A DNA stretch of 64,000 bases from Candidatus Cloacimonadales bacterium (GCA_963677495.2 CAXXOU010000004.1:1408001-1472000); one strand, 5' to 3'; shown: positions 1 through 64,000, counted from the stretch's first letter. Numbers and translations are program-made. The notes: a model not told the origin generated them from the letters alone.

Positions 1-1
1 A

Positions 2-553
2 GTACCGGTTACCAATATCTATGCTAATGAGATATTGAAAGGTGACAAGCTTCCTATATGCCATGTTGCAGCAACTGCATGTTTCAGAAGAGAAGCCGGT
101 TCTTATGGTAAAGACACACGTGGTCTTCAGAGATTGCATCAGTTCAACAAAGTGGAGATGGTTCGCTTTGTACATCCTGACAACTCATATCAAGTTCTTG
201 ATGAGATGGTTGAGAATGCTGAGAGTATCTTAAAAGCCCTTGGACTTCACTATAGAAAACTTAGACTTGCAACAGGTGACCTTAGTTTCGCTTCTGCCAT
301 GACCTATGACTTAGAAGTTTGGGCTCCCGGAACTGGTAAATACCTTGAAGTTTCTTCAATCAGTAACTTCGTAGACTTCCAAGCTCGCAGAGCATCTATC
401 AGATTCAGAGACAACGATGGTAAAGTTAAATTCGTTCATACCCTTAACGGATCTGGTCTTGCAACTCCAAGACTCTTCATCGCTCTCTTAGAGACATACC
501 AACAAGAAGATGGAAGTTATAAGCTCCCTGATGTGTTGGATAAATATTTATAA
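2..553 (+). CDS. serS: Seryl-tRNA synthetase, C-terminal part (5' end outside window)
   Basis: Class II motifs [26 protein letters not shown] and HTLNGSGLA; the frame is open from position 2 ([10 protein letters not shown]...). Confidence 0.97.
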
Positions 554-576
554 ACATTTCAGATAATATATTCACT

Positions 577-606
577 AAAAGCTACTCATTTTGAGTAGCT
601 TTTTTT
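577..606 (+). terminator. Rho-independent terminator of serS
   Basis: aaaagctactca/tgagtagctttt hairpin followed by a T-run. Confidence 0.85.
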
Positions 607-913
607 ATTTATCCATGGAGTCATTGCTAGGTTCATCTGATTAAGGAAGTTTGCCGACTATTTCAGCACAGCAACTCAGTGAGTTGCATTACATGTAGGG
701 AATGCAGCCTGCTTGCCCACAGCTCGATAGAGCTGTATTCCCCGCGACAAAACCTGATTATATTTTCTAAAGAACTTTAGTAATTTATACCAATTAACGT
801 CAGTGGCAGAGCTTAGCTTCGCTAAGCGGACAAGCTGGCAGCATGTCCTACGGTTCGACGTGCAACGTCGATGTACTTCTCTGCCACAATTCCAATGAGA
901 CACCTATTGAATG

Positions 914-974
914 CCCGTTAGCTTCCCGTTAGATTCCCGTTACAGCAAATGGGTTTTGGATTGGTTTCTGATGG
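914..974. repeat. 11-bp-phased direct/inverted short repeat element (core CCCGTT)
   Basis: cccgtt at 914, 925, 936, then degenerate reverse copies (aatggg, attgg, atgg). Confidence 0.55.
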
Positions 975-1269
975 CAAAGAGATACAAGTTAGATTTCTAC
1001 TAAGGCAGAGCAATTTATCGCTAAGTCCTCTTCTGTCCATCATGTCCACAAATCAGATAAAACCATACATATATCAGTCAATGATTGCAATATAATTACC
1101 CTCTCACTGCTCTATCATAATAAAGCATAGAAAACTGTCTGATTCTTGTAAGTCTCTTGGGGCTCCCTAGGGCAAAATCATTAGATACTGTCTTGAAAGG
1201 GAGTAGTATTTGATGGTATTATAATCCGAATTAAGATGGTCTGATGACAGGTTGATGTCTGATTCCCGA

Positions 1270-1340
1270 CCACGGGTTGACCACGGGTTAACCACGGCTC
1301 CCATGGTATGGGCGTGGTTTATCCGTGGTTATTGCGTGGT
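1270..1340. repeat. 11-bp-phased direct/inverted repeat element (core CCACG/CGTGG)
   Basis: ccacgg at 1270, 1281, 1292; central ccatgg at 1301; cgtggt at 1313, 1324, 1335. Confidence 0.8.
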
Positions 1341-1430
1341 AAGATATAGCAGAAGTGATAGAGAGATAGTAGAATTAATATCTTAATAAGTTGTATATGA
1401 ATAGATATTTGTTACTAAACGATTAGCTGT

Positions 1431-1469
1431 TTATTATAAAAAGGCACGATTCTCGTGCCTTTATAATAA
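1431..1469 (-). terminator. Terminator hairpin after the yebC-ruv-rsmB operon
   Basis: ttattataaaaaggcacga-ttc-tcgtgcctttataataa inverted repeat with A/T flanks. Confidence 0.75.
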
Positions 1470-1482
1470 CTTTAAGTAAACT

Positions 1483-2409
1483 TTATTTCTTCTTACGACT
1501 CTTTTCATATTCCTTCTGACGTTTTCGACGAATCTTCTTCATCTTACGCTTATACTTACGAGTCTCTTCATAATCATAACGATGAATCTTTTTGAGTACC
1601 GGAATCACACCATGGCGAGGGTTGATTTCGTAGAAACGTTCCTCTACGAGTCGGTTTTCTACATCATAAAGGTTCTCGTGGAGAGCTGTCATTCTGTTTA
1701 AGCCATCATATGATACAACTCTTGAGATTTTTCCTCTATTATTATAGTCATAATTTGTATAAGCAACTAAACTATCTTTATATGTAAGTTTTCTTTCCTC
1801 TTCGATGAGACCAAGTTCATTATAACTCTTTTCATAATGGAGAACAGGTTCACCGAATTTATTCAGTTCTACTTTCTTAACTTCTCTACCGAAATCATTA
1901 AGTTCAGCCCTTGTAGTATAAAGAGGATGTTCCCCAACTTCATCATAAAATGATTCGACAATAACCTTTTCCACAGTATCTTTCACAGCGGTCACACGCT
2001 CAATAATGTTAGTATAACCACCATATCTAGTATAGGAATATTCTCCCATTCTATCATTCCAAATCTCTACTTCACGACCTTCAAGATCATTAAACTTGTT
2101 ATACTTAACTCGTTCTATAGTTCTTGGGTCGAAGGTTCTTTTATAGATTGTTTTAGAATCTACTGCTGTGTTTGCAAGAAATGAATCAATATGATCAATC
2201 TCACCTTTACTATTGAAGTAGCAATAATCTCTAGTATCGAGATACTCAGTATCCTGTCCGAAATCTTGAGTTACAATATAGACTCTTCTCACCAATCTTC
2301 TGATGCCATTATAATGTAATCCATTAAATGATGTATCAATTCTACTGGCAAAAATAGAACCAATCATCAGTACTAGTAAAACAACAAATAGAACTTTTCG
2401 CATAATCAC
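1483..2409 (-). CDS. Secreted hypothetical protein with YD-like beta-hairpin repeats and a basic C-tail
   Basis: Signal peptide; recurring Y-N/D-x-x-G motifs (YNELG, YNNRG, YDGLN, YDVEN). Confidence 0.65.
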   Translation of the reverse strand: MIMRKVLFVVLLVLMIGSIFASRIDTSFNGLHYNGIRRLVRRVYIVTQDFGQDTEYLDTRDYCYFNSKGEIDHIDSFLANTAVDSKTIYKRTFDPRTIERVKYNKFNDLEGREVEIWNDRMGEYSYTRYGGYTNIIERVTAVKDTVEKVIVESFYDEVGEHPLYTTRAELNDFGREVKKVELNKFGEPVLHYEKSYNELGLIEEERKLTYKDSLVAYTNYDYNNRGKISRVVSYDGLNRMTALHENLYDVENRLVEERFYEINPRHGVIPVLKKIHRYDYEETRKYKRKMKKIRRKRQKEYEKSRKKK

Positions 2410-2412
2410 GCC

Positions 2413-3048
2413 CTAAAATCGTCTTTGCTTATCTGTCTTACGAAGTGAATCAATCAAAGTATCCATATCACCGACAGGTAATTCTGTTTTATCTTTATAA
2501 AGAAGTGAATCAATCACAACTTTACGTCCACGACTAATATTTAACTTCACTTCAGATTTAAGTTTCACCCTTGAACCTGATGGAGGAATTGTATTAATAA
2601 TATATCCTTGTGGAATCTGATCTGAAAAAGCTGAGTCTGCAATAGCATAAGTTAAGTTTAAATCTAACAGAGCATCCACAGACACAGGGATAGATTTATT
2701 TGTTAGATAAGGTACTTCAATAAGTCTAGGTCCCTTGCTAACAAAAACTTTCACAGATCCATCCTGTTTTATCTTATTATCGGATGTTGGTCTTTGCCTG
2801 ATTATATCACCTCTGTCGAAATCGTTACTATAATCATATGAAACGACATCAAGATGAATTCTGTTCTTTGAACAAATCTTTTGGGCTTTTTGCACATCAT
2901 AACCTACTAAAGAAGGTACTAATACCTCCTTTCCTTTCCCAACAGCTAATGGTAAAATCACTTTAGCAACTAAGAAAGCAGTAACTATAAGAATACCAAT
3001 CATCAAGCCCGTTGAAAGTAAAAATGCCTTTATTTTTGTAACGTTCAT
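2413..3048 (-). CDS. PASTA domain membrane protein
   Basis: N-terminal TM plus two PASTA repeats (VPSLVG...G.IIRQ.P; VPYL...G.IINTIP). Confidence 0.9.
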   Translation of the reverse strand: MNVTKIKAFLLSTGLMIGILIVTAFLVAKVILPLAVGKGKEVLVPSLVGYDVQKAQKICSKNRIHLDVVSYDYSNDFDRGDIIRQRPTSDNKIKQDGSVKVFVSKGPRLIEVPYLTNKSIPVSVDALLDLNLTYAIADSAFSDQIPQGYIINTIPPSGSRVKLKSEVKLNISRGRKVVIDSLLYKDKTELPVGDMDTLIDSLRKTDKQRRF

Positions 3049-3058
3049 TTAAACTCCG

Positions 3059-4381
3059 CTAGTTAGTCTTTTGCAGTTTTGCAGCGAATGCACCATCTAT
3101 ATTATGGATATGTGGTTTTGTCAAATAAAACTCTTCATCAGTGTATATAAATGGGACAAAATCACTCGCCGGTACTAGTTTAAAATTCTTATGAGTTTCT
3201 AGAAATCGCTTTATCTGCTTCTGATTTTCATCAGGATTTAGTGTGCAGGTTGAATAGATTAAATATCCACCTTTTCTGACAAATTGTGATCCATAATCTA
3301 GAGCCTTAGCCTGTAACTTTAGCATCTTCTTGATGTCCTGATGTTCTTGCCACCTTAACTCAGCTTTACGACCAAATACACCCCAACCGGAACATGGTAC
3401 ATCAAGTAAAACTTTATCATATGCAGGTGCTAATGGACCATATTTTAAAGCATCAGATACTACGGTTTTAATATTTGAAAGTTGAAGACGTTCTGCTGCT
3501 TGCTTTATCTTCTTTACTTTGGAGGGACTTTTATCAATCGCAATTACTTCACCAGTATTTCTGAGTTTTTCAGCAACAAACGTTGCTTTACCACCCGGTG
3601 CAGCAAACATATCCAAAATATTATCCTCAGGTTGTGGATCTACCAGAGCTACAACTCCTGCAGCTGCTGTATCTTGAATCGAGTAGTATCCCTCTGCAAA
3701 AGCTACATCTTGTAAGACTTCTCCTGCTGAATCGGTTACAAGTAGTTGTGGAACTAAATCACTAACTTTGAATTCTAGATTGTGTTTAGTTTTGAAATAG
3801 TTAATTAACTTGGGAATAGTTGTAGCTATTTCATTAACTCTTACATGAAGTTTTGGGATGTCATTGAAATATATAGCTAAGTATTCAGCTTCCTCCTCAC
3901 CCCAAAGCTCTACCCATTTCCTTACTATATCCTCAGGATAGGAGTGTTCAACCGATATACGTTTAATAGTATCGTTTGGGAACTTTATCCCTGGTGTTCT
4001 TAGATAGTTCCTTAAAACAGCATTAATGAAATCCCCTGTTCTTGGATTTAAACTCTTCTTTGCCAGCTCAACAGTTTCATTCACAGCTGCATACTCAGGA
4101 ACTGAATCCATGTATATTAACTGATATAGGCCAATATAAAGCCAAATCTTTATTTGTATATCTGTTTTGGGATATTTAGTTTTATCAGATAATGTTCCAG
4201 CAATATATTCTAAGTTGTTTCTCATTTTTATAACACCCTTGACAAGGGTGTAAAAGAGATTTGCATCACCATCTGCTTTTCGTATTTTATTTGAACTGGA
4301 ACGAAGTAATGAATCTGAAAACTCATTACTTTTAAGGACTTTTCGGATTACTTTATAAGCTTCTAATCTTTCGTTGATCAT
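3059..4381 (-). CDS. rsmB: 16S rRNA m5C967 methyltransferase RsmB/Sun
   Basis: NusB-like N-terminus; DMFAAPGGKAT, LLDVPCSG and YSTCT motifs. Confidence 0.93.
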   Translation of the reverse strand: MINERLEAYKVIRKVLKSNEFSDSLLRSSSNKIRKADGDANLFYTLVKGVIKMRNNLEYIAGTLSDKTKYPKTDIQIKIWLYIGLYQLIYMDSVPEYAAVNETVELAKKSLNPRTGDFINAVLRNYLRTPGIKFPNDTIKRISVEHSYPEDIVRKWVELWGEEEAEYLAIYFNDIPKLHVRVNEIATTIPKLINYFKTKHNLEFKVSDLVPQLLVTDSAGEVLQDVAFAEGYYSIQDTAAAGVVALVDPQPEDNILDMFAAPGGKATFVAEKLRNTGEVIAIDKSPSKVKKIKQAAERLQLSNIKTVVSDALKYGPLAPAYDKVLLDVPCSGWGVFGRKAELRWQEHQDIKKMLKLQAKALDYGSQFVRKGGYLIYSTCTLNPDENQKQIKRFLETHKNFKLVPASDFVPFIYTDEEFYLTKPHIHNIDGAFAAKLQKTN

Positions 4382-4382
4382 T

Positions 4383-4982
4383 CTAACCTTTTCTATAAAG
4401 TTGCTTGATAGCGTCTTTAATCAAAACCTGAACATCTTCATATTCTTTCTGTTCAGTAAGTGTTTTTAAAGCCTTTCTTGCTTCATGTTTCATATAACCA
4501 AGATTTAATAATGCAGTTTCAGCAGACAAGAAAACTTCGTTGTTGATTACATTTGCAGGTAACTGCTCAAGACCATGAATTGAATCGACTTTGTCTTTCA
4601 GCTCAACGATAAGCTTTGCAGCTGTTTTCTTACCTAAACCGGGTACTGTTGAGATGGTCTTTGTATCACCTTCTAGGATTGAACTAACTATTCTGGCTAC
4701 CGGCAAAGTTGATAGAACTGCTACAGCGAGCTTTGGTCCTACACCGGAAGTAGATAGTAATAACCTGAACATCCTTCTCTCATTCAAATCAGCAAAACCA
4801 AACAATCTTACTGAATCTTGAGATTGATGGTAGTGAATATGTAGTTTAAACTTATTCTTAATCTGTGGTAACTTTTCAAAAGTGCTTACAGGTATCAATA
4901 CAAAGAAACCAATTCCATTAACATCTAAAACTGCATACTCCGGATTCTTTTCTGCGAGTATTCCTCTTAAATATTCATACAT
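4383..4982 (-). CDS. ruvA: Holliday junction branch migration protein RuvA
   Basis: MYEYLRG..., SGVGPKLA, VPGLGKKTAAKLIVELKDK. Confidence 0.96.
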   Translation of the reverse strand: MYEYLRGILAEKNPEYAVLDVNGIGFFVLIPVSTFEKLPQIKNKFKLHIHYHQSQDSVRLFGFADLNERRMFRLLLSTSGVGPKLAVAVLSTLPVARIVSSILEGDTKTISTVPGLGKKTAAKLIVELKDKVDSIHGLEQLPANVINNEVFLSAETALLNLGYMKHEARKALKTLTEQKEYEDVQVLIKDAIKQLYRKG

Positions 4983-4984
4983 AT

Positions 4985-5464
4985 TTATAAATCAAACTTT
5001 ACTTTATTGTAGTGGCATAAGGCAACAGCTAGAGCATCAAATGCATCTTCTGAGTTTGGTATATTCTTAAGTTTTAGCATCTGTTCAACCATGTACCTAA
5101 CTTGGTTTTTTGAAGCATTTCCATTGCCTGTTACAGCTTTCTTTACTTCTCTGGGTGAGTATTCGTAAAACTTGGTCTCATTTTGAGCAATAGCCAGAAG
5201 TATAACACCTCTGGCATGACCCAATGTAAAAGCGGACTGAATGTTCTTACCGTAGAATATTGATTCTACAGCAATAACGTCAGGATTGTATTCGTTAATA
5301 ATCTCATTAATCTTTGTATATATATGATTGATTCTTATATGTAAAGAATCATTAGCTTTTGTTTTAACAACATCAGCACCGGCAGCAACTATTGTTCTTC
5401 GGTCAAGGTCCAATAGACCATAACCACATTTTATACTGCCGGGATCTATGCCTAATATTACCAC
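4985..5464 (-). CDS. ruvC: Holliday junction resolvase RuvC
   Basis: ILGIDPG, AVE, ARGV, VKKAVTG.G.A.K, DAFDALAVA. Confidence 0.96.
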   Translation of the reverse strand: MVILGIDPGSIKCGYGLLDLDRRTIVAAGADVVKTKANDSLHIRINHIYTKINEIINEYNPDVIAVESIFYGKNIQSAFTLGHARGVILLAIAQNETKFYEYSPREVKKAVTGNGNASKNQVRYMVEQMLKLKNIPNSEDAFDALAVALCHYNKVKFDL

Positions 5465-5469
5465 AGATC

Positions 5470-6216
5470 CTATTCAGCTAATCGCTGCATTACTTCGTCA
5501 GAAATCTCGTAGTTTGAATAAACTTTTTGAACATCATCACAATCTTCAAGCATATCAATGAGTTTCATAAGCTTCTCAGCCACTTCATCAGCATTAACAG
5601 TAGATTTTGGAATCTTGGTTAGTTCTGCATGTTCACAGTTATACCCAATCTCTTCTGCTGCAGATAAGCAACTATGGAAATCACTATGTTCAGTATAAAC
5701 AAGAAATGTATCATCTTCAATAACTACATCTGCAGCACCTGCTTCTAAAAGCTCCATCATAACTTCATCTTCATCCAAATCACCCTTGGCAATTGTGAAG
5801 AAACCTTTGTTTTCAAAGTTCCATGACACTGCACCATTTTCAGCTAATGAGCCACCATACTTAGAGAAAGTATGTCTAACTTCTGCAACTGTTCTATTCT
5901 TATTATCTGTAAGACAATCAACAATAATAGCAACACCATTCTGCCCATAACCTTCATAGGTTATATGGTCATAGCTTACGCCTTCAAGTTCACCGGTACC
6001 ACGTTTGATAGCTTTCTGGATATTATCTTTTGGCATGTTGTTCTGTTTAGCTAAAGCTACAGCTGTACGAAGAGCAGGATTAGTTTCAATATCTCCCCCA
6101 CCTGATTTAGCTGCTACAATAATCTCTTTGACGATTCTAGTGAAAAGTTTTCCACGCTTAGCATCTGCTGCGCCTTTTTTATGTTTGATTGAGCTCCACT
6201 TATTATGTCCTGACAT
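5470..6216 (-). CDS. yebC: YebC/PmpR family protein
   Basis: MSGHNKWSSIKHKK, YEGYG, LTDNKNRT, DDVQKVYSN. Confidence 0.96.
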   Translation of the reverse strand: MSGHNKWSSIKHKKGAADAKRGKLFTRIVKEIIVAAKSGGGDIETNPALRTAVALAKQNNMPKDNIQKAIKRGTGELEGVSYDHITYEGYGQNGVAIIVDCLTDNKNRTVAEVRHTFSKYGGSLAENGAVSWNFENKGFFTIAKGDLDEDEVMMELLEAGAADVVIEDDTFLVYTEHSDFHSCLSAAEEIGYNCEHAELTKIPKSTVNADEVAEKLMKLIDMLEDCDDVQKVYSNYEISDEVMQRLAE

Positions 6217-6248
6217 TCTATTACCTCGTTTGTATATTTATTAAAATC

Positions 6249-6268
6249 GGGAGGTATTTCTACCTCCC
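6249..6268 (-). terminator. Hairpin between the EF-G paralog and yebC
   Basis: gggaggta-tttc-tacctccc; weak U-tract on the minus strand. Confidence 0.45.
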
Positions 6269-6311
6269 TATATATTCTTTATAAGATCATAACTTGTAAA
6301 GTTATTTTTTA

Positions 6312-8366
6312 TTACTCATTATCTGCATTTGCTTCTGCGATAACTTTCTTGGCATTATCAGCAGGAACTTTCTCATAATGAGAGAATTCGTTTGTGAATC
6401 TTCCACGTCCCTGAGTCAGTGACTTAAGTGATGGGAAATATGAGAAGAGTTCACTTTGTGGTAGGTTAGCTTTAAGAATCTGCTTACGACCTTTCTGCTC
6501 CATACCCATGATTTTACCTCTTCTAGTAGAGATGTCACCCATAACATCACCCATGTATTCATTAGGGATGATGATGTCTGCAATCATGATAGGTTCAAGA
6601 AGAACTGGTTTTGCAGTTTCAAAAGCAAGTTTCAAACACTGTGATGAAGCGATTTTGAAAGCCATTTCTGAAGAGTCAACATCATGGTATGAACCGAAAT
6701 AAAGTTCTACAGAGATGTCAACAATCTCATAACCAGCTACAATACCTTTCTTCAATGATTCGTTAAGACCTTTTTCTACTGCTGGAATGTAGTTAGATGG
6801 AATTACACCACCAACGATTGAGTTGATGAATTCGAAACCTTCACCACGCTGTCTTGGTTTAACTTTGAAGTAAACTTCACCAAATTGTCCTTTACCACCT
6901 GACTGTTTTTTATGTCTGTATTTTACATCAGCACTTCCTGTAAGAGTCTCTTTATAAGCAACTCTTGGGTTTTGAAGAAGAGCTTCAACTTTATATCTTG
7001 CTTTAAGTTTCTTTTGAAGAAGAGCAATCTGCTGTGAACCCATACCTGAAACTATATTTTCATGTGTTTCCGGATTGATGTACTGTCTGATTGTTGGATC
7101 TTCATTACTAAGTTTGTTTAAAGCTTCACCAATCTTATCTTCGTCTGACTGATTAGCAGCTCTGATAGCCTGCCAATAAACAGGAGTAGGTAAAACAACT
7201 GCAGGGTAAGCTTTCTTTGAGTTTGAGTTAACCATTGAGCAAAGGTTCTTAGCTGTTTTAAGTTTAACAAGTCCACCAATCTCACCGGCTTTAAGTTCGT
7301 TAGTATCTTTTCTGTTCTTACCCATAATGTAGAACATGTTACCAACTTTATCTTTTCCATCTTTTTCAGGAACGAAAACGTCAAGGGCGTTTGTAAGTGA
7401 CCCTGAGTAAACTCTGATGTAAGCAATGTCACCCATTACAGGATCAGCGATTGATTTGAAGATATAACCAAGAAGCTCACCATCAGGAGAGATAATCATC
7501 TGTTTTTCTTCACCATCTTCAAGGATATCAATCTCTTTAACTTCAGCTGGTGAAGGAAGATAGTTTACACAACCTTCGATGAAAGCTCTGATTCCCTGGT
7601 CTGTAGTTGCTGAGCAAGCAAATGCAGGCATAAGATTGCCATCTACAACAGCTTTCTTGATTCCGGCAACCATATCAGCTTCTGATAGTTCCATCTCTTC
7701 AAGGAATTTATCAAGTAATGCTTCATCTGTTTCAGCAATACTTTCCATGAGTTCCATTCTCTTCTCTTCAACAAGATCAGCCATATCAGCAGGGATATCA
7801 GCAATCTCATTGTCGATGTATGCTTTCTGCTTCACAAGGTCAACAACACCACGGAAACTTCCTTCTGCACCGATAGGAATCATAACAGGAACAGCTTTGA
7901 TTTCCATGTTCTCATAAATGAGCTCTATAACTTTGTTGAAATCTGCATTTTCGTTATCCATTCTGTTAACGAGAAGAGCTTTACCAATCTTTTTTGTTTC
8001 AAGAAGTTCTAAAGCCTGTTCAAGACCAACTTCAAATCCACCGGTAGCATTAGCAACTACAACAGCTGTTTCAACAGCAACAGTAGCAGTTGTCTGGTCA
8101 CCAATCATATCTGGATTTCCGGGGGTATCCACTATGTTGATTCTCCAGTCCTTCCAGTCAACATAACCAAGACCGGTCATTAGTGACATCTTTCTCTCAA
8201 TCTCTTCCGGATCAAAGTCAAGTACTGTATTACCGTCTTCTATCTTACCAATTTTGGATGTCATCTTTGCATAGTTAAAAAGGTGTTCTGCTAAAGTAGT
8301 TTTACCGGCTCCACTTCCACCGAAGAAACCGATATTTCTTATCTTGTCTAAACTGTATTGTTTCAT
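6312..8366 (-). CDS. fusA: Elongation factor G paralog (EF-G2-like)
   Basis: GGSGAGKTT, DTPG, NRMD, KKQSGGKGQFG, GSYHDVDSSEMAF; start placed at ATG 8366 after a GGGGGA RBS. Confidence 0.88.
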   Translation of the reverse strand: MKQYSLDKIRNIGFFGGSGAGKTTLAEHLFNYAKMTSKIGKIEDGNTVLDFDPEEIERKMSLMTGLGYVDWKDWRINIVDTPGNPDMIGDQTTATVAVETAVVVANATGGFEVGLEQALELLETKKIGKALLVNRMDNENADFNKVIELIYENMEIKAVPVMIPIGAEGSFRGVVDLVKQKAYIDNEIADIPADMADLVEEKRMELMESIAETDEALLDKFLEEMELSEADMVAGIKKAVVDGNLMPAFACSATTDQGIRAFIEGCVNYLPSPAEVKEIDILEDGEEKQMIISPDGELLGYIFKSIADPVMGDIAYIRVYSGSLTNALDVFVPEKDGKDKVGNMFYIMGKNRKDTNELKAGEIGGLVKLKTAKNLCSMVNSNSKKAYPAVVLPTPVYWQAIRAANQSDEDKIGEALNKLSNEDPTIRQYINPETHENIVSGMGSQQIALLQKKLKARYKVEALLQNPRVAYKETLTGSADVKYRHKKQSGGKGQFGEVYFKVKPRQRGEGFEFINSIVGGVIPSNYIPAVEKGLNESLKKGIVAGYEIVDISVELYFGSYHDVDSSEMAFKIASSQCLKLAFETAKPVLLEPIMIADIIIPNEYMGDVMGDISTRRGKIMGMEQKGRKQILKANLPQSELFSYFPSLKSLTQGRGRFTNEFSHYEKVPADNAKKVIAEANADNE

Positions 8367-8557
8367 ATTTTCCCCCGTATAGGTATTTTTTAACAATTTG
8401 AAAACCATTTTTGGAAAGCCAATTTGCTTGTCAATAAAAGCTTATATATTAATATAGATTACTATATATATACAAACTTTTGGGATTTAATTGGCTACTT
8501 GTCAGGGAGTAGTTTGATGCAAAGACTTATATCTGTTTGTCATTTCGAAGGTATCTG

Positions 8558-8660
8558 TACCTTCGAAATGGTCTTGGACCTTTCGAATGGTGCAACTCGC
8601 AGTATTCCGCGTCACATTAAAAGAGTACTATTTTCAAGGTCTGCGACCATTGAAAAGGTA
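8558..8660. repeat. Inverted pair of the dispersed 'TACCTT...AATGGTC...GACCTT...AATGGT' module
   Basis: Copy at 8558-8593 and reverse copy at 8631-8660; further copies at 39001, 56345, 56393. Confidence 0.65.
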
Positions 8661-8734
8661 GAACAATAGCAATTAACAAAACTTCTATGACCGTTCCCAA
8701 CTATAGGCTATAGGCTTAAGGCTATTAGCTAAAA

Positions 8735-11700
8735 CTACTTCATCAACATCATCTTCTTAGTTACGTTATAACTATTTGATTTCAATCGATAGAAATACAC
8801 ACCTGTTGCACATTGTTTATTGTTCCTATCAAGTCCTTCCCAAACAACTGTGTTCTTGCCTTCACTGAACCCTTTATAACGCTTAACCATCTGACCTCGT
8901 ATGTTATAAATAGAAAGCTCAGCTACATCATCCTTAGCTACATCAAAGCTGATAGTTGTAGTTGGATTAAATGGGTTCGGATATGCGCTATATAACTTTG
9001 TTTGTAATTGAGGTTGTTGTACTTCAGGTTCATAAATCCCAACAGATTGTTCTAACGCTACAAGATATGGATAACCATTGTTTAAGCTAGTATCAATAGT
9101 CCAAATATCTTCTGAACCATTTGCTGTTTCCCCGAGGAAGTCCCAACCTATATTTAAATATGACTGTATATCCCTCATCTCAGATGAAATCAAACTAATA
9201 ATACTATTAGTTGTGTTATCAGTATTACCAATACTATTAGACAATTCAGTAAGTGTAATGTTCCAAATACAATTACTAGCAGAGCTATTAACACTTGTAC
9301 CAATAAATCCTCCAGTAGATGAATCGACAACATTATCCGGGAATCTAGTTACAGAATAGCAATCCTCAATGAAAGAGTTGCCTAACAATCCTACTAAACC
9401 ACCTACATTTGATGCAGATGATACATAATAACTTTCTATACAACCAAGACTTGAAGATGTATAACAGTTACTTATCACTGAATCATCATTAGCTTCACCA
9501 ACTAAACCACCAACCGATTCAGATGCTGAAACTATTGATAAGCTATATGATTCAGTTAATGAAGAATTACTCAAAAAACCTACTAGTCCACCACTTTGAA
9601 TTCTTGCTCCGCTTGAGCCAAGGAAGTATGAATCTGAAATCATTGAATCTTGAGCAAAACCAATGAGTCCTCCTGCTTTTAATCCATCGGATAAGCTGTA
9701 GAAATCATGATATCCCCAATATTCTGAATAACATGCACCGGAGTGACCATTCACATAGCAATTGCTAATTGCAGTGTCACAAGCAAAACCTACTAGTCCA
9801 CCTGCGTTATTCTTACTAAGTACATTTACATTGAATATTTCTACATCAGTGATTAAACAACTATTAGTAGCTATTCCACATAAACCTCCAACAGAATCGT
9901 CTCCTTCAACAGAAACATTATTTAAATCTATATTATCAAGTGTCGTATTCGAAATAGATCCACAAACAACTCCAGTATTGTCTTCTCCTTCAAGTTCACA
10001 GTTATCAAACTTAAGGTTTTCGATTGTGCAACCCTGTGCTTGAGCAAAGAATCCGCAGTTCTCATCCTTGATAAGTGAGTAGTTAGATATTGTATAATTG
10101 TTTCCGTTTATATTTGAAATCATTTTTGGGATATAAAAATTAGCCTGATCTTGCAAATCGATGTCTGAGTTTAGACTAAAGCAAAAACTGGAAATTGAAC
10201 CAAAATGTATCAGATACTTAATCTCATCAAAACTGTTTAATTGATATGCTGAATCATTATATGTTAAGTAATCATCAATATAAATTTCGTCTATTGACAT
10301 ATCATTTGCAATCCAATCATAGTATAAGTCACTTGGAAGAGCAAACTCAGAAACTCGATGCCCAGAATTTATTATCACAGTTTCATAATCATAATAACAA
10401 TTACTAGCACTGTTTAACTCAAAATCTCTACCAAAAAAGCTATGTGAAACTATACAGTTCAAAGGTCCTGTAAATGTACATCTTGAAAAGGTTGAGTTTG
10501 AAGCATGAGCTACTAATCCATATCCATTAATTTCTGATTCACTTGAACAATTAGAAAGTGTACTGGAAATACAAGCCCCAACAACTCCACCCATCAAAGC
10601 ATAACTGGGAATTGTCTCACCGAAGAAACTACAATCGATAACTTCACTATTTATTGATCTTCCAATCACTCCACCACCATAGTTCATTATTTGAACCCAT
10701 TGCTCAATATATCCCTCAGCTTCAACACTACATATTGATGTGCAATTACTAACAAGTGTAGAAGATGCTGTTCCGATTATTCCCCCTGTAGCCTCATATG
10801 GATTATCACTATCTACACGACCTGATGTATGACAATTGATAATCTCTGAGTTATCAGAATTAACAATTAATCCTGCATAATGTGCGAAAGTATTGCTAAC
10901 GTTAAGGTTGGATATTATCGCATCATGTACATAACCAAACATAGCTGAATCAAATACGAATAAACTATCAACTACAAATCCACCACCATCGTAGATTCCC
11001 ATAAAATGATTATCGTAATCTCCAATTGCCTGAAAACCCAAATCCCATTCATAATCACCCATAACATCTGTTTGAGACGCTGAGGCATCAATATCATTGG
11101 TTTGGAGAAAATATGTATCATTAAACCCATTATTGTTTTCACAACTAACACTTATCCATTTCAAATCAGAGTATGAACTGATTTGGTAAGGATCGGTTTC
11201 TGTACCCGAACCATTAATAATATGATTCACAGTAACATAGTCTTCTTTTATTAAAGAATCTGAACCAGTTTCGTTTGATATTGTCAAAGTAACATCATAC
11301 ACACCAAATTCGTCATATGTCCAAATTGGATTCTGCTCATAGCTATCAATTATCCCATCACTTTCAAAGTCCCACTCCCAACTTGTTGGATTACCATAGC
11401 TGGAGTCAGTAAATTGTAATGTTTCTTCAATATCAACCACATCATTGCTAACTGCAAAGTTTGAGACAAGTTGCTGATTGTAAACAAATGGAAACCCATC
11501 ATTGATGTTTTCTTGTATACCCCAAATTTCTTCAGAGCCATTCACAGATTCCCCAACAAAATCCCATCCGAGTGAAGTATAGGTAGATTCTTGTCTCATC
11601 TCGTTTTCAGTACAATTTATTATATTATCAATAGTACCATCAGTGTTTGTATAAACAGCATACAATTCTCCATTATACAAAGAGTCATTCCAAACACAAT

Positions 11701-12502
11701 TATGTACCGAAGATGAATTGTTATTGTATAGCAATGCACCGACTTCTTGATAATCAGAAATATTCGATATTGAATAACAATTAAATATCTCGGAGTTGTT
11801 AAAGGCAGAACCAACTATTCCACCATGCCCTAATAGAATCCCTGCAAATCCGGTTAACTCCCCGTTGTTGAAGCAATTGGACACAATAGACTCATCGCAA
11901 TATCCGGTTATACCACCAGTCTCAAAGAATCCACTTACAAGTGCAGATGAACTACATCTAGAAATTGTAGAAAAGTTTATGCATGAGCCAACAATACCAC
12001 CGGTTCTTTCATCCCCAACTATTGATCCACTTACGTGACAGTTCGAAATAGTTGATGAATTTGCCAAACCAGCTATTCCACCAGTATTCCCTGAAGTTGT
12101 CAGGCAATCTAAATCAACTTCAAGTGATACATTTTCAATTTCAGAACTGTTAATTACACCAAATAATCCATTTTGAAACTCTACAAGTCCAATAAACAAG
12201 TCTACAATTTGATGCATACCCCCATCATAGTAGCCATAAAATGGTGCGTTAAGACTCCCAATCGGGCTAAATCCTACTCCTCCATTCCAATTCTCAGTAT
12301 CAGATGCATCAATATCTGCTGTTTGTAGGAAATGAGCATTATCATCCCAAACATCAGGGGTTGTACTTAACCATAAAAGGTTATCAAGATTTGAGATTAA
12401 ATAAGGATCGGTTTCTGAACCACTACCTGTGGGTTGTACACCATCAGCAAAAATAGTTTGAATTGAAAATAGGATCACGATAATAAATATAATGTTCTTC
12501 AT
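8735..12502 (-). CDS. Large secreted GLUG-repeat/PKD protein with C-terminal FlgD-Ig (T9SS-like) domain
   Basis: Signal peptide; many GG(L/I)xG repeats; PKD motif FTDSSYGNPTSWEWDF; C-terminal YPNPFNPTTTISF...IYNIRGQ...GVYFYRL; start ATG 12502 after GGAGG. Confidence 0.88.
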   Translation of the reverse strand: MKNIIFIIVILFSIQTIFADGVQPTGSGSETDPYLISNLDNLLWLSTTPDVWDDNAHFLQTADIDASDTENWNGGVGFSPIGSLNAPFYGYYDGGMHQIVDLFIGLVEFQNGLFGVINSSEIENVSLEVDLDCLTTSGNTGGIAGLANSSTISNCHVSGSIVGDERTGGIVGSCINFSTISRCSSSALVSGFFETGGITGYCDESIVSNCFNNGELTGFAGILLGHGGIVGSAFNNSEIFNCYSISNISDYQEVGALLYNNNSSSVHNCVWNDSLYNGELYAVYTNTDGTIDNIINCTENEMRQESTYTSLGWDFVGESVNGSEEIWGIQENINDGFPFVYNQQLVSNFAVSNDVVDIEETLQFTDSSYGNPTSWEWDFESDGIIDSYEQNPIWTYDEFGVYDVTLTISNETGSDSLIKEDYVTVNHIINGSGTETDPYQISSYSDLKWISVSCENNNGFNDTYFLQTNDIDASASQTDVMGDYEWDLGFQAIGDYDNHFMGIYDGGGFVVDSLFVFDSAMFGYVHDAIISNLNVSNTFAHYAGLIVNSDNSEIINCHTSGRVDSDNPYEATGGIIGTASSTLVSNCTSICSVEAEGYIEQWVQIMNYGGGVIGRSINSEVIDCSFFGETIPSYALMGGVVGACISSTLSNCSSESEINGYGLVAHASNSTFSRCTFTGPLNCIVSHSFFGRDFELNSASNCYYDYETVIINSGHRVSEFALPSDLYYDWIANDMSIDEIYIDDYLTYNDSAYQLNSFDEIKYLIHFGSISSFCFSLNSDIDLQDQANFYIPKMISNINGNNYTISNYSLIKDENCGFFAQAQGCTIENLKFDNCELEGEDNTGVVCGSISNTTLDNIDLNNVSVEGDDSVGGLCGIATNSCLITDVEIFNVNVLSKNNAGGLVGFACDTAISNCYVNGHSGACYSEYWGYHDFYSLSDGLKAGGLIGFAQDSMISDSYFLGSSGARIQSGGLVGFLSNSSLTESYSLSIVSASESVGGLVGEANDDSVISNCYTSSSLGCIESYYVSSASNVGGLVGLLGNSFIEDCYSVTRFPDNVVDSSTGGFIGTSVNSSASNCIWNITLTELSNSIGNTDNTTNSIISLISSEMRDIQSYLNIGWDFLGETANGSEDIWTIDTSLNNGYPYLVALEQSVGIYEPEVQQPQLQTKLYSAYPNPFNPTTTISFDVAKDDVAELSIYNIRGQMVKRYKGFSEGKNTVVWEGLDRNNKQCATGVYFYRLKSNSYNVTKKMMLMK

Positions 12503-12840
12503 AGTTTCCTCCAAGACGTATAAAACACTATTAACTAATCACCTAACTTACATAACAATACTATTATCGTCATAGAATCTTCTCATGTCAAGAGATTTAT
12601 TATTTTCTAAACGCAAATGTTAAAAGCCTATCTATTTCATATACATATTACTTATTGAAGATGCTTGAATGCTCTCCATTTTTTCAGTGAAAAATATTGA
12701 AAAGAGATGTCAATACTTCAGCAGATATCCACTAAAGCCATCCGAGCGTCCCATCGACTTCGTTCATTTCGTTTCACTTCATTCAGCTCCGTTCAAGGTG
12801 ACATAAACAGTGCAATTTGCAATGACTTACAGCATTTCAG

Positions 12841-13180
12841 GGAGTTTGTCGGCCTGATAAGGCAACGGACTTCCTAAAATGCACTACGAAGTCCCTTTTC
12901 CCTGATTTCGTTCTCGCGTCACGCTATCGCTGCAACGCAAGTCCGGAAATGACATACACAGCGCCTTTTGCAATAACTTAGCTATATTTATTGCCCTTTT
13001 AACTCTCTTTTACTGCTCTATCCATCAACGCACTGTGTCTGCACTGTGCACGCACTGTGAAGGCACTGCCAACCCACTGTTTCACTGGGTGCACAGTGCG
13101 TGCACAGTGGGAAAACAGTGGGATAATTGCGTTTTGTCTAATGGATTGCATCAACTGCGTAGATGCAACTGCAAAATGAC
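12841..13180. repeat. Composite dispersed repeat block, including a ~175-bp unit with 11-bp-phased CACTG/CAGTG cores
   Basis: 12959-13132 nearly identical to 38791-38964; 12904-12954 matches 39344-39392; 13141-13180 matches 39247-39286; 12841-12879 matches 22462-22500 and 58714-58764. Confidence 0.85.
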
Positions 13181-13352
13181 AGTAGAAGGAACACTATTTG
13201 AAAATATTACATTAACTAAGTCCTAACAGACAAACTGACACATTCGATTAAATCCATATTGTTGCCGAACAAGTTCATGACCTTTTATCCTTGACTATAT
13301 AAATGAGTAATATAATACTTAAGTTGATATAAATTAATATATGGAGGATATA

Positions 13353-14675
13353 ATGAAAAGAGTCTTAATGTTACTAATTCTACTCGTTGGGATACTTCAT
13401 GCTACTGAACAGGTAGTTGTTTATAATGATAATTTGGCACTAATCAAGGATGAGATTACACTTGAAAATGTTAAAAAAGGGAAAGGCTACTATACATATG
13501 ATGATATAACATCACAGATAAAACCTGAGTCTGTTGTCTTAATCCCAAAATCAGCAGACATCTCAGTGCTTGAACAGAATTTTGAGTATGATCTTGGAAA
13601 CACTGAAACTATTTTACAAAAATATATGGGAAAAGAAATTAATATTGAGACAGTAAATGGAAACAAATTTGATGGAGAACTTCAATTCAATGATACGAGG
13701 ACTATTGGATTAAAGTCAGCTGATGGTTCCATTTCTCTTATTAGCATCAAAGATATACAAAATATTCAGCTGGTTAAGATGCCTGAAAATTTCTATTTAA
13801 AGCCAACATTAAGATGGGAAATAGATTCAAAGAAGAAACTTAATCTTAATGCTGACCTTAGTTATCTTACCGGTGGCTTAAACTGGGAAGCAATATATAA
13901 TATGGTTTGGAATGATGAAAATCTAACATTTCATTCCTGGATAAACATGGATAATCATAGTGGCAAATCTTTTGATAACATCAAACTAAAACTCATTGCA
14001 GGAAATATAAACAGAATTCGAAGCAAATTTAAAAGAAAACGTAGAAGTTATGATCTTAGCGTAGCGGGAATAGCCAGTGCACCAACTACACAACAGGCAT
14101 TCCACGATTTCCATATGTACACAGTTAGTCATCCTGTTTCTATTAATGATAAGCAAACAAAGCAGATAAGATTGTATGACACGAAAATTGCAAAAGCAGA
14201 TCGACTTTATAAATACAATACTTTCAACGACGAAGTTGAAGGTTATATTAAGTTTAGGAATAATGAAGAATCAGGAATGGGTATTCCCCTGCCAGCCGGT
14301 AAAGTAATGGTTTATAGAGCTGATCAAACTGATAATGAAATGGCACTGATCGGTGAATCATTATTGAATCATACTTCAAAGAAGGAGGTAGTCGAGATTA
14401 AAACCGGAACTGCTTTCGATATTAAAGGTGAAACAGTTGTTGTTGAACAAAGGAATCATGGTAAAGGTAAATATACAAGAAAAATAGAGATTACTTTGAA
14501 GAATAGAAGTGATAAGAAAGCGAGGATTAGAGTTATCCATAGGTTTGATAACGGTACAAAATTGATAAAATCGACTCCTAAGCTCAAAGTTGAAAAGGCC
14601 GGAAAAGCTGCGTGCTATGTTGATATTGATGCTGATTCCGTAATAAAGATTTCTATTACTGAAAAGAAAGATTAA
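13353..14675 (+). CDS. DUF4139-like secreted protein
   Basis: Signal peptide; VYNDNLALIKD, EQNFEYDL, SYLTGGLNWEAIY, GIPLPAG; RBS GGAGG. Confidence 0.82.
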   Translation: MKRVLMLLILLVGILHATEQVVVYNDNLALIKDEITLENVKKGKGYYTYDDITSQIKPESVVLIPKSADISVLEQNFEYDLGNTETILQKYMGKEINIETVNGNKFDGELQFNDTRTIGLKSADGSISLISIKDIQNIQLVKMPENFYLKPTLRWEIDSKKKLNLNADLSYLTGGLNWEAIYNMVWNDENLTFHSWINMDNHSGKSFDNIKLKLIAGNINRIRSKFKRKRRSYDLSVAGIASAPTTQQAFHDFHMYTVSHPVSINDKQTKQIRLYDTKIAKADRLYKYNTFNDEVEGYIKFRNNEESGMGIPLPAGKVMVYRADQTDNEMALIGESLLNHTSKKEVVEIKTGTAFDIKGETVVVEQRNHGKGKYTRKIEITLKNRSDKKARIRVIHRFDNGTKLIKSTPKLKVEKAGKAACYVDIDADSVIKISITEKKD

Positions 14676-14692
14676 ATTACTCCTTATACAAT

Positions 14693-14724
14693 GAGCCCCT
14701 GTTCTACTGGATAGGGGCTTTTTG
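14693..14724 (+). terminator. Rho-independent terminator
   Basis: agcccct...aggggct followed by tttt. Confidence 0.65.
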
Positions 14725-14911
14725 CTTAACAAAGCATACTTGAAATGTTGCCAAACCCAAAGAAAGTCATCTTCCAATATTACCAATAATAAATATTATT
14801 CATAGAATATTTTCAAGTATAGCGTGTTTATTTATTGCTTGACAACGCTTTATGACTTCCATTATTTTGAATGATGAATTAGTCTCAGAAAGTATATGGA
14901 GGTAAATATAT

Positions 14912-16168
14912 ATGAAACGGCTACTGTTTATACTGGCTATAGCATTATTGTTAGTAGCCTGTCAGAACGATACAACAAACTCTAATAATGGAGATTTCAC
15001 TCCCAAGGAATTTGTTGCACTTGATGTAGATCCTGACTTTAATTGGAGTAATACAAGATATCTTACACTTGAAGTTCAGGGTGATGCCACACTTTTAGAA
15101 GGTAGAAAAGTTACTCTCGAGAATTTAACTCATAAAGTATCAAGTGCATTTATATATGATGGCACACATACTTTTACTGTTGAAATCCCAAGTGAGCTTA
15201 TAGCGTTAAATGTTGTTTGTGATGAGTTGGGCTTCAGTCAAACAATCTCAACTTCTGAGCAGAATCAGATTGTTACGATCTCAGGTACCCCACAAAATAA
15301 AGGACCTAAAGTTGATTCTGATGGAGATGGAGTTGATGATTTAATTGATGATTTCCCTAATGATCCCGATAAAGCAGTACTTATCAGAGTTCCTGCTGTA
15401 GATGAAGATTACTGGGTATTTGAAGACTTGTGGCCTGATAAAGGTGATTATGACTTCAATGACTTGGTTATCCGTGAGTATGTTGAGCTACATATGAGTG
15501 CGACTAATATGTATGTTGGGGGAAGAGCAAAACTATGGCTCAACGCCATTGGAGCGAACTTCCATAACAGTATATTCTTGCACTTCATGGAGGCAAGCCT
15601 TGTGGGTGGAGAGTTGGTCTTCAATGAGCTTGCTGACCCTGATTTTGTTAAAAGTATTGAAACTTATCTGCCAAATATAAGGATTGATGAATACACTCCC
15701 AATACTATCGGTGCCTGGTATGATATTGAGTGGGAGCATTTTGGTTACCAGAACAATGGTTATGGTCCTCAAGACCACCCACATTCAAGAGAGTTTAACT
15801 TCACATTTGACGAGACAGGCATCCAGCCATCTAATCTGACTTTTGAATGGTACTTATCAATTGGAAATGAAAGAGAAAAAGAGTTGCATCATCCTATGTT
15901 TGCACCTACTGCAATAATGAACACATCCTATTTTAATACTGGAGATGATGCTACTAATATTGCAACTGGTTTCTACTACAAAACTGCTCTAAATCATCCT
16001 TGGGTTGTTCGAGTTTACGGAGATTTCAAGAATCCGAAGGAGTTTGTACAGATAACTGAAGCCTATCCTCACTTCCAAGACTGGGCTGAATCAAATGGCA
16101 GTCTACATCCGGATTGGTATAATACTTACGATCAAGATAAAGTATTCGACGAGTATTCGGCGAAATAA
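14912..16168 (+). CDS. LruC-domain (DUF4842-like) lipoprotein
   Basis: Lipobox LVAC; DSDGDGVDD..DDFPNDP; FEDLWPDKGDYDFNDLV; ITEAYPHFQDWAESNG. Confidence 0.85.
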   Translation: MKRLLFILAIALLLVACQNDTTNSNNGDFTPKEFVALDVDPDFNWSNTRYLTLEVQGDATLLEGRKVTLENLTHKVSSAFIYDGTHTFTVEIPSELIALNVVCDELGFSQTISTSEQNQIVTISGTPQNKGPKVDSDGDGVDDLIDDFPNDPDKAVLIRVPAVDEDYWVFEDLWPDKGDYDFNDLVIREYVELHMSATNMYVGGRAKLWLNAIGANFHNSIFLHFMEASLVGGELVFNELADPDFVKSIETYLPNIRIDEYTPNTIGAWYDIEWEHFGYQNNGYGPQDHPHSREFNFTFDETGIQPSNLTFEWYLSIGNEREKELHHPMFAPTAIMNTSYFNTGDDATNIATGFYYKTALNHPWVVRVYGDFKNPKEFVQITEAYPHFQDWAESNGSLHPDWYNTYDQDKVFDEYSAK

Positions 16169-16194
16169 GTCCTTTTAGCTACAGACATAAATGA

Positions 16195-16222
16195 GAAGCA
16201 CCCTGAAAAAGGGTGCTTTTCT
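16195..16222 (+). terminator. Rho-independent terminator
   Basis: aagcaccct-gaaaa-agggtgctttt. Confidence 0.8.
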
Positions 16223-16333
16223 TGTTTACAGGAAATTAAAAAATTATTTATTGCTATAACTAATATGAAGGGTTTTATGATAATTGATGTCAGCAATCAT
16301 AAATAGATTATAATGTTTAGAGTGAGGTACAAA

Positions 16334-17668
16334 ATGCAAAAGATTTTATCATTAACTATAGTATTACTACTCATTATTTTGAGTATTAATGCTGAAACGA
16401 TTTCTTTGAATAAAGCTAAAGAGATCGCTCTTAAAAGTAATCCGGGATTAAGTGCACAGAAAGAGAGTTTAAAATCCTCCGAATGGAACTATAATAACTC
16501 GATTATCTCTCTTTTTCCATCAGGATCACTCAGTGCCAGTTATAGGCAAAGTGACCAAGAGTTCTCCAGCTTTGGGTCAACATACTCTGAAAGTGGCTCT
16601 TATGGCGTAAATCTTAGTCAGCCTCTGTTTATGGGTGGTAAACTCATCAATGCTGCATTGATTGCGAAAACAAGCAGGGATATCAGCAAAATAACTTTAA
16701 CCGATAAGGAACTTGAGATTCTGAATACAACTGAAACCAAGTATTTCTCATTAATAGAAGCAATGAATCTCTTAGAGATTGCTACTGATCAATTAACGAT
16801 TGCAGACCAAAGAGTGCAAGATTCCCAAACAAGATTTGCACAAGGCACTATTTCTAAAGCTGAACTCTTACAAGTTCAGGCTGATGCAGCAGATAAGAAG
16901 GTGAGTCTAATACAGGCACAGCTATCATATGATGTAAGTTATAAGGACCTAAAAAACTACTTGCTACTCTCTGATGATTTCGAAATTGATGTTGAGATTG
17001 ATGATAGCTTTGAAAGTGAAATAAGCGAGCTGAATATGATCGATTCGGTTAATATGGATACTTTAGTTGATAGGATTGTCACCTTCAGTAATTCAAATAG
17101 CAACACAATGAAGATGTTGGAGCTTTCAACTAGTATCTCAAAGACGAATGTTAATATGGCAGTTGGTAATTTTATGCCAACACTAAATCTTAGCTATTCA
17201 TATACTAATTCCGGGGATGCTCGCGAAGACTGGAGTGAATATCCTTGGTCATCAACACTGTCTGTGTCTGCATCTCTTCCAATATTCCCATTGGTTGATT
17301 CCTACTCAGATGTCCAAAAAGCGAAAGCAGATTACAGAAAAGCTGAATATGACTTCATTGATAGCAAAAACGGGAATGCTCTTGGAGTAGAATCTTCTCT
17401 TTTAAGTCTACTAAGCTCAGCGAGAAAGTATGAAGCATCAAAGCTTAGTCTTGAGTATTCAGAAGAAACTTTCAAGCAGATGCAAGCAAGATATAATAAT
17501 GGTCTCTTATCAAGTACAGATCTACTTGATGCTGAGGTTATGTATAAAAGTTCAAGAATGAATGCTGTAAGCAGTAAGTTCGATTATTTAAAAGCAAAAT
17601 CAACATTAAAAAAGCAACTTGGATTATCTGATGACAGCAGATTAATCTCAATGATTTTAGAAAAGTAG
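16334..17668 (+). CDS. TolC family outer membrane efflux protein
   Basis: Signal peptide; two OEP repeats (LSQPLFMGG; SLPIFP); first gene of a TolC-MFP-RND operon. Confidence 0.9.
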   Translation: MQKILSLTIVLLLIILSINAETISLNKAKEIALKSNPGLSAQKESLKSSEWNYNNSIISLFPSGSLSASYRQSDQEFSSFGSTYSESGSYGVNLSQPLFMGGKLINAALIAKTSRDISKITLTDKELEILNTTETKYFSLIEAMNLLEIATDQLTIADQRVQDSQTRFAQGTISKAELLQVQADAADKKVSLIQAQLSYDVSYKDLKNYLLLSDDFEIDVEIDDSFESEISELNMIDSVNMDTLVDRIVTFSNSNSNTMKMLELSTSISKTNVNMAVGNFMPTLNLSYSYTNSGDAREDWSEYPWSSTLSVSASLPIFPLVDSYSDVQKAKADYRKAEYDFIDSKNGNALGVESSLLSLLSSARKYEASKLSLEYSEETFKQMQARYNNGLLSSTDLLDAEVMYKSSRMNAVSSKFDYLKAKSTLKKQLGLSDDSRLISMILEK

Positions 17669-17676
17669 AGGTAAGT

Positions 17677-18765
17677 ATGAAAAGAATATTGAGTTTAGGA
17701 ATAGTACTCATTCTTCTCGTTGGTTGCGGTAAACCGGGAGGACGTAGTCGTGGTGGCAACATGCAAGGGAAACAGGATACTGTTTTGAAATCACCGGTAC
17801 TTGTAAATGAAGTAAAGAAGCAAGATTTAAAAGAATATGTTACTGTTAGTGGAACGCTTTCAGGTATTATCGATGTTACAATGATGAGTGAGACATCAGG
17901 TACAATTTTAGAAATATACAAATCATTAGGCGATTATGTTGAGAAGGGTGAAGAGATAGCTCTTCTTGATAATGACCATATAAGGATTCAATATGAGCAA
18001 GCACAAGCAAGTTTCTTAGCTTCTGAAGCATCTCTTGCAACTGCAAACGCTTCATTTAACTCCTCAGAGCAACTCTTCAAAGATGGTTCTATTTCAAAAA
18101 TGGAGTATGATAATGCAGTTGCTTCTCTCAAACAAGCACAAGCAGGTTTAGCTGGTGCAGAAGCTAATCTTGAAGCATCAAAACTTAGTTTTGAGAAGTC
18201 TAGATTAACAGCACCTGTATCAGGATATATTGCTTCAACTGAGTTAGAGATTGGAAACAATGTAACTCAAGGCACAAAGCTACTGACCATCGTAGATTAT
18301 ACTAAGTTAAAGCTAAAAACAGGTGTAAATGAGTCTGAACTGTTTTCTATCAAGAAAGGACAAGCAGTTACTGTTAAATCAGAACTCGCAAATCAGATGC
18401 TTAAAGGAAAGATTACCGGCATTGGTATGAAACCATTAACCAATAGCTCAACATACCCCATCGAGATTGAAGCAAACAACCCTAAAGGTAATTTTGCTCC
18501 CGGTATGGTGGTTGTAGGTGAGATTCTTTCAAAGACATACAGAAAACAGATCTATACTTCATTAAATCACATTCTTGATGATTATGGTAAGAAGTTTGTT
18601 TATGTGATAAACTCAGAAGATAAAGCTGAGAAACGCATTGTTGAACTTGGAAGTATAATTGATGAGTACGTAATCATTAAGTCAGGTCTTGCTGAAGGTG
18701 ACAGACTTGTAACAGAGGGTATGGAGATGCTTAATGAAGGTGCTCCAGTAGAGATTAAAGGATAA
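17677..18765 (+). CDS. RND efflux periplasmic adaptor (membrane fusion lipoprotein)
   Basis: Lipobox LVGC; lipoyl half motifs GDYVEKGE and APVSGYI; GLAEGDRLVTEG. Confidence 0.92.
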   Translation: MKRILSLGIVLILLVGCGKPGGRSRGGNMQGKQDTVLKSPVLVNEVKKQDLKEYVTVSGTLSGIIDVTMMSETSGTILEIYKSLGDYVEKGEEIALLDNDHIRIQYEQAQASFLASEASLATANASFNSSEQLFKDGSISKMEYDNAVASLKQAQAGLAGAEANLEASKLSFEKSRLTAPVSGYIASTELEIGNNVTQGTKLLTIVDYTKLKLKTGVNESELFSIKKGQAVTVKSELANQMLKGKITGIGMKPLTNSSTYPIEIEANNPKGNFAPGMVVVGEILSKTYRKQIYTSLNHILDDYGKKFVYVINSEDKAEKRIVELGSIIDEYVIIKSGLAEGDRLVTEGMEMLNEGAPVEIKG

Positions 18766-18771
18766 AAACAT

Positions 18772-21700
18772 ATGTCAATTGCAAAATTCTCAGTACGTAA
18801 CTCAGTGCTGATTAATATGATAATGATCATGGTTTTCATTGCAGGTATCTATGCAATGATACAACTCCCTAAGGAGGAGATGCCACAAGTTGAGTTTGGC
18901 ATGGTCGTTATCTCTGTTGCTTATCCGGGGGTCTCTCCTGCTGAAATTGAGCAGATGATTGTCACTAAGATTGAGGATGAGATTTCTGATATAGATGATA
19001 TAGATTACATCGAGTCTACTGCCTCTGAAGGATATGCTCTGGTTCGTATTAGCTTCGAGGCTGACGCTGATATGGATGAAGCATGGACAGATGTGAACAC
19101 TGAAATGGATAAAGTAAACGATCTACCTGAAGATGCTATGGACCCGGTTCTTATGCGCATCAATATGAAGGAAGTGAATGAGATCTGTTCAATTGTTGTG
19201 AGTGGAGACTTTCACCCAAACACAATGCGAGACATCGCTGATACAATGGAACAAGGTCTAACCAACATAAAGAACGTATCTAAGGTTGAAACCAGTGGTA
19301 CAAGGGAACGAGAAATCTGGATAGAGGGCGACATCGAGAAGCTGAATGCTTATGGTCTTTCCCTAGACAATATCAGCCAAACAGTAGGGGCAAGAAACCT
19401 CAATGTTCCCGGTGGTTCTGTTCAGTTCGGTTCTGCAGAGTTTATTATCCGTTCAATGGGTGAGTTCACTGATGTTAACCAGATTAAAGAGCTGCCTGTT
19501 ATGATGGATAGCTCCGGTAGAGCTGTAAGAATCAAAGATGTAGCCACTGTTGTAGATACATTAGAAGAGTCTTCAGTTATCTCTAAACAGGATGGTGCAA
19601 ACAGTATTACTATTGAAGTGTACAAGAAAGCTCAAGGTAACATCGTAACTGTTATGGAGAACGTGAGAGAGTATTGTGCTGATTTCGAACAGACTGTTCC
19701 AAACCTTAAAGTCACTGTTCGTGATGATGGTTCAATTGCTGTTAACAGTGCTTTACGCTCATTAGGTTCAAATGCAATGATTGGTATTATCCTTGTGTTT
19801 GTTATCCTAACTATCTTCCTCGGCTGGAGAAATGCCTTATTTGCTGCTTGGGGAATCCCATTCAGTTTCTTCCTCACATTTGTAATGATGTTCTACTTCG
19901 GTGTAACTATGAACAACCTATCACTCTTTGCTCTAGTACTGGTACTGGGTATGATTGTGGACGATGCTATCGTTGTTATCGAGAACTTCCATCGTTACAT
20001 GGAGATGGGTTACTCACGGAAAGAAGCCGCTATTCAGGGTACTGAAGAGATTATGTGGCCTGTCATAGCTGCTGTCCTCACAACAATTACTTCCTTCTCC
20101 CCTATCCTTATGATGGAAGGAATCATGGGACAGTTTATGAGTGTATTCCCACTCGTCGTAATGTTTGCATTAATGGCTTCACTCTTTGAATCATTAATAA
20201 TACTTCCATCCCATTTGGCAGAGTTAAGCCCAAAAACTTTAAGTAAAAAGAAAAAGGACAGTTTACACGATAAACTCGTTAAAAGATATAGATGCACTGT
20301 AACAAGAGTGCTTAAACACAGATTCTTAACTATCTTTGTTGTAGTATTTTTGTTAATACTATCAGCTCTCGCTCTTATGTTCAGAATGGTTAAGTTTGAG
20401 TTCTTCCCACGTAGAAACTCTGATACTCTTGTCTTGAAACTTGAGACTCCGGTTGGAACAAGTCTTGAGCAGACAAACGTAGTTGTTTCTGAAGTAGAGC
20501 AGTTTGTTGCAAGCATGGCTGAAGCATCAGATATAGAAGCAGTTATCTCCCAAATCGGACTCATTAAAGGTCGAGGTACACGTTCTACATCTTCTAATAA
20601 TGCCGAAGTAAAGCTTGATATGATTGATATTGAAGAACGTAACTTCGATGACAATGTTATTAAGAATAAGCTACGTAAGTATATGAAAGACCTGCCGGGA
20701 CTCTACTCCTTTAAGTTCGATCAAGAGAGTAAAGGTCCACCAACAGGTAATGATGTTGAGATTCGCATTACCGGTGAGAGCTTAGAAAGACTTGAATATA
20801 TCGGTGAATATATCAAGAATCAATTAGCACAAATACCGGGTGTAGATGATATAGATGATAGTTTTGCTCCCGGTAAGCAAGAGATTCAAATCTTACCATA
20901 CCAGGATAGACTCTCTTATTATGGTCTTACAGCAGCTTCTATCTCATCTGCAGTACGCGGTGCTTCAAATGGTTCTACTATCTCCATTTATCGTGGGGAC
21001 GGTACAGAAGAGTTCGATATTGTACTGAAAGCGAAAGAGTATCAGATTGATGACCTCAATGAACTTAAGAATATGAAGATACGCTCATCTAAAGGAGCTC
21101 TTATACCACTGAAAGATGTAGCTGAGTTCAAAGTAGAAAGCGGACTTAACCAGATTCAGCACTATGATACAGACAGATATATTACTATCACAGCTGCTGT
21201 TGGCACTTATATCGATGATAATGGTAATGCTCAAAGTCGTACAACCGATGAAGTACAAAAGATACTTGAAGGTGATAAGATTCGTGGTACTAAAGGTCTT
21301 TTAACAGACTTTAACAACAAGTTCCCGGGTTATTATCTCACCTATGGTGGTGTGAACAAGATGATGAGACAGTCATATAGTTCACTTTATCTAGCTTTCA
21401 TGATTGCTATCCTCGGAGTTTATACTATTCTCGCAACACAGTTTAAATCATATATTCAACCTCTCATCGTGATGGCAACTATCCCGTTTGCCTTTATCGG
21501 TGTAGTTCTTGGCTTGATCCTGACCGGTTTGCCATTCTCATTGAATACTCTGATTGCTGTGGTTGCACTAGTTGGAGTTGTTGTTAATGACTCACTCGTG
21601 CTTGTTGATTTCGTGAATAGAGAACGTGAACAAGGTGTTGATAGATGGAATTCTCTTATTAATGCAGGTGCACTTCGACTCAGACCAATTATTCTTACAA

Positions 21701-21972
21701 CAGTTACAACAGTTGGTGGTATGCTACCTATGATTTTCTCATCAGCAGAATCATCAGCTGACTACAAATCAATGGCTGTAAGTATAGTTTTTGGACTTAG
21801 TTTCGCAACCCTGCTCACACTGTTTGTTATTCCTACTATCTACTCAATTGTAGACTCCATCTCAGGAAGATTACATGCGAGTCGTTTTGGTTCACACATC
21901 AGTTTTAAAGATGCTGTAATCAATACTGATAAAGGTATTGAAAACATAGATAATTGTAAAACAGGTAAATAG
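18772..21972 (+). CDS. RND efflux permease (AcrB/AcrD/AcrF family)
   Basis: GMIVDDAIVVIEN, GVVVNDSLVLVD, RLRPIILTT; 1066 aa. Confidence 0.95.
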   Translation: MSIAKFSVRNSVLINMIMIMVFIAGIYAMIQLPKEEMPQVEFGMVVISVAYPGVSPAEIEQMIVTKIEDEISDIDDIDYIESTASEGYALVRISFEADADMDEAWTDVNTEMDKVNDLPEDAMDPVLMRINMKEVNEICSIVVSGDFHPNTMRDIADTMEQGLTNIKNVSKVETSGTREREIWIEGDIEKLNAYGLSLDNISQTVGARNLNVPGGSVQFGSAEFIIRSMGEFTDVNQIKELPVMMDSSGRAVRIKDVATVVDTLEESSVISKQDGANSITIEVYKKAQGNIVTVMENVREYCADFEQTVPNLKVTVRDDGSIAVNSALRSLGSNAMIGIILVFVILTIFLGWRNALFAAWGIPFSFFLTFVMMFYFGVTMNNLSLFALVLVLGMIVDDAIVVIENFHRYMEMGYSRKEAAIQGTEEIMWPVIAAVLTTITSFSPILMMEGIMGQFMSVFPLVVMFALMASLFESLIILPSHLAELSPKTLSKKKKDSLHDKLVKRYRCTVTRVLKHRFLTIFVVVFLLILSALALMFRMVKFEFFPRRNSDTLVLKLETPVGTSLEQTNVVVSEVEQFVASMAEASDIEAVISQIGLIKGRGTRSTSSNNAEVKLDMIDIEERNFDDNVIKNKLRKYMKDLPGLYSFKFDQESKGPPTGNDVEIRITGESLERLEYIGEYIKNQLAQIPGVDDIDDSFAPGKQEIQILPYQDRLSYYGLTAASISSAVRGASNGSTISIYRGDGTEEFDIVLKAKEYQIDDLNELKNMKIRSSKGALIPLKDVAEFKVESGLNQIQHYDTDRYITITAAVGTYIDDNGNAQSRTTDEVQKILEGDKIRGTKGLLTDFNNKFPGYYLTYGGVNKMMRQSYSSLYLAFMIAILGVYTILATQFKSYIQPLIVMATIPFAFIGVVLGLILTGLPFSLNTLIAVVALVGVVVNDSLVLVDFVNREREQGVDRWNSLINAGALRLRPIILTTVTTVGGMLPMIFSSAESSADYKSMAVSIVFGLSFATLLTLFVIPTIYSIVDSISGRLHASRFGSHISFKDAVINTDKGIENIDNCKTGK

Positions 21973-21991
21973 TTTTACCTAAACTCAAAAC

Positions 21992-22025
21992 AAAAGGCTA
22001 CCATGCTTCGGCTGGTAGTCTTTTT
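21992..22025 (+). terminator. Terminator of the RND operon
   Basis: aaaaggctacca...tggtagtcttttt. Confidence 0.75.
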
Positions 22026-22114
22026 CCTATTTTGAGGCATCATTATTCCTGTAATCACTACTCCCCTACTCCCATATTCTCCCCCCTTTTCTCTCTCATT
22101 TCTCAGCAGTAATT

Positions 22115-22198
22115 CTTGGTAGACACTTGACAAACACCTGGCAAACCCTTGGCCTATTCTTGGCCTAATTACCAAGAATTTACTAACCTATCACCAAG
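22115..22198. repeat. 11-bp-phased direct/inverted repeat element (core CTTGG/CCAAG)
   Basis: cttgg/cttga/cctgg at 22115, 22126, 22137, 22148, 22159; ccaag/ctaac at 22172, 22183, 22194. Confidence 0.75.
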
Positions 22199-22583
22199 TT
22201 AAAACCTGTTTACAATCACTAATTACTGCTGAGAACAGAATGAGTGTATTGGCATACATCAAAATGAAAATGCATTAATCAGTTACTTTGCTCCCTTTCA
22301 ACCCAAAGGAATCATATGGGATTTTCTCACGATTATCACGGGAATTTCTCGGGCAAAGCCCCGGGAGATTCTCGCGTGTATCCCTTGTATTGTAAGAGGG
22401 CATAGCGATGACTTGAGCTACGTAAAACGTCTCTCCGGGGCGTTTATCCCGTTTTTTTAAGGGAGTTTGCCAGACCATCGGGAAAGCGGACTTCCTAAAA
22501 AAAAACCACCAACCCTTTTTAGGAATTTCTCATGTGCATTTGCGAAAGCGGATTGAAAAACCCTCGCTAAATAACAGCAAGCA

Positions 22584-23215
22584 TTATCCCAATGGGATAA
22601 AATGTGAATAGCCATGAAATGCATGGTCGCATGTACAATTATAACCGTCGACCCCGAAGTGGGTCGAAGATGTTCTTAGTTGAACCGATGTTTGCACTAA
22701 GGATTATTCAGCCCATTTAGGGCTGTGGTTTCTGGTGATAGTTCCTATGGGCTTGCGCCCATAGCTATTCATCTTCAGCACACAAGGTGCTGTGATATAA
22801 ACACAGAATTGTGTCTAAAATATTCTACTTGTTAGATATGTAGCTTCCCTAGAACCCCTACTTTTAAGTAGGGGAACTAATTTGACGAACTCACCTTTCC
22901 CCACCCTCCCCACATTTCAGTTCGAAATGTGGGGAGGGTGGGGTTTCCATATTTGTAATGAAGCTATGCCACCAGATAAATCTGGTGGTTTTGGGGATAA
23001 TTTATGTAATGTACATAATCATATATTATATTGATTGTTAGCACTTACTGATAGATATTTTCAACCCACTTTGGGGTTGACTTTTCTGGAAAATCATTAA
23101 CCCCGAATTGCATTCGGGGCTACTCAAATGTAACCCCTTTGGGGTTAACAAAAGATGGGCATAGCGTCGCTATGCCCATAATATTAGTGCGAGCAGGGAT
23201 GCTCGCGTACCCGGT
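22584..23215. repeat. Cluster of at least 13 short palindromes (REP-like mosaic)
   Basis: Examples: ttatccc-aat-gggataa, ctatgggc-ttgc-gcccatag, ccccaccctccccacatttc-agttc-gaaatgtggggagggtgggg, atgggcatagcg-t-cgctatgcccat. Confidence 0.8.
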
Positions 23216-23218
23216 ATA

Positions 23219-23860
23219 TTAATTCCCAATTAGATGTAACCAATCCCCAAAGAGGAACTGGATTCTACCGATTAGGAGTGAGATTCTAGCCATTACGGTA
23301 TAACCAAAGGCAGCACCGAAGCTTATCATCAGGAAGTAGATTCCAACTTTAGCTACAACACCGAATCCACCTTCATGCTTTTTACTGAAGTAGAAGTATG
23401 CAAGACCGGTTACAGTCCCAACAATCATTAGAGTCTCCCCTATCATTTGAGCTATGTTCCCGGATGCAAACGGATTAATCATTGTCGCAACAAGCTGCTG
23501 TATGAGGTCTGACTTGATGAATAAAAGGAAACTCAAACCGGAGGTTGTACCCATTAGTAATGAGATTGGGTAACGACTCAACCATTCAAGTTTAGGGATT
23601 AACCTTATTAGCATCATAACACCGAGAAGTGCAGGTACGATTAGTAACCAATTTCCACTGAAGTCAGTTGTTAATTTACTGTATAAGTTAGGAATCATTA
23701 TAAAGTAGATTGTATAGATAAACCAATAACCTGCTGAGAGACCGACGAATATCTGCTCAGCTACTTTGTATAATGGATTATCTTTATAAAGGAAGCTAAG
23801 GATAGCAAAGGTTAGAATTGCTCCAATCCAGATGCCGAGAGATGTCATTAAATCTATCAT
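23219..23860 (-). CDS. Multi-pass membrane protein, gene 4 of the DUF6754-like operon
   Basis: About 6 hydrophobic helices; SFLYKDNPLYKVAEQIFVG; start overlaps the upstream stop (ATGA). Confidence 0.85.
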   Translation of the reverse strand: MIDLMTSLGIWIGAILTFAILSFLYKDNPLYKVAEQIFVGLSAGYWFIYTIYFIMIPNLYSKLTTDFSGNWLLIVPALLGVMMLIRLIPKLEWLSRYPISLLMGTTSGLSFLLFIKSDLIQQLVATMINPFASGNIAQMIGETLMIVGTVTGLAYFYFSKKHEGGFGVVAKVGIYFLMISFGAAFGYTVMARISLLIGRIQFLFGDWLHLIGN

Positions 23861-24678
23861 TTCTTACCTCCTTTCTTCTTATCTACATAGTAGGCTATAT
23901 TACCCAAGGCAATGAAAATGATGATGATAAGATGTGCTATAGATTGTGCATCCATACCTGCAGTAGCCTTTCCGATACTACCAACAAGTTTCTCATATTC
24001 TGCTGCCCCTTTAAGTCCACCTAGTAAACCATGAAGTTGCTTTTGTTTATTTAAGTATGGTAACATCTGAGGAGCACTAACTGCTGTAGCACCACCGGCT
24101 ACCGGAACATTGTACTTATCATTGGCAACCATTATCCATTCTTTTAGCCCTGGTGTCCCTGCTGAGAGCGAGACAACGTAACCGATACTCTCAAAGTTCT
24201 TAACATTCTTCATGATAGGGATATCGCCAATCTGAGTACCGTTTATATCTTTGGGGTAAACATTAGCAAAGCTTCTGCCCATTGCTTGGATTGTAACCAT
24301 ACCACCGGCTTTATATCCTAAGTTGACATAGTCAGTTCCATATTCAACCGGATAGTCCTCTTCTAACGACCGAACAGTGTTTTCACCAATAATCACACCC
24401 ATTGGCCATAGAGCTGTCATAATCACTTTGTGCTTCTTACGGAATGCATGTTCCAGAATAGCTTTTGCCATTGGTTGAAGCTCCGCCTGACTGGCAGGAT
24501 CGAAGTCTAAGGACACAATTACCGGAGTATCTTCCGGTGTACTTTCAATCAATTCATATATATCAATTGAGTTTTGTGAAACTTCTAAATTGAATCCAAT
24601 CTTTACAAGTAACGGAATTGAGACACCGATGAACAGGAGTAGGAAGATTATTCTTCTATCGATTTTGAGGAGATTCAT
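23857..24678 (-). CDS. Membrane-anchored alpha/beta protein, gene 3 of the DUF6754-like operon
   Basis: TM - soluble domain (YGTDYVNLGYKAG, GGLKGAAEYE, MDAQSIAH) - TM; start overlaps the upstream stop (TAATG). Confidence 0.85.
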   Translation of the reverse strand: MNLLKIDRRIIFLLLFIGVSIPLLVKIGFNLEVSQNSIDIYELIESTPEDTPVIVSLDFDPASQAELQPMAKAILEHAFRKKHKVIMTALWPMGVIIGENTVRSLEEDYPVEYGTDYVNLGYKAGGMVTIQAMGRSFANVYPKDINGTQIGDIPIMKNVKNFESIGYVVSLSAGTPGLKEWIMVANDKYNVPVAGGATAVSAPQMLPYLNKQKQLHGLLGGLKGAAEYEKLVGSIGKATAGMDAQSIAHLIIIIFIALGNIAYYVDKKKGGKK

Positions 24679-25373
24679 TATTTACCTCCTAAATGAGAAC
24701 GTTCGATCCCCAGAAGAATTCGAACAGAACTACCGATTACACCTAAAGCAGCTGAGACCATAATCGCTCTTTGACCTGCTGTAGCAGGATACTTCATAAT
24801 AAAGTCAGCAATGTTTGGAAGATGCATAAACCTTAGTCCTTGTGGTAACCAACCGGTTAGAGTGCTACCGACACTTGTTCTACCAAGCATAACGAGTATG
24901 GCTGCGATCAAAAGCAGAGTTGATTCAGGGGAGCGTGCAATGAAAGCTCTATAAGCTGCTGAAGCAATGAAGAAAGCAAGTAATGCAAACATTGTTGCTT
25001 GTAGATGTTGATAGACATTATTGAAGAGATAATCGAATGGTTTTGCTCCAAAGAATGCTTGCACAGCAAGTCCATCCCCAAGCATACCAGCCTGCTTCTC
25101 AGTGCCCCATAATAAGCCGATTATCACCATAACGAAGAAGGAGACTATAGTTATTATATAATACTGCCAGTTGTCCTTCTTATGCTTGATTTTGAGGAAA
25201 GTCATAGTTAGAAGACTTATCTGACCTAAAAGTATAGCAAAACCGGCTATAATCATGAACCAGTTCTCTAGACTTGTACGAATAGTATTAAACGGAGGGT
25301 GTGGAATGAATTCGGAGAAGATGATGAGCATTCCAACGAAGAATGTAATTATTAATGGTAGTGTTCTTTTCAT
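24678..25373 (-). CDS. Multi-pass membrane protein, gene 2 of the DUF6754-like operon
   Basis: About 6 TM helices; TMFALLAFFIASAAYRAF, RILLGIER. Confidence 0.85.
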   Translation of the reverse strand: MKRTLPLIITFFVGMLIIFSEFIPHPPFNTIRTSLENWFMIIAGFAILLGQISLLTMTFLKIKHKKDNWQYYIITIVSFFVMVIIGLLWGTEKQAGMLGDGLAVQAFFGAKPFDYLFNNVYQHLQATMFALLAFFIASAAYRAFIARSPESTLLLIAAILVMLGRTSVGSTLTGWLPQGLRFMHLPNIADFIMKYPATAGQRAIMVSAALGVIGSSVRILLGIERSHLGGK

Positions 25374-25380
25374 GTTCTCC

Positions 25381-26478
25381 TCACTTCATCGACAGAAAGT
25401 CACGTAGTCCGGTAATGCCGAACATCTCAAGGATGATACCGATTACCAGAATGATTATAAATATCGCTTTGCCCCAATCCTGACCTTTAAGACCACCAAG
25501 TTGAGCAGGTTCTTTAGAGAGGTATGCTGATGCTGCAAAGAGTTCCTCACCGATGAGTGTGAAGTCACAAGCAGCCACAAAGAATGGAAGCTGAGACGGC
25601 ATAGCAGTACCGGCTGTTTGAATAGCACCACTGGCGAAACCTGTCTCTGCCAAGATAAGAGATTCAGCATAGAATGTACCGAGATAAAAGTTAGCCGCAG
25701 GCTTATCTCTGACAATTATACCATCTACCCCTGCAACAAAACCAAACTGGTCATCAGTCAAATAGAAGATGGTTTCAGGATTGAATGCATCAGGTCTACC
25801 TGCTTGCATATAAGCTTCTTTAACTATCTCACGTGCAGCGGATAAGACCATTGATCGGCAAACAGGAACGATAATTTCAGTATCATAAGTAGCAGCTTTC
25901 TTAGCAAGATGGCTAAGAATTGTCAATCCTGCAATTGTCTGCATATCATCAAGATCGGAGATACCCGGGACAAAGAGAATCGGACGTCCCATCTCTGTAG
26001 CACGTCCTACAGCTTCGTCCATTGATTCGAGACCTGAGATTCTTCTTATATAGAGCTCTTTTCCTCTTCTTGCTGAAATTATAAAGAATAGTATTAGACC
26101 CATTAATACAATAGAAGCAATAAGAACCGGAACTTTGGTTTTGTTGAACCATTGAGCAACTGGTCTACCGGTTAACTCATTCGAAGTAATTAAAGAATCA
26201 GCATTATAGAAGTTTATTCTATATCTGTATTCTTTCTTATAATCTAGTTCCTTATCCTGGAACGATTTTGTTCCGTTTGTAACAGTAATAAGCTCTTCAT
26301 AAGAACCTTCTACATTCTCTTTTTCAACAATAACTTTATCGATAGCTTCATCGCCATAATCCCATTCCAGGAGTAGTACACTCCCATCATCATTAGGTAA
26401 GTCTGAAATTGCTGATTGAGTTGAGAAGATGCATAATGGTAAAAGTAGCAGTAAAATAGCTATTAGATGTCGTCGCAT
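25381..26478 (-). CDS. Fn3-like plus DUF6754-like membrane protein, gene 1 of the operon
   Basis: Signal peptide; Fn3-like segment (LLEW...YRYRI); TM; RRISGLESMDEAVGRATEMGRP...LIGEELFAASAYLS...QD; C-terminal TM; RBS GGAGAG. Confidence 0.82.
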   Translation of the reverse strand: MRRHLIAILLLLLPLCIFSTQSAISDLPNDDGSVLLLEWDYGDEAIDKVIVEKENVEGSYEELITVTNGTKSFQDKELDYKKEYRYRINFYNADSLITSNELTGRPVAQWFNKTKVPVLIASIVLMGLILFFIISARRGKELYIRRISGLESMDEAVGRATEMGRPILFVPGISDLDDMQTIAGLTILSHLAKKAATYDTEIIVPVCRSMVLSAAREIVKEAYMQAGRPDAFNPETIFYLTDDQFGFVAGVDGIIVRDKPAANFYLGTFYAESLILAETGFASGAIQTAGTAMPSQLPFFVAACDFTLIGEELFAASAYLSKEPAQLGGLKGQDWGKAIFIIILVIGIILEMFGITGLRDFLSMK

Positions 26479-26666
26479 ACACTCTCCGTTTTATTGTGAT
26501 AGCTAATTAATTAAAATCAGATTTTGAGTGTCAATGAAAGAGTTGGATTTGATTTAATCAGTTACTAACAAAATGAAACAAAAGAAAGAAATACAAAAAA
26601 ATGTTGACGATAAGAAACCTGTATGTATAAATCAGATTAGAAGCGATTCAGATAATGCGAGGAAAT

Positions 26667-29600
26667 ATGAAAAAAGTTATACTACTATCCCTATTCCTAT
26701 TAATTTGTGTTTCAGTATTCTGTCAATTAAGTGATAATATTCCCAATATTTTAGTCATTCAATCTTACCATTCAGGTTATAAATGGTCTGATGAAGTACA
26801 GAATGGTATTGTTAATACTCTACGGGATTATAATTCAAAGGTCCATATATCAACCGAATATATGGATACGAAAAGATACAGTACAAAGTTTGATATAACT
26901 GAAGCAAAACGCATTTTTACTCGCAAGTACAAAGAGATGAAGTTCGATTTAATTATCACTGTCGATAATTTTGCATACAATTTTATTCATGAAATTGGTG
27001 ATACTATCTTTCATAAAGTCCCAATTGTTTTCTGTGGAGTGAATGGTTTCGAATACTCAATGCTTAATGATAAGACCAATATAGCCGGTGTTAATGAAAA
27101 AGCAGGTATTCTGCAAAACTTCAAGTTAATCCGAAAAATACATCCTGATGTTGAAACAATTTTCGTAGTTAATGATGAGACATTAACAGGAAAAGAGTTA
27201 AATAGAGAGATAGACAAAGCTAAAAAATGGTTACCTCCAACAATTATGTTAGAGCAACCTCGCAATATTTCAATGGAAGACTTAAAGGTAAAACTTGGGA
27301 ACCTATCCCCAAACACTATTGTTCTCTATACAATATTTTTTAAAGATGGGAACAACAAGTTTTTTGAGTTTGATAATAGTATAATTGAAGTTGTTAATGC
27401 CAGTAATTCCCCTGTTTACGCTTGTTGGGATTTCAGTCTTGATTATGGTACTGTAGGCGGTTTCATGAATAATGGTGCCTATCAGGGCGAGAAAGCAGCT
27501 AAGAAGGCCATTTATATATTAGAAGGTAATGATCCACAAGAAGCCGGAATAGATATGACTAGTGCAAACAGATATATGTTTGACTATAAAGCACTTCAAA
27601 GATGGGAAATCAAGAAGAAGCAACTTCCAAACAGATCAATAGTAATAAACTCACCTGAAACATTTTTCGAAAAAAACAGGACACTGTTACTTCAGTTTGG
27701 TGCACTATTAGTGTTATTAATAGCTATTATCCTAATTCTTATAATAAATACTCTTAAAAGAGGAAAACTCCATAAGAAACTTGCAGAATCCCATGATAAG
27801 CTTACAAGTCTAGCTGGTAGTCTTGAATCTACTGTTAGAGCGAGGACGCAAGAGCTTGAAGATGAACGAACATTTATGTCTACTGTTCTTGATACGGAAG
27901 AAGCTATGGTTCTTGTGGTAAGTAATCGAGGAAGAATTAAAAGAGCTAATGTGTTCGCTAAAAAGCTTCTTGGGTATCAAGTTACTGATGAAGTTGAAGG
28001 AGAGTTCTGTACATTCATCTCCGATAAGAACATGGTTACTCATTTTAAGTCATCTTATGATAAACCTGAAATGTTTAGACATGGCATTACGCAAGAGTGC
28101 CCAATCCGATCATTACATGGTGTTGATTATGTTATACGTGCCAACTTTACAGGAATGTATACTAACAACGTTCTTGAATATGTTGTTATAACAGGTTTGG
28201 ACATTACAAAAGAGAAGAAAACCGCTAAAGAGTTAGCAACAAAAGAAAAGAGATTTAGACAGGTTTTTGAGAACAATGGGTCTGCAACTATATCTTTTAA
28301 AAGAGATGAAACAATTAATATGGCCAATGCTGAATTTGAAGCACTAGCAGGTTGTAGTAGAGAACAGGTTATTGGTAAAATGAAGTGGTCTGATTTTGTC
28401 CATCATTCTCAAGTCTCAAAGATGCGTAAGTATCAGGAACTCAGATGGCAGGGCGATCCACATATACCAAACAAGTATGAATTCAAATTTGTTGATGTTA
28501 ATGGCATAGTTAAGGACGTTTTGATAACTGTTGTTATGCTCCCTGAATCTGAGGAATCAGTCGTAACTCTGCTTGATATTACTAATAGAAAGAATGCAGA
28601 ACGAGCAACAAAGCAAGCAATGCGAGCAGAAAAAGCGGCAAATAAAGCTAAATCATCATTCTTAGCAAATATGAGCCATGAGATAAGAACTCCTCTTAAT
28701 GCTATAATTGGTATGTCTTACTTGATGTTCGATACAAAACTTGATGAAGAGCAAAGAGACTTCATTGAAACTATCAAGATAAGTAGTGATGCTCTTTTAG
28801 CTATAATTAATGACATCCTCGATTACTCAAAGATTGAAGCAGGAAAGCTAGAATTAGAAGCCATTCCATTCGAAATCACTGATCTTGTTGAAGATGTTCT
28901 CGATATGTTTGCCGGAACAGCAAGTAAGAAAGGTATAGAATTGATTTACCAAATTGCTGAAGATGTTCCTCTTACTATAGTTGGTGATCGCAACAAATTG
29001 AGGCAGATTTTAATCAATCTTGTTGGTAATGCACTTAAATTCACTGAGCAAGGTGAGATAGTTATTGAGGTTACAAATCAGAAGGTTGGAGAAGAGAATA
29101 GAGTTGAATTTAGAGTTGCTGATACCGGAATTGGTATTAAAGAGGACAATCTGAACAGATTATTTAAATCTTTCAGTCAAGTTGATGCTTCTACAACCAG
29201 AAAGTTTGGAGGGACTGGTTTAGGACTAGCAATTTCCAAGCGTTTGAGCGAAATGATGGGTGGATCAATGTGGGTTGAAAGTGTATATGGAAAAGGTTCA
29301 ATATTCCACTTTGATATACAGGTTGCTGCCGGAGAAACAAAGAAGAAAGTTTTCCAGAAGAAAGAGCAACCTAATCTTCAAGACAAACGTGCACTTATTG
29401 TTGATGATAATGATAAGAACAGACAGATACTGCAACATCAGTTATCATGGTGGGGTATGAGCTCAGAAGCTGTTGAGACTCCTTTTGAAGCTTTAGAACT
29501 AATACAGAAAGAGGACTTCGATATTGTACTTTCTGATTACCTCATGCCTGATATGGATGGTGCTGAGATGTGTAAGAAGATCAGGACAGATCTTAATATG

Positions 29601-30179
29601 ACGAGTTTACCGCTCATCATCCTTACATCAGCGGGAAACATTGAGGACTGCAAACCTTTCTGTGATAAAGTACTAACTAAACCCGTAAAAATATCTAACC
29701 TCTATAAAGTTATATACAACTTATTCTCCCATTCCGATGAAGAAGTTACCTATGAACGTAAAGATTTGGGATTTGATAGAAGTCTTGCTGATAAAATCCC
29801 ATTGAAGATATTAGTTGCTGAAGATAATTTCATCAATCAAAAAGTGATTCTGAAGATACTTGAAAGACTTGGTTATGATGCTGATATTGTTGAAAATGGT
29901 GAAGAAGTACTAAACATAGTGCCTAGAAATGATTATGATATCATACTGATGGATATTCAGATGCCAATAATGGATGGTATCATTGCTTCAGCAGAAGTAA
30001 GAGCTTTGGGAGACAAGATTAAACAGCCACAAATCGTTGCCTTAACAGCACATGCTATTGCTGATCAATTGGATAAAATAGTAACAGATGATATGGATGG
30101 TTTTCTTACAAAGCCTGTCTCCATTAACTCATTAAGAAAAGGCTTAGAGAACGCTTACAACAGAATAAAGGATAAGTAG
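26667..30179 (+). CDS. Hybrid sensor histidine kinase (periplasmic ABC-binding-like sensor, 2 PAS, HisKA, HATPase, 2 REC)
   Basis: [43 protein letters not shown], two receiver domains (DYLMP, MDIQMP). Confidence 0.95.
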
Positions 30180-30181
30180 GT

Positions 30182-30258
30182 TGGCGTCCCCGGCGCGATT
30201 CGAACGCACGGCCTTTTGATCCGGAGTCAAACGCTCTATCCAGCTGAGCTACGGGGAC
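30182..30258 (-). tRNA. tRNA-Arg (anticodon CCG)
   Basis: Minus strand GTCCCCGTAGCTCAGCTGGATAGAGCG-TTTGA-CTCCGGA-TCAAA-AGGCCGTGCGTTCGAATCGCGCCGGGGACGCCA; cloverleaf with encoded CCA. Confidence 0.96.
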
Positions 30259-30308
30259 ACTTGATTACGTATTTTTCTGACTAAATTAATGTCAAGAAAA
30301 CAGAGTTA

Positions 30309-31421
30309 CTATTTCATAATAATGGGAAGTTCAACATAGAATTCAGCTCCACCTGTATCAGAATTTGAATAGGTAATAGTTCCACCATGGTCTGTAACAA
30401 TTTTCTTACAAATAGCTAAACCTATACCCTTCCCTTTTTCAGGAGAATTGCTTCTGAATGGTTCATACAAACTTGATAGCATATCTTCTGATATTCCTGG
30501 GCCATCATCTTTAACGGAGAATTTGATATAGTCTTCTCTCCCGTTAAAATCAAAATAGATGTTACCCTTATCTCCAACTGCACTAACAGCATTTTTTATA
30601 AGGTTTTCCATTAACCTTCTGAATCGTACGATATCAATATAATAGTACTCAGGAGCATTTCCTTCCCAATGAATCTGAATGTCTTTAAATTCACTTAGCT
30701 TCTTCACATACATCTCCATCTCATTGAAAAGTGTTTTGCTTGAGTATTTCTCGAAATAAAGTTCTGTTGAATTACCTTTAACAAACTCAACTATCTCTTC
30801 AATAATGTATGAGATCTTCTCTGCACTTTTGTTTATCTCACCAATATATTCTGAAGCTTCCGGAAACTCATCTGCCATCAATTGAGAACTGATAAAGATT
30901 GATGTCAAAGGTACTCGAACATCATGCATAATCTTACTTAAAGTTTGGCTTAAAGTAAAGAGCTTATTCTTCATAATGAACGAATCCACCATGTCAGCAA
31001 TCTTATTATTTGTCTGGGACAATCTCTTTGAAAGAGTGTTTAGAAGATTGAACATAACTATTGGGTTAGCATAACTAAACTCTAGAAAGTCACTGCCTTT
31101 AATCTCATAAGCTTCGATATCTGTTAAGGCAATAACATTTGCACTTCTCTCTCCGAGACCAAACACTGACATTTCTCCAACACAATCATACTCTTCTAAT
31201 ATAGTTAGCCTTGCTTCATCCCCTGTCTGATTCAACCCCTTGGTTATCTCAACCGAACCCGATTTAATTATCCAAAGAGCTGTGTCCCCATTCCCTTCAT
31301 TGATAAGTGTTGTACCCTTATCCAATGAAACTAGTTTAAACTTTTCAGCTACCTCTTGTAAGGTTTCTGGAGCTAATTGTTTAAACACTTTCACATTACT
31401 TAAAAAAGATATTTTATCCAT
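30309..31421 (-). CDS. Cyclic-nucleotide-binding domain histidine kinase
   Basis: cNMP motif GEMSVF...RSANVIA; HDVRVPL; NLIKNA, DDGPGI, GIGLAI. Confidence 0.9.
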   Translation of the reverse strand: MDKISFLSNVKVFKQLAPETLQEVAEKFKLVSLDKGTTLINEGNGDTALWIIKSGSVEITKGLNQTGDEARLTILEEYDCVGEMSVFGLGERSANVIALTDIEAYEIKGSDFLEFSYANPIVMFNLLNTLSKRLSQTNNKIADMVDSFIMKNKLFTLSQTLSKIMHDVRVPLTSIFISSQLMADEFPEASEYIGEINKSAEKISYIIEEIVEFVKGNSTELYFEKYSSKTLFNEMEMYVKKLSEFKDIQIHWEGNAPEYYYIDIVRFRRLMENLIKNAVSAVGDKGNIYFDFNGREDYIKFSVKDDGPGISEDMLSSLYEPFRSNSPEKGKGIGLAICKKIVTDHGGTITYSNSDTGGAEFYVELPIIMK

Positions 31422-31430
31422 ACAAACCTC

Positions 31431-32384
31431 TTATAAATATCTGTTTTTTTTACTAAGGTGATTAGTAACATAGTCCCTAACCCCTTCTTCTAATGTATTC
31501 ATTATTACACCTGTGGTTTCATGCAATCTTCTTCCATCAGCCTGTGTGAAATACTGATACTTGCCCCGAAGATTACTAGGCATTTCGACATAATCAATAT
31601 TAACAGTCTTACCCATTGCCATGAAAACTGCTTTTGCTAAATCGTTCCAACTTCTGGCACTACCTGTACCCAGGTTATATATACCATTCCATTCTGGATT
31701 TACAAGAAACTTGAACATTACATCAGTAACATCTTTTACATAAATGAAGTCTCGTTTTTGTTCTCCATCTGCATAATTGGGATGATAGGATTTAAATAGT
31801 GACACTGTTCCAGTTTCAAGTATCTGGTGAAAAGCTTTGTAAACTACGCTCTTCATACTTCCCTTATGATATTCGTTAGGCCCATAAACATTGAAGAACT
31901 TAAAGCCTGCAACTTTCGAGTCAAGTTTAGTTCTCTTAATGTATTCATCCATTAATTGTTTTGAATATCCGTACATATTCAATGGTCTTAAGCCATCTAT
32001 CGATTCATCTGAATAACCTAAAGAACCATCCCCATATGTTGCAGCACTACTTGCATAGATGAATCTTGCATTATTCTTCACTGACCATTCGGCTAAATCA
32101 CGCGAATACTTAAAATTATTATTCATAAGATAATCAGCATCCAGCTCTGTTGTAGCCGAACATGCTCCCATATGAATAACAGCTTCAACATGCTCGAATT
32201 TATCAATTGAACTCATTAACTGAGATTTATCAAGGTAATCGATAAAGCTCTTACCCTGTAGATTCTTCCATTTTTCACTGCTTTTCAGGGAATCAATTAC
32301 GACAATATCATCAATCCCTTCCTGATTCAGTTTAGCTAGCATTGCACTGCCAATGAATCCTGCTCCACCTGTGAGTAAAATCAT
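31431..32384 (-). CDS. rfaD: ADP-L-glycero-D-manno-heptose 6-epimerase
   Basis: TGGAGFIGS, HMGACSATTE, YASSAATYG, PLNMYGYSK, FNVYGPNEYHKG, KYQYFTQAD. Confidence 0.95.
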   Translation of the reverse strand: MILLTGGAGFIGSAMLAKLNQEGIDDIVVIDSLKSSEKWKNLQGKSFIDYLDKSQLMSSIDKFEHVEAVIHMGACSATTELDADYLMNNNFKYSRDLAEWSVKNNARFIYASSAATYGDGSLGYSDESIDGLRPLNMYGYSKQLMDEYIKRTKLDSKVAGFKFFNVYGPNEYHKGSMKSVVYKAFHQILETGTVSLFKSYHPNYADGEQKRDFIYVKDVTDVMFKFLVNPEWNGIYNLGTGSARSWNDLAKAVFMAMGKTVNIDYVEMPSNLRGKYQYFTQADGRRLHETTGVIMNTLEEGVRDYVTNHLSKKNRYL

Positions 32385-32446
32385 AGTTTGTAAACCATCC
32401 TTATAAAATCGTTACTTAAAAAAAAAGGACGTCAAGTCTTTATTTG

Positions 32447-33217
32447 CTATATAGAGAATTTTCTTTGTAGACTACCGATTGCTGCCAAGTAGACTTTCTC
32501 TATCAGTTCATCTTCAGGGAATGTTTCGCGTAATCTTGTGTGTAAATCCATATCAATCAAAACCCTTGCAGATGATGAATAATTAAGATCTTTAAACCAA
32601 CATAGTAGCATTAACTTGAAATCAGTTACGGTTTTCAACTCCGTTCCTAAAACAGGTTTATTCTCAATCACCTTGTACGCAACTTTTTGAGAATAATCGT
32701 TTGTTATGGGTAAGTTATGTACAAGGCAAGGCGTAATGCTATCCTGATTGAAAAGCTTGATAAACAAATCAAGTACATCAATCTTATCAGCATCTCTTAC
32801 AAGTTTCACATATCTCTTACATACTGAATTAAGCTCTTTTGAAACTCTAAGTGCATTATGTGTTTTTGCTACATTTAACACTATTTCTCGCCAAACACCT
32901 GGCATCGTGTTGTAAAGAATATCAGTATTCTTTAAGTATTTATACCCTAGCTCTCCATGGTTCTCAGTTTTACTATCGGTAAAACTCCTATACTTCTTAT
33001 ATTGCTCGAAACGACCTACATCATGTAAAAGCCCGGCTACATATGCTAATTCGTTATCAAATCCATATTTTGGTTCTTGAGATGAAATACTTTGTGACAG
33101 TTGAGCTACCCTATATGAATGGTCTATTTTCAGTTTAATATTAGCATCATAGTCTTTTTCACCAATCAAGTACCCTGCAGTAAGAGTTTCAAAGTGTTGT
33201 TTTAATAAATCTATCAT
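32447..33217 (-). CDS. HD domain phosphohydrolase
   Basis: H...LLHDVGRFEQY...HG...H...RDADK. Confidence 0.88.
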   Translation of the reverse strand: MIDLLKQHFETLTAGYLIGEKDYDANIKLKIDHSYRVAQLSQSISSQEPKYGFDNELAYVAGLLHDVGRFEQYKKYRSFTDSKTENHGELGYKYLKNTDILYNTMPGVWREIVLNVAKTHNALRVSKELNSVCKRYVKLVRDADKIDVLDLFIKLFNQDSITPCLVHNLPITNDYSQKVAYKVIENKPVLGTELKTVTDFKLMLLCWFKDLNYSSSARVLIDMDLHTRLRETFPEDELIEKVYLAAIGSLQRKFSI

Positions 33218-33226
33218 AAAATAACA

Positions 33227-33248
33227 AAGGGGGCTTCAAGGCCCCCTT
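33227..33248 (-). terminator. Terminator hairpin after glnA
   Basis: aagggggc-ttcaag-gccccctt with a T-rich tail on the minus strand. Confidence 0.65.
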
Positions 33249-33256
33249 CTCCTTAA

Positions 33257-34678
33257 TTAAACATTATAGTACAAGTTCATTTCGTATGGATGAGGTCGAT
33301 TATTTACCTGATTTACTTCTTTCATTTTCTCATTGATATGACTTTCAATAAGATCTTTATTGAAAACATCTCCAGCAAGTAAGTAATCATGATCTTCTTT
33401 AAGAGCTTCTAAAGCTTCTTCGAGATTAGCTGGTACTGAGCTGAGAGTAGCTTTCTTATCTTCTGGCCATGCAAATATATTGTCATCATATGGACCGAAG
33501 TTGAAGTCAGCAGGATTATATTTGTTCTTAATACCATCAAGTCCTGCCATAAGAAGAGCACTCATAGCAAGGTATGGATTACAAGTTGCATCACCTGTTC
33601 TAAATTCAAATCTCTTTGTATCTTCTTCAGTTGCATATTTAGGTATTCTGATACAAGCACTTCTGTTCGCTAAACCAAAGAATAGTTTAACAGGTGCTTC
33701 GAAACCAGGCAACAATCTCTTATATGAGTTTGTACTTGGGTTTGTAAAAGCACAGATAGAACGTCCATGTTTCAGGATACCAGCCATAAACCAGATAGCT
33801 TCATCAGAAAGATCAGCATATCCACCTTTGTTCCAGAATATATTCTTACCATCTTTCTTAAGCATCATATGGAAATGCATTCCGTTTCCTGCTTCATTAT
33901 AGATAGGCTTAGGCATGAATGTAGCTGTTGCACCATATTCTAATGCAACACGTCTGATAAGGTCTTTGATGACTTTTGTATCATCACAGATTTTTGGGAA
34001 AGGTAAAAGCTCTGTTTCAATCTCTTGTTGTGAGCCAAGACCAACTTCATGATGATGATAACGGATAGCAATACCCATATCTTCGCAATAATTAACAACT
34101 TCCTCTCTTAAGTCAAAGAAACTATCAAATGGATCATCCATGTGATAACCTTTCACATCCTGTTGTGAAAGACCTTGTGTATCTTCAATATCCATGCTCA
34201 TAGCTTTCTTCTCTTCTGATGAAGAGATAGAGAAACCAGCTTGATACTGGTCATTTGTATATTCTACTGAATCAAACAGATGGAACTCAAACTCAGGAGT
34301 CCAAAGAGATGTATCAGCGATACCTGTAGATAAAAGATAATCATGAGCTCTTTTAGCTACACTGCGTGGGTCTTTCTTAACACCAATGCGTGTATCTGCA
34401 TCACAAATAGAACAGATAAGTCTAAGAGTTGGGTTATCTCTAAGTGGGTCAAGATGAGCTGAAGTGATATCCGGCATAAGAACCATATCTCCAGCTTCTA
34501 CTGATTTCATTCCCGGTATACTTGATCCGTCAAAAGGTACACCATACTTTAAAACATTCTCCAAGCGTCTAGCCGGGAAAGTGATATGATACCAAGAACC
34601 TTCCAGACCTACGTACTTAAGGTCTATTGTCTTAAGGGAACCGTTCTCAATCATCTCTTTAATTTGATCTAAGGTCAT
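33257..34678 (-). CDS. glnA: Glutamine synthetase type I
   Basis: FDGSSI, HHHEVG, ATFMPKP, NGMHFH, NSYKRLLPGFEAP, NRSACIRIP. Confidence 0.96.
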   Translation of the reverse strand: MTLDQIKEMIENGSLKTIDLKYVGLEGSWYHITFPARRLENVLKYGVPFDGSSIPGMKSVEAGDMVLMPDITSAHLDPLRDNPTLRLICSICDADTRIGVKKDPRSVAKRAHDYLLSTGIADTSLWTPEFEFHLFDSVEYTNDQYQAGFSISSSEEKKAMSMDIEDTQGLSQQDVKGYHMDDPFDSFFDLREEVVNYCEDMGIAIRYHHHEVGLGSQQEIETELLPFPKICDDTKVIKDLIRRVALEYGATATFMPKPIYNEAGNGMHFHMMLKKDGKNIFWNKGGYADLSDEAIWFMAGILKHGRSICAFTNPSTNSYKRLLPGFEAPVKLFFGLANRSACIRIPKYATEEDTKRFEFRTGDATCNPYLAMSALLMAGLDGIKNKYNPADFNFGPYDDNIFAWPEDKKATLSSVPANLEEALEALKEDHDYLLAGDVFNKDLIESHINEKMKEVNQVNNRPHPYEMNLYYNV

Positions 34679-34702
34679 AATTCCTCCCTAAATATATTTT
34701 AT

Positions 34703-35356
34703 TTATAATCCTAACAATATCTGCATCAATCCCATAATCGCGTTATAAACGAACATTACCGGTGGTAACACAATGTAACTAAATATTGAAAAATTGAATA
34801 TACGGGATGCTATAATCAAGCCAATAAAGATTATCATCCCCTTTTTTTCCTGCATAGTATATTTAACATAAGCTTCATCTGACAGAAACATTCCCACTAC
34901 CTTTGAACCATCTAATGGAGGAAAAGGTATAAGATTAAAGAATGCCAAAAACAGATTAATAAGAATCAAGTTCTGCCAGAATTTTACTGCAGCCTGTGAG
35001 CCTATTAAACCAAACTTAATCAAAAGTGCAAAAACAAAAGCCATTATAAACGATATTGTTATGTTACAAACTGGTCCGGCTAAAGCTGTAAGTCCCATAT
35101 CTCGTTTATATGATTTGAAATTGTATGGGTTAACCGGTACAGGTTTAGCATAACCAAAAGCCATACCGGAAAAGGCATACATCAACAATGGTAGTATAAT
35201 TGTTCCGAAAGTATCAATATGCTTTAATGGATTTAAACTCAATCTTCCCTGTCTCTGTGCTGTGTCATCACCTAAGAGATGAGCCACAAAACCGTGACTT
35301 ATCTCATGTAAAATAATTGAGTATATGATAACAGCTACAAGCAGTATATTACTCAT
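34703..35356 (-). CDS. Site-2 protease (peptidase M50)
   Basis: HEISH, ALAGP, FNLIPFPPLDG. Confidence 0.93.
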   Translation of the reverse strand: MSNILLVAVIIYSIILHEISHGFVAHLLGDDTAQRQGRLSLNPLKHIDTFGTIILPLLMYAFSGMAFGYAKPVPVNPYNFKSYKRDMGLTALAGPVCNITISFIMAFVFALLIKFGLIGSQAAVKFWQNLILINLFLAFFNLIPFPPLDGSKVVGMFLSDEAYVKYTMQEKKGMIIFIGLIIASRIFNFSIFSYIVLPPVMFVYNAIMGLMQILLGL

Positions 35357-35358
35357 TC

Positions 35359-36561
35359 TTATCCTTTAATTAGTTTTGCAAAACGGCGTTTGCCAACTTT
35401 AAGAACCATTTCACCGTCCAATTTAACTACCTCATCCTTTGAAGTAATCTTATTACCATCTATAGATACAGCTCCTTGCTTAAGCATTCTACGAGCCTCT
35501 CCACCGGATGCACAAAGTTTTGTATCTGTTAATAAGGCTAAAATACTCATCTCATCTTCTTCAAAAGTGAATTCAGGCATATCAGTTGGGATTTTGCCCT
35601 GACTGAATACTGCATTAAACTCAGCTTCAGCTTGTTTGGCTACTTCTTCCCCATGGTACATTTTAACAATTTCGCGTGCAAGACGCTGCTTGATGAACTT
35701 GGGATTTGAACCTGATTTAAGCTCAGTTTCAATCTCCTTAATCTCATCAACGCTAAGCAGTGTTGCATAATTGAAGTAATTTACAATCATGTTATCCGGA
35801 ATAGACATTGTCTTTCCATATTTATCCTTCGGTGTGTCAAAAACTGCGATATAGTTGTTTAGAGATTTACTCATCTTATTCACACCATCAGTACCCATTA
35901 AGATTGGAGAAAGAACAGCTACCTGTTCCTCCATACCGAAGTACTTCTGCATATCACGGCCTGTAAGAATATTGAACTTTTGTTCAGTTGCTCCAAGCTC
36001 TACATCTGCTTCAATTGCTACTGAGTCGTAACCCTGAAGTACTGGATACATAATTTCATGCATTCCGAGTGGAGTACCGGTTTCATATCTTTTTCTGAAA
36101 GTGTCATGAGCCAGGAATTGAGCTAAAGTGAATTTACCAAGCATCTTCAAAACCTCTGCCATTCCCATTTCACCAAACCATTCACTCTGCCATCTTACTT
36201 CTGTTTTTTCAGGATCTAAAACTGTATATAGCTGTTCCATATATTTTGCAGCATTTGCTTTCACTTGCTCTGCAGTAAGTGGAGGACGTGACTCATCTTT
36301 TCCGGTTGGATCACCAATTTGGGCAGTGAAATCACCAATAATGATTACACCCACGTGTCCTAAATCTTGGAACTCTCGCATCTTTCTGATTGGTACAAGG
36401 TGACCAATATGAACATCTGAGCCTGTAGGGTCAATACCATACTTAATTCTTAATGGTTTATTTTCTTTAGCTGATTTCTCTAACTTCTTAATAAGTTCCG
36501 CTTTAGGAACTATCTCTTCAACACCTTTCATTATAATCTGCATCTCTTTATCAAATGCCAT
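35359..36561 (-). CDS. tyrS: Tyrosyl-tRNA synthetase
   Basis: GIDPT, HIGH, YPVLQGYDS, KMSKS, C-terminal S4 domain. Confidence 0.97.
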   Translation of the reverse strand: MAFDKEMQIIMKGVEEIVPKAELIKKLEKSAKENKPLRIKYGIDPTGSDVHIGHLVPIRKMREFQDLGHVGVIIIGDFTAQIGDPTGKDESRPPLTAEQVKANAAKYMEQLYTVLDPEKTEVRWQSEWFGEMGMAEVLKMLGKFTLAQFLAHDTFRKRYETGTPLGMHEIMYPVLQGYDSVAIEADVELGATEQKFNILTGRDMQKYFGMEEQVAVLSPILMGTDGVNKMSKSLNNYIAVFDTPKDKYGKTMSIPDNMIVNYFNYATLLSVDEIKEIETELKSGSNPKFIKQRLAREIVKMYHGEEVAKQAEAEFNAVFSQGKIPTDMPEFTFEEDEMSILALLTDTKLCASGGEARRMLKQGAVSIDGNKITSKDEVVKLDGEMVLKVGKRRFAKLIKG

Positions 36562-36668
36562 TTTAAACCTTCTCTTATATATTTTCTCTAGCTTGTCACA
36601 AAAATCTACTAAATTCTAATTTGTCAAATAGTTTGCAGAGATAATGAATTTGGATTATTTTGGACAAT

Positions 36669-36692
36669 AAAAAAAAGGGGCTTTTGCCCCTT
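36669..36692 (-). terminator. Terminator of the small lipoprotein gene
   Basis: A-run then aaggggc-tttt-gcccctt. Confidence 0.7.
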
Positions 36693-36715
36693 AAAAAACA
36701 ATAATACGTAATATA

Positions 36716-37027
36716 CTAATCTATATAGTCAATTGCAATTCCTGACATCTTATATCTGTATGATTTTCCGAAAAAACCTGGTTTCTCATAAGAATCAATA
36801 ACAATGTTTACTACATCGTCTGCTTCTGGATACTCTTTTTTTGCTTCCTTAAGTAACAATGTATAACCGGATTTATCAACCTTTTTCTTTGTTTCTACTC
36901 GTCCTAGAATCTTATACTTGCTTCCATCAGCAGGAAATTGAGTAGAAGCAGTTAACGGTCTATATGTAGAGCACCCTACAATTAGCAAAACAACAACTGA
37001 GATTAACATTAACATACCTTTTTTCAT
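36716..37027 (-). CDS. Small lipoprotein of unknown function
   Basis: Lipobox IVGC; ADDVVNIVID; RBS GGAGG before ATG 37027. Confidence 0.75.
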   Translation of the reverse strand: MKKGMLMLISVVVLLIVGCSTYRPLTASTQFPADGSKYKILGRVETKKKVDKSGYTLLLKEAKKEYPEADDVVNIVIDSYEKPGFFGKSYRYKMSGIAIDYID

Positions 37028-37178
37028 ACATACCTCCATATATTAGATGAGTTATTTTGCTGTTAGCTAATTAACAAGTCAACATTTATCTCTACATTTT
37101 ACATTTTACAAAATTCTTGACTAAAAAGCAATCAATCAAAATGTTGGGCAAATAGTTAGAAACTTAAGGAGTATATTA

Positions 37179-37358
37179 ATGGCTAAGAACCACCGTGGTA
37201 AATTATTAAGAACTACAGTTCAGGGCTCAGGAAGAGGCAAATGCCCATCTTGTGGAAGAACTGGAATCAAACTTCTTCATGAAGTTAAAGCAGGCGAAAA
37301 AACTGTAATGGTTTGCAAAAACTGTCGTAACATTGATGGAGCTAAATTAGCTGAGTAA
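37179..37358 (+). CDS. 59-aa basic zinc-ribbon protein (not in ORF track; ribosomal-protein-like)
   Basis: Translated by hand: MAKNHRGKLLRTTVQGSGRGKCPSCGRTGIKLLHEVKAGEKTVMVCKNCRNIDGAKLAE; RBS TAAGGAG; own terminator. Confidence 0.85.
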   Translation: MAKNHRGKLLRTTVQGSGRGKCPSCGRTGIKLLHEVKAGEKTVMVCKNCRNIDGAKLAE

Positions 37359-37384
37359 GCTGATTCCATAATATAGTTTTTTTG

Positions 37385-37410
37385 AACCGTTCAGCTGAAC
37401 GGTTTTTTTT
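37385..37410 (+). terminator. Rho-independent terminator
   Basis: aaccgttcag/ctgaacggtt followed by a T-run. Confidence 0.8.
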
Positions 37411-37594
37411 ATTCCCCTAACTCCTCTTTTTCAATTCCTATTTAATCAAATCTAATTTTTACTATCATAAGCTATTGAACATCAACTTATTTTGCTCAGT
37501 ACAATCACATTTTTAGATTCAAAACATCATTATTGTTTGACAATTAAATACAGATTAGCAGATTTAGCGAAACTGTTTATAATGAGGGGAAATC

Positions 37595-37942
37595 ATGAAC
37601 CGTAAACTTGCATACTGTGGATTAGATTGTCATGAATGTGACGCATATAAAGCAACTATGAATAATGATGATGAGCTGAGAGAAAAGCTTGCAGAGATTT
37701 GGTCTAAAAACAGTGGTATGGAAATCGATCCTGCCGACATAAGCTGTTCCGGTTGCAAAAGTAACGGAGTTCAAATAGGCTTTTGTGGAGAATGCACTAT
37801 TAGGCATTGTGCAATAAAAAAGGGATTAGATAACTGCGCTTTCTGTGAGTCATTTAAGTGTGAAGAGTTGGAACAATTTCATCAAAATCTTCCTGCAAAA
37901 GCACGCGAGAATCTTGAGCTTTTAATAACAGAACTTAAGTAA
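37595..37942 (+). CDS. DUF3795-like Cys-rich protein
   Basis: CGLDCHEC, CSGC, C.IRHCA, CAFC..F.C. Confidence 0.85.
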   Translation: MNRKLAYCGLDCHECDAYKATMNNDDELREKLAEIWSKNSGMEIDPADISCSGCKSNGVQIGFCGECTIRHCAIKKGLDNCAFCESFKCEELEQFHQNLPAKARENLELLITELK

Positions 37943-38197
37943 TTTTCTTTTAATTAGTTAGCAAACTAACGCAATCCCAAAAAAATAAATCATATATTTA
38001 TGATAATCATGTTGACAAAAGATACTCACTCAAAACAATGCGTTCAAATCGTTTTTTCGATTTTATATAGTAGTGCCTCATCTTTGATTCTTCATTGCTG
38101 AGTGGGAGCCTTCACCATTAACTGATGGCATCATATGCAACTTTCTCCCGGGACTTGCGTTTGATTATAATTACCGGGATGATTCAAGGATTTCCAG

Positions 38198-38485
38198 ATG
38201 AATATTTATGTAGGAAATATTTCTTACAGACTTTCAGAAGCTGACTTACAAGAAGCTTTTGAAGCGTATGGTGCAGTAGACTCAGCTCGCATCATTACTG
38301 ACCACGACGGCAGATCAAAAGGTTTCGGCTTTATTGAAATGGCTGACGACGATGCTGCTAAAAAAGCAATTGAAGAAATGAATGGTAAAGAACTTAGTGG
38401 CCGCAGACTTACTGTTAATGAAGCTAGACCTCGTCCAGAGCGTAATAGCTACAGAGGCGGTAACGGTGGCGGTAGAAGATATTAG
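38198..38485 (+). CDS. RRM (RNP-1) RNA-binding protein
   Basis: IYVGNI (RNP2), KGFGFIEM (RNP1), Gly/Arg-rich tail. Confidence 0.95.
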   Translation: MNIYVGNISYRLSEADLQEAFEAYGAVDSARIITDHDGRSKGFGFIEMADDDAAKKAIEEMNGKELSGRRLTVNEARPRPERNSYRGGNGGGRRY

Positions 38486-38505
38486 ATTCTTTTAGAGCTA
38501 TCACA

Positions 38506-38538
38506 ATATACCCAATCACTCGATTGGGTATTTTTTTT
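38506..38538 (+). terminator. Rho-independent terminator
   Basis: atacccaatc-actc-gattgggtat followed by a T-run. Confidence 0.85.
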
Positions 38539-38790
38539 GCTCGAAAACACTTCCGATAATCAGCTAACATCAAATTTAATCCAATTATAATGTTTTCTTA
38601 CTATCAAAATTATTATCGCTTATGTGATATACGATTCTAGGATATTACCCAGTATGTTTTACTACAAATTACGCTCATTTCCGGTCACCTGTGCAAGTTA
38701 AAGAACATGGGGATTTGGAACAATAATTCGAGCTTCACACTTCACCGAGCTTCTTTTCGTCGTAATAGTGACTGTGAATATTCACTTACT

Positions 38791-39392
38791 CAGCGCCTTT
38801 TTCAATAACTTAGCTATATTTACTGCCCTTTTTACTCTCTTTTACTGCACTTTTCACCAACGCACTGTGTCTGCACTGTGCACGCACTGTGAAGGCACTG
38901 CCAACCCACTGTTTCACCGGGTGCACAGTGCGTGCACAGTGGGAAAACAGTGGGATGATTGCGTATTTATGGATAGTTTAGTAATAGCGAGAAGCAATAC
39001 TACCTTGAAAATGGTCCTAAGACCTTTTCAATGGTGCTCTGTATTGTAAATCAATTCACCCTTGGTCGATTTCCCTGTACCGAGAATCTACGACCCCATT
39101 AGGGTCGGCATTTTGTTGTATATCTAACCATAGGTTTGCACCTATGGCTAATTGAACTTATACCTCTTCGAGGTAGGCATTATCCCAGCGATGCAAGTCC
39201 GAGTTTATGTGACCAGACAAACCGACACAGTCGGTTAAATCCATATATGGACTGCATCAACTGAGTAGATGCAACTGCAAGATGACTTAGGAAGAAGTGA
39301 TTCGCAACGAAGTACGAATCGCTAATTCCGGAACTCGAAGCAAGATTCGTTCTCGCGTCACACTATCGTTGCGACGCAAGTCCGAGGTTACA
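38791..39392. repeat. Second copy of the composite dispersed repeat block plus REP-like hairpins
   Basis: Matches modules at 12904-13180 in a different order; hairpins cgaccc-catta-gggtcg, ccataggt-ttgc-acctatgg, tacctc-ttc-gaggta. Confidence 0.8.
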
Positions 39393-39639
39393 GGATCTGA
39401 CTTGCTAATTCCTAAAAATACCCCAAAAGCTCTCATTTATTAACCAAAATCCAAAAACCGTAAGCTACGTATAGTAGAGGGGTCTCAATATGTACCTCTT
39501 TATGAATGTAGATATCGCCCATAGAAACTCTCTTCTAATCTGACACTTTACTCATTGAAACTTGGTAAATACTCAAAGAAATGCAAGAGCAAAACTGAAA
39601 TGCCTTATTCGTAAGGAATAGTAAATGAGGGGTTAAGAC

Positions 39640-39725
39640 AGAAAAAGATAAAAAAAAGGGAAAAAGATGCGATTTGCGAGAGTAAAAAACGGCTTTGCGA
39701 GAGGTATATATAGTAGAGGGATAAA
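39640..39725 (+). promoter_or_regulatory. Conserved upstream element of the 150-aa paralog family
   Basis: A-tract + GGG, tttgcgagag twice (39673, 39694), TATATAGTAGAGGGA; same layout on the minus strand at 58450-58528. Confidence 0.5.
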
Positions 39726-39754
39726 ATTTTCACTAAAAGAAAAGGAGAAGAACC

Positions 39755-40207
39755 ATGAAAGCAAAAATGTATAAGTGGCTTAGGAATCTGGTTGGTAAAT
39801 TAGACGGACTTGTTTATTACAACGACCAGGTTATGGGTGAAGTTTTGGTTCGAGATTATGTAGAACCAACAAGAAGTGCAAGTAACGATAGACTTGGAAG
39901 AAACTCACTAAATATCAAACAATTCTACAGTAGTTGTAGCGAAGCATATCTGCGAGATCTTGGGATCTATGCCGTGATGATGAATCTTAGTCATATCCAA
40001 ACAGGACATAAGCTGAATCGCTATACCATGCTTACCAAGCTTCTGTATAAGCTCAAGAAGCTATATCCTGAAATTGATTTGGGTACGCTGACTCCTGAAG
40101 ATGTTGTGAATCAAAGCTATCCCATCGATTCTGTCCTGCATGCCATTATGAGTGGTATACTTGAACCTGTTACCGGTTTCCAGAATCTGGATAATGAGAT
40201 TTTGTAG
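39755..40207 (+). CDS. 150-aa hypothetical protein, paralog of 57698-58150
   Basis: RBS AAGGAG; colinear similarity to the second copy (LVGK...LV.Y, SE.Y..DL..YA, IDL.T.TPE). Confidence 0.8.
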   Translation: MKAKMYKWLRNLVGKLDGLVYYNDQVMGEVLVRDYVEPTRSASNDRLGRNSLNIKQFYSSCSEAYLRDLGIYAVMMNLSHIQTGHKLNRYTMLTKLLYKLKKLYPEIDLGTLTPEDVVNQSYPIDSVLHAIMSGILEPVTGFQNLDNEIL

Positions 40208-41063
40208 TGCAACCGTAGTGCGAGTGTATCCGCTTACACAATGGTTTTCGTAGTGCAAGTGTCCTCACTTGCTCATAGCTCAATAGAGCTATAACCGGGA
40301 AGCTTATCGTGCTCAGTAACTAGTATGACTTGTTTATTCATAAACTAATCACTACGTTTGAACGGATGATTTCTAAATCTGGGTCAGTGGAAGATGCCAA
40401 CGATGTTGGCACAGCAACTCAGGAGAGTCGCAGTACAATCGTAGTGCGAGTGTCCCCACTTGCACATAGCTCGATAGAGCTATAACCGGGAAGCTGATCG
40501 TGTTCAGTAACTAGTATTGACTTGTATATTCATAAACTTATCTCTACGTTTGAACTTACGTTTTTCAAGTTCCGGTCAGTGGAAATTGCCGACTGTGTCG
40601 GCACAGCAACTCAGGAGAGTCGCAGTACAATCGTTTTGGTCAGTGGAAGATGCCAACGATGTTGGCACAGCAACTCGGGAGAGTTGCAGTACAATTGTAG
40701 TGCAAGTGTCCTCACTTGCTCATAGCTCGATTGAGCTATAACCGGGAAGCTTATCGTGTTCAGTAACTAGTATGACTTGTATATTCATAAACTAATCTCT
40801 ACGTTTGAACGGATGATTTCTAAATCTGGGTCAGTGGAAGATGCCGACTGTGTCGGCACAGCAACTCGGGAGAGTCGCAGTACAATTGTAGTGCGAGTGT
40901 CCCCACTTGCACATAGCTCGATAGAGCTATAACCGGGAAGCTGATCGTGTTCAGTAACTAGTATGACTTGTATACTTAACTCTACGTTAGAATTTATTGT
41001 TTTTAAGTTTTGTCAATGGCATTTTAAATTGGTACAGTTTGGCATTTAAAAATGGTACAGTCT

Positions 41064-41795
41064 TCATTTTTGAAAATTCCTTAGTCTAAAGCTATCTCCG
41101 AGCATTGTAATTGGTTGTGAGTGATGGAGTAATCTATCAAGAATAGCAGTTGCTATCACATTGTCGTTAAAAATAGCTCCCCATTCATTAAACAACCTAT
41201 TCGATGTTATGATTACTGATCTAAATTCGTATAAGAGATGGATGAGTCTAAAGAACAGATTAGCTGCCTTTGTCTGGAGAGGAAGATACCCCATCTCATC
41301 TATAACTATCAGATCATTCTTGGCTATATTGCTTAGATATTTATCTATGTTGTTATCTGCTTCAGCTAGTACAAGTTCTTCGATAAGGTTGTTCAGATTA
41401 TAAAACACCACCTTATAGCCTGCCTTTATTGCTTCATAACTGAGTGCTGTTGCAACATGAGTCTTACCTACTCCCGGAGGTCCCATTAAAATTATATTCC
41501 TCCTCTGCTCCAGCCAGACAAAGTTCTTCCACTCCTTTACTTGTCTTTTGGTTATTACTTGTTGATAAGCATAGTCGAACTCATCAAAGGTCTTTATTAC
41601 CGGGATGTGAGCCTGTTTAAGTCTTCTGTTGATATTGGTTTGATTCCTTCCTGAGTTCTCTTTTTCAAATAGATAATGTACGAACTCCAGATAAGTCATA
41701 TTCTGTTTCTCTGCTTCTAAAACTGCACTTTCAAGAGTATTCAAAATATGAGTACAACGAGCCCTTTTGATGTATGTTTTAGTTATCTCTATCAT
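41064..41795 (-). CDS. istB: IS21 helper AAA+ ATPase IstB
   Basis: GPPGVGKTHVA, IDEMGY, IITSN, AILDRLLHH, GDSFR. Confidence 0.96.
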   Translation of the reverse strand: MIEITKTYIKRARCTHILNTLESAVLEAEKQNMTYLEFVHYLFEKENSGRNQTNINRRLKQAHIPVIKTFDEFDYAYQQVITKRQVKEWKNFVWLEQRRNIILMGPPGVGKTHVATALSYEAIKAGYKVVFYNLNNLIEELVLAEADNNIDKYLSNIAKNDLIVIDEMGYLPLQTKAANLFFRLIHLLYEFRSVIITSNRLFNEWGAIFNDNVIATAILDRLLHHSQPITMLGDSFRLRNFQK

Positions 41796-41796
41796 C

Positions 41797-43272
41797 TTAT
41801 AACACCTTCATGTAGTCATCTAATGAGCGCTCTATTAATGAACTCTCTGAGTCTTGTTGTGGTTCTGATTCTGATAATTCATTTAGCTTCATTTGTCTTA
41901 CTTTTGCATTCAGAAGCTTCTCTATGGCTGTTGCCTTTACATGCGAAAGAGTCATTACCTCAGGAAGCACTGACTCCCATACATCTGTTTCATAGTTACG
42001 CTTAAACTTGCTTAAGGCTCTCAACTGATCCCTTGCTATTTTAGGGTTATCATTAACAAGCCTCTGGATTAGTTCTTCTCCTTGGATATATTCACTCATC
42101 TCATCCTTTACTCGCTCAATAAGCTCTTGTAGCACTACCGTAAAATCCCGATAATGATTAGTGTTTTTGATGATTTTGCCTTTTTCTGTGCATAGCTCAT
42201 GTTGGCAGATTTCCTTTCTTGTATAAATATCCATCACCACTAAAGTGCTCTTTTCTTTTTGCACATATACCTGTTTTCGCTGATACTCTAATGGAACAGA
42301 GTACTTATTACCCTCATACGAGATTAAGCCTGTTTTATCTGCATTACGAACTTCTAAAGTGAAGATAAACTCTGGAATATCTTTTAGCTTTAACCTCTCT
42401 TCTTGCCATACTTCTGATGGTACTTTACGGGTTGTGCCATGGGTTCTGCCGTTAAAGTGTAAAAGCCACTCAAGTCCGCGTGAACGCAGGTCTGCCAGGT
42501 CTTTGAACTCTTTGCCATACATAAAGCCATGCTTTACTTCTGAGACATTACGCTCTACTTTACCCTTGCTTTGTGGATCATAGCCTTCGCATACATGAGG
42601 ATGAAAGCCCGTTTTTGCTGCAAACTGATGGAACTGATTATTTAAGATTACTTCCCGATAGCGTTCCTGTATTACTACAAGCTTTGTCTGGTCGTAAACA
42701 CACTCTGAAGGGATACCTTCAAAATAGATAAAAGCTTCACGATGAGCTTCAATAAACCTTGATGTGTTATATGGTGTTGTGCTCCAATGGACATAGCTTT
42801 GACGCGAGTGGGAAAGCACAAAAACTATAAAATAAACTCTTTGACGTTTATTACCCAAAACTACTTTCATCTCACCTGGATCAACTTGAACCTGAACACC
42901 GGGAGCCGTCTCGATAACTGCATAATTACGGTATTTATCGACAGGATAAGTCTGCTTTAGCTTACGAACAAAATCTCGGAAAGCTCTGTCTTTTGCTTTT
43001 ATCTCAGGGAACTTTTTCTTAACTTCTAAATATAGTACACTAGCTCTTAATCGTGGATATTTGCTAAGCCTTTCGCGGACATATTGCTCACATATGGCAA
43101 AACTGCTTTCACGAATGCTATTGTTTATTAGTTCCATGAACTCATCAAGTGTCATATTTATGTATTTACCTACTGTTGTCTTTGATAGAGACAACTCCTC
43201 TGCGATCTTACGCTGACTATGCCCTTGCTTATGCATAGTTTTTATTGAATGATACACTTCTACTCCAATCAT
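41797..43272 (-). CDS. istA: IS21 DDE transposase IstA
   Basis: N-terminal HTH; ETAPGVQVQVD, VYDQTK, SKGKVER, YSVP; start placed at ATG 43272. Confidence 0.95.
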   Translation of the reverse strand: MIGVEVYHSIKTMHKQGHSQRKIAEELSLSKTTVGKYINMTLDEFMELINNSIRESSFAICEQYVRERLSKYPRLRASVLYLEVKKKFPEIKAKDRAFRDFVRKLKQTYPVDKYRNYAVIETAPGVQVQVDPGEMKVVLGNKRQRVYFIVFVLSHSRQSYVHWSTTPYNTSRFIEAHREAFIYFEGIPSECVYDQTKLVVIQERYREVILNNQFHQFAAKTGFHPHVCEGYDPQSKGKVERNVSEVKHGFMYGKEFKDLADLRSRGLEWLLHFNGRTHGTTRKVPSEVWQEERLKLKDIPEFIFTLEVRNADKTGLISYEGNKYSVPLEYQRKQVYVQKEKSTLVVMDIYTRKEICQHELCTEKGKIIKNTNHYRDFTVVLQELIERVKDEMSEYIQGEELIQRLVNDNPKIARDQLRALSKFKRNYETDVWESVLPEVMTLSHVKATAIEKLLNAKVRQMKLNELSESEPQQDSESSLIERSLDDYMKVL

Positions 43273-44045
43273 ACCTACTCCAAACTGTCTTGAAGTAGTC
43301 ATTTTTAAAGGTTGGCAGTTTTGTACCACTTTTCACTGCCATCGTGTACCATTTCTCACTGCCATTGACAAAGTTTTGGTCAGTGGAAGATGCCAACGAT
43401 GTTGGCACAGCAACTCAGGAGAGTCGCAGTACAATCGTTTTGGTCAGTGGAAATTGCCGACGATGTTGGCACAGCAACTCAGGAGAGTCGCAGTACATCG
43501 TAGTGCGAGTGTGTCCCCACTTGCACATAGCTCGATTGAGCTATAACCGGGAAGCTTATCGTGTTCAGTAACTAGTATGACTTGTATATTCATAAACTAA
43601 TCACTACGTTTGAACGGATGATTTCTAAATCTGGGTCAGTGGAAGATGCCGACTGTGTCGGCACAGCAACTCGGGAGAGTCGCAGTACAATTGTAGTGCG
43701 AGTGTCCCCACTTGCACATAGCTCGATAGAGCTATAACCGGGAAGCTTATCGTGTTCAGTAACTAGTATGACTTGTATACTTAACTCTACGTTAGAATTT
43801 ATTGTTTTTAAGTTTTGGTCAGTGGAAGATGCCAACGATGTTGGCACAGCAACTCAGGAGAGTCGCAGTACAATCGTTTTGGTCAGTGGAAATTGCCGAC
43901 TGTGTCGGCACAGCAACTCAGGAGAGTCGCAGTACAGTACAATCGTAGTGCGAGTGTCCCCACTTGCACATAGCTCGATAGAGCTATAACCGGGAAGCTG
44001 GTCGTGCTATGGAATTAGTATGGACATGAAAAAACCACAAATACA

Positions 44046-44081
44046 TTGACTTATATCATTATAAATTGGTATTTTAAAATC
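44046..44081 (+). promoter_or_regulatory. Possible sigma70 promoter giving a leaderless RAYT mRNA
   Basis: TTGACT (44046) - 18 bp - TATTTT (44070); ATG begins 7 nt after the -10 box; no RBS. Confidence 0.4.
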
Positions 44082-44666
44082 ATGAAAAGGTTTAATGAGT
44101 ATCACAAAAGGCTCCTCCCTCATATTCAAGAATATGGTGGAGTTTATTCAATAGTATTTAGACTTGCTTGGTCTATCCCTGTTGCTAAGTTGAAAGAAAT
44201 AAGTATTGAGAAAAGACCCAATAATGATACTTGTTACTTCACTAAGTTTGATAATTATCTAGATACATGTTCAACTCCCAATTGGTTACTAAACCCCAAA
44301 ATTGCTAAATTGGTGGAGAACACTATTCATTTCCATGATAATGGAAAGTATTTAGCAATAGCTTTTTGCATAATGCCAAACCATGTGCATTTAATTCTTG
44401 AACCTTTGTTTAAGAACAAAGAAACTCCTTTTGCACTAACAGAAGTTTTGCACTCAATCAAGACTTATACTGCAAAGGAAGGAAATAGGATTCTAGGTAG
44501 AAAGGGACAATTCTGGTCTCATGAAAGCTATGACCATTTGATAAGAAATGAAAAAGAACTCTACAATCAAATCGAGTATTTGAAGAACAATCCTGTCAAA
44601 GCAAAACTGGTTGCTGATCAGGATGATTGGGAGTATACTTGGGTTGCTGAAGATATTGAATTGTAA
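44082..44666 (+). CDS. REP-associated tyrosine transposase (RAYT; Y1 HUH nuclease)
   Basis: LPH..., FRLA, IMPNHVH (HUH), FWSHESYDHLIR, YLKNNPVKA (catalytic Tyr); flanked by inverted REPs; no tnpB. Confidence 0.9.
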   Translation: MKRFNEYHKRLLPHIQEYGGVYSIVFRLAWSIPVAKLKEISIEKRPNNDTCYFTKFDNYLDTCSTPNWLLNPKIAKLVENTIHFHDNGKYLAIAFCIMPNHVHLILEPLFKNKETPFALTEVLHSIKTYTAKEGNRILGRKGQFWSHESYDHLIRNEKELYNQIEYLKNNPVKAKLVADQDDWEYTWVAEDIEL

Positions 44667-45322
44667 CTAGACGCATTTAAGATATATTCTAAGTTCCGGT
44701 CAGTGGAAATTGCCAACGATGTTGGCACAGCAACTCGGGAGAGTCGCAGTACAATTGTAGTGCGAGTGTCCCCACTTGCACATAGCTCGATAGAGCTATA
44801 ACCGGGAAGCTTATCGTGTTCAGTAACTAGTATTGACTTGTATATTCATAAACTTATCTCTACGTTCGTACTTATGGTTATTAAGTTTCGGTCAGTGGAT
44901 ATTGCCGACTGTGTCGGCACAGCAACTCAGGAGAGTCGCAGTACAGTACAATCGTAGTGCGAGTGTCCCCACTTGCACATAGCTCGCAGAGCTATAACCG
45001 GGAAGCTAATCGTGCTCAGGAACTAGTAATGACTTGTATACTTAACTCTACGTTAGAATTTATTGTTTTTAAGTTTTGGTCAGTGGAAGATGCCAACGAT
45101 GTTGGCACAGCAACTCAGGAGAGTCGCAGTACAATCGTTTTGGTCAGTGGAAGATGCCAACGATGTTGGCACAGCAACTCGGGAGAGTTGCAGTACAATT
45201 GTTGCGGTCAGAGAGTTACACGACAACATCCATGAAAAAAAGCTTTTCAAAATAGAAAGTTTTAAAAGTTTGTACGATAAGCAGATTATAGAATTGAAAT
45301 CCTGCTAATCGTTGGAGGAAAA

Positions 45323-45628
45323 ATGTTTAAATTAAGTGATGAACAGCTTGCTAAAGCAAAGGAGATTGCTCTGTCTAATCGTCGTAAGAAAAGTTGCGGT
45401 GAGTGTTATGACAGAGGCTATATTGGCACAACAGAGGAGAACCTTCTCATACTTTGTCAGAAGTGTGTAGATATGGAAAAAGCGATGGATGACTGGAAAG
45501 AGTTCGTTGCAACTGTGCCTGAGTTGAAAGAGCAGTTCAGTGATCTGTTTGAAGAAGATACAGAAGAAGATGAAGATATTGATGTATCGCAGTTGAACAG
45601 AGCGATGCGTAGAAAAGCCAATAAATAA
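45323..45628 (+). CDS. Small CxxC-CxxC (zinc-binding) hypothetical protein upstream of ileS
   Basis: CGECYDRGY...CQKC; RBS GGAGG. Confidence 0.75.
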   Translation: MFKLSDEQLAKAKEIALSNRRKKSCGECYDRGYIGTTEENLLILCQKCVDMEKAMDDWKEFVATVPELKEQFSDLFEEDTEEDEDIDVSQLNRAMRRKANK

Positions 45629-45651
45629 ATTTTAACATAAATGGAGCATAA

Positions 45652-48600
45652 ATGTACAAGCCAATAGATATTAAAGAACCGGCAACTCTACTCGAAGAGA
45701 GAGTAAGAGTTTACTGGAAAGAGAAAGATCTCGCAAAAAAGAGTGAAGAAGCTAGAGAAGATGCAAAACGATTTGTTTTCTTTGAAGGACCTCCAACTGC
45801 AAATGGCAAACCGGGTATTCACCACGTTATGGGTAGAACACTTAAAGATTCAGTATGCCGTTACAAGACTATGAAAGGTTTTCAAGTTAAGAGAAAAGCC
45901 GGTTGGGATACACACGGTTTACCTGTTGAGATTGAAGTTGAGAAACAGATAGGTTTATCTGATAAGAAAGATATCGAAGAATATGGAATCGCTAAATTCA
46001 ATCAGAAGTGTCGTGAATCTGTTTTCACATACGAAACTCTTTGGAGAAAGATGACTGAAAAGATGGGTTATTGGATTGATCTTGATAATCCATATATAAC
46101 TCTTGATAATAACTATATCGAGTCTGTTTGGTGGATTCTGAACGACTTCTTTAAAAAAGACCTTATCTATAAAGGTCATAAGATTGTGCCATATTGCCCA
46201 AGTTGCGGTACTCCACTCTCTTCACACGAAGTAGCTCAGGGATACAAAGATGTGAATGATCCTTCTGTCTTTGCTAAATTCAGAAGCAAAGATGAAGAAA
46301 ATCTTTATTATCTTGCTTGGACAACAACACCTTGGACACTTATTTCTAACGTTGCACTTGTAGTGAACCCTGAATCTGATTATGTGAAAGTTATGCATAA
46401 TGATGAGAAGCTTATACTTGCAAAAGCAAGACTTAGCGTTCTTGATGGTGACTATGAAATAATCGAAGAGTTCAAAGGTGCTACTTTAGAACATAAAGAG
46501 TATGAACCATTATTCCAATATGTTGAAGTTGATAAGAAAGCCTGGTACATCGGTTGTGCTGATTATGTAACAATGGATGACGGTACAGGTGTTGTACACA
46601 CTGCTCCTGCATTCGGTCAGGATGACTACAATCTTGGTATGAAATATGGACTTCCATTCGTGCAACCTGTTGATGCAGCCGGTAAGTTTACTGAAGAAGT
46701 TACCGATTGGGCAGGATTATTTGTGAAAGAAGCGGACAAAGGAATCATCAGAAACCTTAAAGAGCGAGGAATTCTTTACAAACGTGAACAGATAAAACAT
46801 AGTTACCCTCATTGCTGGAGATGTTCAAGTCCACTCGTTTATTATGCAAGAGAGAGTTGGTATATCAGAACTCAGAAATATAGAGATCAGTTGATGGAAA
46901 ACAACAATAGCGTTAACTGGGTGCCTGGATTCGTTGGAGAAAAGCGTTTCGGTGCTTGGTTAGAGAACAATATTGATTGGGCTTTATCACGTGATAGATT
47001 CTGGGGTACACCACTTAACGTATGGGTTTGTGATGATTGTGGAAAACTTGATTCTGCAGGTTCAATTGCTGAACTACGTGAAAAGGGAACTCTTCTTGAT
47101 GGAAGTGAAGTACCTGAAGATATAGAACTGCATCGTCCTTATGTCGATGATGTAGAGTTCACATGTTCATGTGGTGGTAAGATGCACAGAACCAAAGAGG
47201 TTATAGACTGCTGGTTTGATAGTGGTGCTATGCCTTTCGCTCAATGGCACTATCCATTTGAGAATAAAGAGATCTTTGATGATGAGCTGTTCCCGGCTGA
47301 CTTCATATCCGAAGGTATCGACCAGACTCGTGGTTGGTTCTATACACTTCTTACGATCTCTACTATCCTTAAAGGTAAGGCACCTTACAAGAACGTTCTA
47401 GTGAATGACCTTATCCTTGATAAGAAAGGTATCAAAATGAGTAAGTCAAAGGGCAACAGTGTTGATCCTATGGAGCTCATGGAGAAGTATGGTGCTGATG
47501 CTATTCGCTGGTATTTGATCAGTAATTCTGTACCTTGGATTCCAACTAAATTCGATACTAAAGGTGTTGAAGAGGTTGTTGGTAAGTTCCTTGGAACACT
47601 TAAGAACGTATATTCATTCTTTATAACATATACAAACATTGATAAATTTGATGCTAATGCTCATGAGTTTAATGAGAAGCAGTCAGTTGAGATTGATAGA
47701 TGGATAATCTCACGACTAAACTCAGTAATCAAAGATGTTACTGCATCTAATGATGGTTTTGATTTCACCAAGAGCTTAAGAATCATGCAGGACTTCGTAC
47801 TTGATGAAGTATCAAACTGGTACGTAAGAAGAAGCAGAAGAAGATTCTGGGCTATGGACCTGACTGAAGATAAGAAAACAGCTTATCTTACATTGAATCA
47901 TATCCTCGTGAATGTAAGTAAACTTATTGCACCGTTCGTACCATATTTTGCTGAAGATATGTATACAAACCTTACAGGTAAAGAAAGTGTTCATTTAGAA
48001 GACTACCCTGTTGCAAAGAATGAACTGATTGATGCAAATCTTGAAGCTGAGATGAAAACAATTATCGATTTAGTTTCTCTTGGTAGAGCTGCAAGAAATA
48101 CAAGTCAGATCAAAGTAAGACAGACCCTTCAGAAGTTGTTTGTTCCTGAAAGAACAAAGCATGTTGTTGAGAGAATGCTTGAGCTCATCAAAGAAGAGAT
48201 TAATATCAAAGAGATAGAGTACATCTCTGAGAATGATGATTTCGTTCACTTTGAAATGAAACCAAACTTCAAGGTCATGGGTCCTAAATTCGGTAAAGAT
48301 ATGAAGAAGCTTGCCGGACATCTTAGAACTCTCAATGGTGGTGAGATTCTTGCTTGTTTCAAAAAAGGTAACGCCTTTACATTCGAGATTGATGGTCAGG
48401 AATTCTCAATTGTTGAAGAAGATGTAGCAGTATCTATTCAACAGAGAGAAGGCTTTGTTTTCGAAAGCTCAAAAGAGAACTACGTAGCTCTTGATACAAC
48501 CCTCACAGATGAGTTGATTCTTGAAGGTTATGCAAGAGAGCTTGTTAATAAGATTCAGTTCACCAGAAAAGAGAACAACTACGATGTTATGGACAGAATA

Positions 48601-48768
48601 GCTGTATGTCTTGTTGGGGATGAAGAGATAAAGAAAGCTGTTGATTTACACGCTGATTATATCAAATCAGAGACTCTTGCTGATAGCATTGAGTTTACTC
48701 AGAAAGATGATATGACAGAATGGGATATTAATGGTAAACAGGTACAATTAGTACTTGCAAAGATATAA
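45652..48768 (+). CDS. ileS: Isoleucyl-tRNA synthetase, type 2 (GIHH signature)
   Basis: EGPPTANGKPGIHH, GWDTHGLP, WTTTPWTL, DQTRGWFYTL, KMSKS; IleRS2-type C-terminus. Confidence 0.97.
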   Translation: MYKPIDIKEPATLLEERVRVYWKEKDLAKKSEEAREDAKRFVFFEGPPTANGKPGIHHVMGRTLKDSVCRYKTMKGFQVKRKAGWDTHGLPVEIEVEKQIGLSDKKDIEEYGIAKFNQKCRESVFTYETLWRKMTEKMGYWIDLDNPYITLDNNYIESVWWILNDFFKKDLIYKGHKIVPYCPSCGTPLSSHEVAQGYKDVNDPSVFAKFRSKDEENLYYLAWTTTPWTLISNVALVVNPESDYVKVMHNDEKLILAKARLSVLDGDYEIIEEFKGATLEHKEYEPLFQYVEVDKKAWYIGCADYVTMDDGTGVVHTAPAFGQDDYNLGMKYGLPFVQPVDAAGKFTEEVTDWAGLFVKEADKGIIRNLKERGILYKREQIKHSYPHCWRCSSPLVYYARESWYIRTQKYRDQLMENNNSVNWVPGFVGEKRFGAWLENNIDWALSRDRFWGTPLNVWVCDDCGKLDSAGSIAELREKGTLLDGSEVPEDIELHRPYVDDVEFTCSCGGKMHRTKEVIDCWFDSGAMPFAQWHYPFENKEIFDDELFPADFISEGIDQTRGWFYTLLTISTILKGKAPYKNVLVNDLILDKKGIKMSKSKGNSVDPMELMEKYGADAIRWYLISNSVPWIPTKFDTKGVEEVVGKFLGTLKNVYSFFITYTNIDKFDANAHEFNEKQSVEIDRWIISRLNSVIKDVTASNDGFDFTKSLRIMQDFVLDEVSNWYVRRSRRRFWAMDLTEDKKTAYLTLNHILVNVSKLIAPFVPYFAEDMYTNLTGKESVHLEDYPVAKNELIDANLEAEMKTIIDLVSLGRAARNTSQIKVRQTLQKLFVPERTKHVVERMLELIKEEINIKEIEYISENDDFVHFEMKPNFKVMGPKFGKDMKKLAGHLRTLNGGEILACFKKGNAFTFEIDGQEFSIVEEDVAVSIQQREGFVFESSKENYVALDTTLTDELILEGYARELVNKIQFTRKENNYDVMDRIAVCLVGDEEIKKAVDLHADYIKSETLADSIEFTQKDDMTEWDINGKQVQLVLAKI

Positions 48769-48773
48769 ACTTA

Positions 48774-48807
48774 AGACTGAGAGCCGGATTCGTCCGGCTC
48801 TCAGTCT
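48774..48807. other. Perfect 15-bp stem-loop after ileS without a U-tract
   Basis: agactgagagccgga-ttcg-tccggctctcagtct. Confidence 0.7.
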
Positions 48808-48822
48808 ATCTATGAAATTGAT

Positions 48823-49392
48823 ATGAAAGTAAAATACACAGAAAAAGACACAAAAAGGTCAAGCTTCGATCCTATTGTGAAATCATTGCTTGAGATTGGA
48901 AAGCTCAAGTCCTGTTTCAGACAAGGATGGTTAAAGCGTGGTATTACAGAAGATATCGGTGAGTCTATAGCTGACCACTGCTTCTTTGTTGTGCTCAGTG
49001 CTATGTTCATAGCTGAGCGAGACTTCCCTGAACTTGATCGAATGAAGGTTCTGAGAATGGCAATTGTCCATGAATTAGCCGAAGCAACGGTTGGTGATAT
49101 AACCCCGGTTGATGGCATTTCTGAAGATGAAAAATATGCCATGGAGCGCAAAGCATTCATTGAGATTCTTGATGGTGTTGACGTGAATAATGAGTATCTA
49201 CAGCTATGGGAAGAGTTTGAAGCAAATGAAACGAAAGAAGCTAAGTTCGTAAAACAGATTGACAAGTTTGAAATGGGTTTACAAGCTTACAAATATAAGA
49301 TGCATGATTTTCCTGGTATGGAAGAGTTCTTAGATTCAACCAGAAGAGTAGTGCAGGATGATAGATTAAAAAGGATGATTAAGGAGTTTTAA
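48823..49392 (+). CDS. HD domain 5'-deoxynucleotidase-like protein (YfbR/HDDC2-like)
   Basis: RQGW, ESIADH, HELAEA..GDITP, EAKFVKQIDKFE. Confidence 0.85.
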   Translation: MKVKYTEKDTKRSSFDPIVKSLLEIGKLKSCFRQGWLKRGITEDIGESIADHCFFVVLSAMFIAERDFPELDRMKVLRMAIVHELAEATVGDITPVDGISEDEKYAMERKAFIEILDGVDVNNEYLQLWEEFEANETKEAKFVKQIDKFEMGLQAYKYKMHDFPGMEEFLDSTRRVVQDDRLKRMIKEF

Positions 49393-49409
49393 ACTCCTAT
49401 GAGGGAACG

Positions 49410-49679
49410 ATGAGAATAGATCAATTGTTAAACAAACTATGTCTAGTAAAGACTAGGACAATAGCAAAGAATGCTTGTGATAAGAACCTAATTCAAGTTA
49501 ATGGGAAGAAATCTAAAGCAAGTCAAAACATTAACGAGGGTGATGAGATATCTATAGCTTTAGGGCAGTATAAAACTGTTGTTAAAATTACACAGTTGCC
49601 TAAAGGTAATGTTGCAAAGAAAGATGCCGGAGAATACTATGAAGTATTGAAGAGGACAAAAATACAAATAGATGAGTAA
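49410..49679 (+). CDS. S4-domain RNA-binding protein (Hsp15/RqcP-like)
   Basis: MRIDQLL..LCLVKTRT.A..AC...VNG...KAS. Confidence 0.88.
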   Translation: MRIDQLLNKLCLVKTRTIAKNACDKNLIQVNGKKSKASQNINEGDEISIALGQYKTVVKITQLPKGNVAKKDAGEYYEVLKRTKIQIDE

Positions 49680-51792
49680 AGGATTCCTTTTCAAAACTCA
49701 AAACCTGATATACTATATCAGAGCTAATCATACTGTTGAAAACGTAATTGCAGCAGTATTGATTACTATTGTCTTCTTTCTTAGCTCATTTATTGAGCTC
49801 AGGGTACCGGATAACAATATTGTTGAAGGGCAAGTAAGTGAGAAAGATATTATTGCTCCTTTCTCGTTTGAAGTAAAGAAAGATGAAGCTCAATTGAAAG
49901 CTGAAAGGGAAAATAATCTTCAAGATATAAACCCTGTCTATATACTTTCTGAAAATATTAATTACCAAATCATCCAGAACTTAAATCATTTGTTTACTAA
50001 TCTGTACTCATTCAAGAAAACAGGAAAGAAAGAACAGATGAGAAACTACATCTTAAATTTGGATTACGAGATAAACTATACTGAATTAAATTACTTGTTC
50101 GCAAGAGAAAACCTTCAGAAAGTTTGGGACTATGTGATGATATATAGTGACTCACTACTCTCAAAAGGTATAGTAGAAGTTCCAATAGATAAGATTATAC
50201 TTTTTGAGAATGGTAGTAGAACCCAGTCAATTGACACAGACTCATTCAACAACGTCTCAAAGGCATCTCATAGTGTTTCACTTGCTTATGAAGATGAAGA
50301 TATACATGGTTTTATTGAGTATATACTTTTCCTTTACTTAAAACCAAACATTGTCATCGACCGTAATAAAACCGATGAGATTGTTAACACTCGTAAAGAG
50401 AAACTTAAACCAGTCTTGGATGTAATTCAGAAGAATGAGATTATAATTCGAAAGAATACTAAAATATCGCACATGGAATTCTTGAAATACCAATCAATGC
50501 TGAACTCCAAGGAGTATCTTAGCTGGAAAAACCGAAAGCGAATGCTGATTATACGCATTGTTGGTTTTGGATTACTGGTATTCTTACTTCTATCAGCCAT
50601 GAGATATACTCTATCTAAGTTACACTCTGAAGTTAGCAATAAGAGCTACTTGTTGATGCTGATATTATTAGTTAGTGAGTTGATACTCTATCTACTCATT
50701 GTCAATATTGCCGGAATATCACCATATATATTCCCGCTAATGTTTTTTATTTTACTACCTGCTGTTGTGGTATCAACCACTTCAGGATTGGTGTTCGGGC
50801 TCTTTCTACTTATCATCAATCTACTGACATTCAATATTGATAAGACACTGCAATTGTATCATGCTTTGATTGCAACTGCCGGTCTTATCTATCTAGATAG
50901 ATTAACAGTGAAACAAACATATTCAACAATTGCATGGATGTTAATGCTTACAGGGGCAATCCTAATCCTAGCGATAGGATTAGTCGTCAGCACTCCCCTA
51001 TTTAGAACTGTCAACTATCTGATTTATAGTGAGATTGCTCTTATCATATCTATAACCGGACTAATCTCAACTGCAAATTGGGCTGAATCTAAGCTAGACA
51101 CTGTTTCCAGTAATCAGTTGATCAGTATGATTGACTTCAATCATCCACTTCTGAAGAAGCTAGCTACCGAAGCACCGGGCACATATCATCATTCGTTAGT
51201 TGTTAGTAATCTTGCTGAACGTGCAGCTGAGGAAATAGGAGCTGATTATCTTTTAGCTCGTGTAGGTAGTTACTATCACGATATAGGCAAACTTAAGAAT
51301 CCTAGTATGTTCACTGAAAACAACGAACACTCAGATAGATTGCACTCACAGATGGGATATGATGAAAGTGCTGAGTTTATTAAAGAACATGTAAGTTACG
51401 GAATTCAACTAGGTAAACAATATAAGTTTCCAAGTGCAATATTAGATATTATTCAAACTCATCATGGCACACAAGCAATCAAATACTTCCTTAAGATGGC
51501 TAAAGAAAGCAATCTCGAAACTCCACAGTCAGTGTTCTACTACAATGGACCTAAACCGCAGACAAAGATTGCTGCCATTATTATGATTGCTGATATTGTT
51601 GAATCGAAGTCTAAAGTCTTTAACGAGTTTAAGGCACAGATTGTCGAAGAGACTATAGATGAGCTAATCCGTAATAAACAACTCCTGGACTGTGATCTAA
51701 CATTTAAAGAATTAGGTCAGATTCGCACAGTAATGAATGTTGTCCTCAGTAGTATCTACCGTAAACGCAAAGATTATAAGTTGGACGAATAG
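49672..51792 (+). CDS. 7TM-HDIG phosphodiesterase (PgpH-like)
   Basis: Extracellular domain, 7TM region, EAPGTYHHS, YYHDIGK, FTEN, HHGT, IMIAD. Confidence 0.88.
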   Translation: MSKGFLFKTQNLIYYIRANHTVENVIAAVLITIVFFLSSFIELRVPDNNIVEGQVSEKDIIAPFSFEVKKDEAQLKAERENNLQDINPVYILSENINYQIIQNLNHLFTNLYSFKKTGKKEQMRNYILNLDYEINYTELNYLFARENLQKVWDYVMIYSDSLLSKGIVEVPIDKIILFENGSRTQSIDTDSFNNVSKASHSVSLAYEDEDIHGFIEYILFLYLKPNIVIDRNKTDEIVNTRKEKLKPVLDVIQKNEIIIRKNTKISHMEFLKYQSMLNSKEYLSWKNRKRMLIIRIVGFGLLVFLLLSAMRYTLSKLHSEVSNKSYLLMLILLVSELILYLLIVNIAGISPYIFPLMFFILLPAVVVSTTSGLVFGLFLLIINLLTFNIDKTLQLYHALIATAGLIYLDRLTVKQTYSTIAWMLMLTGAILILAIGLVVSTPLFRTVNYLIYSEIALIISITGLISTANWAESKLDTVSSNQLISMIDFNHPLLKKLATEAPGTYHHSLVVSNLAERAAEEIGADYLLARVGSYYHDIGKLKNPSMFTENNEHSDRLHSQMGYDESAEFIKEHVSYGIQLGKQYKFPSAILDIIQTHHGTQAIKYFLKMAKESNLETPQSVFYYNGPKPQTKIAAIIMIADIVESKSKVFNEFKAQIVEETIDELIRNKQLLDCDLTFKELGQIRTVMNVVLSSIYRKRKDYKLDE

Positions 51793-51794
51793 CT

Positions 51795-52217
51795 ATGCCT
51801 GAATTACAATTTGAGAACAAAACGGATCAAGATATATCTATAAACATCTTTCAGGATGTTCTAAACGTTGTTACTAATAATAATGAAATCTCTGTTAACA
51901 GTGAAGTTTCTTTAGTTATCGTAGATTCTAAAGAGATGAAGGATCTGAATGGCAAATATAGAGGTTTATACAAGCCTACTGATGTTTTAAGCTTTCCTTG
52001 TGAAATGGACTTCATACCTTTTCTGGGTGATATAATTATTGACATTTATACTGCTGACAGGCAAAAGGGATTAAATTCCCTGTCTGAAGAGTTGCAAATA
52101 CTTTTTTTACATGGGCTCTTACATCTTCTCGGACATGACCATTTATCGGTTAAACAGAAGCAGGAGATGCAAGATAAAGAAAAATACTATACTAAATTAT
52201 TAAGGAGTAAACCGTAA
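51795..52217 (+). CDS. ybeY: rRNA maturation endoribonuclease YbeY
   Basis: PTDVLSF, LGDIII, HGLLHLLGHDH. Confidence 0.95.
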   Translation: MPELQFENKTDQDISINIFQDVLNVVTNNNEISVNSEVSLVIVDSKEMKDLNGKYRGLYKPTDVLSFPCEMDFIPFLGDIIIDIYTADRQKGLNSLSEELQILFLHGLLHLLGHDHLSVKQKQEMQDKEKYYTKLLRSKP

Positions 52218-52219
52218 CA

Positions 52220-53497
52220 GTGGACACCTTTTCGTGGATTTCACTACTTATTCTTCTCTGTTTATCTGCATTTTTTTCCGGTTCAGAAACCTCATTCTTT
52301 TCTTTAAACAAAATCCAGTTAAAGAAAATGGAAGGTTCTAAGAAACAGGGAGAACGTCGAATACTGAAGCTTTTAAAGAACTCAAATTTCCTGTTAATTA
52401 CCATACTTCTAGGCAACACACTAGTTAACATTGCCTTTTCTTCACAAACTACTGTTTTAGCAATTAGCCTACAAGAAAAGTTCGGATGGAACATATCCGA
52501 ATCTGTTTTACTCTTCTTACAAGTAGTAGTAACAACTTTTGTAATCTTACTATTTGGTGAGATTATACCTAAGCTGGTAGCATATTCAATTGCGGAAAGA
52601 TTTGCAAGAAGAGTTGCAACGCCAATCTCTTTCCTGCAAGTTATTCTATGGCCAATAATAAAGCTTTTCGACCTACTCAACAACCTTATATCCAAATCCA
52701 ATGGTGTAAGTGAGCAACAAAGACAAGTTCTTACTTCAGAGGATTTCAGAAATATTATTAACTCTGAGACTTCAGATCATCCACTAGAGGATAGTGAAAA
52801 GAAGATTATTGCCAGTATCTTAGAGTTTTCTACTACAGAAGTTAGAGAGATAATTGTCCCACGTGTAGATATTATTGCAGTTGAAGAGAACGATTCAATT
52901 GATACTTTGAAACAGAAGATTATTGAATCAGGCTTTTCCAGAATACCCGTGTACAAAGATAACATTGATGATATAACCGGAGTAATCTATGCGAAGGATA
53001 TACTACTTTATCCTGAGAAGACTGAGTTATCTCAGCTGACAAGACAACCGTATTTTGTTACTGAAAACATGAAAATTCAAGCTCTATTGAATCAGTTTAA
53101 GAGCCAAAAACTACAAATTGCTTTAGTTGTTGATGAGTATGGTGGAACATCAGGACTTATCACCTTGGAGGATATTCTGGAAGAACTCGTTGGAGAGATC
53201 CAGGATGAATATGATGATGATATCATTCCTGAACTAAGAAAAGTAAATGATAACGAGTATATTGTCAGCGGTATGTTTTCGATATATGATTTCAATAATG
53301 AGTTTAACCAGGACATCAATCCGGAAGAGTTCGATAATCTGGCTGACTACCTTTTAGTACAATTTAATCATCTTCCTGAGTTAAATGAAAAGATATCCAT
53401 TGAAAATATGACATTCAAAATCTCAGAGATCAAGAACCAGCGAATAAACTTTGTCCATATAACAGTGAAGGAGATCAGGGAAGAAGGTGAAGAATAA
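52220..53497 (+). CDS. CNNM/CBS/CorC hemolysin-family membrane protein
   Basis: SAFFSGSETS, FGEIIPK, SGFSRIPVY, VVDEYGGTSGLITLEDILEELVGEI. Confidence 0.93.
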   Translation: MDTFSWISLLILLCLSAFFSGSETSFFSLNKIQLKKMEGSKKQGERRILKLLKNSNFLLITILLGNTLVNIAFSSQTTVLAISLQEKFGWNISESVLLFLQVVVTTFVILLFGEIIPKLVAYSIAERFARRVATPISFLQVILWPIIKLFDLLNNLISKSNGVSEQQRQVLTSEDFRNIINSETSDHPLEDSEKKIIASILEFSTTEVREIIVPRVDIIAVEENDSIDTLKQKIIESGFSRIPVYKDNIDDITGVIYAKDILLYPEKTELSQLTRQPYFVTENMKIQALLNQFKSQKLQIALVVDEYGGTSGLITLEDILEELVGEIQDEYDDDIIPELRKVNDNEYIVSGMFSIYDFNNEFNQDINPEEFDNLADYLLVQFNHLPELNEKISIENMTFKISEIKNQRINFVHITVKEIREEGEE

Positions 53498-54212
53498 GTT
53501 CATTATAACCGTACTTCTCCTGATAACATCAGCTTTACTACAAGCTGACTATCTTGAGTATAAAGTAAAAGTCTTTGGCATTACCAATTCAATCATTAAA
53601 GTTGCTCATAAACACAATGACACTTTAGGAATCTTTGATGTTCATGTGGAGACCTTAAGTGCTGTTAGCATCTTTTCAAATGTGGATAACTATTATTATT
53701 CTACATACGTAAATGGATTTAAAACTAACTATTTAAAGAAAAGTATCACACAATCTAAATATAATGAAAACCGTGAGATATTCATAGAAAACAATATCGC
53801 TTTACTGAAGGACTACACGAAAGGCACTGAGGAAGAGTTCAACGTGTTCGATGATACAAGCGACCTGTTTGGCGGTTTATTTAAGATGAGCAGAGATGAA
53901 GACTTCACTGGGTCCTTTCATATCTTCTCTAATAGACACGTTTGGAAAGCTATCTATGAAGATAAAGGAACTGAAACCATTAAAACAAAGCTAGGTGAGA
54001 AAAAAGCACATCGACTGGAAGTTTACTTTGATCAGATTTCTGAGGGTGACTTCAAATGCACTGATATCTTCACAAATAATGTTTTAAGGGAAAACCAACT
54101 ACTTGAGCTTTGGATTTCAGCAGTAGATAGAATACCCCTTAAAGCGGTTTTGCATCATAAGAAGCATAAGGTTTATTGGAATATTTCAAATTTCGTCAAT
54201 GAAACTGAATAG
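53487..54212 (+). CDS. DUF3108-like secreted protein
   Basis: Signal peptide; LEYKVKVFG, ETIKTKLGE, WIS...RIPLK. Confidence 0.6.
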   Translation: MKNKFIITVLLLITSALLQADYLEYKVKVFGITNSIIKVAHKHNDTLGIFDVHVETLSAVSIFSNVDNYYYSTYVNGFKTNYLKKSITQSKYNENREIFIENNIALLKDYTKGTEEEFNVFDDTSDLFGGLFKMSRDEDFTGSFHIFSNRHVWKAIYEDKGTETIKTKLGEKKAHRLEVYFDQISEGDFKCTDIFTNNVLRENQLLELWISAVDRIPLKAVLHHKKHKVYWNISNFVNETE

Positions 54213-54597
54213 AAAAGTTAAACTTATCCCTTTCCTTTTATGGATACTTATAATCCTCGTAGTGTCATCATGGCCTTCACTCAAAAGTCCTGAGACAGGA
54301 ATCTTTGAATTTGATAAACTTGCACATATGGGTCAATATTTCATCGCCGGTTTGCTTTTGTTTTACTACTTGTATTCAACTAATTTAATTATCAGAATTC
54401 TTTATATCAGATTCAGCTTCTTAGCTCTATTCTCAGTCGCTGATGAGTTTCACCAACTTTTTATTCCCGGGCGTGGATTCTCTCTTTTTGATGCATTAGC
54501 TAACTTAGTTGGTGTGTTTTTTTCTTTACTTATTTCTCTTTTCGTGCTAAAACGATTATGTTATATTAAGAGTAATAAAAAAAGGAGTTTATCATGA
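54199..54597 (+). CDS. VanZ family membrane protein
   Basis: DKLAH..Y, DEFHQLFIPGR..S..D..AN..G. Confidence 0.9.
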   Translation: MKLNRKVKLIPFLLWILIILVVSSWPSLKSPETGIFEFDKLAHMGQYFIAGLLLFYYLYSTNLIIRILYIRFSFLALFSVADEFHQLFIPGRGFSLFDALANLVGVFFSLLISLFVLKRLCYIKSNKKRSLS

Positions 54598-54965
54598 AAG
54601 CAATTCACACTTACAATGCGCCCCAAGCAGTAGGTCCTTACTCTCAAGCAACGTTGAAGAATAACACTCTTTTCATTTCAGGGCAATTAGGTATCGACCC
54701 GCATACCGGTGAACTACAGATGGGATTTCATGCTCAGACTGAGCAAATCTTTACTAATCTAAGGGCTGTTCTTACGGAAGCTGGTTTCTCTTTCTCTGAT
54801 GTTGTTAAAGTATCAGTATTCTTAACTGATATGCATAACTTCCTTGATTTGAACAATATTTATGCAAAGCATTTCTCTGATCCATATCCTGCCAGAGAAG
54901 CTATAGAAGTTTCTCAGTTACCTAAAAATGGTATGGTTGAGATTTCGCTCATTGCGATGAAATAG
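54594..54965 (+). CDS. ridA: RidA (YjgF/YER057c/UK114) family deaminase
   Basis: APQAVGPYSQA, SGQLG, YPAR, LPKNGMVEI. Confidence 0.92.
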   Translation: MKAIHTYNAPQAVGPYSQATLKNNTLFISGQLGIDPHTGELQMGFHAQTEQIFTNLRAVLTEAGFSFSDVVKVSVFLTDMHNFLDLNNIYAKHFSDPYPAREAIEVSQLPKNGMVEISLIAMK

Positions 54966-54967
54966 TT

Positions 54968-55498
54968 ATGTCTATTAGCACTAAAACCGGAGATAAAGGA
55001 ACAACTGCTCTTTGGAGTGGTCAAAGAGTTAAGAAAAACTCAGTAAGAGTTGAAGCATATGGTACAATCGATGAGTTGGACACACATCTTTCCGAAGCTT
55101 TGCTTTTTGTTAAAGATGAATTCTCACATAAACTGATAGAAGATATACAACAGCTTCTATATAGAGCCATGGGAGAACTTGCGACTAAAGACAAAACATT
55201 TAAAGCCCCGATTGTACAGACTGAAGTGGAAATGGTTACAGATGCTGTTCATAAACTTGAAGCTGAGGTTAATCTGACAGGGTTTGTTAAAACGGGTCGT
55301 ACTATTCAATCGGCTAAGCTTGACATCTGTCGAACAGTTGTTAGAAGAGCTGAAAGAAGAGTGCTACAACTAAATGATATAGAAGAAGTTGCAGAACCGT
55401 TAAAGAAGCTTATCAACAGATTGTCGGATCTGTTCTATATCCTTGCCAGATATGAAGAGAAGAAGTTAAATAAATTGGAGTATAAAAGACTCGATTAG
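54968..55498 (+). CDS. PduO-type cob(I)alamin adenosyltransferase
   Basis: [39 protein letters not shown]. Confidence 0.93.
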
Positions 55499-55506
55499 GA
55501 GATATA

Positions 55507-56250
55507 ATGTATAAACTAGTATTGTTAAGACACGGACAATCAAAATGGAACTTAGAAAACAAATTCACAGGATGGACTGACGTAGACCTTTCAGAACAGG
55601 GTGTATCAGAAGCAAAACAAGCCGGTATTCTTATGAAAGAAGCAGGCTTTGACTTTGATATAGCTTTCACTTCTGTTCTCAAAAGAGCAATCAAAACTCT
55701 TTGGTTTGCACTTGATGGAATGGACCTTCAGTGGATACCTGTTAATAAAGCTTGGGAACTTAATGAGCGTCATTATGGTGCGCTTCAAGGTTTAAATAAG
55801 TCAGAGACAGCAGAAGAGTTTGGTGAAGATCAAGTTCTTATCTGGAGACGTAGTTATGATACTCCTCCTCCTGTTTTGACTAAAGATGATGAACGCTATG
55901 CAGGCAATGAGAAGAAGTACGCCAAACTTGCAGAAGATGATGTACCTCTAACTGAGTGTTTAAAAGACACTGTTGCAAGAGTTATCCCCTATTTTGATAA
56001 TAAGATTGCACCTTACATAAAAGATGGTAGAAACGTTATTATCACAGCTCATGGCAATAGCTTACGTGCCTTAGTTAAGTATCTTGATGGCATCAGCGAT
56101 GAAGATATTATCAAACTGAATATTCCAACCGGTATGCCACTTGTTTATGAGCTTGATGAAGAGCTTAAACCTATTAAAAGCTACTATCTTGGTGACCAGG
56201 AAGCTATAAAGAAAGCTCAGGAACAGGTTGCTAATCAAGGCAAAGCATAG
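55507..56250 (+). CDS. gpmA: 2,3-bisphosphoglycerate-dependent phosphoglycerate mutase
   Basis: [32 protein letters not shown]. Confidence 0.97.
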
Positions 56251-56271
56251 ATTAGTTATTAAGTATTTTCC

Positions 56272-56300
56272 GGCTGTTGGATACCCAACAGCCTTTTTTT
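56272..56300 (+). terminator. Terminator of the gpmA operon
   Basis: ggctgttgg-atac-ccaacagcc followed by a T-run. Confidence 0.85.
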
Positions 56301-56344
56301 ATGGAGTGCACCAACTACGTAGGTGCGTCTTGTCACGAAACCCG

Positions 56345-56690
56345 TACCTTCGGAATGGTCGCAGACCTTGCGAATGGTGCTTCCTCATTCCATACCTTCG
56401 GAATGGTCGCAGACCTTGCGAATGGTACACTCCGAAGAGAAACACCCCACCGTTTTAAAACGGCACCCCTTCAATCTTCGCTTAAAGCTACGCCCTGACA
56501 GGCTGAGAGGGGAATTATTACAGAAGGTCCAAATCGAAGATAGTTAACCACGAAATACACGAAAGGACACTAAATAATGCAAATCCCTTTTCGTGCAGTT
56601 CGAGCCTTTCGTGGTTAGTATTTTAGAGTACCTTCCGAAGAGAAAAACACCCCGCTGTTACGGCACCCCTCTCCTAGAGGGGAATTAGAA
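56345..56690. repeat. Mosaic of short repeat families
   Basis: 48-bp tandem TACCTTCGGAATGGTCGCAGACCTTGCGAATGGT (56345, 56393); two ccgaagaga...cacccc...acggcacccct...gaggggaatt copies; aaccacgaaa...tttcgtggtt inverted pair. Confidence 0.7.
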
Positions 56691-56992
56691 TTCCCATTCA
56701 ATTTCCATCATAACTGTTTTATGCAATTACTATATAATATTTTCTTTTTGTCTCATTTAACTTTTAGCTTAATATATCTTTAACCCCAAAGGAGTAACTA
56801 TATAAATACTTGTGCTATACTTATTAGAGTTTGATTCTTGCGACCAGCTAAACAGGCAAGTTACGGGTTACAAGATCATTGAAACTGAGACAACAGTGAG
56901 AAGAGGATAAGTATAGCCATTTTATTTATAATGTAGATATTGGTAGTTTCCTCTCTCATAGTCCTATACTAGAGTTTCCTTTGGAGGTTAAC

Positions 56993-57571
56993 ATGAGGAT
57001 CTATGTCTACGTCTATGAGCACAGCATTAGGGTAGTCACAACGAAGGCAGTTGATATAAATATAACGATGGGTATCCGGTACATTCTACAACTTCTAGCC
57101 CACCCCTATCAACCGATCAGTGCAACTTGTCTATATTTCACAATGAACTTGGAAAAGTTATGTCCTTTTTGTGACGATTCTTTAAGTGATTTGTTTATAA
57201 ACAATCCTATTCACAATTTAAACACAGATATATCCAGGATATACAGTCCGATAGAACTAACTTTGAAGCATCAACAGCTCAAAGACCAATTATACGATGC
57301 TGTTAAAGAGAATGATCCTGTTCAGGAATCTTATTACCGTGCTAAAATCAAACGTCTAGAAGAATCTGTTTTAAACCTAGATATTGAAGATCCGGATAGC
57401 TTAGTCAAAGATAGCTATAAGAGTGTCTGGAATGATATTGACTATGCATATAAAAATATCTGCAATCAATCCCCTGAGCTATATCACTATCTTAAGAAAA
57501 CTATAGTTATTGGTTCTATTCTAAGCCATCGTCCTGACTTTGATGATAGTATTGAGCTTATACTTGTGTGA
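56993..57571 (+). CDS. Hypothetical protein resembling a stand-alone helical regulator domain
   Basis: RBS GGAGG; GIRYILQLLAHP...L..A..END...KSV...I...PELYHYLKKTI..G pattern. Confidence 0.65.
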   Translation: MRIYVYVYEHSIRVVTTKAVDINITMGIRYILQLLAHPYQPISATCLYFTMNLEKLCPFCDDSLSDLFINNPIHNLNTDISRIYSPIELTLKHQQLKDQLYDAVKENDPVQESYYRAKIKRLEESVLNLDIEDPDSLVKDSYKSVWNDIDYAYKNICNQSPELYHYLKKTIVIGSILSHRPDFDDSIELILV

Positions 57572-57575
57572 AAAC

Positions 57576-57695
57576 ACTGGGTACACTGGGTACGCGAACA
57601 TCACTGTTCGCTCCCTCCCTTTATCCCGACAAGATGTCGGGGTACCCGGTAGATGCGAGCTGGAAGCTCGCGGACCCAGTAACGCGTTACCGGTT
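57576..57695. repeat. REP family 2 cluster (GGGTACGC-hairpin type), left copy
   Basis: 57595-57681 repeats directly at 58610-58695; hairpins cccgaca-aga-tgtcggg and gcgagc-tggaa-gctcgc. Confidence 0.85.
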
Positions 57696-57697
57696 AT

Positions 57698-58150
57698 TCA
57701 CACTATCTCATGACTCAATTCATCAATATACTTAACTTCGGGTAAAAGCTCATTCTCAATAGCCATTTTAACTGTCTGTACGGGTAGATTCTCCAGCACT
57801 ATTACTTCCGGGGTTATGGTTATCAAATCGATGTTAGTAAAAACTCTTTTCATCGCATACATCATCTTTAGAAAGACATTGTAGGGATGATAATAGCAAT
57901 TGTTTCCCATTGTTTCCAGATTAAGTTGAGTTGCATACTTCAGCAGATCATTCCTATAGTCTTCCGATGTTCCTTTGTAACATAGAGCAAGATTAGCAGA
58001 TCTTGATCCCATCGTCGTATTGTTAGCTGTCAGACGAGGTTTAACCCAAGCTCTAGCAAGCAATACATCGCTTTTCCTATAGCGATAGAAAACAAGTTTG
58101 CCTATCTTCCCAACTAATGTCCGGGCTATCGTATCCAAATTCACTCTCAT
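57698..58150 (-). CDS. 150-aa hypothetical protein, paralog of 39755-40207
   Basis: RBS AAGGAG; colinear similarity to the first copy. Confidence 0.8.
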   Translation of the reverse strand: MRVNLDTIARTLVGKIGKLVFYRYRKSDVLLARAWVKPRLTANNTTMGSRSANLALCYKGTSEDYRNDLLKYATQLNLETMGNNCYYHPYNVFLKMMYAMKRVFTNIDLITITPEVIVLENLPVQTVKMAIENELLPEVKYIDELSHEIV

Positions 58151-58165
58151 AATAATCTCCTTTTA

Positions 58166-58281
58166 ATGTTCAACGACGTTGCATGTCGTTCTGTAAAACA
58201 GCTCTCCGGGCTGTTATTCTCCTATAAATGTTCAACGACGTTGCACGTCGTTCTGTAATTCATCACTCCGGGCTGTTATTC
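58166..58281. repeat. Tandem ~62-bp duplication in the leader of the 150-aa gene
   Basis: atgttcaacgacgttgcaYgtcgttctgtaa...ctccgggctgttattc twice. Confidence 0.8.
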
Positions 58282-58526
58282 ACCTCAGCCTGTCGGGGCG
58301 GAGCTTTAGCGAAGACCGAAGGGATGTCGTGTAACGACGAAGTGTTTTCTCTCGGTCGATACAACCAAACTACTTAGTTGAAGGCTTTTAACTATAGCTT
58401 GTTGAATATAGACTATTAATTAAGCTATAGGCTCTAAGCTATAAGCTAAAAAAACTCCCTCTACTACTATATGTTCCGAATTTGGGGGTTTACATCAGAA
58501 TTATACCCCACTTTTTTTATTTTTTT

Positions 58527-58695
58527 ACTGAGTACTGGTACTGGGTACGCGGACATCTTGTCCGCACCTACCGGGTACGCCGGCATCCTGCCGGCATTTA
58601 CCGGGTGCACGAACATCCCTGTTCGCTCCCTCTCTTTATCCCGGCAGGATGCCGGGGTACCCGGTGATGCGAGCTGGAAGCTCGCGTACCCAGTA
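58527..58695. repeat. REP family 2 cluster, right copy
   Basis: gggtacgcggaca-tct-tgtccgc, gggtacgccggca-tcc-tgccggc, plus the ~86-bp direct repeat of 57595-57681. Confidence 0.85.
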
Positions 58696-58800
58696 GACCT
58701 AATGTTTTTTTATGGAGTTTGTCAGATGCGTAGCCTGCGAAGCGAAAACGGACTTCATTAAAAAACAGGTAAATCATTGCCGAAAGATACACTCCCACAG

Positions 58801-58880
58801 GTAGATTTCACGTACCCGAAACGAAGCCCACCTGTAGCTACCTACGCGAGGGCTACGGGTGGGCTACGGGAGACCTACGA
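58801..58880. repeat. 11-bp-phased direct/inverted repeat element (core GTAG/CTAC)
   Basis: gtag/gtac/gaag/gtag at 58801, 58812, 58823, 58834; ctacg at 58842, 58853, 58864, 58875. Confidence 0.7.
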
Positions 58881-59223
58881 GAGGGTTTGCCGGATTAGGC
58901 AGAGATTTGGTACACAGTCGCTTGTCACATGGGTTGTGCATCCCTAAATTTGATTTAGCTCTAGAGAGGTAAAAGATGAGTGAGATTTTAAATTGTCCGA
59001 TGAAGCAATGCAAAAAAATGAAAAAAAAAATACTTGCCATGTAATTTATCATTACTAAAATTGTTACACAATTCTAGGAAAGAAAGACAAAAGTTGATTC
59101 ACTGTAGGTATGGGAAGGTAAAATAATCATACTATATGTTGTTTAGGTTTATCAAAATTACATATATATAGTATGCATAATCATGAAAGTCTAATAAGCG
59201 AATCGTACAACAAAGGAGCATTT

Positions 59224-59967
59224 ATGAAGAAATTTGTCTTAATTGCATTAGTACTGTCAACAGTGTTGTTTCTTGTAGCAAATGAACTATCTGACAGGGA
59301 GCTTGAAGAACAAGCATTAAAGGATATGTTGAGCACACTTCAATACACCGCAGGAAGCCGTTTTGGAAATGATTTGAAGGTTGGAGATAAGGTTGTCTAT
59401 CATGTCAATACCGACTTCTCAAGTGAAAATCAAAGCGAAGAGTTTGTCAGCTTAGAAGTAATTGAAGAGTCGAGTAAAGGTATTGTTATTAAGGAATCTT
59501 TTGATAGGAATATAACTTACACAACTTGGGACCCTGTTTCTAATCAGATAGTCGATTTTTATGGTTATGATGAAAATAGGTGCAAGCAAACACCAAAGCT
59601 ATTACACAAGAGCGAGGTTGAAGCTAATTTCAGTTTAGTTAAATCACAGGCATCTGCATTAATACCTTTCAGTTTTTCTCAAAATGACAGAGCAGAATAT
59701 GCTGTCTCGGTTAACTCCAGAGATATAACCTGCTCAAAAGTAAATATGGAAATACCTGAAATGTTTAAGCAAAAATTAGCTCAGGACCAACTTGATCAGA
59801 TTGAAGAAGAATCAGCTATGTACTTTTCTGACGAGATCCCTAAGTTAATCCCATTTGTTGAGGTTACACTGAGTATGTTGAATTCTCTTGAAACCTTAAA
59901 TCAACAAAACAAAGGTTTTGTGAAGAATAGCGTGCTTGAATTAATTGAATTTAGAAAAGGAAATTAA
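59224..59967 (+). CDS. Secreted hypothetical protein
   Basis: RBS AAGGAG; signal peptide MKKFVLIALVLS. Confidence 0.75.
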   Translation: MKKFVLIALVLSTVLFLVANELSDRELEEQALKDMLSTLQYTAGSRFGNDLKVGDKVVYHVNTDFSSENQSEEFVSLEVIEESSKGIVIKESFDRNITYTTWDPVSNQIVDFYGYDENRCKQTPKLLHKSEVEANFSLVKSQASALIPFSFSQNDRAEYAVSVNSRDITCSKVNMEIPEMFKQKLAQDQLDQIEEESAMYFSDEIPKLIPFVEVTLSMLNSLETLNQQNKGFVKNSVLELIEFRKGN

Positions 59968-59969
59968 TT

Positions 59970-60977
59970 ATGCGGTTTATAAAATCATTAGCGATACTAT
60001 TGCTATTACTTCTTATAACCTCCTGTTATGATTATTCAGATGAGGGTAAGTACTGGTACGAAGAATGGACTGCTACAATGAATATTGATGGAAGTGAGAT
60101 TGATTACCTACTAAAAGGTGCTCAAACTCCTTTCTATGTGGCAGACTTAAGTAATCCAGGGCAGGAAAAGATTATCATGAGCAGTTCCAATTCGGTTTAT
60201 TCACTCAATCCTGAAGGAACTTTATGGGAAGGTATCTTATTAGATGTAGGGAATATTGTCGAAATAAGTCAGGACAGAACTAAAATGGTAATGGAGTACA
60301 ATTATGATATCTATGTTGCTAATGTTGACGGGTCGAATCTAATACAGATTACTAATACCCCTGATATCAGAGAGCATGATGCTTCAATTTCTGCTGATAA
60401 CTCACAAATTGTCTATAGTCGATATATTAATAATCAAGATGTTCGCTCTGAGACTCTGTTTATATATGATTTGACCAATAATACCGAAACAGAGCTAATA
60501 AGGGAAGAGAATGACAATTACATTAATATTAGTGATAAATGTATTGTTTCAGATAAAGTTTTTTATTTGATTTCAAGTTCTCCCGATGTCAAACCGGATG
60601 GGCTATATTGTTATGATATAATTACAGGTATTGATAGCCTTGTTTATAACGATAACTCGCTTGTTGATATAATAACAGACTATGAAAATTCTGTATATCT
60701 TTTACAGGCTTCACGCACTCTTTTGCAGATAGACATCAATAGCTATGATTCTCAGGTTCTGTATATTGAACCCACTCAGAGATATTATAACGCCTTAGTG
60801 TTAGATCCATCCAAAGAAAACATTTGTCTATGCGATTCTGGAGGGTTTGCCCTTATGTATTTCTTACAGACTGGTGATTTTATAAATTTTGGGCATGAAT
60901 TAGGAAAAGTCTCATTTAATAAGAACAGCACAAGAATAATAAGTATGATTGAAAGAAGACATCCAGATGATTTTTAA
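59970..60977 (+). CDS. Lipoprotein with a TolB-like beta-propeller
   Basis: Lipobox ITSC; DIYVANVDGSNLIQITNTP...ASISADNSQIVY (PD40-like). Confidence 0.78.
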   Translation: MRFIKSLAILLLLLLITSCYDYSDEGKYWYEEWTATMNIDGSEIDYLLKGAQTPFYVADLSNPGQEKIIMSSSNSVYSLNPEGTLWEGILLDVGNIVEISQDRTKMVMEYNYDIYVANVDGSNLIQITNTPDIREHDASISADNSQIVYSRYINNQDVRSETLFIYDLTNNTETELIREENDNYINISDKCIVSDKVFYLISSSPDVKPDGLYCYDIITGIDSLVYNDNSLVDIITDYENSVYLLQASRTLLQIDINSYDSQVLYIEPTQRYYNALVLDPSKENICLCDSGGFALMYFLQTGDFINFGHELGKVSFNKNSTRIISMIERRHPDDF

Positions 60978-60987
60978 AGGAGAAACC

Positions 60988-63900
60988 ATGAAGAAATTTT
61001 TTTTAGTATCCATATTATTACTTATAAATATATTTTTCCTGTTTTCGGTTTATGATACCGAATACAGTCATGTTAATGGTAAAAGTCATGAGTGGCAGCA
61101 AGCCGGACTAGAAAGTGGGTTTCCAACCAATTTTGTCGATGAGTATTTTGATGATACTGATACTGAACTTGCTATTAGAACTGCAATTTTAAATGCAGGA
61201 GATTCAGATGAAACTCATAGAATTATTTTTTCTCCAGGAGTTTATACTTTTACACAAACACTTGTAGTGGGTGATTATGTCATTCTTAGAGGTAATCACA
61301 TGTTCAAGGATGGAGGGAATAATGCTAACAGAACGGTTTTTCAGTTTGATTTGGCAAATACTAATAATTGCATAGAAATCAAGGGAGTAGAAGAGAATCT
61401 AAACTCATCTCCACCTGTACAAGAGCATATATTGGTCTCTTCCGGTATTGAAGATATTGTAATTGAACGAATAGATACTACACATTCTCATGGATTGAGT
61501 AGTCAGCAAGGACATAACATTCTTATCCAAAAAGCGTCAAACTGCTGGGTAGTCGGGGTTGAGAGTCGAAATCCCGTTAAGCATCATATTGATATTGCTC
61601 AAAGTAATCATATAGAAATAACCGGTTGCTTTTTTGATGGAGCTCAAGATGTAGGTTCGGGTGGATTTGGATATGGTGTAATCACCGAAAATGCATCTCA
61701 GTACTGCTTGATAGAGAATAACATCTTTCGAAGTATGAGACACGCGATGCTAGTGCAAAATGAAGCCAAATGGAATGTTTATGGATATAATTATTCAACA
61801 GGAAGGAGACATTCTGATTTTAATGATATACCTGATTCTTATGTTGCGGATATTAGCTGCCATGGGGAAACAAGTTCTCAAAATAATGGTCCCTATAGCG
61901 GCCCTAAAGAAAACCTTTTTGAAGGAAATCAAGTAGGTTGGATGTGGGTAGATTCCTTTCATAGAGCTAATGGCAAAGACAATGCTTTCTTTAGGAATCG
62001 GTCTTCCGATAAAGGCTTATGGATAATGGGAGTCGGTACATGGGGGCTTGGTCCATAGGGACCTTCTGCATTTATACCGAGTTTGTTAGAAATGCTAATG
62101 AGTTGCTCGGACGCTTGCGACTGGGTTATGCAACCCAGACAAATCACAAATTACAATTATCTTCGAAATTTAAACTGGTTTCAAAGCAATTACTTAAAGT
62201 TCCCGAGAAGGTTTAGAAGTTATTTTAAACCATTCGAACGACATAATCGAATAAAAAAAGTTTCTTTTTTTGGGTTTACATATACTCAAACATGGTCATA
62301 TGGTATTCCATATTGTGCGTCCAATAAAGTAAAATATGATCAATCATACTACCTTGAAAACAGGTCAAGTGCTCCTGGATTTTGGTATTCCAATCAAAGT
62401 TGGCCATATAATCCAGAAGATGATAATAATGCAGCAAAGCAAAGATACCAAAATTACTTAAAGAAAACTATTTCTCGATATGATGATAATTCATTCGACC
62501 AAAATTTCTATATCACCCACGATATGACTTTCCCCGACGATATTATTGATCATGGAACATTAGGAAATCTATATGTATCTTTAGGTGAAGATAATTTAGG
62601 AAGGCCACATTCGAAGATTAGCATACCAGAGAATACACAGCTTGTTATTCAATCCCTTAATTCGAATGAAGATTTAAATATATCTATTGAGCAGTTCTGT
62701 GGTATTGCTGTGCTTGGTCGTATCAAAATTATTGGCACTGAAAATAATCCTGTATCTTTAACCGGGATTGAAGGTAATAGCTGGAAAGGTATTAACTTCT
62801 TTTCATCTGAAAGTTCAGCTGACTCTGAATTCAGAAATGTTAATTTTGCGGATGCGAGAACTGCTGTTTGTATTGGCACTACTTCTGGTTTTGATGTAGC
62901 AGGCAAGAATATTCTATTTGATAATTGTAACTTTTTATCCTGTGAAGCTGAAGGAAACACTCAAAATGTACCTGATTCTCATACTGGGGGAGCAATAATT
63001 ATTAGAGCAACAACAGAAACAGAAATAAATGTTGATTTTAGTAAGTGCAAATTCGAAAATAATACTGCTTATTTGGGAGGAGCAGTATATATTGATAGTC
63101 ATGAATATTCTAATAATGAACTTGATGAAGCAAGAGTACAAGTAAATTTTGACAACTGTGAGTTTATTAATAATGATGCAGTCGAGGGAGGTGCTATATG
63201 GTGCCAACATGCTGATTTAAGTGTTGTAAATTGTTATTTTGAAGGGAATGGGAAGGTGACAGGATTCGAAAGTACATCCCCTGCGATAAATTCAAACTGT
63301 GCAGGAGGTGCCGTTTTTCTTTTTGAAAGTGATTTAACTTTCCGAAAAGAGTTTGTATCAAATGTGTTTGTTGATAATTTCTCATATAACGGTGGAGCAT
63401 TCTATATTAATGGAAGAAATGGGGAATTACAAACAAACAACAGAGGGCCTATATTGTTTGTTAATAATACTTTTACCCAAAATAATTCAATTAATTGGGG
63501 AGGGTGTTTTTATCAGGATTTACCTTTTTCAACTTACAACTTTGTAAATAACATCTTTAGTAATAATACTGCGAATATTACTAGTGGATCAACAGATTTT
63601 CTTGTTAGAGCAGCTCTCCCTATAACTCCAGCATTATTTTTCACTCATAATGCTTTTGATACCGGGATTAATGGTGGAATTGTAACGGGTTATTACGATT
63701 TTTACGAAACTGAATTCACCCCTTGGCCAAGAACTTATACTACTGTAAACTCAGTCGTTGGTGGAATTAATATAGTAGATGATTTTCGAATTTCAACTAA
63801 TTCATCATGTTATAACTCTGGTTCATCAGTAGAAGATATTGAAACATTATATGAAATGGAGTTAGCTTTCCCAGATACGGATGTCTTGAATAACCTTCGA

Positions 63901-64000
63901 GTCCTTGCGGGGAATATTGACATAGGTGCTGTTGAATATTTTCAAGATGGAGCTGCTGTATCAACTTCAAATACAGAGATCTACTATGGAAATATTATAC
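60988..64000 (+). pseudogene. Large secreted beta-helix protein (GGA(I/V) repeats, choice-of-anchor Q-like motif) broken by one in-frame TAG at 62056-62058; runs off the window
   Basis: Signal peptide; same frame open from 62059 to 64000 by manual translation (FENNTAYLGGAVY, FINNDAVEGGAIW, DFRISTNSSCYNSG, NIDIGAVEY). Confidence 0.75.

Follow-up and report, generated by a model that had tools for sequence, protein, structure and literature searches.

What does an operon do that encodes four membrane proteins, only one of which belongs to a protein family, and that family without an assigned function? The question is raised by a locus within a 64-kb stretch of DNA (64,000 nucleotides, analysed in full and referred to here as the window) from a Candidatus Cloacimonadales bacterium. 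An initial annotation described the locus as a candidate self-contained transporter or channel made of two pairs of paralogs. The genes, here called A to D, and the features that flank them are the following:

25381..26478, minus strand: gene A, 365 aa (ORF map)
24678..25373, minus strand: gene B, 231 aa (ORF map)
23857..24678, minus strand: gene C, 273 aa (ORF map)
23219..23860, minus strand: gene D, 213 aa (ORF map)
23155..23179, minus strand: terminator-like hairpin directly 3' of D, an 11-pair stem and then CTTTTGTT, by consensus match only
26479..26654, no strand assigned: intergenic stretch between A and a divergent 1174-aa ORF, presumed to be the promoter region of the operon

Gene organization and conservation of the operon

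The four genes had been described as translationally coupled on the minus strand between 23219 and 26478. These coordinates are exact and all three junctions are present, with a 7-nt gap between A and B (TGA-GGAGAAC-ATG, +7), a 1-nt overlap between B and C (TAATG, −1) and a 4-nt overlap between C and D (ATGA, −4). Promoter-like sites in the intergenic stretch showed no excess (9, against a shuffle mean of 13.2), and an Rfam search of positions 21900–23300, which include the spacer 3' of D, gave no match near the gathering score. Judging by their conservation, A to D are real genes, because relatives are retained in 193 of the 201 sampled Cloacimonadota genomes.

Residues 108–359 of A match the Pfam entry PF20539 (DUF6754) with an E-value of 2.8e-123 and 410.5 bits, against a gathering cut-off of 27, and the match spans model positions 3–254 of 257, so that the label previously given to this protein is correct. 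The domain is common to A and to all relatives examined; the Pfam entry, however, describes one subunit only, assigns no function to it and leaves B, C and D outside any family. Indeed, B, C and D matched no Pfam or NCBIfam family above cut-off, and none of the four proteins matched an ATPase or transporter family in these databases. Among the matches listed (at least 120) in a homologue search with the B profile, all were Cloacimonadota relatives at least 60% identical, and the 48 listed matches with a source name were all called 'hypothetical protein'. In a protein atlas, B and D matched unnamed clusters only, and a literature search found no paper on DUF6754.

Conserved synteny had also been predicted, and the order A-B-C-D was found in 21 of 21 Cloacimonadota loci and then, on one strand, in 101 modules distributed over 65 of 79 loci from many phyla. 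Adjacent pairs in the 79 loci were AB (104), BC (108), CD (113) and DA (42); the only others, CC (2) and AA (1), look like split ORFs. The D family comprises 2746 clusters at 50% identity (E ≤ 0.001), and at least 616 genomic loci of the module were retrieved in one scan. DUF6754 itself is present in the same 193 of 201 Cloacimonadota genomes and in 188 of 206 genomes of a second phylum, where up to nine matches per genome were counted. This strict synteny bears out the view of A to D as one conserved, uncharacterized membrane unit. Given that the module is very widespread and strongly constrained in anaerobic, mostly uncultured lineages, it probably has a central role at the cell envelope.

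The genome that carries the window encodes two modules, of which the window copy is one; the second has genes for a secreted Fn3 protein and for a protein with an Ig-like domain at its flanks. In a neighbour survey of 492 ORFs, the recurrent neighbours were lineage-specific housekeeping genes with no common theme, and MotA/ExbB (8 loci) and a TonB-dependent receptor (5 loci) were too thinly represented for naming a substrate.

Predicted topology and the proposed inverted pairs

According to the initial annotation, A/C and B/D are paralog pairs of inverted orientation that assemble into a 2+2 antiparallel complex, which would act by itself as a secondary transporter or channel and carry a ligand domain on either face of the membrane. 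The coarse architecture of A and C, with a TM segment, an alpha/beta domain and a second TM segment in each, is in favour of this model. In A, a signal-peptide-like N-terminus (aa 1–24) and an external Fn3 domain (aa 20–108) would be followed by TM1 (aa 116–136), the cytoplasmic DUF6754 alpha/beta domain and a C-terminal TM segment (aa 337–357). The hydropathy segments of A (6–24, 116–134 and 338–356) fit this layout, but its structure model is poor (pLDDT 61.6, with residues 243–333 below 50), and the fold search with that model covered the Fn3 part only. For C, the layout is confirmed by a confident model (pLDDT 85.8, pTM 0.82) with a helix at 8–24, a six-strand alpha/beta domain and a helix at 237–268, which are predicted to represent an N-in TM segment, an extracytoplasmic Rossmann-like domain and a C-terminal TM segment that precedes a basic cytoplasmic tail.

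The two domains were also expected to face opposite sides of the membrane, and K+R counts in 122–123 sequences, read by the positive-inside rule, agree with this prediction. The inner flank after TM1 of A is strongly basic (RRGKELYIRR), while C has a basic N-terminus and a C-terminal tail with 4.0 K+R per 8.6 residues. The situation is less clear for the other pair. B has six hydropathy segments, and its K+R counts give N-in and C-in, as had been proposed for its N-terminus, with R147, E150, R202 and a C-terminal G-I-E-R..L-G among its invariant residues. D, the best conserved membrane subunit, with the conserved motifs SFLYKDNP and GYTVMARISLLIGR, has about six TM segments (four hydropathy segments above threshold and two weaker ones, judged by eye). 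It may be N-out, although its counts are ambiguous, with 5.96 K+R in about 35 residues of the odd loops and 6.9 in about 80 residues of the even loops, N-end and tail. By these counts, opposite orientation is predicted for the domains of A and C and is ambiguous for B and D. An internal-repeat test gave 2.6% for the halves of B and 28% (E 0.00062) for the halves of D, only a hint.

Homology within the pairs was not supported. With profiles of 122–123 sequences each, hhalign gave a probability of 1.7% for A-C and 0.4% for B-D, lower than the 5.7% of the control pair A-D; an earlier run had given 0.7% and 0.4%, a colinear A-C alignment reached 1.3% at most, and BLASTP of the two pairs yielded E-values of 5.0 and 0.82. 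Of the parallel C-termini that had been reported, what stands is one hexapeptide shared by A and C, LGGLKG, located just before the last TM segment and present in 115 of 123 sequences of A and 64 of 122 of C; any shared 6-mer is rare by chance (146 of 20000 shuffles of C share one with A), and this likeness speaks for the inverted-pair model. B and D, on the other hand, have no 5-mer in common. NqrD/NqrE and RnfA/RnfE are homologous pairs of inverted topology and, like B and D, consist of two roughly six-TM subunits of similar size, B being N-in and D possibly N-out. Unlike in those pairs, homology between B and D is undetectable (0.4%), and neither protein matched the Rnf/Nqr Pfam families at E ≤ 1, this comparison being one of sequences only.

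An ATPase linked to the module

Outside Cloacimonadota, the region upstream of the module commonly encodes a small protein, a GlmL-like actin-fold ATPase and a partner protein of barrel-sandwich type. The arrangement ATPase-partner-A-B-C-D on one strand was found in 15 of the 79 loci, and in 22 of the 79, two or three modules lie in tandem behind one such engine. Among the 36 loci with at least 4.5 kb of upstream sequence (L073–L136), 20 contain the ATPase and 16 do not, and it was found in none of the 15 closest loci (L058–L072, all but one of Cloacimonadota type). Five of five genomes with an ATPase-free locus carry the ATPase elsewhere, and in the genome of the window, genes for a 129-aa protein, the 620-aa ATPase and the 376-aa partner stand in a row on another contig (C3). 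The claim that no ATPase is present is thus valid within the operon, where A to D match no such family, but not for the system as a whole, given the linkage to an ASKHA ATPase in other phyla.

The two components also tend to occur together. In the 201 Cloacimonadota genomes, both DUF6754 and the ATPase were found in 193, the ATPase only in 2, neither in 6 and DUF6754 only in none. The six genomes with neither component come from a single family and therefore amount to about one loss event, which means that the co-occurrence is confounded by kinship. In the second phylum (206 genomes), 181 have both, 15 neither, 7 DUF6754 only and 3 the ATPase only, so that 15 of the 18 DUF6754-free genomes also lack the ATPase; these are raw genome counts given without completeness, in which an absent ATPase means that none was detected.

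The ATPase matches PF13941 end to end (423.8 bits, positions 1–450) and continues for about 120 residues at its C-terminus. PF13941 is common to this protein, to GlmL/MutL, the chaperone that reactivates coenzyme-B12-dependent glutamate mutase, and to Or-4, yet the module-linked ATPase scores far below the cut-offs of the equivalog models for GlmL (NF040745, 218.4 bits against 475) and Or-4 (NF040744, 203.8 bits against 600). Moreover, the genome of the window, which is 99.46% complete, has no match to the glutamate mutase E subunit (Met_asp_mut_E, PF06368). Because of these scores and the lack of the mutase subunit, the protein is, by its profile matches, not a true GlmL; in other phyla, its neighbours are the four membrane proteins of the module rather than a mutase. 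Literature searches for PF13941 and for GlmL with ASKHA found no paper. ATPases of other phyla are 56–65% identical to that of the genome of the window (23 sequences), and the stretches D15-K22, D301-D308 and G437-H444, which we take to be the ASKHA nucleotide-binding motifs, are invariant or nearly so in this set; the ATPase therefore looks active.

Modelling connects this protein with A. The DUF6754 domain of A is predicted to dock on the ATPase with an ipSAE of 0.70 (0.69–0.71 between runs), compared with 0.00 for the best of three controls; this score expresses model confidence, with our own alignments as input, and a value this high is seen for 116 of 157 solved complexes, as opposed to 2 of 215 mismatches. 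At least 95% of contacts are common to the runs, and the partner pLDDT is at least 76. The predicted interface lies largely on conserved residues of both families, comprising in A residues 151, 154–155, 158–159, 161–165, 197–199, 281, 284–286 and 305, and including in the ATPase V115, M118 and the G165-G170 loop. The core of the docking surface on A would be formed by one motif:

25987..26007, minus strand: codons of the GRATEMG motif, G158-G164 of A, core of the predicted ATPase-docking surface

All residues of GRATEMG except M163 are invariant in the Cloacimonadota set; in 50 sequences from several phyla, G158, R159, T161, E162 and G164 are invariant and A160 and M163 nearly invariant. The topology of A, with a cytoplasmic domain after TM1 and its basic inner flank, fits such docking.

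Given that the module is linked in other phyla to the ASKHA ATPase, on which A is predicted to dock, a self-contained secondary transporter is unlikely. Together with the co-occurrence, the missing homology signal and the ambiguous orientation of D, these data leave the inverted-pair model very improbable, despite the shared layout and hexapeptide of A and C, their domains on opposite sides and the N-in orientation of B.

A putative ATP-driven machine and its alternatives

On the basis of the gene structure, synteny and conservation that we observed, the genomic linkage outside Cloacimonadota and the co-occurrence, together with the predicted topology and the predicted A-ATPase docking, we favour as the more probable reading that A to D form a heteromeric inner-membrane module driven by an unlinked ASKHA engine, with transport as its most likely output. 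The module probably belongs to an ATP-driven membrane machine of a new type. The engine would consist of the 620-aa GlmL-like ATPase, the 376-aa barrel-sandwich partner and the 129-aa protein. A would act as the coupling subunit, with Fn3 facing outward, DUF6754 in the cytoplasm and the GRATEMG surface docking the ATPase; C would expose its Rossmann-like domain on the outside of the inner membrane, and B and D would provide the polytopic membrane core. Driven by ATP, the ATPase would open and close, and A may relay this movement to the core, which most likely moves a substrate across the inner membrane, probably in the direction of uptake. We infer assembly of the four subunits, their being driven by ATP hydrolysis and the transport output from the combined data. 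The fact that the engine is so highly conserved would also agree with a housekeeping role at the envelope that is not nutrient transport.

One engine might serve several interchangeable modules, each specialized by its outward-facing domains. ECF transporters and shared ABC ATPases likewise use one energizing unit for several membrane or binding modules, and here one ATPase-partner set goes with several modules (22 of 79 loci in tandem; two modules in the genome of the window). In contrast to those systems, the module-linked ATPase has an actin/Hsp70 fold and not an ABC nucleotide-binding domain, and transport is a putative output here; ABC_tran was absent from A to D, the ATPase, the partner and the 129-aa protein in the Pfam and NCBIfam searches. 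We know of no transporter class that uses an ASKHA ATPase, which leaves the analogy without precedent. Tentatively, we suggest a new class of primary active machine in which interchangeable four-subunit modules are powered via DUF6754 by an actin/Hsp70-fold ATPase instead of an ABC, P-type or rotary one. If true, an actin-fold ATPase driving a membrane module would be a new energy-coupling principle in membrane biology, several transport units would share a single engine in many phyla of uncultured bacteria, and a role would be assigned to thousands of genes listed as 'hypothetical' in metagenomes from digesters, sediments and the gut.

An actin-fold protein docked on the cytoplasmic portion of a membrane protein, as predicted here, is also what a scaffold or signalling assembly would show. 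FtsA, PilM and GspL are actin-fold proteins that dock on membrane proteins in a scaffold role, and a nucleotide-controlled protein of this kind on A could serve envelope tethering, surface display or transmembrane signalling by organizing or sensing the outward Fn3 domains along with the external domain of C. The length of A, which varies from 365 to about 1007 aa in its outward-facing domains, would suit such a role, as would the Fn3 and Ig-like-domain neighbours of the second module; the large ectodomains gave weak fn3 matches and nothing else, and searches of A to D against Pfam, NCBIfam and solved structures revealed neither a substrate-binding protein nor a known permease fold. However, the catalytic nucleotide motifs of the ATPase, invariant or nearly so, are a better fit for turnover, an anchor would not need two polytopic subunits whose invariant residues include charged ones at the membrane boundaries, and several modules per engine fit a shared energizer. 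The module-linked ATPase resembles PilM, GspL and FtsA in its predicted placement, but belongs to another branch of the fold (PF13941) with fully conserved nucleotide motifs, and its four-subunit membrane partner bears no likeness to pilus or secretion components in Pfam, NCBIfam or PADLOC. We consider the scaffold reading unlikely, and less probable than the ATP-driven module that we favour.

A further alternative, an Rnf/Nqr-like energy-converting or enzymatic complex of anaerobes with B and D as an ion-conducting pair and the partner in an NqrA/RnfC-like position, appears improbable. The partner weakly matches RnfC_N (E 0.00063) and NQRA_N (E 0.002) besides Biotin_lipoyl (E 3.6e-06), and near-universal presence in Cloacimonadota and the second phylum, with a very strongly conserved engine, would suit a central complex. 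The first two matches, however, lie below their cut-offs (20.2 bits against 25.6 and 18.8 bits against 25), B and D lack the Rnf/Nqr match noted above, and the alignments of B, C and D have no cysteine column that is invariant or nearly so. Up to nine DUF6754 matches per genome and variable outward domains are likewise unlike a single respiratory complex.

The four-gene unit matches no characterized complex in Pfam, NCBIfam, solved structures or PADLOC. Profile and sequence searches of solved structures gave no significant match for A to D, the partner or the ATPase (best E-values from 0.024 to 2.7), and PADLOC-DB returned 0 anti-phage defence families for all seven proteins of module and engine (E ≤ 0.01). 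As for the engine, the C-terminal part of a 956-aa protein in the genome of the window, read by eye, resembles the partner, which suggests that this protein is an ATPase-partner fusion.

A conserved four-gene membrane operon

Four minus-strand ORFs lie in the window at exactly the positions given in the initial annotation, and their membrane proteins are designated A, B, C and D, the gene set forming a module. The operon and its surroundings comprise the following features:

25381-26478, minus strand: A, ORF of 365 aa
24678-25373, minus strand: B, ORF of 231 aa
23857-24678, minus strand: C, ORF of 273 aa
23219-23860, minus strand: D, ORF of 213 aa
23179-23155: terminator-like hairpin, 3' of D
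18772-21972, plus strand: flanking ORF of 1066 aa, whose translation reads by eye like an RND/AcrB-type efflux pump
26655-30179, plus strand: divergent flanking ORF of 1174 aa, resembling by eye a hybrid sensor kinase that carries receiver domains

Reading of the sequence also bears out the reported junctions, namely a 7-nt gap between A and B (TGA GGAGAAC ATG), a 1-nt overlap between B and C (TAATG) and a 4-nt overlap between C and D (ATGA). A belongs to the DUF6754 family (PF20539, E 2.8e-123, residues 108-359), the label given in the initial annotation. B, C and D have no Pfam or NCBIfam matches above cut-off, and no ATPase or known transporter family is represented among the four, as claimed. 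The approximately 1.2 kb 3' of the operon (21973-23218) contains few ORFs and several hairpins, one of them a perfect inverted repeat of 20 bp (22899-22943), and a 16-nt sequence is directly repeated at positions 23066 and 23134; an Rfam search of this stretch found no family near its gathering score.

PF20539 was detected in 193 of the 201 Cloacimonadota genomes sampled, mostly with 2-3 matches each. The genomes lacking it are six of one family (1.5-1.6 Mb, 97-99% complete), G069 (93%) and G163 (80%). In the window's own genome, contig C1 carries a further module, whose subunits (552, 207, 335 and 200 aa) share 47, 38, 34 and 45% identity with A, B, C and D, respectively. Its locus, L003 (contig C1, 745000-760000), is arranged as follows, with the two neighbours at 9196-10320 and 3339-5177:

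5297-9199, minus strand: second A-B-C-D module
upstream of the module: secreted protein of 374 aa that matches fn3
downstream of the module: protein of 612 aa carrying an Ig-like (HYDIN/VesB-like) domain

Beyond this phylum, the D profile matched 2746 clusters at 50% identity (E <= 0.001), 1990 of them at 1e-10 or better, and a scan in which each species was represented by one genome returned at least 616 loci, 79 of which were retained. Their labels include Cloacimonadota, Zixibacteria, WOR-3, TA06, Ignavibacteria, Eisenbacteria, Fermentibacteria-type, Armatimonadota, Marinimicrobia, Planctomycetes and Bacteroidota. The synteny proposed as a check is conserved, with the order A-B-C-D present in 21/21 Cloacimonadota loci examined and in 101 modules across phyla. 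At least one complete module was found in 65 of the 79 loci, and two or three tandem modules in 22; of the 14 loci with no complete module, most are short or truncated by a contig end. Among adjacent pairs, AB occurred 104 times, BC 108, CD 113 and DA 42, the sole others, CC (2) and AA (1), resembling split ORFs.

Topology and paralogy of the subunits

The initial annotation had interpreted the four proteins as a self-contained antiparallel transporter built from two paralog pairs, A/C and B/D, a reading we consider less likely than an ATP-driven machine. For A, B and C, its topological part agrees with positive-inside counts of K+R over 122-123 family members per subunit. In A, RRGKELYIRR directly follows TM1, and the counts give a predicted cytoplasmic DUF6754 domain; C has a basic N-end and a tail with 4.0 K+R per 8.6 residues, which gives a domain predicted to lie outside, so that the A and C domains would occupy opposite membrane faces, as claimed. 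For B, with its six TM segments, the same counts predict that both termini lie inside, again in the orientation proposed. In D, the odd loops hold 5.96 K+R in approximately 35 residues, and the even loops, N-end and tail together 6.9 in approximately 80, an ambiguous distribution that favours neither orientation.

The paralogy of either pair found no sequence support. BLASTP within pairs returned nothing (best E 5.0 and 0.82), and hhalign gave 0.7% for A-C and 0.4% for B-D with profiles of 22-23 Cloacimonadota sequences. With 122-123 sequences from many phyla, the values were 1.7% for A-C, aligning one TM helix with another, and 0.4% for B-D, both below the 5.7% of the control pair A-D; a colinear A-C alignment of 204 columns reached just 1.3%. 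Of the 'parallel C-termini' described for the two pairs, the A/C part stands to the extent that LGGLKG is identical in A (residues 327-332) and C (218-223), each upstream of the last TM, while B and D have no 5-mer in common. When C was shuffled 20000 times, a 6-mer in common with A arose in just 146 cases, and the motif is kept in 115/123 A and 64/122 C sequences; the match is an oddity that does not amount to homology.

AlphaFold modelled A poorly (pLDDT 61.6, with residues 243-333 under 50), so that the fold of DUF6754 is not established by this model. The model of C is confident (pLDDT 85.8, pTM 0.82), with TM helices at 8-24 and 237-268 on either side of a six-stranded Rossmann-like alpha/beta domain, and its fold search returned generic Rossmann-like matches alone (glycosyltransferase and sugar-binding-protein lobes). 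In D, an internal repeat is weakly suggested by the alignment of residues 37-84 with approximately 101-156 (hhalign 28%, E 0.00062); the halves of B gave 2.6%. Profile matches show that many D-family members greatly exceed the 213 aa of D, reaching 649 aa, with the D part C-terminal in some and split into two or three stretches in others, which points to fusion, possibly with C, or to large insertions in certain lineages.

An associated actin-fold ATPase

Contig C3 of the same genome encodes, in consecutive genes, a 129-aa protein, a 620-aa GlmL-like actin-fold (ASKHA) ATPase matching the whole of PF13941 (423.8 bits) and a 376-aa partner, together termed the engine, of which the ATPase is described first. 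Its identity to the ATPases of other phyla is 56-65%, and the nucleotide-binding stretches D15-K22, D301-D308 and G437-H444, which we take to be the ASKHA motifs for phosphate and adenosine, vary little or not at all. Assignment of the ATPase to true GlmL (218.4 bits; cut-off 475) and to Or-4 (203.8; cut-off 600) was rejected. The N-domain of the partner, which shows 41-52% identity across phyla, is a barrel-sandwich (Biotin_lipoyl, E 3.6e-06). An Rnf/Nqr-like energy-converting complex, also a less likely reading than an ATP-driven machine, would draw on the partner's matches to RnfC_N and NQRA_N, both of which fall below their cut-offs. The same contig holds a further PF13941 protein:

6785-9655 of locus L057, minus strand: 956-aa protein, first 476 residues matching PF13941

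Its C-terminal part resembles the 376-aa partner by eye, and it looks like a natural ATPase-partner fusion. Similar proteins of 916-925 aa occur near modules in three other loci (L093, L133 and L136).

The family is catalogued under the GlmL/MutL name, and GlmL/MutL is described as a chaperone reactivating glutamate mutase (PMC4682846). The E subunit of glutamate mutase was not found in the window's own genome (99.46% complete), and the catalogue name does not fit here.

Beyond the 15 closest loci (L058-L072, which with one exception have a Cloacimonadota-type label), the common order is small protein, ATPase, partner and then 1-3 A-B-C-D modules, and in 15 of the 79 loci ATPase, partner and A-B-C-D follow directly on one strand. 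The ATPase lies within the locus in 20 of the 36 loci having at least 4.5 kb upstream and in 0/15 of the closest loci; in 5/5 genomes checked whose locus was without one, it was found elsewhere. Among the 201 Cloacimonadota genomes, 193 have both module and ATPase, two the ATPase only, six neither and none the module only, a pattern that amounts to about one loss event. In a second phylum, reached via locus L128 (206 genomes of unstated completeness, including the unpublished G283), the counts are 181 with both, 15 with neither, seven with the module only and three with the ATPase only.

A residues 138-336, between the TM helices (50-row alignment), were co-folded with the 620-aa ATPase (23-row alignment), giving an ipSAE of 0.70 (runs 0.69, 0.70 and 0.71) against 0.00 for the best of three controls. 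That mark is reached by 116/157 solved complexes and 2/215 mismatched pairs, a benchmark that applies only roughly since our own alignments were used. Contacts agree by at least 95% between runs, and the pLDDT of the docking partner is at least 76. The predicted interface comprises the GRATEMG motif (158-164) and residues 197-199, 281, 284-286 and 305 of A, and 114-119, the G165-G170 loop, 228, 231 and 405-410 of the ATPase, mostly conserved residues in both proteins. The model supports the proposed binding of A to the ATPase and the predicted cytoplasmic position of the DUF6754 domain. Within GRATEMG, A160 and M163 are nearly invariant across phyla, and the remaining residues are invariant in the second module of the genome too, so both modules could share the same engine.

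Possible role and relation to known systems

The A family was already catalogued, as DUF6754, and the window copy is an ordinary member of an uncharacterised family. No paper was found on DUF6754 or PF13941, nor on GlmL as an ASKHA protein, in a search with subscription journals and supplements outside its scope; neither solved structural relatives by sequence nor PADLOC matches were found for any component of module or engine.

Most likely, the module would be the inner-membrane part of an ATP-driven machine, with A as the coupling subunit, C as a subunit with an outward-facing domain and B and D as the membrane core, one engine serving several modules. The ATPase might instead belong to a nucleotide-controlled scaffold or signalling assembly, which we regard as less probable. 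For the ATP-driven machine, transport, probably uptake, is the preferred putative output, because there are several modules per engine, the outward-facing domains of A are variable, and B and D are polytopic with invariant charged residues at membrane boundaries.

The neighbour survey revealed no common theme, the genes being housekeeping ones apart from two groups. In other phyla, eight loci have a MotA/ExbB-family gene close to the system (L077, L082, L086, L089, L096, L106, L111 and L122), and five have a TonB-dependent-receptor-like gene (Plug and CarboxypepD_reg) there (L092, L103, L114, L126 and L127). These may point to outer-membrane uptake or may reflect lineage synteny only.
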